From positions 1 through 52,142 of the IMG/VR virus record IMGVR_UViG_3300042197_000494: a DNA stretch of 52,142 nt; one strand, 5' to 3'. Shown piece by piece: positions 1 through 52,142 of this stretch (position 1 is its first letter; every line of letters starts with the position of its first letter). The notes under the pieces were generated by a model. The model was not told the DNA's origin. It saw nothing but the letters and a program-made list of their open reading frames with translations, and searched no databases. The translations under genes were made by a program, and so were the position numbers. This DNA is from a virus (taxonomy: Duplodnaviria; Caudoviricetes).

Positions 1-632
1 ACCACGCAAGCATCTATTCCACCCTTCGCAAAATACTTAGTCTTTGGACATAGATACTCTAGTCTAACTACTGCGCCATATCTAGTAAATCCTCTAAGAG
101 TGCTGTGATGGTCTTCTCCTGTATTGGTCATTCTTCTGTTGGGGTCTGTGAATATCCAGTCTTTGGCGTAAGATCCCATAAAGTTGGCACAAATATATCT
201 TAATCCTACGGAAATATGATTCTTGAGAAAGAAATGGTTCATGGTTGGGTTGATACCCCATTGCCTCGCTTGTTGGGCTTCTGCTACGGAAAATCCTACT
301 TCTGCTATTTCGTCCAATTGGTACCGTGTTGGTACCAGTTTCTTGTCTCCTAATTCTAGTAAATCTGCTAGGTCATCGTCAATACTGATTAATCTTTCAT
401 TTTCTGGAAACCAGTTGTGGTAAAACTTACGCTGACTAGAAATACCACGAACACCTACGATAATTTGATACTCGTCTTTTAATACAGAACTGTAAAGTTC
501 TTTCTGTTGTTCGTTGGCGACAAAGACATGTATCTTGCTTTTATCTACTTTAAGTCTTTCTAATGTGGCTAGGGTTTGATCTCGGCAAATCTCTGCTCTT
601 TGATAAGAAGGGATTACAACTTGATATTTCAA
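1..632 (-). CDS. TET-associated glycosyltransferase (TAGT/GREB1-like GT-A fold), 3'-truncated by window edge
   Basis: Not in ORF track. Manual translation from TTG at 632 (overlaps TET stop): MKYQVVIPSYQRAEICRDQTL...RLISIDDDL...QWGINP...GEDHHSTLRGF, open to position 1. IPSYxR and DDD motifs. Confidence 0.8.
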   Translation of the reverse strand, partial: MKYQVVIPSYQRAEICRDQTLATLERLKVDKSKIHVFVANEQQKELYSSVLKDEYQIIVGVRGISSQRKFYHNWFPENERLISIDDDLADLLELGDKKLVPTRYQLDEIAEVGFSVAEAQQARQWGINPTMNHFFLKNHISVGLRYICANFMGSYAKDWIFTDPNRRMTNTGEDHHSTLRGFTRYGAVVRLEYLCPKTKYFAKGGIDACV

Positions 633-1498
633 CGCCCTACCTTAAATTCAGTTTCACCTTTTAAGGCAGAAGCCAATCCTACTTCTCGCTGAGTTCTTCG
701 CTTTCTTGCTTCTTTCTGTTCGACCGCAAATGAAAAACAATCTTTCATGCCCCTTAAACAATAATAAACAACAGTGTATCGGTATGAATCTTTCTGAACA
801 TGGGCAATCGGTGTTACGCCATGAAGATATCTGTATCCTGGCCAAAATACTACCCAACCATCTCGGCAGTCTAATACCATATCGTATTCGGGTAAACTTA
901 AATAGCCACCTCTAGTTCCTCTTCTAATAATTGGCATGGCAGACCACATATCAAAATTGTTTCCGTCAAAATGATATGGCAGTGTTGAAGTTTTATTGAT
1001 AACTCCACTGGTCCACAAACTGCGTTCGCTTAATCTCCACTCATCTGCTACTCCTGCGGTCTCAACAGTATCTGCTGCGTAAGCATCTGGAACTATTTCC
1101 CTAATAATATCGGCTAATACATCTGCTGTTTTAGTTAATACATCGTGTTCTTCTGGTTGATCGTAAGATAAAGCAGTAGGACGACATGCTTCTCTTGTTT
1201 GAAAAGGTTTTCTTGGTGCCATGCCGAAAGTTCGAGAGTGATTTTCTACACCAGTTGATTGTCTTGTAACACCTGAAGAAGAATACTTTATTGAGCGAAC
1301 AGCCTTTCTTAATTCAGGCACAACTTCTTTAGGAAGAGGCATGTAAACTAAAAATGGCTCGTTAGATTCAGAGTCCACAAAAATACCTGCACTTTTTACA
1401 TTTGCTTCCATTTCTGGAACATCAATACCTTTTAACTCTTTTGTTTTTTTTCTGTCAATAACTCTTTTAACTGGAATAACTTCTAGGTCTTCAATCAC
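629..1498 (-). CDS. TET/JBP-family 2OG-Fe(II) dioxygenase (5-methylpyrimidine oxygenase)
   Basis: HxD (YHFDGNN), distal His (LHGVTP), Arg motif (RYTVVYY); lies between ParB-like and glycosyltransferase genes. Confidence 0.8.
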   Translation of the reverse strand: MIEDLEVIPVKRVIDRKKTKELKGIDVPEMEANVKSAGIFVDSESNEPFLVYMPLPKEVVPELRKAVRSIKYSSSGVTRQSTGVENHSRTFGMAPRKPFQTREACRPTALSYDQPEEHDVLTKTADVLADIIREIVPDAYAADTVETAGVADEWRLSERSLWTSGVINKTSTLPYHFDGNNFDMWSAMPIIRRGTRGGYLSLPEYDMVLDCRDGWVVFWPGYRYLHGVTPIAHVQKDSYRYTVVYYCLRGMKDCFSFAVEQKEARKRRTQREVGLASALKGETEFKVGR

Positions 1499-2162
1499 TT
1501 GGTGCCTCTGTTCCTGTTACCTCTGCGATAGCACGCAAAATTGCGTCTCCGTTACTATCCACATTGTACTTCACTCTTAGTTCGGTAAGTCTGTCCTGAA
1601 CCCAAATATATTGATCGTTGGGAAACTCACACATAAGTAATCTGACTGTTCTTTCAGCGTAGTGGGAGGCTCTTTCAGACATAGTAGGTCTTCTATTGAT
1701 TCCTTCTTGAGATAATTGACCTCCACCAGCAACACCATCGACCATACTTCCAGTTTCTTCATACAGTGGGGTGTTGGACTGTTCTTCTATTAGTGCTATT
1801 AAATCATCAATATCTTGGCTGTCATAACCAGTGCCTTCTAAACTGATATCTTGAAGTAAGTCTAATAATTCTTGTTCATCATAAGTTCCTAGTTCGCCCA
1901 AACGATTGTCGGTGGCTACTATTTTCTTTGCTTGGGTAGCATTTACATCTACTTCTACTATGTCAATTCTTGTCCAACCGCTTTCTTTTGCTGCTTGCCA
2001 TAGATGATTACCAGCCAAAATATATCTAGTTGATGCTTGTATGACGATAGGTTTGTATTGACCATTAGTCGCTAAAGATTCTTTTAACTTACTGATATTG
2101 CCTCTTCTTGGGTTGTTGGGAAAAGGTAAAAGACTATCTATTTCCGCACTGATAATTTCCAT
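1491..2162 (-). CDS. ParB/Srx-like N-terminal domain protein
   Basis: L.P.PNNPR...SL..NGQYKPIVI...ILAGNH.W.AAK...DNR pattern. Confidence 0.85.
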   Translation of the reverse strand: MEIISAEIDSLLPFPNNPRRGNISKLKESLATNGQYKPIVIQASTRYILAGNHLWQAAKESGWTRIDIVEVDVNATQAKKIVATDNRLGELGTYDEQELLDLLQDISLEGTGYDSQDIDDLIALIEEQSNTPLYEETGSMVDGVAGGGQLSQEGINRRPTMSERASHYAERTVRLLMCEFPNDQYIWVQDRLTELRVKYNVDSNGDAILRAIAEVTGTEAPSD

Positions 2163-2177
2163 TATTCTGTCCTTTCG

Positions 2178-2351
2178 TTAAAAGGGAGCATACCCTTTCT
2201 TCTTGGCTCTTTCAAATAATAGCCATAAAGAACCAACACCATAAGGATTTTCGCATTCTATCTTTTTATACTTGATTGAAAACTCTTCATCGGTTGCATT
2301 TTCTAAAAAATCATTTATATCTTGAAACTTTCTTCTTTGGCCTTTTTTCAT
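2178..2351 (-). CDS. small hypothetical protein (57 aa)
   Basis: Manual ORF MKKGQRRKF...GYAPF with GAAGGG RBS. Confidence 0.55.
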   Translation of the reverse strand: MKKGQRRKFQDINDFLENATDEEFSIKYKKIECENPYGVGSLWLLFERAKKKGYAPF

Positions 2352-2371
2352 AATTATCCCTTCTTTCTAGG

Positions 2372-2524
2372 GTGAGAGCCTATCCTGTTGGAAGGGTAAT
2401 AACAACGCAGATAGACTCTCACATCTATAGAGTGATAATAGATAAGTATGTTGTACCACGAACATACACTTACCTATCGGGTTAAGTAGTCGGACGGAAG
2501 GAACAACTACCACTCGCATAACCC
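2372..2524 (-). ncRNA. three-hairpin structured RNA with anti-Shine-Dalgarno loops (candidate sRNA)
   Basis: Stems at 2372-2422, 2438-2477, 2479-2524; each has a mismatch that is a G-U pair only on the minus strand; loops UUAUUACCCUUC and UUCCUUCCGUC. Confidence 0.5.
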
Positions 2525-2528
2525 AATT

Positions 2529-2717
2529 CTATAAACACTCAGAGCAATAATTCATAACCCTGATGTTCTTGCTTGTTAATGAAAACCATTTTCCGCAATG
2601 GCTACACTGGACTTTTAACATTTTTTGGTCACTATATCCTCTTTTTTCAAGAGCATCAATCTTCTTGCCAATAGAAATAATTTTTTCACCAAGGGAAGTC
2701 ACTGTCTGTTCCTTCAT
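2529..2717 (-). CDS. small zinc-ribbon protein (start uncertain)
   Basis: CSHC...CSEC at C-terminus. Confidence 0.45.
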   Translation of the reverse strand: MKEQTVTSLGEKIISIGKKIDALEKRGYSDQKMLKVQCSHCGKWFSLTSKNIRVMNYCSECL

Positions 2718-3081
2718 TTTCTTTAATTGGTGTATTTTGTGGCTCGGCAATGTATTTCGGTATTACTCCAACAAAGTCAGAGTTGATTTCTAAACTTTTT
2801 TTCTCTTCTCCGTCTTTGGCTATGTAGGTATTTATTTGAAATCTACCTTGAACTATTACCTTGTCGCCTTTTTTCAAAGCATTGGCTGCTCCTGCTGCTT
2901 CGGCATTCCAAACAAAAACACGATACCAAGTTGTCTCTTGCTCAGTCCATGTTCCATTAATGTTTTTTCTAGGTGTATTAGCAACATTGAAAGATGTCAC
3001 GGATACTCCTTTGGGTGTTTTTCTAAACTCGGCATCAGAGCCTAAGTTTCCTATCACTGTAATTACTGGTTCACCAGCCAT
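2686..3081 (-). CDS. ssb: single-stranded DNA-binding protein
   Basis: ITVIGNLGSDAEFR...GDKVIVQGRF OB fold, acidic tail DSDFPW. Confidence 0.95.
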   Translation of the reverse strand: MAGEPVITVIGNLGSDAEFRKTPKGVSVTSFNVANTPRKNINGTWTEQETTWYRVFVWNAEAAGAANALKKGDKVIVQGRFQINTYIAKDGEEKKSLEINSDFVGVIPKYIAEPQNTPIKENEGTDSDFPW

Positions 3082-3430
3082 TTTGATTCCCTTCTAGATA
3101 TCGATAACTTCCGTCATCTGTAAGTAGAACAATAGCACCACTAGGCAAAATCAATGGTGTTTCTTCTGGTTCTTGCCAAGTCGCAACCATTAGCCCTGCT
3201 TGGTTAGATGCGGAAGGGTTCATGTGTACACTATCTGTGCCCATATTGTGGCATTCATGGTGTAGTGCCACAAAGTTAGAACAGGTATCTTTACCACCTC
3301 TAGATCGTAGTTTTCTATGATGTAAAGCCCATGAGCCACCAAGTGGTTTACCGCATTTTTCGCAGTAGTTTTTACATCTAACTCCTACCATCTCTCTGAT
3401 TTCAGTCAAATCTGTTTTACCCTTACTCAA
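3071..3430 (-). CDS. HNH endonuclease
   Basis: CEKCG...HHRKLRSRGG...NFVALHHECH. Confidence 0.85.
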   Translation of the reverse strand: MSKGKTDLTEIREMVGVRCKNYCEKCGKPLGGSWALHHRKLRSRGGKDTCSNFVALHHECHNMGTDSVHMNPSASNQAGLMVATWQEPEETPLILPSGAIVLLTDDGSYRYLEGNQNGW

Positions 3431-3806
3431 GTATTTGCTCTATTCCTATCCAGACTCCTTGATTTATCCCATAAGTTTTAGTTGCTTGTATGAGAATAAC
3501 CTGAGAGTCGTCTTCGTATGCTACACCAGTCAGTCCGTCTAAAACTGCTCTGATTAGTTTGTCTAGGTCAGGCTTTACTGCGGGGAATGCTCTTTTTGCT
3601 GATTTTGGTTTGAGCATAATGAAATCTAATTCTACTTTGACTGCACTTGCAACAGGTTTGAAACCAAATAGTTCTGCGTTTCTTGCTATGTCAGCACGCC
3701 AAACGGCCAAGTCTTGAGAACGAGAATGAATCATAACTCCGGGTCTAATAAACTTCATAGAACCTTGAGGTACTGGTCTTCCTTTAACAAAAAACGAATC
3801 TTTCAA
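3423..3806 (-). CDS. rusA: RusA-family Holliday junction resolvase
   Basis: G.PVPQGS, KPDLDKLIRAVLDGL, DDSQV. Confidence 0.92.
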   Translation of the reverse strand: MKDSFFVKGRPVPQGSMKFIRPGVMIHSRSQDLAVWRADIARNAELFGFKPVASAVKVELDFIMLKPKSAKRAFPAVKPDLDKLIRAVLDGLTGVAYEDDSQVILIQATKTYGINQGVWIGIEQILE

Positions 3807-4270
3807 TACCAGTTCCTATCTTGATGAAATGCCCAAGCCTCACATGGTGAACCATAGCGGACTTTAATATAGTTCAGCCCCCAAGTTATTTGAGTTACTG
3901 GACTATCTAGAAATTCAGCAATTTCCTGTTCGGTATTTTGGCTCATGTGCCTTTGGGGTATGCCGTAATCTTGGGTGGGGGACTTCGCCTCATAATTCCA
4001 AGCAGATTCTTTACCCCATAATTTACCTAAGCATTTCCATTGCTCTTGATTCCAGTTATATTGTTTCTCTGCAATATTGCGGGCAAAACTCTTTGGGTCG
4101 GTAAATTCTTTGTCTTGTGCCCAAACGCTTTGCCCAACTGGGGCATGGACATGGGTTAAAGGGCTTGCAAAGGTCATTATGGCGGTCAAATATCCGCCAA
4201 GGTAAAACTTTAACCGCTTTATTTTCTTTCCGTTCTGAGGGGCTTTTAAGCCCTTTTGTTTCCTATTCAT
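3803..4270 (-). CDS. lytic transglycosylase (SLT-like, actinobacterial type)
   Basis: CL..LWGKESAWN...YGIPQ...QI.WGLNYIK.RYGSPC.AW; N-terminal hydrophobic segment. Confidence 0.8.
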   Translation of the reverse strand: MNRKQKGLKAPQNGKKIKRLKFYLGGYLTAIMTFASPLTHVHAPVGQSVWAQDKEFTDPKSFARNIAEKQYNWNQEQWKCLGKLWGKESAWNYEAKSPTQDYGIPQRHMSQNTEQEIAEFLDSPVTQITWGLNYIKVRYGSPCEAWAFHQDRNWY

Positions 4271-4281
4271 TTGCCCTCCTT

Positions 4282-4590
4282 TTATAGAATGCGAGTCTTA
4301 GAACTCTCTTCTAATTCGTAGGCTTTGATTCGGGTATGTTTTCCACGAGCACGGAGTCGCTCGTAATATTCCTCACTAGTGGCGGAACTCTTCCATATAT
4401 GCCACCTTTCATAGTCGCAGTTTGCACATGGAACTACGGCTTCTTTCTGGGTCTTGTCAATGCTATCATTTTCAGAGCATTGGACACCATGTCCATCAAC
4501 CCAATATTGCACAAATATCCAGCCTGCCTCACAACCATCTGTATGCGTGCAGATGCAAGAAGGCTTACCGCAATGTTTACCCTTCCTCAT
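4282..4590 (-). CDS. hypothetical Cys/His-rich protein
   Basis: ORF in operon; HCGKPSCICTH...C..C. Confidence 0.6.
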   Translation of the reverse strand: MRKGKHCGKPSCICTHTDGCEAGWIFVQYWVDGHGVQCSENDSIDKTQKEAVVPCANCDYERWHIWKSSATSEEYYERLRARGKHTRIKAYELEESSKTRIL

Positions 4591-4592
4591 TT

Positions 4593-4784
4593 TTACCTCT
4601 TTCTTCTCCAGCCAGTCAAGTCTGGAACTTTTATTCTATGAACTTCTGCCATGTGTGCCGAAAAGGGAATTGTTGGGTCAAATAACAGCCCTGCTCCAAC
4701 TTCCCAAATCACGATAAATCCTTCACAGAAAGGGCAAGACATAGATTCCCAACCCTCGCCAATTTCTTTATCGCCAATAAACAT
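4593..4784 (-). CDS. hypothetical protein
   Basis: ORF tightly packed in operon; CPFC motif. Confidence 0.5.
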   Translation of the reverse strand: MFIGDKEIGEGWESMSCPFCEGFIVIWEVGAGLLFDPTIPFSAHMAEVHRIKVPDLTGWRRKR

Positions 4785-4785
4785 A

Positions 4786-5568
4786 TTAAGCCTTCTGTTC
4801 AGAATACATTCTTTGGGCTACTCTTAAAGCATAACTAGGTAAATCTTTCAGGTCTTTACTTACTGCTTCATCTATTGCTAGTAAAGATATTCTGCCGAAT
4901 CTTTTAGTCATCTGACCAATTCTTGCTGATTCGGCTGTCGTCAGAACTCGTGATTGTAATTCTGATACATACCAAATAGTAAGAGCAATACAACCATTGA
5001 TATCGTTTTCGGCATGAAGTATGTCCCATTGTTCTTCAACCAGTTTGCTCATATTCCAAGCATTGACCCCACCTGCTCTTGCTTGACCAAGTTTCTCAGA
5101 TATTCTTTCAACTGCATTCTTTGCTGAGATATTAGTTGGGGCAAGCACTACCTCCTTAGATATATCTATATCTAAGGATATTGGGTTGGGTTGGGTTGGG
5201 TTGGGTTGGGGGTGGCGTTTCTTTTCCGTTTCTTTAGTTTTTGCTTTTTCACGAAACTTCTTTAGCCGTAATTTAGCCTCGTCCCTTTTCTTGTTTACCT
5301 TTTCTCGAGTTGGTTGATACTCTGTATAAGAGCGGATTAGAAATCCTTTATCTACTCTTTCCCATAAGTTTTGGTCTTCCAACTCATCACTTGGTTTGAA
5401 TGGATTATCCCCTACCAAATTAGAAACAATTTGATAAGGGATTAAACCATCAGTTAGTTGCCTATTTGAATAACACAATCCAGTTATGAATAACCGAAAT
5501 GCAGCATCTGATAATGCGATAACTTTTGGGTGATCTGAAAAGTTATCATCGATTCTTACCCAGCCCAA
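4786..5568 (-). CDS. putative replication initiator / replisome organiser
   Basis: WVRIDDNF.DHPKV..LS..AFRL N-terminus, basic linker, PNPTQ repeat. Confidence 0.7.
   Translation of the reverse strand: MGWVRIDDNFSDHPKVIALSDAAFRLFITGLCYSNRQLTDGLIPYQIVSNLVGDNPFKPSDELEDQNLWERVDKGFLIRSYTEYQPTREKVNKKRDEAKLRLKKFREKAKTKETEKKRHPQPNPTQPNPISLDIDISKEVVLAPTNISAKNAVERISEKLGQARAGGVNAWNMSKLVEEQWDILHAENDINGCIALTIWYVSELQSRVLTTAESARIGQMTKRFGRISLLAIDEAVSKDLKDLPSYALRVAQRMYSEQKA
5181..5212 (+). repeat. (TTGGG)6 tandem repeat, G-quadruplex-capable
   Basis: Direct reading of 5181-5210 plus GG. Confidence 0.9.
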
Positions 5569-5624
5569 AATAAACTCCTTCCGTAGTTAAGTTTCATTAT
5601 GGCTCATAGTTTTAGAAATGCCCT

Positions 5625-6566
5625 TCATTTCTTGACGGTGAGCCGAGTCGATTCTCTGCCAACCTTGTATGGAACATGACCCAAAAGTTTGCGAACTTCT
5701 TCTTCGTCCACACTCTTTCTACCTGCTGTTATGCTCCAATTTATCCTGAGACCATTTTCAGTTATCCCACTAATCCCTTCGAGTAAAGATTTGATAACAT
5801 CTTTCTCTTTTTCTAGATTATTTATTTTCTCATTGATCTCAAGATAATACTCTGCGGCCACCGCTATTTTGACATCTTCAATAATTGCGGTTTCCGCTAC
5901 GGCTTTTGGGCGACCAACACAACCTTTCACGCCACTAGCATCATAGAAAGAACAATAGTTTTTACAGAATACTGCGTCTTTTTCTGCTGGCGGTGGAGTT
6001 TGAGATTGTCTTACTTGCGCTAACCAAGCGAGAGCCTCCTTACATACTTCAATATCAAATGGCTCACTGTGGTAAACAATATCTCTTTCATCTCCATCTC
6101 TGGGTATGCCAACAAGAGTTACTGTTTTTACTTCATATCCAGCACGACTAGCAAGATATCCATATAACTGTACTTGCCAGCGTTGCGATTTAGTAGGGAA
6201 GTATCTACCTAGATTAGATTTGGTACTAGTTTTCCAGTCGATAACTTCATGGTTGATTTTGTCATACATGTCAATATGACCAACCATTTCATCTTCTGGT
6301 GAATCGAACTCTTGTTCTAATAAGAACCTTTCCGCAAATGGGTCTTGTTCATAAAAGATTTTCTGTAAGTAGGAGTGAATACCACTTCCCATAATAGAGG
6401 CTAGAGAAAGAGTATTTTGATTAGTAGTTTCTTGGTTGTTCAACTTATACCAAAGTTTTCTTGAACAACCACCAACCTCGCTAGGTCCAACTATTTTTTG
6501 CTGAGACCTAGCAGATTTGCTGCTTGACTTGGTTATTATATTGATTAGTTCATTGACCTGAGTCAT
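5625..6566 (-). CDS. PD-(D/E)xK Cas4/RecB-like exonuclease
   Basis: GPSEVGGCSRK, G..IH, GHID...VIDWKT, Q.QLY, C..YC.F...C. Confidence 0.85.
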   Translation of the reverse strand: MTQVNELINIITKSSSKSARSQQKIVGPSEVGGCSRKLWYKLNNQETTNQNTLSLASIMGSGIHSYLQKIFYEQDPFAERFLLEQEFDSPEDEMVGHIDMYDKINHEVIDWKTSTKSNLGRYFPTKSQRWQVQLYGYLASRAGYEVKTVTLVGIPRDGDERDIVYHSEPFDIEVCKEALAWLAQVRQSQTPPPAEKDAVFCKNYCSFYDASGVKGCVGRPKAVAETAIIEDVKIAVAAEYYLEINEKINNLEKEKDVIKSLLEGISGITENGLRINWSITAGRKSVDEEEVRKLLGHVPYKVGRESTRLTVKK

Positions 6567-6828
6567 TGATTTTCCCTTCTTTTGTTTGAGCGTAGAGTTT
6601 TTCTATGTAGTGCCTCCAGCAGTTAGTTATTTCTTCCCACATACTTTCGTCACGATCCATGTTTTCAACTATTTCTTGCCATTGTTCGTTTGATATTGGG
6701 AAGTCTTTACCCTCGTTGAGGTTTTCAACAAGGTGTTCTTCTGCTTCTTCTTTTTCAAACATAGCCACGAAAATATGATTATCGTCTGGCAAGTGCTTGA
6801 TCATTTCTTTTAGATAACTAACTTTCAT
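6550..6828 (-). CDS. hypothetical protein
   Basis: ORF with GAAGGGT RBS. Confidence 0.65.
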   Translation of the reverse strand: MKVSYLKEMIKHLPDDNHIFVAMFEKEEAEEHLVENLNEGKDFPISNEQWQEIVENMDRDESMWEEITNCWRHYIEKLYAQTKEGKINDSGQ

Positions 6829-6982
6829 TGATATACCCTTCTCCTATTAGTCCTTCGAAAAAATCCCATATTTTCGTTAGACCTTCTCGAGTTTCTTTAT
6901 CTCCAGCCAAAGAAGCCAGTACGATTGCTTTGGTTAAGGTTTCACCAAACTTCTGGACATCTTTGTATTCATATCCAAGCAT
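6818..6982 (-). CDS. small hypothetical protein (54 aa)
   Basis: Manual ORF MLGYEYKDV...YINES with AGGAG RBS; fills gap between neighbours. Confidence 0.6.
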   Translation of the reverse strand: MLGYEYKDVQKFGETLTKAIVLASLAGDKETREGLTKIWDFFEGLIGEGYINES

Positions 6983-6990
6983 GATAACTC

Positions 6991-7338
6991 CTATACTTCT
7001 AGTGAAGCCCTAACGGAAGTCCCGATAGAGCGAGCGATATCTACTTGAGTTCTTACTCTTTGAGCATTTGCTCTTGCTGCTTTGACCATAGCGTCAGTAA
7101 TTTGCAAGTTATGAAATTCGTCAGCGCATTGCAGAAGTGCTGTGTCTGCCACATCTTGAACACGCATCTTCTGAAAGGAAGTTCCAACTTCAATTCTTGC
7201 TCTTGCTATGGCTAACTCAAATGCGCTCTTCGCTTTATGGTAAGCCAATTCTGCACTTGATAATTCTTCATGCGCTAAGTCAATTTCTTTACTTAACTCA
7301 TAAAGTCTATTTTCTATTCTTACTGGTGTGATTGCCAT
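6991..7338 (-). CDS. helical coiled-coil hypothetical protein
   Basis: Start moved to ATG 7338 (MAITPVRIE) to avoid overlap with upstream gene. Confidence 0.65.
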   Translation of the reverse strand: MAITPVRIENRLYELSKEIDLAHEELSSAELAYHKAKSAFELAIARARIEVGTSFQKMRVQDVADTALLQCADEFHNLQITDAMVKAARANAQRVRTQVDIARSIGTSVRASLEV

Positions 7339-7355
7339 ATCGATATTCACCTCGT

Positions 7356-7832
7356 CTACCAACTTGAGTGGTAAGAAAAACCAAGTTGGTCTAAATCTGG
7401 CAAGTTGAAGATACGGTCTAGTTGGGTAATAGTATCCGTGATAGATTCCCAGTACCATTGATCAATGTCTGTTCCGCCAAAAAAGAAACCCTCTGTCGGT
7501 GGAAGCAGACTAGGATTTTTTTCTTCCAGTGTTTTCTGGCAAAGGGCTTTGAGTTCTTTTAATTTATCGATACCAACATCGTAGTTGCCACAATCGTCAA
7601 CTCCCTTTTGAACATTCTTAACAAACCAACCATGAATCGCATTGGCTTTTCTCCAGTACGCACAAACAACTTCAATCGTTGCTCCATAGATGTCTGTAGC
7701 AACATTGTCCATTTTGCTTGCGGTAGCGACTAAAGCAAATTGTGGATTCACAGCCATTTTGTCTCTACTGGTATGAGCCCAATCTACTTTAGGTATATGT
7801 TTACTTGCTTCTAGATACATGTCTAGTCCCAT
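7356..7832 (-). CDS. conserved phage hypothetical protein (MGLDMYL...YWRKANAIHGWF family)
   Basis: Recognisable motifs MGLDMY, YWRKANAIH.WF, GFFFG, YHSSW. Confidence 0.75.
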   Translation of the reverse strand: MGLDMYLEASKHIPKVDWAHTSRDKMAVNPQFALVATASKMDNVATDIYGATIEVVCAYWRKANAIHGWFVKNVQKGVDDCGNYDVGIDKLKELKALCQKTLEEKNPSLLPPTEGFFFGGTDIDQWYWESITDTITQLDRIFNLPDLDQLGFSYHSSW

Positions 7833-7833
7833 A

Positions 7834-8031
7834 TTATTTTCCCCTTCGGTTGAGTAAGTCGCAAATTACACACGGATTGTCTCCGTAAGTTCTATTGCCG
7901 CACTTACAGTTTTTGATATTTTCTTTTGGTGTTTCTGTTGGTTTGGGTGGTAATGGGTGGGGGTAAGTTAAGAACCACCCATCACGCCAGTGATATTCTT
8001 TAGACATTGCCGAATAAAGTTCCATTAGCAA
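7834..8031 (-). CDS. small zinc-finger hypothetical protein (start possibly 8007)
   Basis: CKCG...CVIC. Confidence 0.55.
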   Translation of the reverse strand: MLMELYSAMSKEYHWRDGWFLTYPHPLPPKPTETPKENIKNCKCGNRTYGDNPCVICDLLNRRGK

Positions 8032-8572
8032 ACGGCTCGTCTATTATCCAGACAATACAATCATTATTGTTTTTATTCTTTCTTGTTTTGCCTGAATCAA
8101 TTAGTAGTCCGTCCAGAACTAATGAACGCCTACTTGCCGAAATGGTTTGGTGGCTACCTTGTAGAAGTGTTTCTAGTTCGTAGTCGGTGTAACCATTTCC
8201 ATTATTAGCAGCAATCTTGTCGTAAACCAATCTGCGAATTGTCCCAGAATACGGCAGTATTTTTTCCGCTGATTTACGACTTGTTGATTTTGCTTTTTTA
8301 CTTATCAAAACTACATTATCGTCAACAGAGCGAATATATTTCCCAGTCTTTTGCGCTGTTTCTATGTAATGATGTCTTGTAAGTATTTCATATACTTCTC
8401 TCCTAGTTTGATGAGGTGCCCACTCACCATTAGGTTTAAGAGTCATAAAATCATATGCAACTGGGTGTGCTTCACAAGCACTAGATTCATAATCACAAAG
8501 CCAAAGTAAGTTTTTACTTGGTCTTGTGATGCGAACCCGACACCAATAGCATTGATCTTCCATTAGTTCCAT
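8000..8572 (-). CDS. hypothetical protein with C-terminal winged-helix-like domain
   Basis: G.TD.EL...L...HQTISASRRSLV..GL..DSG.TR. Confidence 0.6.
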   Translation of the reverse strand: MELMEDQCYWCRVRITRPSKNLLWLCDYESSACEAHPVAYDFMTLKPNGEWAPHQTRREVYEILTRHHYIETAQKTGKYIRSVDDNVVLISKKAKSTSRKSAEKILPYSGTIRRLVYDKIAANNGNGYTDYELETLLQGSHQTISASRRSLVLDGLLIDSGKTRKNKNNNDCIVWIIDEPFANGTLFGNV

Positions 8573-8574
8573 AT

Positions 8575-9411
8575 TTACCCTTCCGTTTCTTGGATTTTCA
8601 CCAGTAGATACTCTTTCAATGTAATTGGACTGCCATTGAAACGAGTTTGTTGCAGTAGTGGTCTTGGTATCACTACATCTAAGATATCTTTATTGCTCAA
8701 CCAAATTGCTTTTAGTTGCTCTTTGGTATCAGCACCATCAATATCTGTTAGTATTTGCAACCACTTAGTTCCTTCGGTCGGCTCTGATGTTTGGCTAACC
8801 GAATCATCTTTAGATTTACTAGCAGAAACAATAGCCAAGTCAATTTTCTTTGGCTTTATTTTCTCTTCGGCTACTAAATCAACTTGGCTCATTTCTTCGT
8901 CAGTATAAATACCTGATAAATCATTAGGGAATGCTTTACGCAACGCTAATGATTCTGCGCATTTAGCCAACATAACATCAGGCATCTTTTTCCATATTGG
9001 ATTATTCAATACAGCATAAGATTCCCAACGAGCAACTGCCCAAGTTGGTTCAGTGAAATTAGTGCGATAAACACCAATCTTTGCTGCGGTGGGTGCTGTG
9101 TTGGATAACCAAACATCTTTCCAGACACCATCTTCACCACACCAGTATGGAGCAGTTTGACCTGCGTACTGACCGCTTCGTTGAGCAATAATTCTGAAGC
9201 CATCAATACTAGTTTGTATGCCCCATCGTCCACCGCGATTTATCATATAAATCTGACGAGCAAATGGATCAAGTCCAGTTCGCTGTGCTTGGTGAAAGAA
9301 AAATGCTAAATCGCCAGAGTCGGCTTGCGCTAACCCAAGTGATTTAAGTGCTGATAATTGCTGGGCAGACCAGTAAGTCTGCTCATTTGTTATTGCGAGT
9401 GATGTACTCAT
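8575..9411 (-). CDS. bet: single-strand annealing recombinase Bet (Red-beta/RecT family)
   Basis: GLDPFARQIY, QTSIDGFR.IA, W.KMP.VMLAKCAE.LALRKAFP..LSG.YT.EEM. Confidence 0.92.
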   Translation of the reverse strand: MSTSLAITNEQTYWSAQQLSALKSLGLAQADSGDLAFFFHQAQRTGLDPFARQIYMINRGGRWGIQTSIDGFRIIAQRSGQYAGQTAPYWCGEDGVWKDVWLSNTAPTAAKIGVYRTNFTEPTWAVARWESYAVLNNPIWKKMPDVMLAKCAESLALRKAFPNDLSGIYTDEEMSQVDLVAEEKIKPKKIDLAIVSASKSKDDSVSQTSEPTEGTKWLQILTDIDGADTKEQLKAIWLSNKDILDVVIPRPLLQQTRFNGSPITLKEYLLVKIQETEG

Positions 9412-9619
9412 TTTTTCCCCTTCGTTTTTTTGTTTGGTATTCGGTTTCTTTTATTTCCGCTTCGTACTCAGCATCGCAGAAAGGACATGTAATCCCTTTC
9501 ATGGCACTCGTACAATCAGGACATATATCTATGTCCATTTCTTGCAGCACTTCTGCTAATGCTTTAGTTGCTGCCTGTTCCATGCCTTTAATCCAGTCAG
9601 GTTTTGCCATGGTAATCAA
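9383..9619 (-). CDS. small zinc-binding hypothetical protein
   Basis: CPDC...CPFC. Confidence 0.55.
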   Translation of the reverse strand: MITMAKPDWIKGMEQAATKALAEVLQEMDIDICPDCTSAMKGITCPFCDAEYEAEIKETEYQTKKRRGKNEYITRNNK

Positions 9620-9700
9620 CTCCTTGCTGAGTTAGAGTGACTAGTTTTTCTGCTAGTTCAACTAACTCTTGAAATGATGCTGGCAGTTCTTCTGTTTCGC

Positions 9701-10357
9701 TCATGATTTGTTTCGTACTACTGGCGTGCGTAAGTTTTCACGCCAATTTTCAATGGTTGAATACTTCCACAGTGGTGTTCGACCATACTGTTTGTCGGGC
9801 TTCGGCATTTGTTCCCTAGCCTTGTAAGCAGATATTGTCTTAGGTGAAACACCTAATAAGTTGGCTACCTGTTTGCTTGTTAGATAAACGACACCATTTT
9901 TTAACATACTTGTATTTGCTCCTGTTCTTATAGTTCCCATCACAAAGAACCTTTCTTCACTATCTGGCCAAACATAAGGAATGTTGTCTGGAACCATATA
10001 GGTGTAGAACTCGGGTGCTTTGCGCATGAGATTTGATTGGTGAGTTAAATGAAGTAATGAATCTTCAACCCACCAAGGTTTAGTGTGTATACCAGTATTT
10101 GTGTCTAAGAATTTGAATAACAAAGAATCATTGTATCCTCTGTTCTTCCACTCTAAACATATTGCTATACCGTAGTCACACAATGCTCCCATATAGTTTG
10201 CCCACATGCGTGTGGCTGGGTGATTAGACCAACCATTAGATTTTCCTGTCAAGCAGTTGAGTATTTGATAAGCCTCAACTCTTTGCTTGCCCAATCGCTT
10301 ATTGTCAAGCGACTGGGCAACGACAGCAAAATCTGAATCTGTCATGAATGTTTGCAC
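9701..10357 (-). CDS. pyrimidine-dimer DNA glycosylase (DenV-like) fused to AlpA/excisionase-type HTH
   Basis: MQTF...LDNKRLGKQRVEA.QIL...NHPA..MW...SNL.RK; C-terminal YLT..QVA..LGVS..TI..Y...MP.PD...GRTPLW. Confidence 0.8.
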   Translation of the reverse strand: MQTFMTDSDFAVVAQSLDNKRLGKQRVEAYQILNCLTGKSNGWSNHPATRMWANYMGALCDYGIAICLEWKNRGYNDSLLFKFLDTNTGIHTKPWWVEDSLLHLTHQSNLMRKAPEFYTYMVPDNIPYVWPDSEERFFVMGTIRTGANTSMLKNGVVYLTSKQVANLLGVSPKTISAYKAREQMPKPDKQYGRTPLWKYSTIENWRENLRTPVVRNKS

Positions 10358-10594
10358 TTAAAACCGCCAGTCATATCCACATGTTTGAGTATTGGCGTCA
10401 CATTCCCACCAAAGACCAGAAACAAAGAACACAAACAGTCCTATTGCTAATCCAATAAAGATACTTACAACTATCCGACCCCTGCGGGTTAGATTAGTTT
10501 TGTGTCCGTCTTGGATTTCAAGTGCTTGAAGCCGAAGCGAAATCAAAGTCCCAACGATTCCGCTTAGTATAAATAAGCAAATCATGTAAAACAT
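10358..10594 (-). CDS. small membrane protein
   Basis: Two hydrophobic segments; GAAGGGT RBS. Confidence 0.6.
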   Translation of the reverse strand: MFYMICLFILSGIVGTLISLRLQALEIQDGHKTNLTRRGRIVVSIFIGLAIGLFVFFVSGLWWECDANTQTCGYDWRF

Positions 10595-10630
10595 AGATAC
10601 CCTTCTTTCTTGTTAGTTTCGTCTGCGATA

Positions 10631-10641
10631 GACAGCCGAAT
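10631..10641 (-). promoter_or_regulatory. repeated motif ATTCGGCTGTC, copy 1
   Basis: Identical 11-mer also at 14696-14706 and 16355-16365. Confidence 0.5.
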
Positions 10642-10642
10642 T

Positions 10643-10816
10643 TTATTTTCTAGATATACGAACTTTTAGACCAGTAGGATTCCACTCCGCTAGGTCTGTA
10701 TTTACTCGTTCTTCAATTAAGGCAGTAACTTCCGCTCTTGCCTCTTTTGCTTTTATTTTTTCCAGTTGTGACTTTGGGGTAGGTACATCAACTGTTACAT
10801 AGAAACGAGCCTTCAT
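10643..10816 (-). CDS. small hypothetical protein (57 aa)
   Basis: Manual ORF MKARFYVTVD...RISRK with GAAAGGA RBS. Confidence 0.6.
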   Translation of the reverse strand: MKARFYVTVDVPTPKSQLEKIKAKEARAEVTALIEERVNTDLAEWNPTGLKVRISRK

Positions 10817-10934
10817 TATTTTCCTTTCAACATATCTTCATGGAACTTCCACAAAGACTTGCGGTCATCTTACAGTTTCAGCCTACAATCACCCTTTATT
10901 TCTGAGGGCGTTTTGCCCACTCAAACAAAGGAGT

Positions 10935-11017
10935 TATACGACCTATAGAGCCTTCGGCAAATAAGGGTTGGGGTTTACCCTCAGCCACTTATATGTGAAG
11001 GCTCTAATAGGCGTATA
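10935..11017 (-). other. long imperfect hairpin (candidate RNase III processing site)
   Basis: TATACG-CCTA-TAGAGCCTTC pairs with GAAGGCTCTA-TAGG-CGTATA, right after the 11037 stop. Confidence 0.55.
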
Positions 11018-11036
11018 GAGTTTTGTCTCTTACGGG

Positions 11037-12026
11037 CTACACAGTTAGTAAAGATTGTGCTTTGCTTTTGAACTTTTCATTCACACCAAGTATTAATCGC
11101 TCGGCACGAAGTTCATCTTTACCTTCTTTACTTCTTACTGGTTTAGCCCAATCAGACCACTCCGCAACAGCGTTGTAGGCAGCCCATTTAGTTCCAGCAA
11201 TATTGCTTTGTGTGGGTGCTTTCCACAAAGCAAGTAATTCATTGCGCTTTTGCTCAAATGAGTTCTCAGCCCTCTTAGTCATTTCACCTTTAGGTTCAGG
11301 AACTAGAGTTTCAATGAACTTCTTGTATTGTGCATCTGAGAATTTCTCAGACAATAATTGTTCAACTTCTTGCTCGAAAGCCTCTTGGTATCTGAAAACA
11401 ACACCCAAAGTCTCTCTAGCCTGTTGAACTTTAGCGGTAGCACCAGCAGTATGCTTCAGTGAAATCTTAGACTTTGCCGCAGCAAGTGCTAAGCGAACTG
11501 TGTTTGTGCATACTGCTCGGATAGGTGTAACCGCAACAGTGAAGGAAGATGAACCATCGTGGCTATTAACAGCCATAATGTAGTTGTCTACTACATCTGC
11601 CCCATTGGCTAACTTCAATGATTCAGGGAACTTCATGGTCATAAATACTCGACCGCCCTCTTTCAATGAACCAGCAGTTTCAAATACCGCACCTGACTCA
11701 TCTGCAATATGATTTAAGAAATCAAATGCTTCTAAGTTTTGAATAGGTGTATATCGGTTACCGACTACACCGAGTGCGGTATAACCCAACTTTGGGTGAT
11801 TACGATAAGTAATAAACTTATCTTTTAATACAACAGTCTTGTCATCAACTATTGTGCGTATTGGTTCTTCACTTACTTTTACTGGCCACTCTAACTGTGC
11901 AGTTTTAAGTGCATCTTGTGCGGTTAGAGCATTCGGCGTAACTTCACCGAGTTTGTGCCAAGCGACTTCTCTGTTAGAAAAGAACGCACTGGTACCGTCA
12001 GCAAATTGCTCTATTTGGTGAGCCAT
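11037..12026 (-). CDS. DUF932/DUF945-like phage/plasmid protein (TIGR03299 type)
   Basis: MAH...AWH.LG, Y.P.QN.EAF.F, ETAGSL..G.RVF, NSHDGS, R.VC.NT, GT.WAAYNAV.E. Confidence 0.88.
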   Translation of the reverse strand: MAHQIEQFADGTSAFFSNREVAWHKLGEVTPNALTAQDALKTAQLEWPVKVSEEPIRTIVDDKTVVLKDKFITYRNHPKLGYTALGVVGNRYTPIQNLEAFDFLNHIADESGAVFETAGSLKEGGRVFMTMKFPESLKLANGADVVDNYIMAVNSHDGSSSFTVAVTPIRAVCTNTVRLALAAAKSKISLKHTAGATAKVQQARETLGVVFRYQEAFEQEVEQLLSEKFSDAQYKKFIETLVPEPKGEMTKRAENSFEQKRNELLALWKAPTQSNIAGTKWAAYNAVAEWSDWAKPVRSKEGKDELRAERLILGVNEKFKSKAQSLLTV

Positions 12027-12051
12027 TTACTATACCCTTTCGTTATTCTGA

Positions 12052-12110
12052 TGAGGCTCATCAGTAGTGCCATTTAGCACTAGACCCTGCCAAGGCAGGG
12101 TTTCGCCTTA
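12052..12110 (-). ncRNA. type II hammerhead ribozyme HH1
   Basis: UAAGGC-GAAA-CCCUGC(CUUG)GCAGGG-UC^-UAGUGC(UAAAUG)GCACUA-CUGAUGA-GCCU; cleavage 12083/12082. Confidence 0.93.
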
Positions 12111-12302
12111 TTTAACATTCACCCACTGGCAAGCAACACGAAGTAAGTTGTCATAATCGCCCGACATAGATGCCTTCATATATTCATCTATTTGCTCTTG
12201 TGTTGCCCCTGCTTTCTTTAGGGCAGATTTAACTGACCCCATAATTGCGAAAGCATTTCCGTCATTACCAGTAAGTTGAACTACTGTATTGAACTTAGCC
12301 AT
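12108..12302 (-). CDS. conserved small phage protein (GxDGNAFAIMG family)
   Basis: Start ATG 12302 after GAAAGGGT RBS; LTGNDGNAFAIMG...SGDYDNLL. Confidence 0.8.
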   Translation of the reverse strand: MAKFNTVVQLTGNDGNAFAIMGSVKSALKKAGATQEQIDEYMKASMSGDYDNLLRVACQWVNVK

Positions 12303-12324
12303 ATTTACCCTTTCTTTAACTAAC

Positions 12325-12415
12325 AGACTCGTCAGTGCGGTCATTTAACCGCATACACCCAACGGAAGTTTTTTAAGCGTTTCACTTAGGCGTTTCCACT
12401 GGGTGTTTCGTCTTA
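12325..12415 (-). ncRNA. type II hammerhead ribozyme HH2 (extended stem III)
   Basis: UAAGAC-GAAA-CACCCA...UGGGUG-UA^-UGCGGU(UAAAUG)ACCGCA-CUGACGA-GUCU; cleavage 12354/12353. Confidence 0.9.
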
Positions 12416-12685
12416 TCTTTTTTCTTTGAGATATTCTCCAACCATTTCTTTCATCTGTATATCGGTAATAGAATCGTTCAATTCTTTAGCCGTATCTATA
12501 CATACTTTGTATGAATCAGAAATGAAAACAGGCATGGTGGGAACGCCTGCGTTCATGAACTTCTGAAACGATTTCCAGTCAATGATGAAGCATTGACCTG
12601 ACTTAATCCAACCTTTTCTTACACAGGCATCGCCGTAGTAGCCACCTGACTGGCATGCTATGTATGAATTATTACTATTTGACAT
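12413..12685 (-). CDS. hypothetical protein
   Basis: ORF; stop codon is part of HH2. Confidence 0.65.
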   Translation of the reverse strand: MSNSNNSYIACQSGGYYGDACVRKGWIKSGQCFIIDWKSFQKFMNAGVPTMPVFISDSYKVCIDTAKELNDSITDIQMKEMVGEYLKEKR

Positions 12686-12819
12686 TAGAAAGAGTTCCCT
12701 TCGTCATATAGTCGGTCTGGGTCTTCTTCGTAGCAGACACAATCCGATTCATCGCATTTATCACATGAATACATGCTTAATGCGGCAGGATCGCCTTGTA
12801 GATATTGCGGTTCGGCCAT
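12685..12819 (-). CDS. small acidic Cys-rich protein (44 aa)
   Basis: Manual ORF MAEPQYLQGD...EDPDRLYDEGNSF with TAATG coupling at both ends. Confidence 0.6.
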   Translation of the reverse strand: MAEPQYLQGDPAALSMYSCDKCDESDCVCYEEDPDRLYDEGNSF

Positions 12820-13025
12820 TATTTTCTTACCTTCATTATTGCGTAAGAGCCGTTTTTATTCATTTCTTCTAGAATTGGTTCTAGTTTTGGAACTAATAAG
12901 TCATTAACCATTTCGTTGATTAACTTTATCCTCACCGCTGGTGGTAGTGCCCACAACCGAGAAGATACTTCGTGCTTTTCATCTATGACTGTTTCTAGCA
13001 GTAATTGATGTTTGATAGTTTTCAT
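12819..13025 (-). CDS. hypothetical protein
   Basis: ORF with GAAAGGGT RBS. Confidence 0.65.
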   Translation of the reverse strand: MKTIKHQLLLETVIDEKHEVSSRLWALPPAVRIKLINEMVNDLLVPKLEPILEEMNKNGSYAIMKVRK

Positions 13026-13029
13026 GCGC

Positions 13030-13251
13030 TTACCCTTTCCTTAGTGCGGTTATTTTTTTATTCAACTTGCTTGTTTGTTCTTCTTGTATTGCAGTTAATT
13101 TTTTATTTAACTTATATATTTCGTCTTGAATGCGTTCTTCCTTGTCGCATTCTGCACACCAATAACCATAAAGACCATTGGCGAACAATGATTCAGCAAC
13201 TACTTGTTTCATTTCCATACATACATTGCATTTTTTATATTGGCTTATCAT
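13030..13251 (-). CDS. hypothetical zinc-binding protein
   Basis: CNVC...CAEC plus coiled coil. Confidence 0.6.
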   Translation of the reverse strand: MISQYKKCNVCMEMKQVVAESLFANGLYGYWCAECDKEERIQDEIYKLNKKLTAIQEEQTSKLNKKITALRKG

Positions 13252-13253
13252 AA

Positions 13254-13706
13254 CTAGTCCTGATCTTCAATAATTACTTCAGACCAGTCACAGTCTTCAT
13301 TAGTTAATTCACCCACTCCGTTGTAATCCAAACTGACAGAGAAGTCGTTGTCGCTGACTTCTTCATCTAATTCGCACTCAACAGTTAGTTTGTAAGTAAC
13401 AGTGAATTCAACTTCCACCTCTTTGGTTAAGGTGATTTCTAGTTCCCCAGCCAGTTCTTTTAGTTCTCCGACTGTGGCTTCATCATTGTCTTTAACATGT
13501 TCGGTGATGAAATTCTTGACTATTTCTAATTTGCTAGCCAAGTTGCTTCTATATGTTCTTTCATATTCAAGTTGACTCTTTAATGTATCAACTGAATTGC
13601 TGTACTTAACTAACTCGTCAACTATTTCTTGCGAGTTATGGTCTTTAACGAACTCGGCAGCAACTGCTTCTACTGTTGGTTCGTCTGTTTGTATTTCTGT
13701 TGTCAT
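13254..13706 (-). CDS. acidic hypothetical protein
   Basis: ORF with GAAGGGT RBS downstream of HH3. Confidence 0.75.
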   Translation of the reverse strand: MTTEIQTDEPTVEAVAAEFVKDHNSQEIVDELVKYSNSVDTLKSQLEYERTYRSNLASKLEIVKNFITEHVKDNDEATVGELKELAGELEITLTKEVEVEFTVTYKLTVECELDEEVSDNDFSVSLDYNGVGELTNEDCDWSEVIIEDQD

Positions 13707-13733
13707 GTTTTACCCTTCATATTTTCTAACGAT

Positions 13734-13791
13734 TGGCTCGTCAGTATCGGCACTTACCGATAGACCCTACCGAAGTAGGGTTTCGCCATTA
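13734..13791 (-). ncRNA. type II hammerhead ribozyme HH3
   Basis: UAAUGGC-GAAA-CCCUAC(UUCG)GUAGGG-UC^-UAUCGG(UAAGUG)CCGAUA-CUGACGA-GCCA; cleavage 13763/13762. Confidence 0.94.
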
Positions 13792-14250
13792 TGAAATTTC
13801 TTGCAAGTGTGCTTGACTTACTTCTGCACCATTTTTCGCAGCCCAATAGACTGCTTGTAAGAAGGTTTCGTCATACTTCTTTTCGTGTTGCATGTTCTTT
13901 GACTTTGTTATTCGCTTGAACCAAGTCGGGAACTTTTCATTGGTGACATTAGTATTGATACCTATACGGCGACTAATATCTTCTACTGTATAGAAGTAAG
14001 GAACTACGGTGTCTTCGCCACTGCAGTTATAGCATTGGGTGCATCCCTGTTCTACTTTGTTTATGTAAGCACCGTCTATTGCTTCTAGGACTTTGATTCT
14101 TGCGTGTACATCAGCATAGTTTTTTACAGTTATTTTACCAATGCCTGTTGCCATCATCAGCCAAATTAACTGTTCGGTTATGCTTTTATTTTCATTTGAC
14201 CATAACTCTTCGTGGTTACGGCAAGCAGTTATATCCCATGATAGTGCCAT
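13789..14250 (-). CDS. hypothetical protein
   Basis: ORF flanked by HH4 and HH3; GAAGGGT RBS. Confidence 0.75.
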   Translation of the reverse strand: MALSWDITACRNHEELWSNENKSITEQLIWLMMATGIGKITVKNYADVHARIKVLEAIDGAYINKVEQGCTQCYNCSGEDTVVPYFYTVEDISRRIGINTNVTNEKFPTWFKRITKSKNMQHEKKYDETFLQAVYWAAKNGAEVSQAHLQEIS

Positions 14251-14264
14251 TTATTTACCCTTCT

Positions 14265-14331
14265 TAATCTGAACTCGTCAGCGTTGGCGTTTACCAACGG
14301 ACTGCCCGAAGGCAGTTTCGTTCTTTGATTA
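14265..14331 (-). ncRNA. type II hammerhead ribozyme HH4
   Basis: UAAUC-AAA-GAAC-GAAA-CUGCC(UUCG)GGCAG-UC^-CGUUGG(UAAACG)CCAACG-CUGACGA-GUUC-A-GAUUA; cleavage 14300/14299. Confidence 0.94.
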
Positions 14332-14658
14332 ATTGGTTAAGGCTTTATCTTTGATAAGTTTCCAGCCGACCATTTCGCAACTGTAAGCACGACCATCTAG
14401 AACTACTTGGTCACCAACACTTAGAGCAGTATGACTTCTTTCTTCAGGCATTTTGCCGTCAAGGAACAACTTCCATATTGCACCTTGATATAAATTAGTG
14501 CACTCGAACAAATAATCGAGCATCCTAATATCGTCCTCGTCAACTTCCCATTTATCGGTAGGAACTTCGAAAGACATTTCAGCATTACCTATTTTGCCTT
14601 TTTCAGCAAGAGCAACTGCTTGGTGTTGAAAAGCAGTCCACTTGATTGTTATATTCAT
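14329..14658 (-). CDS. hypothetical protein (YodL-like C-terminal motif)
   Basis: RSHTALSVGDQVVLDG..Y.C...GW. Confidence 0.65.
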   Translation of the reverse strand: MNITIKWTAFQHQAVALAEKGKIGNAEMSFEVPTDKWEVDEDDIRMLDYLFECTNLYQGAIWKLFLDGKMPEERSHTALSVGDQVVLDGRAYSCEMVGWKLIKDKALTN

Positions 14659-14695
14659 TGTTACCCTTTCGTTAGTGTTTGAAACTGAAACGAAC

Positions 14696-14706
14696 GACAG
14701 CCGAAT
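14696..14706 (-). promoter_or_regulatory. repeated motif ATTCGGCTGTC, copy 2
   Basis: Shares 16 bp (GAACGACAGCCGAATC on plus) with copy 3. Confidence 0.5.
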
Positions 14707-14714
14707 CAGTATTT

Positions 14715-14894
14715 TTAATCAAGCGAACCATGTTCTTGAATATATTCGCTTGCCATTTTCTTTGCTTGCTCTCTTGTTACATATTTATAGACCCTAGAGC
14801 CTAGTGATAAATCACCAATACTGGCTCTAACCATAACTGTGTAATCATGCTTGATAATTACCCAGTCAATTTCTTTTAGAGTTAATTTATCCAT
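14715..14894 (-). CDS. small hypothetical protein (59 aa)
   Basis: Manual ORF MDKLTLKEIDW...EHGSLD with GAGGGT RBS. Confidence 0.6.
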   Translation of the reverse strand: MDKLTLKEIDWVIIKHDYTVMVRASIGDLSLGSRVYKYVTREQAKKMASEYIQEHGSLD

Positions 14895-14920
14895 AACTTT
14901 TCAACCCTCTTTCGTTTAGT

Positions 14921-15127
14921 TTAGGAACGACCTGAAGACCTTCCGTGCTTCAAGTCGGGACTGTCTTTGTGGACAATAGTGAAACCTTGCTTTGGCACAA
15001 GCAATAATCGGTAATTTTCTCTACCGCTAATGCCATTTTCAATTAAACAATTTCTTTGCATGCAGTAGTGGTAACCCAGTTCCCATCTTTCTGGATTAAC
15101 TGGGTCGCCACAGGTAATACAGTTCAC
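14921..15127 (-). CDS. small zinc-finger protein (DksA/TraR-like CxxC...R..LG...C)
   Basis: CITCGDPV.PERWELGYHYCM...PKQG. Confidence 0.65.
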   Translation of the reverse strand: MNCITCGDPVNPERWELGYHYCMQRNCLIENGISGRENYRLLLVPKQGFTIVHKDSPDLKHGRSSGRS

Positions 15128-15381
15128 TACTTGACTTCCGTCTTAACATAAACTCTAGTCACCCTTGTTCCCTCAAGGTTTTCTAGTTCATAGATAGTTT
15201 CATCTTCATAGACATCAATTACCAAAGAAGGTGAATCAATATTCTTGTTAATAAAATTGACTCGCCTTTTTACAGAGTTTGCATTATCTTCGGGAGTAGC
15301 ATAATCTCCACCACAACCGCAGGCACAACCAGTCTTCCCACGATATGTTTCATTGACATCTTGCATTTTGATAGTGTTCAT
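15127..15381 (-). CDS. hypothetical protein (GCACGCGG motif)
   Basis: First ORF downstream of HH5; GAAAGGGT RBS. Confidence 0.7.
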   Translation of the reverse strand: MNTIKMQDVNETYRGKTGCACGCGGDYATPEDNANSVKRRVNFINKNIDSPSLVIDVYEDETIYELENLEGTRVTRVYVKTEVK

Positions 15382-15404
15382 TGGTTACCCTTTCGTTTTC
15401 AGAC

Positions 15405-15464
15405 AGACTCGTCAGTTACGGCGGATACCGTAAGACACGCAACAGGATGCTGCGTGTTTCGTCT
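15405..15464 (-). ncRNA. type II hammerhead ribozyme HH5
   Basis: AGAC-GAAA-CACGCA(GCAUCCUGU)UGCGUG-UC^-UUACGG(UAUCCG)CCGUAA-CUGACGA-GUCU; cleavage 15434/15433. Confidence 0.92.
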
Positions 15465-15952
15465 TATATAATTAGTTGCACAACTTACTACCGCAAGATA
15501 GTTTGTTGATATATTTGAATTTACAGTTTGAAGTCATTCGCCGTAGGTCTAATCTCTTTACCGTTGCGACCGGAATCACTTTTATCACTCGCTCTTTTGT
15601 TAGTGGAACTAACACAGTTATCGCGAAAGTAATATCCTCACCTAGAACTGGCTAAGTCGTCGTATTATCTTGATTGACCAAGTAGTAATCTTTGAAATGA
15701 ATCAGTCTTGTTAAGTTCGCTTTTACGAGCACCCAAATTATTGTAACGATTTAGGATGCTGAGACTTCTCAAAGAGTTTCCTTTGACTATCCCTTCAGTA
15801 TGTAATTATCAGGTAATAATCTTTCTGTCACCTTAAGAAGTTCCCTAGGGATTTAATGACTTCCTAAGTTCACCAGAGTTTTATCCCTGACCGTAGTTTT
15901 TTCACTTTTGAGTTTTGCCCCTTGGGGTTTCTGAAAACTCAGCCGTGCCTAC
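15465..15952 (-). ncRNA. candidate large structured non-coding RNA (~490 nt)
   Basis: No ORF of 60 aa or more; many hairpins; 9-bp long-range pairing 15530-15538/15855-15863; upstream TAAAAT. Confidence 0.5.
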
Positions 15953-15958
15953 CCCTTC

Positions 15959-15999
15959 ATTTTACCGCTTCAGACTGTAAAACACTACCCCCACGACAC
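15959..15999 (-). promoter_or_regulatory. putative early promoter (-10 TAAAAT; upstream GACAC/GTGTC box)
   Basis: TAAAAT at 15964-15959; GACAC at 15995-15999 (plus). Confidence 0.4.
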
Positions 16000-16097
16000 G
16001 CTTGGTCTGCTTTGGTTTTAAGCCCTATCTTTTGATATACCCCCTAGAAGGGGCTTAGAAGCCCATTACAGAGGCTATTATTAAAATATAGTAGTTA

Positions 16098-16304
16098 CTA
16101 CTGGGATATAAGCGAAGAAGGCTCTACGCCCAATATATCGGCTAATTTGAGTATCGTAGAGAATTTGGCTGGCTTACTCTTCTCTAGCCTACACAGGCTT
16201 TCGGGTCGTATTCCAACCATATCTGCCAACGCAGACTGGGTAATAAACTTAGCCTTGCGTAATGCTTTTATTCTTTCTCCATTGACGATAGCGGTAGCAG
16301 ACAT
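16098..16304 (-). CDS. XRE/Cro-C1 family HTH regulator
   Basis: IKALRK....TQ..LA..VGI....L.RLE......TI.KLA..LGV. Confidence 0.9.
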   Translation of the reverse strand: MSATAIVNGERIKALRKAKFITQSALADMVGIRPESLCRLEKSKPAKFSTILKLADILGVEPSSLISQ

Positions 16305-16354
16305 AATATCCCATTCTTTATTTGTAATTGTAATGGTATTTATACCACGAGAAC

Positions 16355-16365
16355 GACAGCCGAAT
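16355..16365 (-). promoter_or_regulatory. repeated motif ATTCGGCTGTC, copy 3 (upstream of XRE gene)
   Basis: Exact repeat. Confidence 0.5.
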
Positions 16366-16597
16366 CTAGTTTTTTTAATAATATCTCATTATTTGAGTAG
16401 TGTTGATTGATATTATATCTGTATCCTGCGTCAAACTATCACGGACGCAGGTCTAAGACCGAGTTGATGCCCCTCTGTCCCATGAGGTGTGGCTCCTCGG
16501 TCTTAGTTATTTTAGAAATATATCTGTATAGATATGGTCTTTACACCTTGATTACATCTAATTGACCTGTCACAATTATATTCCAGAAGGAGGCGAA

Positions 16598-16780
16598 ATG
16601 AATAAGACTTATTATCAAGGCTTTGTTCGCAACTGTCTGAATGAGTTGGCTGAAATAGACCAACAAATAAACTTACTTGACCCTGTCGTAGATAAAGATA
16701 AAATTGCTTATCTTAGAGAAGAGTCGCTTAAAGTGCAGTTAAGAGCAGATGCATTTTGTAGGCGCACTTTAGTTATTTGA
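16598..16780 (+). CDS. small hypothetical protein (60 aa)
   Basis: ATG 16598 preceded by AGGAGG. Confidence 0.65.
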   Translation: MNKTYYQGFVRNCLNELAEIDQQINLLDPVVDKDKIAYLREESLKVQLRADAFCRRTLVI

Positions 16781-17288
16781 ACTTTGGTCTCCCAAACCCG
16801 ACAATAGCAACAGGTAAGTTAGGTTTTAATTTACCTCTATTGCTCTTTTGATATGCCCTAATTTTCAAACAAACTTCGCCACCATTTCTTTGATCACCCT
16901 TCTTGTCTGCTGCTGTATTACCCTCTACTGTTGTTACAGTACCATCATTATTATTTTTGACCACAATACCAACATGAGAGATTCTATCTACGCCATCACC
17001 GGGAAAATCAAAGAAAACAATATCTCCTGCTTGGGGTAAAGCAAGTTGAGCACTTACCCAAGTTTTATTTTTTTGAAAGGCTTGCGCTCCTGCTAAAGTA
17101 GAAACGCAATTAGGAACTTTTACTCCTGCTTGGTCAGCACACCACATAACAAATGAACCACACCAAGGCACGAAATTGGCTTTCGTGAATTTGCCATATT
17201 TTGTTTCATTATCTTTTGGTCCTTCAATAGTTCCAACTTCAGCCAACGCTATTTCAACCAAGCGTTCAGGTGTTCCTTGTTCAGCCAC
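16773..17288 (-). CDS. CHAP-domain endolysin
   Basis: PWCGSFVMWC, P.AGDIVFFD, SHVGIV, T.EGNT. Confidence 0.9.
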   Translation of the reverse strand: MAEQGTPERLVEIALAEVGTIEGPKDNETKYGKFTKANFVPWCGSFVMWCADQAGVKVPNCVSTLAGAQAFQKNKTWVSAQLALPQAGDIVFFDFPGDGVDRISHVGIVVKNNNDGTVTTVEGNTAADKKGDQRNGGEVCLKIRAYQKSNRGKLKPNLPVAIVGFGRPKFK

Positions 17289-17290
17289 AA

Positions 17291-17506
17291 TTACTCCTTG
17301 TTTTTTGTACCAGCAAAGTATCCGCCGATAATTCCAATCAATCCTACTAGGGCATTTTGAACTAGAGCAATAGCATCGGGATTTGTCCCCACTGCTTCAC
17401 CTGTTAAGTTCTGCGCATTTAACATAGCGACATATTCCCCTAGTACGACCAAACCTATGAAACCCAGTATTCCTATGGTGATAGCCCACATCAATTTATC
17501 TTTCAC
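17291..17506 (-). CDS. small 2-TM membrane protein (holin-like)
   Basis: Two TM helices, next to lysin. Confidence 0.6.
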   Translation of the reverse strand: MKDKLMWAITIGILGFIGLVVLGEYVAMLNAQNLTGEAVGTNPDAIALVQNALVGLIGIIGGYFAGTKNKE

Positions 17507-17811
17507 TTATCATCGTCCTTTACCTCATCTAGCACTTTGTCTAATAGTTCTGCCTGTATGTCCTTTGGCTTAGACTTTAGTCCATTTCCAGCCAAAACAC
17601 CAGCAAGACTTCCTGTAAGAAATACAGTCAGAGTAGTAACCAAGTCAATAAATGCCGCATCGTTTGGTGCTTGTTTCATGGGTTGAGTTACGAATACAAG
17701 AGCATAAAGTAATGAGAATACTGAGAAAGCAAATACAACTGAAAGCACTACACCGATTATGAATATCAACCGAGCATGTATCTGTTCAGGTGTCATTCTT
17801 GGTTTGCGCAT
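17503..17811 (-). CDS. 2-TM membrane protein (lysis cassette)
   Basis: Two TM helices. Confidence 0.6.
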   Translation of the reverse strand: MRKPRMTPEQIHARLIFIIGVVLSVVFAFSVFSLLYALVFVTQPMKQAPNDAAFIDLVTTLTVFLTGSLAGVLAGNGLKSKPKDIQAELLDKVLDEVKDDDK

Positions 17812-18008
17812 TGTGGAGCCTCGCTCTCTATTTCCATGTCTGAAGGTAATACATCAGTAACGCAAGTTCCGTTCGCCTCGCATATTGGCGGTTGACATTC
17901 TTCACTCTGCCAGTTCTTCGGGTCTTGGCAGGGATATCTATAAAAGCCATCATAACCGCAACCAGATAAACCCAGAATAAGAAGCAACGACATAAGTATC
18001 TTAGTCAT
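17793..18008 (-). CDS. small Cys-rich lipoprotein
   Basis: Signal peptide with LSGC lipobox; RYPCQDP.NW...ECQPPIC. Confidence 0.7.
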   Translation of the reverse strand: MTKILMSLLLILGLSGCGYDGFYRYPCQDPKNWQSEECQPPICEANGTCVTDVLPSDMEIESEAPQCANQE

Positions 18009-18009
18009 A

Positions 18010-18567
18010 TTACTTTCCTTTGATTATCTTGTTTTCAAGGGTCTGAGTATAATACAGAAATGGTGCGCTTGTGTAAGCATCGTTCTTGGCTGCTATCTCA
18101 AGTGCCTTGGATATTGTTGCTCCTGCCTCCAGTGCTCCAATAGCATAGGGTGAACCTGAACCAACACCATAGAATCCAGTTCCATCAAGAGTTACGGACA
18201 TATCATCTGTTATTTCGAAGACCTGTCCTCCAATAGCAATGAGAAAATTAAACTTGATTTCATCATCTTCTCTGTCCCACTTGTATTCATTTTGTTTGAA
18301 ACAAGCCTTTAATGAAGGTATAACCTTCGCAACAATGAAGCGGTAAATATCATTCCACTCAACTCCTTTGGGAGAAGGTGGTTTCCAAATATGTTGCGCT
18401 ATATCGCAAGGCGCACATTCACCCGAACCAGCAATAAGAAATGGACCACGCTGAGTTATCTTGACCATTTCGCCATGTCTTTGAACTCGACCATTATTAG
18501 ATGTAACTTGACTATCAGCCCCAAAGATAACTTTATCTTTTTGCTGGACTGCAATTATTGTGGTCAT
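18010..18567 (-). CDS. proteasome-beta/HslV-like Ntn threonine peptidase
   Basis: MTTIIAV...GADSQ...K, GSGS.YA.GAL. Confidence 0.85.
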   Translation of the reverse strand: MTTIIAVQQKDKVIFGADSQVTSNNGRVQRHGEMVKITQRGPFLIAGSGECAPCDIAQHIWKPPSPKGVEWNDIYRFIVAKVIPSLKACFKQNEYKWDREDDEIKFNFLIAIGGQVFEITDDMSVTLDGTGFYGVGSGSPYAIGALEAGATISKALEIAAKNDAYTSAPFLYYTQTLENKIIKGK

Positions 18568-18595
18568 GGCTCAATAATAAAGGCTAGAAAGAAAA

Positions 18596-18632
18596 ATCGG
18601 CTAAGCGACCCAAGAAGGGAAGCCTAGCCGAT
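18596..18632 (-). terminator. intrinsic terminator-like hairpin
   Basis: AUCGGCUA.../...UAGCCGAU followed by UUUUCUUUC. Confidence 0.6.
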
Positions 18633-18653
18633 ATACCTTTTATTACTTTTTTG

Positions 18654-18947
18654 TTACTTTTTACTTGACTTTGACTTGAGTTTCTTACCAACCTCACTGG
18701 CCAGCACCTCTGATACTCGACCAAATGCTGGGTCTTTTTTATTAGCCCATCGCAGTGCTGTTGGTATTAGAGAGCCCCAAAGTGCATTGGCTACGAGAAT
18801 CCATTCAGTTGAACTGAATTCAAGTGGTGACGAAATACCCTTGGCTTGTGTAACAACCATAATTGCTGCAATGACCTGACCAAGCAGGTTTCTTAAATAT
18901 GATTCAATTGCTGCATTATTTAACTTCATACTACTCCTTTGCGGCAA
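18654..18947 (-). CDS. holin-like membrane protein
   Basis: SY.R......TM...P..LRW.N.KD.AFG pattern. Confidence 0.65.
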   Translation of the reverse strand: MPQRSSMKLNNAAIESYLRNLLGQVIAAIMVVTQAKGISSPLEFSSTEWILVANALWGSLIPTALRWANKKDPAFGRVSEVLASEVGKKLKSKSSKK

Positions 18948-19215
18948 TCACTTTTACTAAGTCGTAAACATCATCGAGCCTTTGCCCAATGCTTGACTGC
19001 CTTTCCTCTAATCTTACTATACGGTCAGCAATCGAAGACCCTCCATTGGGCTTGAGTTCCATTAAAGTATCTTCTATGGGGCGAAGTCTTTCGTCTATGA
19101 ATACCTCAAGACTTCTTTTCAATGGTTTATACACAACCTTTGCTCCTAACGCTAACAGACCCAAAAATGCTGCCGTAGTGGCAGCAATTAATTCTAAATA
19201 ATCTTGCACAGACAT
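18931..19215 (-). CDS. single-TM coiled-coil protein (lysis-associated)
   Basis: N-terminal TM; ELKPNGGSSI.D motif. Confidence 0.65.
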   Translation of the reverse strand: MSVQDYLELIAATTAAFLGLLALGAKVVYKPLKRSLEVFIDERLRPIEDTLMELKPNGGSSIADRIVRLEERQSSIGQRLDDVYDLVKVIAAKE

Positions 19216-19252
19216 GGTATAAAGAATACAACAATATTGTTGAATTTTATGG

Positions 19253-19489
19253 TCAAGCCAAGTCGCCTAACACCACAATGTCGCCATTATTGATGATCAT
19301 AACTACCACATCGCTAACTGTGGGGGAGTAGGAGTGAAGATACCGAACTCCAGTTACCGAAGTAGAAGAACCTGAAATTTGAACACTTAACCTTGTATTA
19401 CCATTAGTCTTTGCTGTTACTACGCCAAAGTGAATAGATACTTTATTATTTTGATTAGCAATACTTTTTACTATGTCTGCAAAATTCAC
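19253..19489 (-). CDS. small tail-tip protein
   Basis: G.V...V.I.G......L.SY.P.V.D.V, end of tail operon. Confidence 0.6.
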   Translation of the reverse strand: MNFADIVKSIANQNNKVSIHFGVVTAKTNGNTRLSVQISGSSTSVTGVRYLHSYSPTVSDVVVMIINNGDIVVLGDLA

Positions 19490-19491
19490 GA

Positions 19492-20637
19492 TTATGCTCC
19501 TATTACTACTTGCTCGCCAGTGGCTATAACTCTAACAGTTCTTGCGGTTGCCGACATATTACCTTGTGGCGTAAGGGGTATATCAAGTGAATCTATAATT
19601 ACCAATCTATCTACTTTTGAGCCATTAGATTTAACATAAACTACATCTTGTGCATCTAAGGTTGGGTCCACTAAAGAGTCCCAGTTTATTACCTCTTGGC
19701 TACCTATGTAGATATTTAGTAAGTTAATTGCTGCTCGAACTGCCTCTGCTTCGGTAGCAACTAAACTTGTTTCTATAAATACTGGAACTTCACCAAACAC
19801 ACCAAACCTATAAGTTGGACTGGCAGGGTCTTCGTCCCAAACCTCAACTCTTATAGGTGTTGTCACTTCAGTTCCCTCTATTGTATAAACCACACCATTG
19901 TAAGTAGATTTGGTTGAAATAGTTCTGTTCAAAGAGGTAACTGTTGTACCGTTGCCTTCTACGAATGTTGCAACAACTACTGAGCCATCAAGAGTAGGAA
20001 ATTGATTCATCACGGCTATGCCATTTTGGTCGAAATATAAATCAAACCCTACTAATTCTGCTATTTCAACTGCATCTTTCCATGGGTCATTATCTTGCTC
20101 CGTTCCTAAAACAATTTTAGTAATCGTTACATTGGTGGTAGGAAAGGCTGTTTGCACATCAGGGTATCTATCTTTTAATAAATCAGCAAGAGCATTTTCT
20201 AAACTGCCTGCGGTCATTTCATATGCCTCGGTAAATTTGGCTCTTGATACTCGAATAGACCTGTCTTCACCTTTGAGTTTTATGGTGACTCCTTCATTGG
20301 TGTCTGTAATGGCTACTTCTGTAATCACAAATACACCAAGTGGTACATACTCTTCAGTTCCATCATAATATTGCACGCCTCGATAAAGTCTTAGTTCATT
20401 ACCGAAAGGTGTGAGTAGGTCAAAATCATTATCGGGAACTAAATTACTTGTTTCTCTGCTTGTTACTAGAGTGGCTTCACAAGTCCTACGCACAGCAGAA
20501 CCAGCGTCAACTTGAACTGTTCCTTCTGATATATTTATTTCTTGTAGTTTTTGGTCACTTGCCCAAACTTCTGCTTTTGATATAACAATATGATCGGTAA
20601 GTATTGCTGCTTTCAGAGCACCGCTCGATGGGTACAT
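19492..20637 (-). CDS. minor tail / hub protein
   Basis: V.VD....VRR, P.G.EL...RG......E.VPLGVF typical of actinophage minor tails. Confidence 0.75.
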   Translation of the reverse strand: MYPSSGALKAAILTDHIVISKAEVWASDQKLQEINISEGTVQVDAGSAVRRTCEATLVTSRETSNLVPDNDFDLLTPFGNELRLYRGVQYYDGTEEYVPLGVFVITEVAITDTNEGVTIKLKGEDRSIRVSRAKFTEAYEMTAGSLENALADLLKDRYPDVQTAFPTTNVTITKIVLGTEQDNDPWKDAVEIAELVGFDLYFDQNGIAVMNQFPTLDGSVVVATFVEGNGTTVTSLNRTISTKSTYNGVVYTIEGTEVTTPIRVEVWDEDPASPTYRFGVFGEVPVFIETSLVATEAEAVRAAINLLNIYIGSQEVINWDSLVDPTLDAQDVVYVKSNGSKVDRLVIIDSLDIPLTPQGNMSATARTVRVIATGEQVVIGA

Positions 20638-22160
20638 TAGTCCTCAACCTCAACATAAGCCAACTCAATATCTCTATGTATGGTTGAATCTTGCTTGCTT
20701 TCGGCAGTGAAAGTTCTAGCGGTAATACGAATATACTTTTGATTTTCTAATGGGTCTTGTACAAGTATTGTTCCTTGATAATTTAACATAGGGTACAAAT
20801 CGTCCCACTCTTCCTCTGTAATTGTTTTGATTGAGTAAATACCATCTTCACCTTGCAGGGGTCCTGCTACCACAATAGGTCGAGTTGAGCCTAGTGGGCG
20901 AAATACCGTGTTTGGTTCTTCTATGTTTGTATCTAATTGGGCTAATACTCTAACTGAACCTAAATTATATTCAGGCTCTTCAACTGCCTTAAACCACCAA
21001 GTCTCATCGTTTGTTATTAATACCTGTTGAACTGTACTCCAAGCACTAGGGAACTCATTACTACTTGAATCTACGCCAACTGCTCTTGCTCGATAATAAG
21101 CAACCAAACCTCTTGGTGCTTCATAGTCAACAGCCGTTCCGATAAAACTAGCATTTGGTGTTATATTTTCCCCGTCACGGATACCTGCGTAAATTACTCC
21201 ATCATCATCAGACCTATGAACATCAAAGTATTGGCTTACTAAAGAACCAGTTACGGCTGCTCCTGTTACTGTAAGGGTTGCTTTACCTAATGAACTGTTC
21301 CATGCTGCTGAAAGAGTTGGTACTGTTGGAACTGTATTATTTAGCACAAATCCACTAAAGGCATAATCTGAGAAAAAAGGAGAACCATTTACTACCTTCG
21401 CTACTCGAACATATGCTCTATATGTTGCGTTAAGCAGTAAATCTCCTACTACGGCAGTTTGGTCTGATGAGGCAACTTGCCCAGAATCGTAGGTAGCAGT
21501 CGAGGTTGAAGCGTCAAAGCCACCTGCACCATATTGGTCTGCTGTAAATACTTTTATTTGATAATAGGCTTGAGTTTCATTATCTGTATCTGCGTACGCC
21601 CAAGTAACATCGGGGGCTGCAGAAGTTGTAATCGTTCCTGTTGGAGCAGAAACTGTAACTGTTGGTTGAGCAACAATGTCTATATCAATATAAAGTTCAT
21701 AAACACTACCCAATACTCCTGTGTCATTATATTCAGTGAACTTTGCTCTCAATCCGTTAATAGTTGTTTGTGACCAGTCTTCACCATTTGGGGCAGCAGT
21801 TTGCCATGGTCCAGTAAAAGTTGTAATACTTGCGTACTGACCTCTAATAGCAAGTGCTGAGTGAAAGTAATTTTGATTATCTGCTCTTGAACCTAAGTAA
21901 ACATTTATTCTACCTGCTGCTGTTGGGGTTGATACTCTCGCTCTGATTCTAACTCTTTTAACTCTTTGACTTGCAGAAATAGTAGTTGTTCCAAAGTCTA
22001 ATAATGCACTCGCTTGACCAACAATACTTGTAGATTTAGAAAAGAAAGTGCTGTCTGAATCATCACTGGTTGCAGCATGCAAAGAACCAGAGCCACCTGA
22101 AATAGTAAATAAAGTAGAACCTGATGCTGTTGCATTTGGGCGAACTGTTGTAACTGCCAT
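20637..22160 (-). CDS. minor tail protein with FN3-like domains
   Basis: Follows tape measure; W.Y.D.D...Q..YQIKVF, Y.YRARA. Confidence 0.7.
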   Translation of the reverse strand: MAVTTVRPNATASGSTLFTISGGSGSLHAATSDDSDSTFFSKSTSIVGQASALLDFGTTTISASQRVKRVRIRARVSTPTAAGRINVYLGSRADNQNYFHSALAIRGQYASITTFTGPWQTAAPNGEDWSQTTINGLRAKFTEYNDTGVLGSVYELYIDIDIVAQPTVTVSAPTGTITTSAAPDVTWAYADTDNETQAYYQIKVFTADQYGAGGFDASTSTATYDSGQVASSDQTAVVGDLLLNATYRAYVRVAKVVNGSPFFSDYAFSGFVLNNTVPTVPTLSAAWNSSLGKATLTVTGAAVTGSLVSQYFDVHRSDDDGVIYAGIRDGENITPNASFIGTAVDYEAPRGLVAYYRARAVGVDSSSNEFPSAWSTVQQVLITNDETWWFKAVEEPEYNLGSVRVLAQLDTNIEEPNTVFRPLGSTRPIVVAGPLQGEDGIYSIKTITEEEWDDLYPMLNYQGTILVQDPLENQKYIRITARTFTAESKQDSTIHRDIELAYVEVED

Positions 22161-22162
22161 GA

Positions 22163-25100
22163 TTAACGACTTCTCGTATTTACTGCTTTATTTACGGCAT
22201 TGGCAATAGTAGTTGCTGTAACTGTTGGAACAACTTTCGGTGTGGAGATATTGACTGTGACTGGTGGTCTAGCGTTCATAACAGGTGAACCATAAAGATT
22301 CAGTGACTGAGTTGATGCAAATGCTGTTCTCTGAGCAGGGGTACCGATTTGAGGTGGTGGTGTCACTGGTTTGGCTGCTCGTATAATTGGTGAAGTAATT
22401 GGCGGACCATAGATATTGCCAAATGTTGGCATAAGTTTTGGATCAATTTTAGTTTTACCACCTGAAGGGTCAGTTGGTTTGAATCTATTATCTATGGTTG
22501 GTTTTGGTGGCTTCTTGTCGCCTTTGCTACCAGCCTGACCAAATGGTGTTCCTACTGTTGGTCCATCACCACCACCACTAGGTCCACTTGGTTTAGTATC
22601 TTTTGGTATTGGGTCACACAAATCCAGAGCATTATTTATATCATCGGCTATGCTTTTGGCTGTACTTACTAATAGTTCTCTTTTTGCCTCTAGTGCCTTA
22701 ACTAAATTCATAGCCATATCTGTTCCAACTTGACCACCAAATTCGGCAAGTGGTTTCAATACTGATTCAATATCATCTTTAATGGCAGTCATTTGAGCAT
22801 TGATGCTGTCTACTTCGGCTTTAGAGCCAGCCACAAATGCTTGGGCTATGGCTACTGCATTACCATAAAATACAGTACTCATGTCGCTACCGAACTTTGT
22901 AGCCTGTGTATTTATTTGGGTATAAAGACTATTTATCTGCTTAATTTGTTCTGCGCTTGCGGTAGTCAATAATTGGGCAGTTTCACTTGCTGCTTCTGGA
23001 CCTGCTTCAAGTAGTTGTTGGATATATTCTTTACTCAATCCTGCTGCTAATAATTTCTCTATATTTTTACCGAAATTGACTACTTGGGTTAATCTATCTG
23101 TAAGTTGTTTAACTATTGAGTCAACGCCTTTGGTGGCTTTTCTAACTTGGCTAATTACCAAACCACTACCAGTTTTAGTTACTTTTAATATGGCGTTAGT
23201 ATCAGCATCAGATAGCGTAATTAAGGCTTTAGCAAAATCTTTGATACCTTTAGTCAAATCTCTTTGGAAGGTTGCTTGTTCTTCTAATAATTCTTTTAAG
23301 TCTTCTTCAGACTTCTTGAGGGCTTCAACTGCAAACTCTCTCTTATTAGCCAAAGACACTAATAATTTTGTTTGATTTTGTAAAAAGTCAATTATTTGAC
23401 TCTTACCTCTAGGGTCTAGTCCTGTAAATCTTTCTTTGACGGCTTCTACCAATTCATCATATGTTCCTATGATTGAATCAACAGTTGCTTCTGCGCCACT
23501 TAATGCTTTAGCAATAGCACTTGGTTGCCCAAATGGTTGTCTTAACAATTCTCCAAACTTTTTCATGGCAGATTCTCTTGCGTCTAATGCGTCTTGATAT
23601 GCTTTCTGTGCAGCCCTTAGTTCTTTTTCAGTTTTCGCTGCTGCTTTATTAGAAGTTCCTAATCCTGCTAGATCAGGCATACCTCCTGCTTGTGTTTCAA
23701 CCTTTGGACCTTTTATTTTCTTTTTGTTAAGTCCGTCAAGATTGTCTGAAAATCCTTCAACTGCGGAAGCAGCATTATCAAAGAAATTGCCTATTCCGTT
23801 CGTCATATTCTTCAAGCCTTCATATGCTTCTTTGGCTTGCGGACTAATAAAAGATAGTAATTTGAATAACACTTTCGCTGGACCTGTAATGATGTTTGCT
23901 AAACCTTCAGCAAATACTCCAAATGCTCTTATTAAAAATCCAGCAACTTTTAGCCCTGCTTGACCTACTGAAATTATGATTTTTCTAAAGGCTTCTGACC
24001 TTTTGAACAACATAACAAATCCTGTGGCTAGTAAAGCAACTGCTCCAACAATGAAGCCTATTGGGTTCAATCTCATTATGAGATTAAGGTTTCTAAATGC
24101 GATAGATAATTTCTTTGTAGCCAATGTTTGTGCTCCAGTCAAAGCCAACATGACTTTCGTATAAGCGTTGTAGAGTTTTACTTGAACTAGATATGCACCA
24201 ATAGCGACTGCGCCAGCCACAACTGCTCCAGCAAGTACTTGAAATAAAGTTGCGTTTCTTTGAATAAATCCGCCAATAGCCCCAAGTACCTTGATGAAGC
24301 CAATTACTGCGCCTATTGCTAATTTGAAAGCAGGAACTAATAAACCTGTAAATATTGGGGCAAATACAGTGGCTACTGCTTGGGCAAAAGTTTTTAGATT
24401 TCCTAATAAACCAAAGATGAAACTAGCAAACTTTTGAATACTTGTTCCATCAGAAAATATTGCTTGAAGTTTAGTGAAAACTGGAGTCAAAGTAGTGCTA
24501 AGTGCAGTAGTAATATTTGATATGACTGGTTTAAGACCTTCGCCTAATGCTTCTTGAGTATCCTTGATTGCCAAAATAAACTTTCTTTGGGCAACAGCAG
24601 CAGGTCCTCCAGCGGTAGCAGCAAAATCTCTATAGGTCGTTCCCAATACTGAGACGATGGCTGCTGCCCTTTCGCTCTCAGTTCCAGACTTAATCATTTT
24701 CTTTGTTTGTGCATCTAGTACGAAACCAGTTTTTGTTAAAGAACCAAACTGTCCGTTAAGTGCTTGGGCTAGACCATTTGTTAAACTTCTGAATTCATCA
24801 GCACTTGCAGCAGCACCTTTTTCAGCAACAACATAATCTAAAATTGCTGGAGTTAATTTAGCAATGGTGCTTCCATGTAAATCAAAAGTTGCTAACTGAG
24901 ATTGAATTACTGTTATGTTTTCTTTGGCTATACCTGTTAAGTCTTCTAAGGCTTTACCTTGTTGAAATAATACCTGTATTCCTTCTTCGGTTGCACCATT
25001 GGTATTGAGTAAAAGTTTTCTTAATCTTTGCTGTGCTGCGCCAGCCACATTGGCTGCCTGAACTGAGTCTTTACCTAATTTTATTGCAAATGTAGTGAGA

Positions 25101-25267
25101 GCAGTGGCAGCAGCAAATACTCCTAGTTTGAATTTACCGCCCAAAAAGGAAGAAGTTTTACTGGCAGATGTTTCTACCCGACCAGTCGCCTTTGCGGCTT
25201 GGTCCATAGCAGTTGTAAATTGTTTTGTATCTGCTTTTAGACGAGCAAGTACTTCAACAACAGCCAT
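22163..25267 (-). CDS. tail tape measure protein
   Basis: 1034 aa, Ala/Gly-rich helical, L.ADT..F N-terminus, after tail chaperone. Confidence 0.92.
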   Translation of the reverse strand: MAVVEVLARLKADTKQFTTAMDQAAKATGRVETSASKTSSFLGGKFKLGVFAAATALTTFAIKLGKDSVQAANVAGAAQQRLRKLLLNTNGATEEGIQVLFQQGKALEDLTGIAKENITVIQSQLATFDLHGSTIAKLTPAILDYVVAEKGAAASADEFRSLTNGLAQALNGQFGSLTKTGFVLDAQTKKMIKSGTESERAAAIVSVLGTTYRDFAATAGGPAAVAQRKFILAIKDTQEALGEGLKPVISNITTALSTTLTPVFTKLQAIFSDGTSIQKFASFIFGLLGNLKTFAQAVATVFAPIFTGLLVPAFKLAIGAVIGFIKVLGAIGGFIQRNATLFQVLAGAVVAGAVAIGAYLVQVKLYNAYTKVMLALTGAQTLATKKLSIAFRNLNLIMRLNPIGFIVGAVALLATGFVMLFKRSEAFRKIIISVGQAGLKVAGFLIRAFGVFAEGLANIITGPAKVLFKLLSFISPQAKEAYEGLKNMTNGIGNFFDNAASAVEGFSDNLDGLNKKKIKGPKVETQAGGMPDLAGLGTSNKAAAKTEKELRAAQKAYQDALDARESAMKKFGELLRQPFGQPSAIAKALSGAEATVDSIIGTYDELVEAVKERFTGLDPRGKSQIIDFLQNQTKLLVSLANKREFAVEALKKSEEDLKELLEEQATFQRDLTKGIKDFAKALITLSDADTNAILKVTKTGSGLVISQVRKATKGVDSIVKQLTDRLTQVVNFGKNIEKLLAAGLSKEYIQQLLEAGPEAASETAQLLTTASAEQIKQINSLYTQINTQATKFGSDMSTVFYGNAVAIAQAFVAGSKAEVDSINAQMTAIKDDIESVLKPLAEFGGQVGTDMAMNLVKALEAKRELLVSTAKSIADDINNALDLCDPIPKDTKPSGPSGGGDGPTVGTPFGQAGSKGDKKPPKPTIDNRFKPTDPSGGKTKIDPKLMPTFGNIYGPPITSPIIRAAKPVTPPPQIGTPAQRTAFASTQSLNLYGSPVMNARPPVTVNISTPKVVPTVTATTIANAVNKAVNTRSR

Positions 25268-25273
25268 TTAATT

Positions 25274-25468
25274 TCACTTCCTTCTTCTAGCCTCTTGTTC
25301 TTGCTCCCATATCCGCAACCGCTCTAACGCTTCCCACTCAGATAATTCATAAGCGGAAATAGCCTTATAGGTTGAACTGCCGTATAAAAGTTCCTCGACA
25401 GTTCTACCAAGGCGTTCTGCTAGTTCGAAGACGAATCTTCTGTAGCCGTTGCGGAGGAATCTTTTCCC
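25274..25468 (-). CDS. tail assembly chaperone frameshifted extension (gpGT-like)
   Basis: GGGAAAA at 25468-25462; -1 frame reads KRFLRNGYRRFVFELAERLGRTVEELL...EWEALE...RRRK to TGA 25274. Confidence 0.8.
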   Translation of the reverse strand, partial: GKRFLRNGYRRFVFELAERLGRTVEELLYGSSTYKAISAYELSEWEALERLRIWEQEQEARRRK

Positions 25469-25803
25469 ACCTCATCGGCACTTTCTTGTGTGAATCCCGA
25501 TAACCTCATACCAACTGCTGCTAAGCGATCTAACGCTGTTGCTGCTTTGGCAAGCAAGGCTCCTCGGTCTGCTGGCTTAAATATTTGTTCGCCTTTTTCT
25601 ACATCAAAAGATGTAGCAATTACGATTTCTGGATAAACAAACTGGAGATTAACTCCACCTTTATTATCGATTGCTAAATCCATAATACGGGTGCGTTCTG
25701 CGCCAGTCATACCACGAACTTCTACTTTAACGCCCCACTCTGGAACTTCCACCAATTCTGATGGAATATCTTGAGCGGATAAGATTTGGTCTCTAATGGA
25801 CAC
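25420..25803 (-). CDS. tail assembly chaperone (gpG-like)
   Basis: RDQIL...D...E.VEVPEWG..V.VRGMTG.ER. Confidence 0.85.
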   Translation of the reverse strand: MSIRDQILSAQDIPSELVEVPEWGVKVEVRGMTGAERTRIMDLAIDNKGGVNLQFVYPEIVIATSFDVEKGEQIFKPADRGALLAKAATALDRLAAVGMRLSGFTQESADEVGKDSSATATEDSSSN

Positions 25804-25816
25804 GATTTCTCCTTTT

Positions 25817-25835
25817 GGTCTCGTTGGACTCGGTT
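25817..25835 (-). promoter_or_regulatory. leader motif AACCGAGTCCnnnGAGACC, copy A
   Basis: 6 nt after TAGAAT and just before SD of 25803 gene. Confidence 0.5.
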
Positions 25836-25860
25836 ATTGGGATTCTATTACTTTTAATTG

Positions 25861-26277
25861 TTATGCGTAAGCACCACGAGTTACTGCACCTGTTATTTGG
25901 AACTCTGCAGAGTAGGAAACAATATCACCAATTCCTGCTGAGGTTTCATAAGAGGTCATTAGGCACTCGCCTGTGTACTTAGTAAATGTAGATGTTGAAC
26001 CTTCAGGACCATACTCAAAAGAAACTGAGTCTGACTGTCCTAAGATTCCTGCGAGGTGCGCATCTACTGTTGCGTCAAATGAACCTTCAACGCCAATAGT
26101 TTGATTCTTGAAACCAACTACATAAGAGCGGTCTGATGAACCAAATGAGGTTGTCTCTAAAACTTCTGCTTCTCTTGGAAATGAAACAGAGTTAAGAGTA
26201 TTGCTGATGTCGGTAAGTGTGCCAGCAGAATTATCTACTTTGAATACTGCGGCTTTACCATGTCTGAATGTAGGCAT
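25861..26277 (-). CDS. major tail tube protein
   Basis: E..ETT.FG...RSY..G, YTG....TSYE.S......V.YSAEFQITG. Confidence 0.85.
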   Translation of the reverse strand: MPTFRHGKAAVFKVDNSAGTLTDISNTLNSVSFPREAEVLETTSFGSSDRSYVVGFKNQTIGVEGSFDATVDAHLAGILGQSDSVSFEYGPEGSTSTFTKYTGECLMTSYETSAGIGDIVSYSAEFQITGAVTRGAYA

Positions 26278-26279
26278 TT

Positions 26280-27008
26280 TTATCTCCTTGAGAAAGCGAT
26301 ACTGAATGTGATTGAACCTGTACCTGCCGCAGGTGTAACTACTGCTCTCAGATAACGATTTACGGTAGTGCCAGAAGCAACTACTATTCGCTCTGAGGTC
26401 TTAGTTCCAATTGCGATAGTTGCGAAAGTGGTTAAATCAGCAAATGTTGAGTTATCAGCAGAGTGCTGGATTTTTGCCACTGTTGTTGCTGAGCGAGTGT
26501 TAGCAGTAATGTGTAAATGAGCAACTCCACCATTTGCTGATGAAGCACTATTATCCACACTTGTGCCTGTTGAGGTAGCAGTGATGGCAGATTGACAACC
26601 TAGCCAAACACCATAATCTAACCCACCATTTGCTACCGCTTCGCCCGAAACGGCAACAACATCTGTAAGTGGACTACTGATTTCATATGAAGTTGAGGCG
26701 GAGTCCACAAGAATTGCCCGACCCCCAACGCTTGTACTATCTGATGAAGTGCTAATAACTTTGTTTGTGGTATTTCCTAATGCTGCTTCTAGTTCTTCAT
26801 CTACCGCATCAGCAGTTCCATCAAATAATCCTTCAAAGGATATTGCGCCGTCTGAGTGTCCAACTATGTAAGAGCGGTCAGATGAGCCAAAGGTTGTTGT
26901 TTCTGGAGTTTCTATTGAGTTGGTGACTGAAACACTATTTAGGTAGGTAGTTAGTTCAATTTCATCTGCGAATAAAACTGTATTTTTACCATGGCGGAAG
27001 GTAGGCAT
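26280..27008 (-). CDS. tail tube-like protein with C-terminal extra domain
   Basis: Paralog of 25861..26277 (MPTFRHGK, ETTTFGSSDRSY) plus ~100 aa domain. Confidence 0.75.
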   Translation of the reverse strand: MPTFRHGKNTVLFADEIELTTYLNSVSVTNSIETPETTTFGSSDRSYIVGHSDGAISFEGLFDGTADAVDEELEAALGNTTNKVISTSSDSTSVGGRAILVDSASTSYEISSPLTDVVAVSGEAVANGGLDYGVWLGCQSAITATSTGTSVDNSASSANGGVAHLHITANTRSATTVAKIQHSADNSTFADLTTFATIAIGTKTSERIVVASGTTVNRYLRAVVTPAAGTGSITFSIAFSRR

Positions 27009-27283
27009 TATTTCTCCTTAACTGGGCGTTGGAATTCAGTTCCATCTTGAACGAACCCATCGCCATCTATGTCTTTTGCGTCAGGGTCAAAACCCTCTGC
27101 AATTTTTACTTCTTCAATTATTTCTACTTTAGTGCTTTTACTTTTACTATCAGCGAGTTCAATAAGACCTTGGTCTAATAACCATTTGGCTGATTTTTCT
27201 GGAATATCTGAAACGATGGTGCCTGATTCTACTCTTTTATCAGGAGGGTAATCTATCCCTGTTAATGCTCGATACTGCGTCAT
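27008..27283 (-). CDS. hypothetical virion-associated protein with DxDGDG motif
   Basis: Start ATG 27283 after AGGAG; DPDAKDIDGDGFVQDGT. Confidence 0.7.
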   Translation of the reverse strand: MTQYRALTGIDYPPDKRVESGTIVSDIPEKSAKWLLDQGLIELADSKSKSTKVEIIEEVKIAEGFDPDAKDIDGDGFVQDGTEFQRPVKEK

Positions 27284-27347
27284 TGTGTCTCCTTTGGGCA
27301 ACACAGACCCAACTACCTTTTGCCTCAAAGGGCTCTATATGTAGTGG

Positions 27348-27366
27348 GGTCTCTATGGACTCGGTT
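27348..27366 (-). promoter_or_regulatory. leader motif AACCGAGTCCnnnGAGACC, copy B
   Basis: 5 nt after TGcTAATCT; followed by SD-occluding hairpin 27291-27331. Confidence 0.5.
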
Positions 27367-27407
27367 GATTAAGATTAGCATGCTTGTTGCGTATATTGCT
27401 ACTACAA

Positions 27408-28622
27408 CTACCTAAGTATGGATATTTCCGTAACTCTAATTTCAGGATACATACAGAAAGTTAAAATACCAACATCTGATCTTTCACCTGACATTTCTTT
27501 CCACCAATCGCTTCCTCCGTCCATTGCGGGTGCTTGAAGCCAAACACACCCACCCCAATCTGCAACTCTAAAATGGTGAAAATGTCCACTAACTAATACA
27601 TCTGCTCCGCCTACATGTTGGCGACCCAATGACTGTCCCTCTAACCATCTCCTTAATCTACCTTCTACTCCTTGCCCACCTCTTCTTGCTGCATGACCAT
27701 GAGTTATACCCAAGACCCAACCAGCGACCTCTGCTGTAATACTTAATCTGTCTTTCGGTATAGCAAACTGAATATGCCCAAAAGCCTCTTGATTAGTTTC
27801 AAGAATTTCTGCCACCTGCTCAACTATGGCTACATCATCATTGTCGTTTAGGGTTGTATAAGACTTTCCTGTGCTGTTTCTATTTTCGCCATGATTACCG
27901 CCTACTGCCAATACTTGAACTGTCGGGAAATACTTACCCCACCTCATTAAAGCATCTCTAAATAATCTTCTTGCAATTTTTACTTGGTCTCTCCTGTCAA
28001 TTTCAACACTAAAGGTTTGCTGTGCATAATGTCCTACACAACCCTCTATGGAATCACCAGTCCATAAAACAACTAATTTCCCAATAGGTCTTTTAAGTTT
28101 TTCTAATTCTTTGATGCGAACTTCTACTTTATCTATAGAGTTTAATATTCTTTCGATAGTTCCTTTTAATCCATCTCCATCTGCTTTTCCTATCTGCCAA
28201 TCAGAAAGCACTACTACTAAAGCACCTTCACCAACAAAAGAAGTTTTAAGATTTGGCTTGTATTTCTTTATCTCGTTTTCTAACTTTGTAAAATCTTCTT
28301 TTTTGTTATCATCTTTTACTTGAACTACTTTGCCTTTCCATTGGCGATTAAGTGCGCCATCTGGATTACCCCAAACATTAAACAAAACAGGTTCGACTAC
28401 TCTAAAGTTTTCTGGATCAAGTCCCCATATTTTAAGTATTGCGTCCCAGTTTGGTGCTTCTTCTAAAGGTAATGCTGTTGTAGTTATTGTTCCTTCATTA
28501 CCGTTCCAAATAACTCCTGCTTGCCACTCTGCTCCTATTTTATTTAATCTAGGTTCGCTAGTTGGATTATTAGAAGTCTTAAGTAGTCTGTCCATTTCAT
28601 CATCTAAATTGGACAAGAACAA
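27408..28622 (-). CDS. calcineurin-like metallophosphoesterase
   Basis: SDWQIG, GDSIEG, GNHGE, THGH, GHFHH. Confidence 0.88.
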   Translation of the reverse strand: MFLSNLDDEMDRLLKTSNNPTSEPRLNKIGAEWQAGVIWNGNEGTITTTALPLEEAPNWDAILKIWGLDPENFRVVEPVLFNVWGNPDGALNRQWKGKVVQVKDDNKKEDFTKLENEIKKYKPNLKTSFVGEGALVVVLSDWQIGKADGDGLKGTIERILNSIDKVEVRIKELEKLKRPIGKLVVLWTGDSIEGCVGHYAQQTFSVEIDRRDQVKIARRLFRDALMRWGKYFPTVQVLAVGGNHGENRNSTGKSYTTLNDNDDVAIVEQVAEILETNQEAFGHIQFAIPKDRLSITAEVAGWVLGITHGHAARRGGQGVEGRLRRWLEGQSLGRQHVGGADVLVSGHFHHFRVADWGGCVWLQAPAMDGGSDWWKEMSGERSDVGILTFCMYPEIRVTEISILR

Positions 28623-28966
28623 CCTCCACCATTGGCTCTTCTTCTATGTCTACGCATGACTTCTGCGCTTACAGAATATCCATGTGCTTTTAATAAATTA
28701 ACTAAGTCTAAAGATAAAACTTCTGGATTGGTCATCAACGCTACTAACTTATTTCTTGTTGGCTCTTCTAAACTTTCTAAAGTTCTTTTAACCGAACAGG
28801 TCATACCATTGCCTTTTTTGGCTGGTATAAAATTATCTATTGCTTCATCTAAACTAAGCGAGTTGCTGATTTGTGGCTTTGCATCTTCCACAGTTGAGTT
28901 TCCATGGTCTTGTGAGGTATTCCGCGAGAATGCGATTACATCTCCAACATCTTGGGACTTCGTCAC
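28604..28966 (-). CDS. hypothetical protein (true start probably nearer 28850-28890)
   Basis: CSV...L...L...GY.VS...RHRR....CSCP; overlaps Com-like ORF. Confidence 0.55.
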   Translation of the reverse strand: MTKSQDVGDVIAFSRNTSQDHGNSTVEDAKPQISNSLSLDEAIDNFIPAKKGNGMTCSVKRTLESLEEPTRNKLVALMTNPEVLSLDLVNLLKAHGYSVSAEVMRRHRRRANGGGCSCPI

Positions 28967-29015
28967 GATTACTGCCCCTTCCGTAGATATCCTTCTTACT
29001 CTCTGACGGCTCCAA
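28854..29015 (-). CDS. Com-like zinc-ribbon protein
   Basis: RCWRCNRILAE......LNCGRCKATN matches the Mu Com pattern; TTG start 3 nt after upstream stop. Confidence 0.6.
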   Translation of the reverse strand: MEPSESKKDIYGRGSNRDEVPRCWRCNRILAEYLTRPWKLNCGRCKATNQQLA

Positions 29016-29017
29016 GT

Positions 29018-29422
29018 CTATACCCCAACATGGCAATCCAAGTTAAACACGACACGAGGTCTTTCAAGTTGGTCCACAGAAAGGGGATAGAAACTTCCAG
29101 TTGGCTCAACTCTAAGTATTGTTACACCTGAAGATGTAACATTTATTATGCCTGAAACTAAGGTTCTCAATGCTTGTGCCAAATCTCTTGCTGTTGCGTA
29201 ATCATCTCTAGCAGCCCTCACAGATATTTGAACACTTGGTCTATCTACCTCTATAGCGGTAGCCCCAAAGGTCATTAGTGGTCCACTGCCTTGATTCTCA
29301 TAAATACATACACAAACATCTGGCGTATCTGGCATCTTTGATAAGAATAGATTAGTTCCTATTGTTAAGTCGCCTCTGTTAGTATCGATATAAGTCCCTA
29401 GAGCCTCTAATACGGTCGCCAT
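29018..29422 (-). CDS. tail terminator / minor capsid-type connector
   Basis: LF...MPD.PD....IYE..G, P.VQI.VR, D...RP. Confidence 0.8.
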   Translation of the reverse strand: MATVLEALGTYIDTNRGDLTIGTNLFLSKMPDTPDVCVCIYENQGSGPLMTFGATAIEVDRPSVQISVRAARDDYATARDLAQALRTLVSGIINVTSSGVTILRVEPTGSFYPLSVDQLERPRVVFNLDCHVGV

Positions 29423-29824
29423 TTAGATACCCATAGCCCTTCTAATCATACCCAATAATCGTTCGTCCATGCCCCTTATACGCCTTCTGGCTGGGTCTTC
29501 TAGGAACTTGGCTTTTTTTCCGGGTTGGTGTCTCATTTCTAAATCTTCGTGAACATAAATTGCGTAATCTGCGGCAGCCCCTCCGTATGTAATATCTACT
29601 ACTAGGTCTCCGCCCTCTATCTTAGGCAACCCAAGTTGCCCTGAACTTCGCAATATACCTGTATCTACTGGAACCTCATCTTGGCTTTCTTCAAATATAA
29701 CTGCTGCTTCTTTATAGAGAGCCTGACCCAAGGTATTGACTGCTTTAGGACCACCTAGAGTAAGTAATCTCATGAGTTCTTTTGTGTTCATACTCATTTC
29801 ATTACTAGCCACCGAGAGAACCAA
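29423..29824 (-). CDS. HK97 gp10-like tail-completion protein
   Basis: VPVDTG.LRSS, YA.YVHE, AKFLE.P. Confidence 0.85.
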   Translation of the reverse strand: MVLSVASNEMSMNTKELMRLLTLGGPKAVNTLGQALYKEAAVIFEESQDEVPVDTGILRSSGQLGLPKIEGGDLVVDITYGGAAADYAIYVHEDLEMRHQPGKKAKFLEDPARRRIRGMDERLLGMIRRAMGI

Positions 29825-30167
29825 ACCTTACTTTAGTGTGATGAACTGTTGCTGTTCCGTTTGCGCTATAACTTACCTTATCTACGCTAAGTATTCTAGG
29901 GTCTGCATTATTTCCCGGCAAATCTAATCTGTCACCAACTTCAATATCAGCGTCCGAAAGTATATAAAGAGTTCCTCCTTCAACAACTTGGTTGCCTTGA
30001 TCGTCACGAGTAGTTGCAACATCTGAAATTATGCGACAACTAAAGTTGGTGCCTGCACCACTTATTGATTTCGAGCCATAGTTATTAAGAGTAGTTGCTT
30101 TATAGACCGTAATAGTATCGGTCATGTCGTCTAGCCAGTGGTTGGGCTGTCCTGCTATGTAGGTCAT
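29805..30167 (-). CDS. head-tail stopper/closure protein
   Basis: Position and D.ITVY.....NYG pattern. Confidence 0.7.
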   Translation of the reverse strand: MTYIAGQPNHWLDDMTDTITVYKATTLNNYGSKSISGAGTNFSCRIISDVATTRDDQGNQVVEGGTLYILSDADIEVGDRLDLPGNNADPRILSVDKVSYSANGTATVHHTKVRFGSLGG

Positions 30168-30179
30168 AATGCCCCCAGT

Positions 30180-30590
30180 TTATACTGTGTAGTCGTGCAT
30201 TCCTGTATAGAAATCAGTCTTATAGGTAGTTACTGTTTTATCAGCAGTCGCCATAATTGCTGAAGCGTTTATTTCTACTGAAGGTGGGTACAGATCAAGT
30301 TCTTGGGCTTTTAATCTTTTAGCCAGTTCTCGAAACTCTTGGGCGGAAGTAGCATAAGACTCTGATATTGATAAATCGCCAATGCTTCTTGAATAGTTTG
30401 TTTTATGAGCATACTTGGCTGCAATAATTTCTGCTGCGTAGGCTGCTGCTGCATAAACATTACCCCAAGTCTCAAATAGATATGTTATTTCTGCGTCATG
30501 TAAATGAAAATCAGTAGAATCGGTATCTCCAACTAAAAATCTTATCTTATCTCGATTACCTGAGGTTGGGTCAACATAGGTAAATGCCAT
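30180..30590 (-). CDS. head-tail adaptor protein
   Basis: D.IRFLVGDTD.....L.D.EI, SIGDLSIS. Confidence 0.75.
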   Translation of the reverse strand: MAFTYVDPTSGNRDKIRFLVGDTDSTDFHLHDAEITYLFETWGNVYAAAAYAAEIIAAKYAHKTNYSRSIGDLSISESYATSAQEFRELAKRLKAQELDLYPPSVEINASAIMATADKTVTTYKTDFYTGMHDYTV

Positions 30591-30940
30591 TACATACCAC
30601 CAAGCAAAAAGGTTACAACCCTTGAGCGATTAAGTATCTCTGCTTCGCTAGTTACTGATGAGGTTAAAGCAACTGTGCCATCTGAATCGGGCAAAGTGAT
30701 AGTTCGATCGGCTGTTGGGTCGGTAGCCAAAAGAGTAAGTTCATAAGAATCAGCAGTAGCACCTTCAAAAATTACGGCAGTAGGAACTGTTGGGTTGGCA
30801 GTAAATGTTCCACCGCTTTTGAGAACATAATCATCTAACTCGGTATCAACATCTGTGGCTAGATTTTCGAAATCAACAGCGATATTCGGCGCATCTGCGT
30901 TCTGCGGATAACGCAAGCCCTTAGTCGTTGTACCTGCCAT
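30590..30940 (-). CDS. virion appendage protein
   Basis: FEG.TAD..E.TL...DPTADRTITLP repeat shared with 35484..36056. Confidence 0.65.
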   Translation of the reverse strand: MAGTTTKGLRYPQNADAPNIAVDFENLATDVDTELDDYVLKSGGTFTANPTVPTAVIFEGATADSYELTLLATDPTADRTITLPDSDGTVALTSSVTSEAEILNRSRVVTFLLGGM

Positions 30941-30949
30941 TTCTTACTC

Positions 30950-31129
30950 CTAACTAATTATCGGTTGAGCATCTAAAAGAGTTACATCTCGCTTAGAAAC
31001 AAAACCACCATCACGGTCAAGTTTACCTTGTGCCGATTTTTCATCGGTGTCAAACACCGAAACAATCATCTTTACTTCATAAGTAAATACTTTTGTTTCT
31101 TTTTGTGCTACTTTTGAATCTTTAGCCAT
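30950..31129 (-). CDS. small hypothetical protein (59 aa)
   Basis: Manual ORF MAKDSKVAQ...AQPIIS with AGGAG RBS. Confidence 0.6.
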   Translation of the reverse strand: MAKDSKVAQKETKVFTYEVKMIVSVFDTDEKSAQGKLDRDGGFVSKRDVTLLDAQPIIS

Positions 31130-31146
31130 TGTTTCTCTCCTTAGGA

Positions 31147-32943
31147 TTATGCGGCATATCGAACTATAACGATACCTGAGCCACCTGAACCACCACTAGA
31201 ATTAAAAGTTGCTCCAGCGCCACCGCCACCGCCAGTATTATCTGTCCCCGATGTACCATTATGGGTTCCAGTACCACCTGTTGTAAAGTTTCCTGCTCCA
31301 CCGCCACCTGAACCGCCAGTTCCTCCAGCAGTTGCACCTGTACCATAACAACCACCACCACCACCACCTGCATAAGTGACAGATGAACCAGTAATTGAAA
31401 TAGCAACACCAGCACCACCATTACCACCAGTAGTTGATGTAGCAGTTCCCGCTTGTCCTACCGCTCCTGCTCCTCCACCACCACCACCACGATAAATACC
31501 TGTGGATTGGGTCATACCATTACCACCAGCAAAACCTTGACCTGAAGGAGATGCTGTGCCACCAGTACCAGCAGGAGAAGCATCTTCTCCAGCACCACCA
31601 CCACCGCTACCACCTGAATTTGCGTTTAGTGTACCTGAAGGTCGATAACTTCCACCACCACCACCGCCAGTTGAAGTAATACTTGAAAACACAGAGTTTG
31701 AACCATTACTACCTGCGGGTCTATCGCTATTACTACCACTAGGAGAACCAGCACCACCAGCACCGACTGTTACTGTGTATCCAGTCCCCGAAGTTAGTGA
31801 TAATGCTGATTCAAGTGAACCTCCACCGCCAGTTGCGGTTACGGTAGAACGCAATCCACCAGCACCGCCACCACCGCCATGTTGTGTACCACCACCCGCT
31901 CCACCTGCTACGACTAAATAATCAGCAGTTAAATTTTGAGTAGGTGTAAAAGTTCCACTAGATGTGAATGTGTGAATAATATAGCCACCAGTTGAATCAT
32001 AAGTAATAGTTCCACCAGTTGCTTTTGTTGGCACAGTAGTAAAAGTCCCTGATGAATTAAATGTATAAACTGTGTATGAACCTGAAGTGGTCTGAGTACC
32101 ACCAATGAATGTGCCTTCTGAAGTTAGAGCGCGAAGGATTACAACTCCTGAACCACCTGCTGCACCATTACCACCACTAGTTCCACCACCACCTCCGCCA
32201 CCACCTAGGTTGACAGTTCCAGCAGTACCGTGTGCAGTCGCATTTGCACCTGCACCTCCACCACCAGTTCCTCCAGCACCAGCATTGGCTCCACCGCCAC
32301 CACCGCCACCACCGCCATAAGTTACGGATGAACCAGTAATTGATACTGCAGTTCCATTTCCTCCAGCACCACAAACTGAACTGGTTGCAGTTCCGCCAGC
32401 AGCACTGGTTCCTCCTCCACCACCGCATCTTTGATTTCCAGAAGAACCTGCTCCACCATCTTTACCTTGACTAGCGGTACCTAAACCAGCAGCGAACCCA
32501 CCGACTCCTTGAGCACCTCCGCCACCGCATCCACCATTAGCACCAGAACCTTGACCTGAACCATCTCCTCCACCACCACCTCCGCCTAAAGAAGTAATAG
32601 TTGAAAATATAGAATCAGAACCATTAGAGCCTCGTTGGTTTGGGTCAGCACCTCTTGCTCCGCCACCGCCAACTGTAACTGTATATGAAGTTGCTAAAGT
32701 AAGGGACAACGCAGTTTCTAAAGTTCCACCATTACCAGTTGCTGTTACAGTTGAGCGTAAACCTCCAGCACCTCCGCCACCAGAACATTCATCACCACCT
32801 CCACCACCACCAGCAAGTACAAGATAATCAACTGGAATAATGGTTTGTCCTCTAGCCCCAGTCAAAGTGATATTACCTGTGGTCAAAGATGAAACTTGTG
32901 ACCCGGGAATCATGATGCGCTGTAAGCCGAGGTGTGTGGTCAT
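31147..32943 (-). CDS. glycine-rich virion fibre/adhesin protein (two repeat units)
   Basis: DYLVVAGG.GG...GGSG.VI.RY units with HTFTSSGTF. Confidence 0.8.
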   Translation of the reverse strand: MTTHLGLQRIMIPGSQVSSLTTGNITLTGARGQTIIPVDYLVLAGGGGGGDECSGGGGAGGLRSTVTATGNGGTLETALSLTLATSYTVTVGGGGARGADPNQRGSNGSDSIFSTITSLGGGGGGGDGSGQGSGANGGCGGGGAQGVGGFAAGLGTASQGKDGGAGSSGNQRCGGGGGTSAAGGTATSSVCGAGGNGTAVSITGSSVTYGGGGGGGGGANAGAGGTGGGGAGANATAHGTAGTVNLGGGGGGGGTSGGNGAAGGSGVVILRALTSEGTFIGGTQTTSGSYTVYTFNSSGTFTTVPTKATGGTITYDSTGGYIIHTFTSSGTFTPTQNLTADYLVVAGGAGGGTQHGGGGGAGGLRSTVTATGGGGSLESALSLTSGTGYTVTVGAGGAGSPSGSNSDRPAGSNGSNSVFSSITSTGGGGGGSYRPSGTLNANSGGSGGGGAGEDASPAGTGGTASPSGQGFAGGNGMTQSTGIYRGGGGGGAGAVGQAGTATSTTGGNGGAGVAISITGSSVTYAGGGGGGCYGTGATAGGTGGSGGGGAGNFTTGGTGTHNGTSGTDNTGGGGGAGATFNSSGGSGGSGIVIVRYAA

Positions 32944-32957
32944 GGTTTTTTATTTCC

Positions 32958-33329
32958 TTATTCGGTAACTAAGTCCCAAGAAGTTGTTTCTTCATTCCAT
33001 GTGTATCTTTCGCCGTCTGTTGGATAAGCAACAGGGGCTTCCCATAGACATGAAGTTTCATTCAATGTCCATGAAGCGAAAGGCTTTGGAGGAATGAAGG
33101 CATCACGACCTGAATCGTATGTGTATCCAATTCCTGCATAGTTTTTGCGGAAAGGTGTTCCACCTAAAGCGTGAACTCCTCCTGATGTGTTGTATGAAGT
33201 CTTGACCCAAGTACCGCCAAGACCTAGTGTGTTAGCAAGAAAGTTTTGTCCATCGTTTTCTTGAGCATTATCAACTACAAGAACACGGAGAACTACTCCT
33301 TGCCCATCTATTTCTGCGAAGTGCGCCAT
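32958..33329 (-). CDS. conserved partner of Gly-rich fibres (MAHFAE family)
   Basis: MAHFAEI...W..TSYN...RKNYAGIGYTYD...DAFIPPKP..SW.L. Confidence 0.75.
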   Translation of the reverse strand: MAHFAEIDGQGVVLRVLVVDNAQENDGQNFLANTLGLGGTWVKTSYNTSGGVHALGGTPFRKNYAGIGYTYDSGRDAFIPPKPFASWTLNETSCLWEAPVAYPTDGERYTWNEETTSWDLVTE

Positions 33330-33350
33330 TTTTTCTCCTTTGTTTGTTGT

Positions 33351-35099
33351 TTATGCCGCATAACGAATAATAACAATTCCTGAACCGCCAGAGCCACCAT
33401 TAAATGCAGTACCAGTGTAACCACCACCACCGCCTCCGCCACCAGTGTTTACAGTACCAGAATCACCAGCAACAATTTTATTACCATTACCGCCACCACC
33501 AGTACCGCCTGTACCTCTAGCAACATCATTACCACTCCAAACACCACCACCTGCACCACCGCCACCTGCATAATTAGTAGAAGTGCCAGAAATTGAATTA
33601 CTTACTCCCGCACCACCATTACCTGATGTACTAGTGTTTGGTGCAGTTTGTCCAGCAGCACCAGCACCTCCGCCTCCACCACTAGCATTACCAGCAGAAG
33701 CATTACCACCTGCAAAACCTTGATTTGCTGTACCTGCACCACCAGTAAAACCATCAGTTGAGGCACCTCCACCAGAACCACCACTACCGCCAGCCTTAGG
33801 ACCAACACCACTACCACCACCACCGCCACCGCCAGTGGAGGTGATAGTAGAAAATACTGAGTTGGAACCATTAGTTCCTCTTAACGCGCCTGAAGCACCA
33901 GCACCACCGCCACCTACTGTTACTGTATAACCAGTACCAGAAGTTAGAGACAATGTTGATTCAACAGAGCCGCCACCTCCAGTAGATATAACGGTACTGC
34001 GTAAACCTCCCGCACCGCCACCGCCACCTACAGCACCACCACCGCCTGCGCCTCCAGCAACAACTAAGTAATCAGCAGTAATGTTGCTTGTCGGCGTAAA
34101 AGTTCCTGATGAAGTAAAAGTATGAACCCAAAATCCGCCATCTTTAGTAATCGTTCCGCCAAGTGCTTTTGCTAGAGAGTATCTAACAATTACAACACCG
34201 CTACCGCCTGCTGCGCCAGCACGATATCCTCCTGAAAAGTATGCGCCACCTCCACCGCCACCGCCAAGATTTGTACCACCAGCAACAGAAGGAGATGTAT
34301 TATCTGATGAACCACCAGCACCGCCACCACCTGTACCACCTGTACCGCCAGCAGCATTACCACCAACGCTATCTTTGCGGCCACCGCCACCGCCTCCACC
34401 TGCATAGGTTACAGAAGTACCAGTTATTGATGATGCAACACCATTACCACCATTAGCGCCAGCAGTGTTTGTACCAGTAGAAGCATTTGAACCAACTGCT
34501 CCTGCACCACCGCCACCTGAACCTGAACTAGCACCACCAGTTTGTCCACCACCTGCAAAACCTTGATTTGCAGTTCCTGCTGCTCCTGCACCAGCATTAC
34601 CACCGCCACCGCCTGAACCACCAGTTGTTGCCGCAGTACCATCACCACCACCTGCACCACCAGCAGTTGAAGTGATAGTAGAAAATACTGAGTTATTACC
34701 TGCTGTACCTGTTAAACCAGTAGCACCAGCACCTGCTCCGCCACCACCAACTGTAACTGTGTAACCAATACCTGATGTTAAAGATAATGCAGATTCTAAT
34801 GAACCACCACCGCCAGTAGCAGTTACAGTAGAGCGTAATCCACCAGCACCACCGCCACCACCAAGTGAACCACCTCCACCACCACCTGCTACTACTAGAT
34901 AATCAACAGTTAGATTTTGAGTAGGAGTGAAAGTATCTGAAGAATTAAAAGTGTGAACAATATAAGGATAATCTAAAGATACAGTTCCTCCGATTGCCAA
35001 AGGTCTAATTCCAGCAGAAGGCGTGGTGATAGCACCCGTCAGTAAAGATGAAACTTGAACTGACGGGTTAGCACCAAGAAGTCGTGATGGTAGTGACAC
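33351..35099 (-). CDS. glycine-rich virion fibre/adhesin protein (two repeat units)
   Basis: Paralog of 31147..32943. Confidence 0.8.
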   Translation of the reverse strand: MSLPSRLLGANPSVQVSSLLTGAITTPSAGIRPLAIGGTVSLDYPYIVHTFNSSDTFTPTQNLTVDYLVVAGGGGGGSLGGGGGAGGLRSTVTATGGGGSLESALSLTSGIGYTVTVGGGGAGAGATGLTGTAGNNSVFSTITSTAGGAGGGDGTAATTGGSGGGGGNAGAGAAGTANQGFAGGGQTGGASSGSGGGGAGAVGSNASTGTNTAGANGGNGVASSITGTSVTYAGGGGGGGRKDSVGGNAAGGTGGTGGGGAGGSSDNTSPSVAGGTNLGGGGGGGAYFSGGYRAGAAGGSGVVIVRYSLAKALGGTITKDGGFWVHTFTSSGTFTPTSNITADYLVVAGGAGGGGAVGGGGGAGGLRSTVISTGGGGSVESTLSLTSGTGYTVTVGGGGAGASGALRGTNGSNSVFSTITSTGGGGGGGSGVGPKAGGSGGSGGGASTDGFTGGAGTANQGFAGGNASAGNASGGGGGAGAAGQTAPNTSTSGNGGAGVSNSISGTSTNYAGGGGAGGGVWSGNDVARGTGGTGGGGNGNKIVAGDSGTVNTGGGGGGGGYTGTAFNGGSGGSGIVIIRYAA

Positions 35100-35112
35100 G
35101 CACTAACTCCTA

Positions 35113-35472
35113 TCAGGTAGTCGCTACTCGATTTACAAATCCGTGAATTGTTACAACATCTGCGGTTCCAGCATACGCCTTGATAATCAAAGAGTTGCGT
35201 AGAACTAGGTCAGGACAAACAAGTGTTAGACCTGATGTTGCAGGGATCGATAACTTAATGTCATCATCTACTGAGGTTGTTCCGCCCCATTGTAAAGTTA
35301 GGTTTACAGCAGATGCGCTTGAGTTATATGCATATAGCGTAATAACATCGCAATCTGTTGCTGATGAAGTTGCGGTATGGATAGTGGTACCAGCAGAAGA
35401 AGTTGCGGCAACTTTTACTGCTCTACCATCTGTTGAACCCGATAACGGGATTCGGCTTACTGTTGTTGCCAT
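35113..35472 (-). CDS. small beta-rich virion protein
   Basis: LSGSTDGR.VKVAAT...GT.IHT...G.VNR. Confidence 0.65.
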   Translation of the reverse strand: MATTVSRIPLSGSTDGRAVKVAATSSAGTTIHTATSSATDCDVITLYAYNSSASAVNLTLQWGGTTSVDDDIKLSIPATSGLTLVCPDLVLRNSLIIKAYAGTADVVTIHGFVNRVATT

Positions 35473-35483
35473 TTATTTTCTCC

Positions 35484-36056
35484 TTAAGCGAATACCTGCA
35501 CCGCAAAGGCGAAGGCTTGGTCGTTGGCTGATACTCCACCCGAAGATGCAGTAGCAAAAGATAATACTCCTGAACCATCAGTTGAAAGAACTTGGTTGGC
35601 TGTTCCATCGGCAGATGGCAAAGTCCATACTAGATTTGTTGTTATTGACGCTGGTGCTTTGAATCCAACATAATTAGTTCCATTGGCGGTTGCTTCTAGG
35701 AAACGAGTTTCGGCTTGATTATCGAAAGACGCTTGAGTTCCAATAGTCGGACTTGTTAAGGTTTTGTTAGTAAGAGTGTCTGTTGTATCTGTTCCAACAA
35801 GAGTAGTGGTTGCATTGGGAAGGGTAACTGTCCTGTCGGCAGTTGGTTCACCAGCCGTTAAAGTTAATTCACTAGCGTCAGCAGTTGTGCCTTCAAAAAC
35901 AATGCTTTGATTGAAAGCAATTTCAAGACCAGTTTGCTGACCTGAGAAGGTAGCATCTGAAATCGTTGGATTTGTAAGTGTTTTATTGGTAAGAGTCTGT
36001 GTTCCTGTGAGAGTAACTGCTCCTGCTGCTGAGGAGCCATTGAGGGTTATAGCCAT
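35484..36056 (-). CDS. fibre shaft-like protein
   Basis: TLTNKTLT repeats, TLP.ADGTANQVL.TDGSG.LSF. Confidence 0.7.
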   Translation of the reverse strand: MAITLNGSSAAGAVTLTGTQTLTNKTLTNPTISDATFSGQQTGLEIAFNQSIVFEGTTADASELTLTAGEPTADRTVTLPNATTTLVGTDTTDTLTNKTLTSPTIGTQASFDNQAETRFLEATANGTNYVGFKAPASITTNLVWTLPSADGTANQVLSTDGSGVLSFATASSGGVSANDQAFAFAVQVFA

Positions 36057-36385
36057 TATGCAATCTCCGATCCGAAGGCTTGAAATACTGCATTTGTGTC
36101 TGAGGCATAAACAGTTAGCACATCTGTTGCATCTAGTGTAATTCCAAGTGTGTAAGCAGCGGTTGAGTTCGCAGCCAAACTTGTGTCATATGCCAAATAC
36201 TGTGAATTCGCCAAAGATGCTCCATTTGGTCTTATAGCAATTCTGTAAGTTATAGCCGAGGCTGAAAGGTTAGCCACAGAAATTGTTGAAACTACTGTCT
36301 CGGTTGCCGCAGGAACAGTATAAAGAGTTGTTGCAGTAGTAGCAGCAGGATTGGACTGCCCTAATACCTTGTAGGTTGTTGCCAT
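36056..36385 (-). CDS. small beta-rich virion protein
   Basis: MATTYKVLGQ..P.ATT...LYTVP...FG.EI. Confidence 0.65.
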   Translation of the reverse strand: MATTYKVLGQSNPAATTATTLYTVPAATETVVSTISVANLSASAITYRIAIRPNGASLANSQYLAYDTSLAANSTAAYTLGITLDATDVLTVYASDTNAVFQAFGSEIA

Positions 36386-36388
36386 TTA

Positions 36389-37066
36389 TTATCCTCCGAT
36401 AAGCAGTAGTGGGTTAAGTCTAGCCGATAAAGTATTCGAAGCGGTTGTTGCCGAGGCTTGTGCCGCAATTCTTGCTGCATCTGCTTGAGCAACCTCCTCT
36501 GCCATATCACTACCAGAGACTGGATATGAACCAGAGTTTAGCAGAGTATATGTAGCAAAGGCACTATTGACTTGCGTATAAGTAGCATAACTTGCGTTAA
36601 TTTCCCAGTAGTTTCCTGAACTTGGGAACTCGTTGGTTGCCTGAGTAATAAGTGCGTCTAATGCTGCTATTGAAGTTTCGAGAGCAGCGAAAGGCACCTC
36701 GGTTATTAGCCCAATATAGGTTGTGTCTATTGTTGGAAGGGGAGAAATATCAGCAAGACTCAAAGCACCAGCACTCGCAGCAGGTAAAGTTATTGTGTAG
36801 GTTCTGCCACTTGGAAAGGCTTCTTCAACTGTATAACTAAATGTTGGAATAATATCGGCGTCATCTGTTGCTGGTAAAGAGGTCGAAAAGGAACCATTTG
36901 AATCTAAAGTAACAGCAATAGTTGAAGGCACAACCATTTCATTTGCAAGTGAGTTCCTGAGCATATCTGAAAGCGTAAATTGGACTTGACCTGCTATTGC
37001 TGTTCCTAAGAAATCAACGAAGTTTCCAGTAACTGTAACTTGGGTGACCGAGGCATCAATTGGCAT
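36389..37066 (-). CDS. virion structural protein
   Basis: N-terminal domain paralogous to 37265..37807. Confidence 0.65.
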   Translation of the reverse strand: MPIDASVTQVTVTGNFVDFLGTAIAGQVQFTLSDMLRNSLANEMVVPSTIAVTLDSNGSFSTSLPATDDADIIPTFSYTVEEAFPSGRTYTITLPAASAGALSLADISPLPTIDTTYIGLITEVPFAALETSIAALDALITQATNEFPSSGNYWEINASYATYTQVNSAFATYTLLNSGSYPVSGSDMAEEVAQADAARIAAQASATTASNTLSARLNPLLLIGG

Positions 37067-37263
37067 TATGCACCACCTAACATCATTCCAAAGGTGGCTC
37101 TTTTAGCGGAATCTCTTGCACTATTTCTTGCAGTCAAAGCCGCATTTACATCTGCAACAATTAAATCAGTATCGTCATCAATAGTATCCAAAGCATTTTC
37201 AAGTTCAGTCATTAGCGCAGCAGCAGTAGTATGTCTTGCTATTGCTACATATGGTTCAGCCAT
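37066..37263 (-). CDS. small structural protein
   Basis: Coupled ORF. Confidence 0.55.
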   Translation of the reverse strand: MAEPYVAIARHTTAAALMTELENALDTIDDDTDLIVADVNAALTARNSARDSAKRATFGMMLGGA

Positions 37264-37264
37264 T

Positions 37265-37807
37265 TTACATCCCCATCAAAACAAATTGATTTAATGCTGC
37301 TTTACTTGTTTCAACATTAGCAGTTTCTGCTTGGTCTGCATAAAGTTCAATGTTATCTAAGTTTGCGCCTGTGTCCGTCATTTGGTCGTACTCTGCATCA
37401 GCAGCCGTATATCTTGCTAATAAAGTATTGTACTGCGCCTGTGTAACATAACTTGCTGCTTCTGCTGATGTGACGGCAGGAGCGAGATCAGCGATATCTT
37501 GTGGGTCAGGAGTGTCGGTTGGCAGAGTAATAAAAAAAGTTCTTCCACCACTAAATACTTCTTCAACTTCATAAGCAAATGGCTGTGGGCTTACATCAGT
37601 ATCATCAGTTATTGGCAAAACTATAGAAAACTCACCGCTAGCATTGAGAGTTGCAGTCAAAGCCTGATTTACAATAATTTGATTTTGGTCAGTATCTTTG
37701 ATAATACTTTGAGGCGTAAAGCGAACAGAACCTGAGATTGGATTTCCTTGAATATCTACATAAGTTCCAGTCAGGGTAATGGTCGTAAGGTCGGGAGTTA
37801 AAGCCAC
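37265..37807 (-). CDS. virion structural protein
   Basis: TG.YVD..G.P..G.V.FT...L...G.FS..LP.TDD.D..P..F.Y.VEE.F..GR. Confidence 0.65.
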   Translation of the reverse strand: MALTPDLTTITLTGTYVDIQGNPISGSVRFTPQSIIKDTDQNQIIVNQALTATLNASGEFSIVLPITDDTDVSPQPFAYEVEEVFSGGRTFFITLPTDTPDPQDIADLAPAVTSAEAASYVTQAQYNTLLARYTAADAEYDQMTDTGANLDNIELYADQAETANVETSKAALNQFVLMGM

Positions 37808-37829
37808 AATATCTCCTTACTTTTCTTAA

Positions 37830-38102
37830 TTAGTTTCCTGCTCGCAGAACATTAACATTTTGGGTACTAGAAGCAACTATTCCATATACGATTTCACCTT
37901 GTAAAAGATCAATAGAAATATCTGCTCCACCAGCAAGAGCCACTCCATAAGAAGAGGTAGTCACGCCATTTCCGCCAATATAAACTGTAGTGCTTGCAGA
38001 TGGATTTTGAATTAAGACTGAGTGACCATCACGATCATTTGCGGCAGTAGAGATTACAGTCTGTGTAGTTCCAACCGACACAATATTATGTGTTATTGCC
38101 AT
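37830..38102 (-). CDS. small structural protein
   Basis: VLIQN.....VYIGG..VT...YG..L. Confidence 0.6.
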   Translation of the reverse strand: MAITHNIVSVGTTQTVISTAANDRDGHSVLIQNPSASTTVYIGGNGVTTSSYGVALAGGADISIDLLQGEIVYGIVASSTQNVNVLRAGN

Positions 38103-38149
38103 AAAACTCCTTTATAGATGGGGCGACTATCTCTAATCGCCCCTCTAGT

Positions 38150-38344
38150 TTACTTGTTGACTAAGTCTTTTTGCTGCTTAGGCTTTTTGATTTCTTCTTT
38201 AATCTCAACTGCATCTTCAATAAATTCAATATATCTATTGTTCTTTAATGAATTAGCAGTTCTCCAACCACTCACATCTACCACTGTTGAAGGCAATAAT
38301 ATCTCACCATTAACAGTCATTTGCTTAAGAATTCTGGCTCTCAT
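38150..38344 (-). CDS. hypothetical protein
   Basis: Start moved to ATG 38344 (MRARILK). Confidence 0.55.
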   Translation of the reverse strand: MRARILKQMTVNGEILLPSTVVDVSGWRTANSLKNNRYIEFIEDAVEIKEEIKKPKQQKDLVNK

Positions 38345-38345
38345 C

Positions 38346-38693
38346 TTAGGCGGTTGTATCAATCCAGCAATAAGAAAATGTTGCAGATGCTTGGTCAATT
38401 GCACCTGCTGTTGGATTGTAGAGATAGATTGTTACTGTATCTGCTGCTGTTACGGCTGCTCCAGCAAAGATTAAATCATCATTTAAGCCTGATGGTGGAT
38501 TTACGATGATGATGTCTGTTGTGGCAGCACCAGTCAAAGTAAATGTAGTTCCACCACGAGTTGTGGCTGCGATTGAAGCAGGATCAATGGCTACTGTACC
38601 GAATTCAATACTGTAAACAGTACTGCCATCGCTACCAATTTGTAATGCGCCAACTGATGCTTCGCCTCTTGTAAGTCTATTTACTTGTGGCAT
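38346..38693 (-). CDS. capsid decoration-like protein
   Basis: Directly after MCP; IDP.SIAA...TFT.TGA...D...V.AA.TVT...YN. Confidence 0.6.
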   Translation of the reverse strand: MPQVNRLTRGEASVGALQIGSDGSTVYSIEFGTVAIDPASIAATTRGGTTFTLTGAATTDIIIVNPPSGLNDDLIFAGAAVTAADTVTIYLYNPTAGAIDQASATFSYCWIDTTA

Positions 38694-38713
38694 ATTTTTC
38701 CTTTTCTAATAAA

Positions 38714-38743
38714 GAAAGGAGAGCCAATAAAGACTCTCCTTTC
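38714..38743 (-). terminator. intrinsic terminator after major capsid gene
   Basis: GAAAGGAGAG/CUCUCCUUUC 10-bp stem followed by UUUAUU. Confidence 0.7.
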
Positions 38744-38756
38744 ATTTGTTACTGAA

Positions 38757-39734
38757 TTAAGCGACTATTGTATTCCAGAAATAACCAAGGTCAGAGCCAA
38801 TAACTTTATTGTCGAAAGCCATTTCAGCCTCAACACGCTCTGCCTTTAGTGACTCCATACGGAATGAACTTACACCAATTGTTGAACCAATACCGCCTGA
38901 TACACCAGTCCATGAGAAGGTATAACCTGCTGATGGAGTTAGTAATCCCGGACTTGGTGCTACATAATAAAGTGCTGCTGCTTTACCGTAAGCAAATCCA
39001 TATGCTTCGGCTGCACCTTCATTATTGGTTGCTTTTACTGCACGAGCAACAAGAACACGATCTAAGTCAAACATACGAGCAAGCATATCCTCTGTAATTG
39101 TTTGGCTTGATGTGTACTTAATGCGGTCAACTAAATCTGGGTGATTCTTTAATTGACGGAATACTTCATAACCTAATACGAGAGTATTTGGAGCCATACC
39201 TGTGTTACCTAGGATTTCGCTCTTTGCCTCTTCGATATCATCGATTGGGTCTGAAGATGTGTAATCTGACCATTGCTTTGTCTCACCTGCAGATGGGGCA
39301 CCTGCAACGCCTGTTACATCATCAGCCCATACTCCAGTTGTGAAGAAGTCAGATACGAATTGTAATTCTTTACGAAGAAGCATACGGTTTGTAACGAACT
39401 CTGTTGCCTCACGAAGAGGATTCAAAGGTGCGTCTGCGTTAGCAACTGTTTGATCGCCTACATCTTTATGGAAGGCAAATACATCTGCTGCGTATGTTCC
39501 TGTGGTTAGGTTGTAACCTGAACCTGCGGACTCTGTTCCATCTGCTCGGCGTTGTGCCTCGTCACGGAACCAGTCGTTCTTGGTATAAACAAAATACTTA
39601 TCGCTCTTCTTATCAACAGGTACTACTGGGAATACCTTGTCTGCGATGAAGTTATCTGCTTTTTGCATGTATGCAACTGAGATATTAGTCAGAATTGCAT
39701 CAACATGTACGGAGTTAATATTTGGTTGTGGCAT
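38757..39734 (-). CDS. major capsid protein
   Basis: HVD..LTNISVAY......IAD.VFP.VPV.K.SD.Y, W.D...SDPI.DI. Confidence 0.92.
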   Translation of the reverse strand: MPQPNINSVHVDAILTNISVAYMQKADNFIADKVFPVVPVDKKSDKYFVYTKNDWFRDEAQRRADGTESAGSGYNLTTGTYAADVFAFHKDVGDQTVANADAPLNPLREATEFVTNRMLLRKELQFVSDFFTTGVWADDVTGVAGAPSAGETKQWSDYTSSDPIDDIEEAKSEILGNTGMAPNTLVLGYEVFRQLKNHPDLVDRIKYTSSQTITEDMLARMFDLDRVLVARAVKATNNEGAAEAYGFAYGKAAALYYVAPSPGLLTPSAGYTFSWTGVSGGIGSTIGVSSFRMESLKAERVEAEMAFDNKVIGSDLGYFWNTIVA

Positions 39735-39749
39735 GTTTGTTTACGCTCC

Positions 39750-40145
39750 TTATGCGGCTCTGCCCGGATTAGCACAATTGATGACTGCTGTTACGATGTC
39801 ACCAGATGCTCCAGACTCGGTTAGTAGGGTTCCAACTACATACTTAGTTGTATCAGTGCCAGCAACCAAAGCAACTGCCTTGCCTGTTGAACTTGTTCCA
39901 ACTAATGCGCCTTCACCAATTGCTGCTCCAGCAACAATCTTTGTTCCTCCAACAACTAGCACTTCTGCTTCTTGTCCTGAGGTTGGAGCGTTCTGTAGTA
40001 CGCCAATTGGAATATCGGTGGCTGCTGCTGCTGCGGCTGCCTTACCTGCTGAATCCAATTTAACGAAGGTATATTGCAGTGCTGATAAATCGGCAGCAGC
40101 AACAAGTGTAATCTTTACACTGTAATTACTAATTTCATATGCCAT
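39750..40145 (-). CDS. capsid cement/decoration protein (DUF2190-like)
   Basis: AAADLS..QY.FVK...IGVLQN.P..G..A.V. Confidence 0.8.
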   Translation of the reverse strand: MAYEISNYSVKITLVAAADLSALQYTFVKLDSAGKAAAAAAATDIPIGVLQNAPTSGQEAEVLVVGGTKIVAGAAIGEGALVGTSSTGKAVALVAGTDTTKYVVGTLLTESGASGDIVTAVINCANPGRAA

Positions 40146-40148
40146 GGT

Positions 40149-41036
40149 TTAGGCACCTCTCTCGGATAGATATTGATTGTACAAATCTGGATTAGAAAGA
40201 ACAGCCTCTGAAAATGCTTGTTCAAAAGTAACCTTCTTTGTTTCTGTGGCTGACTTAGCCAAAGATGTAAGTTGGTCATAAGCATTGCCTGTTGCTGGAT
40301 TTGCTGACTTACCAATTTCTGCAAAGATATTTGCTGACTCTGCTTGTGCATTTACTGAAGAAAGTGCTTCTTCAACAGACTTTGCAAGGTCGGCATCTAC
40401 TTCTGCTAATTGACGAAGTGCTGGTCCAACTTTTTCAGCATCAAGACCTAGGAATTTCCAAGCCTTTGCCTTCTCAACTGCCTCTTCATTTGCACGAGCA
40501 ACTCTTTCTGATTTTAGAACTTCTTCAATTTCTGCTACACGAGTTTGTGCTTCTTTCGCAGATTTCTCCATTGATTCTAACATTGCACGAATTGGCTCTG
40601 GTGCTTCCTTGATTAGTGAGGTTATGTCTTCTTTCTTCATATCCTCATCTGGTTGTTTCATTTTTGCCAACTTTTTATTGGCTTTATCTAACTCGTCTTC
40701 AAGTTCAGCAATCTTTTTCTTCATATCGTCATAAGACATTTTTTTCTTGTCTTCTTCCATATGCATGCCCTTTTCTTTATCTTCTTCGGGCATATGTTTT
40801 GCTTTGTCGATGACATCTTGTGTTGCATCTTGTGCCATGGGTTCCTCCTCAGTCCCTTTCTGGTACAGACTTGCATCTGATTGGTTTTCTTGTATTGCTA
40901 GGTCTGAAAGAAGGTCGTCCATGCCAGTCAAATTATCTGACTTGATGACTAACCAACCTTCGTGAAGATGAGCAGGATGGTCAACGCCTGATGCTTCCTC
41001 TATGTTAAGAGCAACCATCTTACGGGCTTTGGACAT
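40149..41036 (-). CDS. capsid scaffolding protein
   Basis: I.E.SGVDHPAH..EGW.V.KS N-terminus, charged coiled coil, NPDLY..Y end, upstream of capsid genes. Confidence 0.75.
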   Translation of the reverse strand: MSKARKMVALNIEEASGVDHPAHLHEGWLVIKSDNLTGMDDLLSDLAIQENQSDASLYQKGTEEEPMAQDATQDVIDKAKHMPEEDKEKGMHMEEDKKKMSYDDMKKKIAELEDELDKANKKLAKMKQPDEDMKKEDITSLIKEAPEPIRAMLESMEKSAKEAQTRVAEIEEVLKSERVARANEEAVEKAKAWKFLGLDAEKVGPALRQLAEVDADLAKSVEEALSSVNAQAESANIFAEIGKSANPATGNAYDQLTSLAKSATETKKVTFEQAFSEAVLSNPDLYNQYLSERGA

Positions 41037-41120
41037 TCATACTCCTATTCATCATAGATAGTTCAAAATCGTGCCTCTATCTAACTTCAAAGGATAACAT
41101 ACACGATGGGTTTATTTTAT

Positions 41121-41300
41121 CTACTGTTGGGGTTTATTTGGTGCGGTAGCCATATTACGCAAAGCCGTGTTTAGATTGTTAAACTTTATCTGCTCAGAAA
41201 CATAGCAGTCGGTGCAAATAATCAAGTTCCCAAACTGCTGTCCGCCAAATTTGGGGTTGAAAAATCGATCACATTTAGGGCAGTTTTTAGCCTTGCTCAT
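41121..41300 (-). CDS. small zinc-finger protein
   Basis: Start ATG 41300; CPKC...CTDC. Confidence 0.55.
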   Translation of the reverse strand: MSKAKNCPKCDRFFNPKFGGQQFGNLIICTDCYVSEQIKFNNLNTALRNMATAPNKPQQ

Positions 41301-41707
41301 TACTTGATTGGTCCTCCGACTACCCATGCCCGACAGGTTCTTTTGGCTGCACACTTGAAATCAAAAGCCTCGCAGTAGCCTAATTGTCCTGCTGCATCTA
41401 TTGAGTCAAACTCATCTTTCCTATCGCTTCCAGTTAATCCAGAGGCAATACAATCCTTCATCTCTGGCGTAACATTAAATACCGCACAGTTTCCACATCT
41501 TTGTTTTTTAGCGACCTCGGCTGTTACTTCCCATTCTTTTGCTATCTTTTCCCAATACTCTTCATTGGGTTCGGCTGGGTTGAGTGGTCCATACATGGCG
41601 GTATCGATAGCATTTTTGCGATTTTTCAAATTAAGTTTTATATCTTTTGTTGGCAGGGGGCAATCACCCTCTGCTTTATTGACTGTGAACTTATGTGGTT
41701 GAAGCAT
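41300..41707 (-). CDS. Cys-rich head-module protein (HiPIP-like Cys spacing)
   Basis: QRCGNCAVF...GYCEAFDFKCAAKRTCRAW. Confidence 0.65.
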   Translation of the reverse strand: MLQPHKFTVNKAEGDCPLPTKDIKLNLKNRKNAIDTAMYGPLNPAEPNEEYWEKIAKEWEVTAEVAKKQRCGNCAVFNVTPEMKDCIASGLTGSDRKDEFDSIDAAGQLGYCEAFDFKCAAKRTCRAWVVGGPIK

Positions 41708-41713
41708 TATTTA

Positions 41714-42142
41714 TTAACCTCCAGTTGGTCCAGATAAAACAGTATGTAGTGCGCCCATTTCTAAAGATAAATCTTCAAGTCTTATAGATGCTGGAGTGTT
41801 TGTGCGACTTAACTTGCGAGCAGCATTATCTATTGCTAACTTCAAACTCATTATTGATGATGCCGCAGACTTTGGTGTGTTTGCTTTACCAGCACTCCAA
41901 ATATGTGTTTTGGCTCTTGCTAAATCATTTGCTGCTGCCATATTTGATGTTCTCTTGAATTCATCTTGTATTTTACGGCTAACAGAATTTAATTTCTGTG
42001 GAAGTGCTTCCAATGCTGCTTGTCCACCACCACCATGTTCGGGGTGTGTTCGACCTCCACCATGTGTCTTTTGGTCGTGAGTGCCGTGTTTAACTACTCC
42101 GCCCATTATCTTCCAATACCTCTCTACTAAATTAGGCTTCAA
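41714..42142 (-). CDS. head-module protein with KHGTHDQKTH tag
   Basis: Motif read directly. Confidence 0.7.
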   Translation of the reverse strand: MKPNLVERYWKIMGGVVKHGTHDQKTHGGGRTHPEHGGGGQAALEALPQKLNSVSRKIQDEFKRTSNMAAANDLARAKTHIWSAGKANTPKSAASSIMSLKLAIDNAARKLSRTNTPASIRLEDLSLEMGALHTVLSGPTGG

Positions 42143-43039
42143 CTAAATATCCCACTCACCATCTAAGCCTAGTTCCCTCATCTCATCTTGTGGCAAACCT
42201 TCAAGTGCTCCTTGTTGAATCCAACCGACTTTTGTTCTTCTGCTTGATATTTGAATTTTATTTAATTTACCTAAAGAGATATCATATTTATTATATCCAG
42301 TTTGTAATTTATTTAGTTTTGCTTGCCCTGTGAGAGATTTAGCATCATTCCAATCTTTTTTCGCTGAGTTTAACCCATTCATTACGGTATCTAAACTTCT
42401 TATTTCTTTCATTGAATCGGCTTCGCCCTGAACTTCTTTTAAGTCTGACAATATAGAATCAACATTATCGTTCAATTTAGGTATTGTTTCGTCTGCTAAT
42501 TTATCTGAATATTCAACAGTATTTGCTGTGTTTGGTTTTGGTTTAGATCCCCCACTACTTGAACCACCACCACCTCTGCCACCTCTGCGACCATGTGATG
42601 CTTGGTTGTGGGAGCCGTGTTTTTCTATATTAATATCAATGCTTTTTTCTAAAGAAATAACAGTCAAATCTGCTCCGTTAATATAGCCTTCTTCTCCATC
42701 ATCTGTTTTTACTCCATGAAATTTACCTGAAGGTGCTGATTGCACTACCCTTCCTTTTTTCCCATCAAGCGCACTACCTCCGCTAATCTTAACTCTCACA
42801 CCTTCAGCATTTTTTATATTATCTAAAGTATCGCCACGCTTCAAACCTTTTTTTGACCCACTATTACCGAAATTTAATCTTGCTAATTCACGCAAATCAG
42901 CACTGGAAAGTCCGCTAGCCCCACTGTTTCCACCACTACCTTTTCTGCCATGAGAAGCCTGATTGTGTGAGCCATGTTTCTCTATTGTTTCTCTGTGAAG
43001 CAATATTGTAGTTTCAGGTAAAGACTTTCTAACAAACAT
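42143..43039 (-). CDS. head-module protein with two KHGSHNQASH tags
   Basis: Motif occurs twice; KOW/SH3-like segment between. Confidence 0.7.
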   Translation of the reverse strand: MFVRKSLPETTILLHRETIEKHGSHNQASHGRKGSGGNSGASGLSSADLRELARLNFGNSGSKKGLKRGDTLDNIKNAEGVRVKISGGSALDGKKGRVVQSAPSGKFHGVKTDDGEEGYINGADLTVISLEKSIDINIEKHGSHNQASHGRRGGRGGGGSSSGGSKPKPNTANTVEYSDKLADETIPKLNDNVDSILSDLKEVQGEADSMKEIRSLDTVMNGLNSAKKDWNDAKSLTGQAKLNKLQTGYNKYDISLGKLNKIQISSRRTKVGWIQQGALEGLPQDEMRELGLDGEWDI

Positions 43040-45534
43040 TATTTATCTCCCTTAGATGAAAGAGGGTGCTCTTTAGGTAGTAGGTCTGTATCATACGCCC
43101 CTCGCTTGAATCTTCCATTACGCAACGCATGAAGGAAGCCATTAACTCTACCCATAGCCCATTGTTCTTTGCCTGTTACATTTGGGCGAACAGATGAAGG
43201 ATTGGTTCTATATGCCCCTACACCTCTTCGGTAAACTTGCATCAATGTTCCAGCAGTAGTTCTTTTACCTTTAGCGTCACCTACGGCATCATTATGCTCT
43301 TTGGCTTTATCTTGTAATTTACTTTCAGTTGATTTCTCAACATCTTTATCTGTAGTTCTCAAAGAACTAAAAGGTTTCAGAACTCTTCGGTCGGTCTCTT
43401 CATATCCGTCATCTGTTTCAGCCCATACTCTTAATACCGCAATAGGGTCGTCTTCTGATGCTATCTCTTCTTCTTGAGTTCCTCTAAGTTTAATTGTGCC
43501 ACTAGTTTCTATTCTTTCTACTTGGGCAGTTGCGTATGTAGTTCCTTCTGGTTTAGTAACAGAATATAGAACTATATCTCCGACCTCTATATCTTTTGCT
43601 TTTTTAACTTTCCTCTTAGGTGGTTTCATTATTGTATCTACATGAACCGCATTAACTCCGGGATCACTCTTTTCTGCATCATCTGGTATTTCTGCACCTA
43701 ATCTTTTTGCTTTACCACCAATAGAATATCCACGAAGTTTGCCCGACTTCACTAACTCCCAAGCCCAGTCTTTCCACAACACTCCCATAAATACTGTGTT
43801 GGCTGGATAGGTAAACTCTGTCTTATCGCCATTAGATTTAGTCACTGGTATCTTTAATTCATAAGGGAAGGTCATCATCTCTACCCACTCACCTGCTACT
43901 ACATCTCGATTATGTTGAAGTCTGATATCTCTATCTCCTGAACGGACATACTCCCATACGGCTTTCTGTAACTCTTCTTCGTCTGTCCACTCACTATGGG
44001 CATCTAGTTTATTTGGAATATAAAGTGGACCAAGCGTAAACTTCTTGTCATCTGCTTTGATAAATGGCTCTTCATACCAAAGAGATTTGGCTGTTGAATC
44101 AAGAGACCTTCTGCCAATTCCTTTTTCGTCTGACCATTTCGTTGCCGCAGATAATGCTTCTTTTGCTGGTAAATCAATACGATAAACAGGTAATCTAGCC
44201 TTTGGGTCATCAAATCCTAAAGCAACAGCAGCAGCCCAAGTATGATGTCCGTCAATTACATAACCATCTGAAGAAACTAAAATGCGTTGTTCGTCGGGAA
44301 CTACTCCGCCACTTGCTTTGTATTTTTCATAAATAGCACCAGAGCGAGAACCTGATACTTCTTTCTGCACTGGCTTAAGAATCTTGGGGTCAATTGAATC
44401 TTTCGTAGTCTTTGTTCCACTTTTTGCTAAATCTGACAAGAACTCATCTCTGCGTTCTGAAGGAACTTGTGGCATATCTTTTCTAGCAATACCTAAACCT
44501 TCACCACCAAATAGCATTGAACCTTCAACCTTGAGTTCTGTAATATCGGGGTGGTCTTCTAATTTAGCAAGACCGCTGAATAATGGACCTACATCTTTTT
44601 CGCCAACTGTTGGGCTACCACCAGCATTTATTTCATCTGCGATACTGCGGGCAAACTTACCGCTATGTGATTTCTGGTCATGTTTTCCTTGAAGATGTTT
44701 CTCAAGAGATTTATCAACTCCGCGTAAAATGCCTCTGACCCAACTAAATCCAGAGTCGCCACCCCAAGCGTCCCATGCTACTCTGCCACCACTGGGATAA
44801 TTCTTCTCACCTCGGTTAAAACCTTCTGCCTTCTTATCCACTTCATGTCTAGAAAAAAAAGAGTTCATGCGTTTTATGGTTCTTAAACTAACAGGTCTTC
44901 TACCTGCTAACTGTGCTGCTCTTGCTCTACCTACATCTGTAAAACCACCGCCAGCCTTACCTTCTCGTATCCACTCTAATGCTCTTTTAGCATCTCTTGA
45001 TACCGAAACTGGTGGAGTAAATGTATCTGTATCTGCTGCTTTATCTAACTTTTCCTTACTTGGATTAACAAGTATTTCTAATCCATCTCCCCATAGACCA
45101 AATGCAATTTTGAAATAATCTATCTCTCCGTCTTCCCATTTACCGATGATATCTTCAACCAACTCTTCTTCTCCGCTAAATAACTCTTCTAATTCAACAC
45201 CATCTAGATTAAGTTCCGGGTCTATGATAACTTCTTTTTCAAACAGTTCCCCTTGGCTTAGGTCATATCCTCTTTTTGCTAATTCTGTAGTTATGTAATG
45301 GTGTGTGGCTAAACTCGTAGCATTGATCTCTGATTTACTTATCTTGTTTTGTAGGTTCAATAATGATTCAGTAGTTGCTTTCTGTATAGCGTCTGGAACA
45401 TTGGCGTATAAAGCCCTTACATGTTTTGCCGCATCTTGCTTTGTGGCATGGCAAGCGACCATTTCGCCTGTGTCTGGTTTAATTACGGCAAACCCAGAGC
45501 AACCTTCTACATCACTCGCTACTTTATACGGCAT
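43039..45534 (-). CDS. multidomain XkdF-type prohead protease polyprotein (with ParB-like domain)
   Basis: DAH.EW...EELQKAVW.Y...QH...LVKSGKLRGYSIGG (XkdF); DGYVIDGHH.WAA (ParB-like); KHLQGKHDQKSH tag. Confidence 0.8.
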   Translation of the reverse strand: MPYKVASDVEGCSGFAVIKPDTGEMVACHATKQDAAKHVRALYANVPDAIQKATTESLLNLQNKISKSEINATSLATHHYITTELAKRGYDLSQGELFEKEVIIDPELNLDGVELEELFSGEEELVEDIIGKWEDGEIDYFKIAFGLWGDGLEILVNPSKEKLDKAADTDTFTPPVSVSRDAKRALEWIREGKAGGGFTDVGRARAAQLAGRRPVSLRTIKRMNSFFSRHEVDKKAEGFNRGEKNYPSGGRVAWDAWGGDSGFSWVRGILRGVDKSLEKHLQGKHDQKSHSGKFARSIADEINAGGSPTVGEKDVGPLFSGLAKLEDHPDITELKVEGSMLFGGEGLGIARKDMPQVPSERRDEFLSDLAKSGTKTTKDSIDPKILKPVQKEVSGSRSGAIYEKYKASGGVVPDEQRILVSSDGYVIDGHHTWAAAVALGFDDPKARLPVYRIDLPAKEALSAATKWSDEKGIGRRSLDSTAKSLWYEEPFIKADDKKFTLGPLYIPNKLDAHSEWTDEEELQKAVWEYVRSGDRDIRLQHNRDVVAGEWVEMMTFPYELKIPVTKSNGDKTEFTYPANTVFMGVLWKDWAWELVKSGKLRGYSIGGKAKRLGAEIPDDAEKSDPGVNAVHVDTIMKPPKRKVKKAKDIEVGDIVLYSVTKPEGTTYATAQVERIETSGTIKLRGTQEEEIASEDDPIAVLRVWAETDDGYEETDRRVLKPFSSLRTTDKDVEKSTESKLQDKAKEHNDAVGDAKGKRTTAGTLMQVYRRGVGAYRTNPSSVRPNVTGKEQWAMGRVNGFLHALRNGRFKRGAYDTDLLPKEHPLSSKGDK

Positions 45535-45543
45535 GGCTTTATT

Positions 45544-45690
45544 CTATCGACTTTCATCTTGGGCTTCGGGTTCAACGCCAGTGAAGTCCTTTATTTCTTC
45601 TGCTTTACGGATTTTAGACTCACCTATTCTGCGAACAAGAAGGCGAGCACCTTCGGTCATTGATCCCGCAAATCTTTCGGCTTTACTCAT
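45544..45690 (-). CDS. small hypothetical protein (48 aa)
   Basis: Manual ORF MSKAERFAGS...QDESR overlapping ART stop. Confidence 0.5.
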   Translation of the reverse strand: MSKAERFAGSMTEGARLLVRRIGESKIRKAEEIKDFTGVEPEAQDESR

Positions 45691-46414
45691 CAGGTGTTTC
45701 CGCCGTTAAATCGATTATTTTCATATTTACTCCATACATAACTTTATCTTGAATATAGTCAACAGTATATGTAGTTCCTCGCGCCAAAACAATTTCAAAC
45801 TCTTGACTATCTGGAATTAAAACACCTTTAGCGTCACTACCATCAATTCTAAGGATTGTTGCTGATTCTCCCTCTCTAATCCCGCCGATTACACCACCAC
45901 TTGATTTTGAAAAACCTGCCGCAGTAATCGGATCGGTAGTTGTAGATTGGAACAAAGGCGAAACAAATGAATCACCAACTTTGAGATTATCAAGCCCCTC
46001 GGTTTGACCACGATACAAATAACCATCATAGTCAACTAGCGAAGCCATATTTTCGTCAAACTTATCGATTACAAATTGAGCATCTTCCGACGGCTCGCCA
46101 CTGAGTAATCCTCCTTGAACTCGACGATAATTTTCGCCTTGCCATTGTTGGGCTGCTGATTGGAATTGTTCATCTTCCGTATAGTACGCAACTTTTTGTT
46201 GATATTCTCTGTAGTCGCTTCGACCTGCTTTTGTAGGAGTTAGGAATAGTCCAACACTTGTTTCGCCACTTCCACCGCCCCTGCCTCCCGCATGATTTTG
46301 TTGGTTATGTTTTCCAGGAGCATGTTTTTCTAAATAATTTTTCTCAAATCGCACAAGAACTGGCATTGCTATTTCTGTTTCCCTAATCTCGCTTGGTTCA
46401 ATAGTGCTAATCAC
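45683..46414 (-). CDS. ADP-ribosyltransferase (VIP2/Alt-like R-S-E clade)
   Basis: LYRG, FQSTT, QEFEIVLARG; KHAPGKHNQQNH tag. Confidence 0.8.
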   Translation of the reverse strand: MISTIEPSEIRETEIAMPVLVRFEKNYLEKHAPGKHNQQNHAGGRGGGSGETSVGLFLTPTKAGRSDYREYQQKVAYYTEDEQFQSAAQQWQGENYRRVQGGLLSGEPSEDAQFVIDKFDENMASLVDYDGYLYRGQTEGLDNLKVGDSFVSPLFQSTTTDPITAAGFSKSSGGVIGGIREGESATILRIDGSDAKGVLIPDSQEFEIVLARGTTYTVDYIQDKVMYGVNMKIIDLTAETPDE

Positions 46415-48281
46415 CTAATACTCCCTTATTTTCTGTTGAACCGATTGTGAATTTTAATAAATTTGCTTGTTGATTAAAACCTTCTGCTTCTAGTAAAGCA
46501 ACCCAAGTTGAATACCATCTTAGGCTATGACCACCACCTGCTCTTCCTCTTTGTGGTGTATTTTCTTTTAGTTTCCAACTGCCTTCCATCATGTGTGCTG
46601 CTTCATGTAATAGTGAAATTTTAGTTGTGCCACGACTTCTAACGACAAATACTGGTATATCTTTATCTTTAAATGGACTATCGCTCGGTAAATTATTAGT
46701 TAATCCTGCTGCTACCGCTGCCTCTATTGACTTGCCCTTAAATTGCTTATCTCCATCACTACTGGTAGAAAATACTCTATTACCATAACCATACTTGTTT
46801 AATACTTCTGTCATATAATCATCACACTCGTCTGGTGTAAGTAAAACTTGATCCTTGTTCAAATTATCAAATACTAAACCTGCTCCTCTTTCTATATTCT
46901 GATTATCAACACCATCTTCATCGTCAATCCAATTTACATTTTCCCAAAGATTGTAAGTTTTACCATTTGGAAGTGTCGCTGTTCCTGCTGGTTTATTTAT
47001 ATCTATATTCTTTGGTCCTGCCCCACCACCACCTTTGCCACCATGAGTTTTCTGGTCGTGTTTTCCCGGTAGGTGTTTCACTAACCACCAAGACTCTGCT
47101 TCTTTTCTTAACTTAGTTCCTAATCTTGAAGCCCTACCATTACAAGAGCGACATAATACTCTTAGATTCTTTCGGTCATATTTGGCTCCACCATCTTTCA
47201 ATCTTTTCTTGTGGTCGACTGTGAGGTCTGATTTACTTCCGCATCGCTGGCACTTGCCTATTCTTCTTTTCATTTCATTTGCTATTTTGCGCCATCTATA
47301 ATCGTAGTTGCGCCAAGTTTCTTCGCCGTCAGCAAATCGATAATATCTTTTTTCAACAACCTTTTCAAAGACTGGGTCTGCTGGAACAATAACTGCTGTA
47401 CATCTACAGTTTGGGTGATTAGTTGGCATAACATCACCAGTAGGGAATGCTTCTTCCCAGTCAATGGTCACATTGTGTAATGGTCCACAAACAGAGCAAA
47501 CTCTTTCATCTTGTGCGGTTTTCCATCTTTTTTGACTACCAGTAGGTAATAATCCTTGAGCGTCTGCTTCTACCCAAGAAAGATAGCGACCAGCGTTGGC
47601 AGCATTAACAGTTTCCGTTCTGGCAATTCTTGTAGCCCTCTGAACTAACAGTCTATCTCGATATTCCTTACTTAACTTAGTTACTATTTTAACAGCCTCT
47701 TCATAACCATAACCCTCTTCTAATAAATCGTTAAGATTCTTCTCATAGAAGTTACCTAGTGCTTTTGCTTGCCGAGCATCTAATCCTACAATTTTAGTTA
47801 TTCTATCGATTACTTCTTCTCTCTTAAGTTGGGTTTTAAGACTGCGAGCAATAGTTTCTGCAACTGCTTTCTGTGTTTCTTTAGTTATGCCAAGTATTCT
47901 TGCTCCTGCTCTTTTCTGCGCCCATGCTATTGCTCTTGGGTCTTGGGCGGTAAATGAAGATTCAATTCTTATTCTTTTGGGTAAACTCTTGGCACTGATA
48001 TTTGCAGATGACGCAACTTGTTGTGCTAACTTTGGAACTGTTTTATCTAGCGAGGTAATAAAGTCTCGCCACCGAAATGCGATAGCAGCGTCCATTGGGT
48101 TACCTGCTTCAACTGCTTCTCTTATTGTTCTTAATACTGAAGAATTATCTAAGTCTTTGGGCATGGAAGATAAAGCCTTGTAGTAAATATCATATATTTC
48201 TTGCTCGTATTTATTTAATTTTGCGGTTGGGCTGCGAAGAACTGGGTCGTTTCTTTTTCTTGCCTTGGTGATAAATGGCAT
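46407..48281 (-). CDS. MuF/SPP1 gp7-like minor head protein fused to HNH and zincin domains
   Basis: RA.RIARTET, W.T..DERVC..C, HPNCRC; CQRCG....LTVDH...NL.VLC.SCN; LLHEAAH. Confidence 0.85.
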   Translation of the reverse strand: MPFITKARKRNDPVLRSPTAKLNKYEQEIYDIYYKALSSMPKDLDNSSVLRTIREAVEAGNPMDAAIAFRWRDFITSLDKTVPKLAQQVASSANISAKSLPKRIRIESSFTAQDPRAIAWAQKRAGARILGITKETQKAVAETIARSLKTQLKREEVIDRITKIVGLDARQAKALGNFYEKNLNDLLEEGYGYEEAVKIVTKLSKEYRDRLLVQRATRIARTETVNAANAGRYLSWVEADAQGLLPTGSQKRWKTAQDERVCSVCGPLHNVTIDWEEAFPTGDVMPTNHPNCRCTAVIVPADPVFEKVVEKRYYRFADGEETWRNYDYRWRKIANEMKRRIGKCQRCGSKSDLTVDHKKRLKDGGAKYDRKNLRVLCRSCNGRASRLGTKLRKEAESWWLVKHLPGKHDQKTHGGKGGGGAGPKNIDINKPAGTATLPNGKTYNLWENVNWIDDEDGVDNQNIERGAGLVFDNLNKDQVLLTPDECDDYMTEVLNKYGYGNRVFSTSSDGDKQFKGKSIEAAVAAGLTNNLPSDSPFKDKDIPVFVVRSRGTTKISLLHEAAHMMEGSWKLKENTPQRGRAGGGHSLRWYSTWVALLEAEGFNQQANLLKFTIGSTENKGVLGD

Positions 48282-48302
48282 AACTAATAACGCTCTGCGT
48301 TT

Positions 48303-49679
48303 CTAGTCGTCATCGCCATCGTATGGTTCTTTTGTGTCTAATGCTGGCTCTTCGCTACCTCTATCTGCTTCTGGCTCTTCAGTTTCTTGTCCAAAGTCTA
48401 AATCATTATCTTTGCGACTAGCCATAGGTAGACCACCAAGACCTCGTAGATACTCTTCCATATCTTCGTCTGGAGTAATTACACCAGCAGTTGTTAGTTT
48501 GGCTACATAATCTGCTATCTCGGTCAAATCAACATGGCTGACATCTGAATAAGTTAATTCAGGAGTGCTTCCAATTTTCATACCATTCATTTTAAGTAAG
48601 CGAGGTATGGCATGATAGTTAATTGTTTCGGCAATAGATTTACAGATAGCCTCAACTGCCATTGTCCATAAATCAATCTTGCTGCTACCCAAAGCAAATG
48701 AACCAACTCTTTCATGACCTAATAAAATAAAGTCTGATAAAACAGACATGGCAATTCTTTGGTCATATCTTGATATAACTTTATCTGTATCAAATTGCCT
48801 TGATCCACCAGAGTTCAGTAACTCTAGCGAAAACATCTTATTACCTCTGTCGTCAAATACTAATGGAAATACAACACCTTCTTGTTCATTTCTTTTTACA
48901 TTTTGAACAATGCTAACAATGCTGTCTTTCACTGCTTGTTGGTCTGCTGTTGCGGTAGAACTTAAATATTCTGGTGGTATGTAAGCAATAGGTAGTCCTG
49001 CTAAATCTCTTTCTATACCGATTGCTTCCATTTCTTCAATGCGTCTCTTAAAATACCATGGGCGATAAGCAGTTCTTAATAATGATTTACCTTCTGGATT
49101 ATTCTTCTGTGTTGTTGTTCTAAACAGTAATGCTTTGTCGATAGGTATTCTATGTATGCCAGCACCATAGGGATCAATCTGTTCAAATCCTTGAATACCA
49201 CCATCAGCATCAAACAGCCAGTTGTTATGTGTCTCTTGTGCTCTAATTGGCCATTTACGCCAACCTATTTTTCCGTCACTGAAATTTGATCTACGAGTAG
49301 GGTCATCTGTTGCCATACCATCTCGTATTTTGTAAACTATTTCATGGAAAGCATATCCATAAACTAACATAGATAAAATTGAAGATATAGTGCTATCCCA
49401 TGAATCACTCATGTCATACAAGCACTGCTCTATAAACTCTGCTGTTTCTCTATCTTCTTCCTTATCGCTGACTGGTTCAACAGTCCATTCAAGTCTTAGA
49501 ATAATCTTTTCTATGGCGTAAAGAATTGAGCCAATTACTGGATCGTTCTCAGACATTTCACGATAAACTTTTGCGCCACGACGACCACGCAGTGATACTA
49601 AGAATTCTTCATAAACTGTTCCACCAGTTCTTCTTAAACCAGTGGTACCAATTTCTGTTAAGTCGGGTCTCTTTGGCAT
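48303..49679 (-). CDS. portal protein (DUF935/Mu gp29-like)
   Basis: Y.EM...D..I, YG.AFHEIVY, NPEG.SLLR..Y.PWYFK, ERDLAG.P. Confidence 0.9.
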   Translation of the reverse strand: MPKRPDLTEIGTTGLRRTGGTVYEEFLVSLRGRRGAKVYREMSENDPVIGSILYAIEKIILRLEWTVEPVSDKEEDRETAEFIEQCLYDMSDSWDSTISSILSMLVYGYAFHEIVYKIRDGMATDDPTRRSNFSDGKIGWRKWPIRAQETHNNWLFDADGGIQGFEQIDPYGAGIHRIPIDKALLFRTTTQKNNPEGKSLLRTAYRPWYFKRRIEEMEAIGIERDLAGLPIAYIPPEYLSSTATADQQAVKDSIVSIVQNVKRNEQEGVVFPLVFDDRGNKMFSLELLNSGGSRQFDTDKVISRYDQRIAMSVLSDFILLGHERVGSFALGSSKIDLWTMAVEAICKSIAETINYHAIPRLLKMNGMKIGSTPELTYSDVSHVDLTEIADYVAKLTTAGVITPDEDMEEYLRGLGGLPMASRKDNDLDFGQETEEPEADRGSEEPALDTKEPYDGDDD

Positions 49680-49686
49680 TTACATT

Positions 49687-49872
49687 TCACCTATCCGTAT
49701 CATCGGTAATATCATCAAAGTCATCTTCCCTTACTATCATCTTACTCGTTATGTATAGTGCTTGGTTCTCTGTGAAGCCAGAAGCCACCAAAGAGGTAAA
49801 CATTTCATGTAGTGCTGTTGCTAGTTGTGCTAATGGGCTAAGCGGACTATCCCATTTACGAAACTCGGTCAT
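49687..49872 (-). CDS. hypothetical protein
   Basis: LHEMF.SL..SGF.E.QAL actinophage-type motif. Confidence 0.65.
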   Translation of the reverse strand: MTEFRKWDSPLSPLAQLATALHEMFTSLVASGFTENQALYITSKMIVREDDFDDITDDTDR

Positions 49873-50200
49873 CAGTCACCTCATCTACTTCCTCATTATA
49901 CCTGCCTGCTCCTACTTTACCCCTCTGTGAAGGCGCAAACAAAGCGTCAAGGTATATTGGCTCGGCTTTTATTTTGAGTTTCTTTCGAATACCACTTCTC
50001 TCTCTTTCTGTTTTACCGCCCCATATTCCAGTAACATCGTTCTGTAATGCGTAATTTAAGCAATCTTTTACCCATAAACACTTTGAACAAAGAGTTTTTG
50101 CTACTCTACCTGTCTGTCTATCTGCTGTTGGGAACCAAAGGTCTGGGTCTGTTTGTGCACATAATTGAGAGCCATCAAACTCTGGGTAGCGGTTCAACAA
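49856..50200 (-). CDS. whiB: WhiB-family transcription factor
   Basis: CAQTDPDLWFP...AK.LC..C.....CL.YAL......GIWGG.TERER. Confidence 0.95.
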   Translation of the reverse strand: MLNRYPEFDGSQLCAQTDPDLWFPTADRQTGRVAKTLCSKCLWVKDCLNYALQNDVTGIWGGKTERERSGIRKKLKIKAEPIYLDALFAPSQRGKVGAGRYNEEVDEVTDDRVS

Positions 50201-50203
50201 AAT

Positions 50204-50392
50204 TCATACCAACTCTGGCTGTTTTATTTTCATGGCTTCTATTTCACGACTGTATTTTTCAAGCGAGGTAGCCAGTGTTGCTGCCGTTAATAACCCTTCT
50301 ATTTGCTTGATTTCGGTGTCGGAATAAGACAACATTCTCTCCCGAGTGCGCTTTAATGCTCGGTCAAGTTCTTTGATGACAATTCCGTTCAT
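50204..50392 (-). CDS. hypothetical protein
   Basis: ORF upstream of whiB. Confidence 0.5.
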   Translation of the reverse strand: MNGIVIKELDRALKRTRERMLSYSDTEIKQIEGLLTAATLATSLEKYSREIEAMKIKQPELV

Positions 50393-50441
50393 ATCTAATA
50401 GTGTAGGGTATGAAGTGACTACTTGGTCAAGGGAGGGATTA

Positions 50442-51158
50442 ATGTTTAAGAAACTATTGTCGCAAAATAGTGAATTAAGACCTGACGGTATCTATAACTG
50501 GAGTTTACCTGCCTTTGCTATAAAACTAACAGACGGAACTAATTTTAATGTTTGCCCAAGCGCAGGGGCTTGTGCTTCGTTCTGTTATGCTAGAAATGGT
50601 ACTTATCTTTTTAGTAATGTAAAAAGTAGGCATATTAAGAATTTAGAATATACTCTATACCACCTTGAAGAGTGGAAAGCACAAATGCTACTTGAGGTTC
50701 AGCAAAAGAAAATGAAAGGAAAGCATGTCAGGATACACGATTCTGGAGATTTTTACAGCGACGATTATCTCCTTGCTTGGGTGGATATTGCTCGGCAAAC
50801 TCCTGAAGTAAATTTCTATGCCTACACGAAAGAGGTTAGTCGTTTCAAGAAATTGGTAGAACCTAACTGTCCTGAAAACTTTCGATACTTATATTCTATG
50901 GGTGGTAAGGAAGACCACTTGATTAACAAAGAACTTGATCGCCATGCCGATGTGTTCCCTGACGATGCTGCAATACTTGACGCAGGATATATGAACCAAG
51001 AGGCTTCTGATTTATTGGCAATAACATTACCCACAACTAAGATAGGCATACCTGCTAATAATATAAAACACTTTAATAAGAAAATGAACAGGCGTACTTT
51101 TTCAGAGTTACAGACGGAAAGAGATCAATTGAAAGAAAGGAAACTTAGTCATGGTTAG
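50442..51158 (+). CDS. GP88-family protein (Cys-triad, radical-SAM-like)
   Basis: Start ATG 50442 after GGAGG; CPSAGACASFCYA, VRIHDSGDFYS, FYAYTK. Confidence 0.8.
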   Translation: MFKKLLSQNSELRPDGIYNWSLPAFAIKLTDGTNFNVCPSAGACASFCYARNGTYLFSNVKSRHIKNLEYTLYHLEEWKAQMLLEVQQKKMKGKHVRIHDSGDFYSDDYLLAWVDIARQTPEVNFYAYTKEVSRFKKLVEPNCPENFRYLYSMGGKEDHLINKELDRHADVFPDDAAILDAGYMNQEASDLLAITLPTTKIGIPANNIKHFNKKMNRRTFSELQTERDQLKERKLSHG

Positions 51159-51342
51159 TTGGGTGTCTTTAATTTTAAGTATCTTTGCTTTTATGTTTAG
51201 TGTTACTGCTTTGTGTGTATCTATTTGGATTTATTTCAAGGGTGGGCATATTAAAACTTTAGAACCCGATGAGTTGTTTGATGCCCTACTTGAAGAAAAT
51301 GACGCAAGTATATTATTCAAAGAAGGACCATGGGACGATTAG
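51151..51342 (+). CDS. small membrane protein
   Basis: N-terminal TM; overlaps GP88 stop. Confidence 0.55.
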   Translation: MVSWVSLILSIFAFMFSVTALCVSIWIYFKGGHIKTLEPDELFDALLEENDASILFKEGPWDD

Positions 51343-51470
51343 TTTTTCCACCACTTATGGGCTACGAAAATAATGTAGAAACGCACAAACTGAATAGTTA
51401 TACTTTTATCCCAACTGTGGAATTGTATTGCTAATCCCCAATTATCTGTTATTCCCTTAAAAACTTTCAT
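51339..51470 (-). CDS. small hypothetical protein (43 aa)
   Basis: Manual [15 protein letters not shown]...WWKN. Confidence 0.35.
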
Positions 51471-51750
51471 GGCTATCTCTCATTGCCCTTTCTTCTTGAA
51501 TCATACCCAATGTCAAGAAATATCCTATACCATCAACAACATTATCTAACTTGGGTGTATTCGTTTGTCTGCTAATTTTAATTCCAACCATACATAGTGC
51601 TACCTGCTCTGCTGTAACCCTCACTCCAAGTATTGCTTCCCATATCTTTCCTGCTCTCGTGAAATCATCAAGTGGGTGTCCGTATGAATCTTGTCTATCT
51701 CCTGTTACCAGATCGGCAGCATATGAAGCAATATCTCTTGGGTCGTTCAT
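51457..51750 (-). CDS. DUF6378-like protein (all-alpha NTP pyrophosphohydrolase-related)
   Basis: A..LV.GDRQ..YG.P...F.R...IW...L...QVA.CM...K..R......DN.VD..GY. Confidence 0.8.
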
Positions 51751-51763
51751 AATTTAACCTCCA

Positions 51764-52142
51764 TTACATTCTCGGTATAGACCAGTCATTGATTTGGGTG
51801 AGCGATAGGGGAACTGTTCCTGCCAGTGTTTGATAATTACCACTTAATTCTGTTAGTGCCCAAACTAAAGCATCTAATCTATCTGGTGATGTCCTAGAGT
51901 CTGGTGTCCAAAGAACCATTTGGTCTTCTAACTGTGGAAAGCCTCCTACATGGTGAACCCTACCTTGTTCATAGAGTGCTGATATTGGTTCTGCTCTTGT
52001 AGATTTATTTCGTGTCGCATGAACTTTCTTGACTGGCGCACTCCTATCTACCTGTTGTATAACCATAGCAACCATGTCTCCGCCATTATTCACTTCCGCA
52101 ATTATTCTGTCTGCTCTCCATCTTGTATATGCTTGAAGTGCT
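51764..52142 (-). CDS. terL: terminase large subunit, C-terminal nuclease domain (5'-truncated)
   Basis: AEVNNGGD, K..RAEP..ALYEQGRVHHVG....LEDQM, SPDRLDALVWA. Confidence 0.93.
   Translation of the reverse strand, partial: ALQAYTRWRADRIIAEVNNGGDMVAMVIQQVDRSAPVKKVHATRNKSTRAEPISALYEQGRVHHVGGFPQLEDQMVLWTPDSRTSPDRLDALVWALTELSGNYQTLAGTVPLSLTQINDWSIPRM

Follow-up and report, generated by a model that had tools for sequence, protein, structure and literature searches.

A conserved, structured non-coding RNA ending in a type II hammerhead precedes the early genes of a lake phage

What does a phage keep in the largest stretch of its genome that is free of open reading frames, and what does it mean that this stretch lies immediately upstream of its early genes? 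The question is raised by IMG/VR record IMGVR_UViG_3300042197_000494, a linear phage record of 52,142 bases with an estimated completeness of 86%; "the window" denotes this whole stretch of DNA. The minus strand carries nearly all of its genes, in the order head and tail genes (portal, head morphogenesis), lysis cassette with endolysin, 68-aa regulator, ORF-free gap and small early genes. Beyond these lie DUF932, RecT with an exonuclease, a replication initiator, a ParB-like protein and a homologue of queuine tRNA-ribosyltransferase. The original prediction, made from sequence alone, placed in the gap a large structured RNA whose 3' end is cut by a hammerhead ribozyme (HH5). Comparison with homologues bears this out: a multi-helix, covarying, non-coding RNA extends up to HH5.

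The gap's upstream neighbour (16098-16304, minus strand) encodes a helix-turn-helix regulator of the XRE type, 68 aa long, that falls in PHROG transcriptional repressor and regulator families; it is kept upstream in every closely related copy of the RNA (type A, below) whose contig extends that far. Downstream, the first early gene (15127-15381, minus strand) encodes an 84-aa protein of phrog_5930, a family of unknown function; the gene led to 25 related loci. DNA runs that contain most of the stretch are lake or freshwater metagenomes. Among cultured phages, no relative was found of the gap (blastn) or of the 20-kb late-gene stretch 30000-50000 (megablast); the portal protein is 56-60% identical to Arthrobacter phage portals, a likeness that weakly hints at a possibly actinobacterial host.

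A non-coding RNA between the regulator and the early genes

As had been claimed, the gap is the largest ORF-free stretch of the window. At cut-offs of 60 or 80 aa on both strands, or 50 aa on the minus strand, it spans 15382-16097 (716 nt), and with 50 aa applied to both strands the sub-stretch 15656-16097 is still the largest. The -10-like box TAAAAT that had been proposed is present on the minus strand at 15964-15959, and relatives hold TATAAT, TAGGAT, TAAAAT or TATACT at the same position; no match to a -35 element was found upstream of it, and a sigma-70 consensus scan omits the site. Transcription would start at about 15952-15953, 6-7 nt downstream of the box, because the first helix of the RNA (P1) begins there and the box ends at 15959.

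Conservation follows a transcript. Mean pairwise identity across the eight type A copies rises from 48.4% between the regulator stop codon and the -10 box to 77.9% over the box itself; the RNA stands at 91.7% and HH5 at 90.4%, and the 16 nt that lead up to the start codon of the first gene reach 100%. The type A RNA, at 91.3%, is more conserved than the neighbouring regulator gene, at 86.9% nucleotide identity. The conserved unit runs from 6-7 nt past the -10-like hexamer into the ribozyme and ribosome-binding site, boundaries that mark out a transcript rather than a gene or a DNA site. Between ribozyme and first gene lies a short 5' leader with the ribosome-binding site of that gene (15382-15404, minus strand), in which 15400-15385 is 100% identical in all eight copies. 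This 16-nt tail is shared by the window (15382-15400) and loci L028, L029, L034, L038, L040, L045 and L047, and beyond the start codon the copies carry different first genes (84, 72 or ~197 codons). Judged from these sequences, the hammerhead with its ribosome-binding site is a mosaic recombination boundary in type A phages.

Folding is pronounced on one strand. On the minus strand, the 526 nt that lead up to the cleavage site reach -132.2 kcal/mol (z -3.14; one of 100 shuffles as good), versus z +0.39 on the plus strand of the same stretch (65 of 100 shuffles as good). Homologues came from two sources. The regulator gene led to two copies, and an 18-nt pattern scan of metagenome contigs to 24 loci, six of them true by nhmmer and five of those new. 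Type A is represented by eight distinct full-length copies from lake metagenomes, 81-98% identical. For these, RNAalifold predicted 140 pairs, 12 with compensatory changes; with P1 (4 bp) added by eye, the final model has 141 pairs in 22 helices. Its figure of 99.4% of cells paired is inflated, as the model derives from the same eight sequences, and the safer measure is the count of compensatory changes against slid controls, in which the 3' partner is shifted by 1-3 columns. Such changes occur at 15 of the 141 pairs, against a shuffle mean of 5.4 (0 of 500 shuffles reach 15) and 0-1 in the slid controls. A scan for other covarying helices gave none better than this model. Many G-U pairs are conserved, or alternate with G-C or A-U between copies, which is consistent with the minus strand only. 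That we are dealing with a real structured RNA is highly likely.

The RNA, which we call type A (15434-15953, minus strand), is ~520 nt long from its presumed start to the cleavage site. Nine of its helices covary, five of them in a variable body of ~310 nt (15486-15796, minus strand); the remaining body helices are invariant or change on one side, and several rest on energy alone because they never vary. Among the body helices are 15774-15760/15704-15690, 15759-15749/15738-15729 and 15617-15608/15604-15594. RNAalifold also predicts a candidate long-range helix closing the ends (15485-15478 with 15948-15941), which crosses P1 and would be a pseudoknot. It is invariant apart from one U-A to U-G change, with no covariation in the eight copies; in two further types of this RNA described below, B and the probable type D, the CACGG motif has a partner, GUGC or UUGUG, at the equivalent position ahead of the 3' end. 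Four of the five hairpins originally drawn (15941-15909; CUUAGGAAG/CUUCUUAAG; 15760-15728; UGUUAG/CUAACA) are kept in all eight copies with compensatory changes. The fifth, UCAAAG/CUUUGA, had to be given up: it is broken in four of the eight, and its strands pair elsewhere, in long-range pairs between columns 175-177 and 276-278 and between columns 184-190 and 262-268, with compensatory changes. A 9-bp complementarity that had been read as a long-range pairing (15863-15855 with 15538-15530) exists and is invariant bar one C-to-U change, after which G-U pairing remains. It shares bases with two modelled helices, one of them covarying, and shows no informative variation in the eight copies.

RNA libraries contain this region in contigs roughly as long as the RNA itself. 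Twenty-four public runs contain the stretch or parts of it, and four lake metatranscriptome runs from four studies were compared with 14900-16500 at a likeness of at least 80%. Each of the four holds a single contig, 473-484 nt in length, which extends over 15470-15937 (to 15921 in one run) with ~92% identity and a depth of 8-21, and two also contain fragments of a more divergent variant. These contigs, not far in size from the ~520-nt species that RNA-seq had been suggested to look for, are assemblies from libraries that can carry DNA. In all four runs the contig ends at 15470 with no long loose end, whereas the DNA contigs of relatives continue. This shared stop is a weak hint of a discrete species, as the contigs break off at columns that are polymorphic (18-19 and 487 in alignment A3), and their ends may reflect breaks in assembly rather than RNA ends. 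No contig in the four runs lies over the regulator gene, the 3' part of HH5 or the first gene, a missing cover that proves nothing.

Could the conservation belong to DNA or to protein instead? An element that works as DNA (for example a replication origin, a packaging site, an operator array or a genome end) would suit the location, where the lysis cassette and regulator meet the early and replication genes, and also a record that is linear and incomplete. It would not, however, account for compensatory changes that keep Watson-Crick and G-U pairing on one strand only, for a strand-specific folding excess, for a conserved block that runs from just past the -10-like box to the ribozyme and ribosome-binding site, or for the occurrence of the stretch in RNA libraries; reading the stretch by eye also revealed no iteron-like repeats, and we consider such an element extremely improbable. 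We give just as little credence to the encoding of one or more short peptides. Minus-strand ORFs of 47, 35 and 26 codons are there to be read, the last (a GTG ORF) being kept in seven of eight copies, but the 47-codon ORF is lost in three copies and truncated in one, the 35-codon ORF is lost in four, and 1-nt indels fall at alignment columns 133 and 439. Variable columns are spread 34/24/42 over the codon positions, with no clear third-position excess, against 13/7/35 in the neighbouring regulator gene. A coding stretch was rejected on these grounds: no ORF kept in all eight copies, 1-nt indels and no clear codon periodicity. What 15434-15953 encodes on its minus strand is a conserved RNA that is non-coding and highly structured.

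Hammerheads of the early operon

The RNA ends where the original prediction had it end, at a complete type II hammerhead found by our own pattern search (HH5; 15405-15464, minus strand), with the cleavage-site C at 15434 and cleavage predicted after it. HH5 has the core elements CUGACGA and GAAA and the cleavage triplet GUC; stems III (up to 10 bp) and I (7 bp) are closed, and stem II (4 bp) is open. In the eight copies the core is invariant except at the free position N7 (C, A or U). Stem I carries an A-U to G-C change in four of eight copies, and stem III a C-G to U-A change in L038. In the full-length minimum-energy structure HH5 is natively folded, with no competing alternative seen. The intact core and covarying stems argue for self-cleavage, and we think it very probable, on this sequence evidence, that the RNA is released by HH5.

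Four further type II hammerheads were found by the same search at 14275-14319, 13738-13784, 12329-12409 and 12058-12104 (minus strand), so that the window holds five, co-oriented on the minus strand and all between early genes. Rfam model RF02276 reports two of the five in E-value mode (33.1 and 32.7 bits) and misses three with canonical cores; it therefore under-detects the hammerheads of this phage lineage. HH5 itself gave no match to RF02276 even at E <= 10, where the gathering cut-off of 37 bits is an operational threshold and not a biochemical feature; HH5 has the sequence and structure by which a type II hammerhead is defined, not the Rfam score. A pseudoknot between loop I and the 3' tail, common in this type and not obligatory, was not evident by eye in HH5. 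The hammerhead of another locus, L006, offers a 4-bp UGGC/GCCA candidate for it.

Dense ribozyme arrays also occur in contigs of related phages: L022-L027 (e.g. L022:1304-4493) carry 6-9 type II hammerheads within 6 kb, and almost every small early gene there is ribozyme-flanked.

A shared 5' domain with exchangeable bodies

The first ~150 nt of the RNA (15808-15952, minus strand) form a conserved 5' domain that is common to three architectures, types A, B and C. It comprises P1 (15952-15949 with 15896-15893), a 4-bp helix at the 5' end; the P2 hairpin (15941-15909); and a three-way domain made of an outer stem (15891-15881/15819-15808), a short stem (15877-15874/15827-15824) and a long hairpin (15868-15832). 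P1 occurs as GUAG/CUAC, ACUG/CAGU or GGC/GCC, and the change from GUAG/CUAC to ACUG/CAGU is seen in two type A copies. The outer stem of the three-way domain is invariant in type A, and three of its pairs change on both sides in L171. While helix sequences change, a set of unpaired motifs stays fixed: CACGGC, AAGUGAAA, GGUGAAC/GGUGAC, CAUUA..AAUCCCUAGGGA and AAUUACAUA. GGUGAAC stands opposite GGUGAC in a tandem G-A internal loop that looks kink-turn-like by eye.

Type B came to light when pattern scans of IMG/VR returned L165, which matches the first ~163 nt only and whose first gene led to five further contigs. Its RNA of ~410 nt, present in six contigs, has the same 5' domain, a different body of ~190 nt, a similar 3' end and its own type II hammerhead. 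Type C was reached by a profile search of 176 loci followed by a covariance model (R1) built from 14 copies, which finds a divergent copy in L006 at 64.3 bits (E = 5.5e-12). In this single contig a ~25-nt linker replaces the body, giving an RNA of ~220 nt, and a hammerhead follows directly, at 36.5 bits in Rfam (cut-off 37). All three types share one layout, an ORF-free, promoter-proximal folded RNA with a hammerhead at its 3' end and the first early gene next, and in each the hammerhead has a complete catalytic core.

Covariation supports the domain across these architectures. With 14 sequences, 11 of 46 pairs show compensatory changes, against 4.6 in shuffles and 0-2 in slid controls, and two cells are unpaired. 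When L006 is added in an alignment of 15 sequences fitted to the covariance model, 25 of 43 pairs do so; shuffles yield 6.8 (0 of 500) and slid controls 3-6. The family is narrow, the 5' domain being represented by 15 sequences (13 distinct), all from lake or freshwater data. The 5' domain is, by these comparisons of sequence, a module that related lake phages combine with different bodies.

A TACAG or TTACAG motif, common to types A, B and C, precedes the first conserved G by 19-25 nt (window 15978-15974; L165 ~1584-1589; L006 ~2543-2548). It lies between the expected positions of -35 and -10 elements, perhaps as a site for a regulator or as a component of a non-standard promoter.

A fourth architecture, type D, is probably represented by L030 (5023-5645) and L031 (2397-2915). 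Both have a conserved ORF-free stretch of 520-620 nt with weak collinear matches to the 5' domain and type A body, scoring 15.3 and 10.6 bits with the covariance model (E = 0.15-1.7) and E = 0.019 and 0.05 with nhmmer, values within the range of noise. In these loci, whose regulator is 75% identical, the RNA was at one point taken to have been replaced by two genes; this was rejected, a probable divergent copy lying further downstream in a 620-nt ORF-free gap. No hammerhead is detectable at the end of these two probable copies, so release by hammerhead is not universal.

The RNA is confined to few places in the data searched. A degenerate pattern of the 5' domain matched eight contigs and no others in IMG/VR, in a scan that may leave out the window's own record, and none of 185,579 species genomes; the three pattern scans of species genomes gave 19, 5 and 0 loci, none of them true, and 50,697 phage records held no match to the RNA. 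The endolysin is shared by 80 loci: nhmmer (E <= 10) finds the RNA in none of them, the regulator is likewise in none, and one has a hammerhead. The 25 loci with the 84-aa gene held no copy by single-sequence nhmmer, and one (L006) by profile and covariance model.

Release, action and known counterparts

We propose that the RNA forms the first part of an early polycistronic transcript, and its position at the head of the early gene block suggests that it would be made first on infection. HH5 would cut co-transcriptionally after C15434, leaving an RNA of ~520 nt with a 2',3'-cyclic phosphate end and a first mRNA that begins with a 5'-hydroxyl, the stem I hairpin and the invariant ribosome-binding site; the four further hammerheads would cut the early operon into gene-sized pieces. 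More tentatively, the released RNA may persist as a free species and act in trans early in infection, and its invariant unpaired motifs could bind a host or phage factor, or other copies of the same RNA. The phage's own genes are unlikely targets of antisense regulation: no antisense match in the phage genome exceeds 13 nt (E = 0.33), which is at chance level. Overall, we judge a conserved, structured early-leader RNA, released by HH5 and acting in trans, to be the best explanation and a reasonably probable one. Action in trans rather than only in cis, taken by itself, is our leading reading, held with somewhat less than even confidence.

Alternatively, the RNA may be a purely cis-acting leader that serves the early operon by gating cleavage or translation of the first gene, by shielding the long untranslated start of the message from Rho or nucleases, or by timing early expression, with the released fragment as a by-product. 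In all architectures it is the physical 5' leader of the early operon, and the open stem II joins HH5 directly to the upstream RNA, whose fold could in principle control cleavage. The body, moreover, is exchangeable or dispensable across types A, B and C, where the promoter-proximal domain and hammerhead stay, and regulated cleavage is already discussed in the passages of Perreault et al. 2011 (PMC3088659) that bear on these ribozymes. Against such a role, however, HH5 takes up its native fold when the whole transcript is folded to minimum energy, with no competing fold seen, and contigs of the RNA alone occur in all four RNA runs. The unpaired motifs are also more conserved than the neighbouring genes, which suggests a specific binding surface. 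We therefore rank a leader that works purely in cis as rather unlikely, below action in trans.

Either reading leaves room for the 5' domain to be a new functional module, be it a sensor that allosterically gates the hammerhead or the binding or assembly core of a free RNA, a possibility that we regard as doubtful. If it gates, this would be a natural hammerhead under ligand or protein control that decides the fate of the early operon; if it serves a free RNA, sequestration of a host factor or an RNA-only multimer like ROOL and GOLLD would come into view. On such a view, early leader RNAs released by hammerheads would be a widespread, unrecognised class of phage host-takeover RNAs. And should the RNA act in trans or control its own release, the question of why phages devote the opening few hundred nucleotides of early transcription to RNA and not to protein becomes testable.

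Processing of a phage leader into separate RNAs has precedents. The early transcript of phage T7 is processed by RNase III, which includes removal of a leader before gene 0.3; there, as proposed here, one early polycistronic RNA becomes a leader plus gene-sized mRNAs with hairpin ends. The cuts in our phage would be made by encoded ribozymes, so that a host nuclease is not needed, and the leader itself is a conserved structured RNA, unlike that of T7. Similarly, the CI RNA of P4 and the C4 RNA of P1 and P7 are small regulators processed from the leader of the operon that they control; they are ~70-80 nt long, are cut by host RNase P and base-pair to nearby targets. Our RNA would resemble them in being a stable RNA excised from the 5' leader of a phage operon, but it has no complementarity above chance to the phage's own sequence. 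Large, intricately folded RNAs of unknown function are rare finds in bacteria and phages, and several large folded RNAs have proved to be ribozymes, sensors or self-assembling cages.

The hammerheads themselves have closer relatives. Clustered type II hammerheads in phage and prophage operons (RF02276) are described in the parts of Perreault et al. 2011 (PMC3088659) consulted here, as is one that lies 13 nt ahead of the first early gene in haloviruses HF1 and HF2. As in those systems, five co-oriented hammerheads flank single genes or small groups of one long transcript in the window, and HH5 stands ~25 nt before the ribosome-binding site of the first early gene. Those passages, however, concern ribozymes and not upstream RNA, whereas HH5 ends a covarying RNA of ~520 nt with a modular family of its own. 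Hammerheads of phage operons would gain a second role by this, the making of a discrete non-coding RNA, besides the separation of mRNAs.

No known class could be assigned to the RNA, as had been anticipated. Rfam 15 gave no gathering-score match anywhere in the window, and for 15380-16000 no match at E <= 10 to ROOL, GOLLD, OLE, HEARO or any other such family; for L006, L165 and L031 it gave none to them at E <= 1, and chance-level snoRNA rows only. Full-text literature searches, whose reach is article text rather than the supplementary motif lists of Perreault 2011 and Weinberg 2017, returned no description of it. The original comparison with ROOL and GOLLD stands for size, phage origin, modular build and unknown function, and falls for homology. 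Like GOLLD and ROOL as portrayed by Kretsch et al. (bioRxiv 10.1101/2024.12.08.627333), type A is several hundred nucleotides long, phage-encoded and rich in helices, has a conserved and a variable part and a pseudoknot candidate, and appears in environmental (lake) data and RNA libraries. It differs in matching neither covariance model at E <= 10, and also in its surroundings: ROOL and GOLLD frequently lie beside tRNA genes or arrays, whereas the 52-kb window has no tRNA or tmRNA gene by ARAGORN, and the type A RNA heads an early operon and ends in a ribozyme. We class it as a new, hitherto uncatalogued family of large structured phage RNA with a newly documented mode of production. For so few sequences the evidence is unusually clean: covariation of the module spans three architectures, the RNA has a defined start and end, and it is found in lake RNA libraries.

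Several other stretches near these genes or in related contigs are worth recording. In another phage, L007:1460-2032 combines a divergent promoter region with a leader of ~270-300 nt that has no plausible ORF before the first hammerhead. This leader shows no likeness to the type A RNA by sequence or covariance model; an 811-nt stretch of L007 has a sense-strand folding z of -5.8, but it includes a reverse-strand gene of 70 codons and a terminator. ORF-free stretches of 1.1-1.4 kb occur in phage contigs that share the endolysin (L100:5670-7081, L102:7087-8498, L151:3295-4568 and L144:5525-6614), where ORF-free means no ORF of at least 45 aa on the endolysin strand or at least 70 aa on the other, and where the stretches reach the end of the locus as retrieved.

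Finally, two features of the window lie outside the RNA. A second ORF-poor gap of 468 nt (16305-16772), between the endolysin and regulator genes, carries a 72-codon ORF on the opposite strand (16562-16780) and may be the site of the regulator's promoter and operators. At 629-2162 the homologue of queuine tRNA-ribosyltransferase adjoins the ParB-like protein, a pairing that may point to DNA modification of the deazaguanine type.
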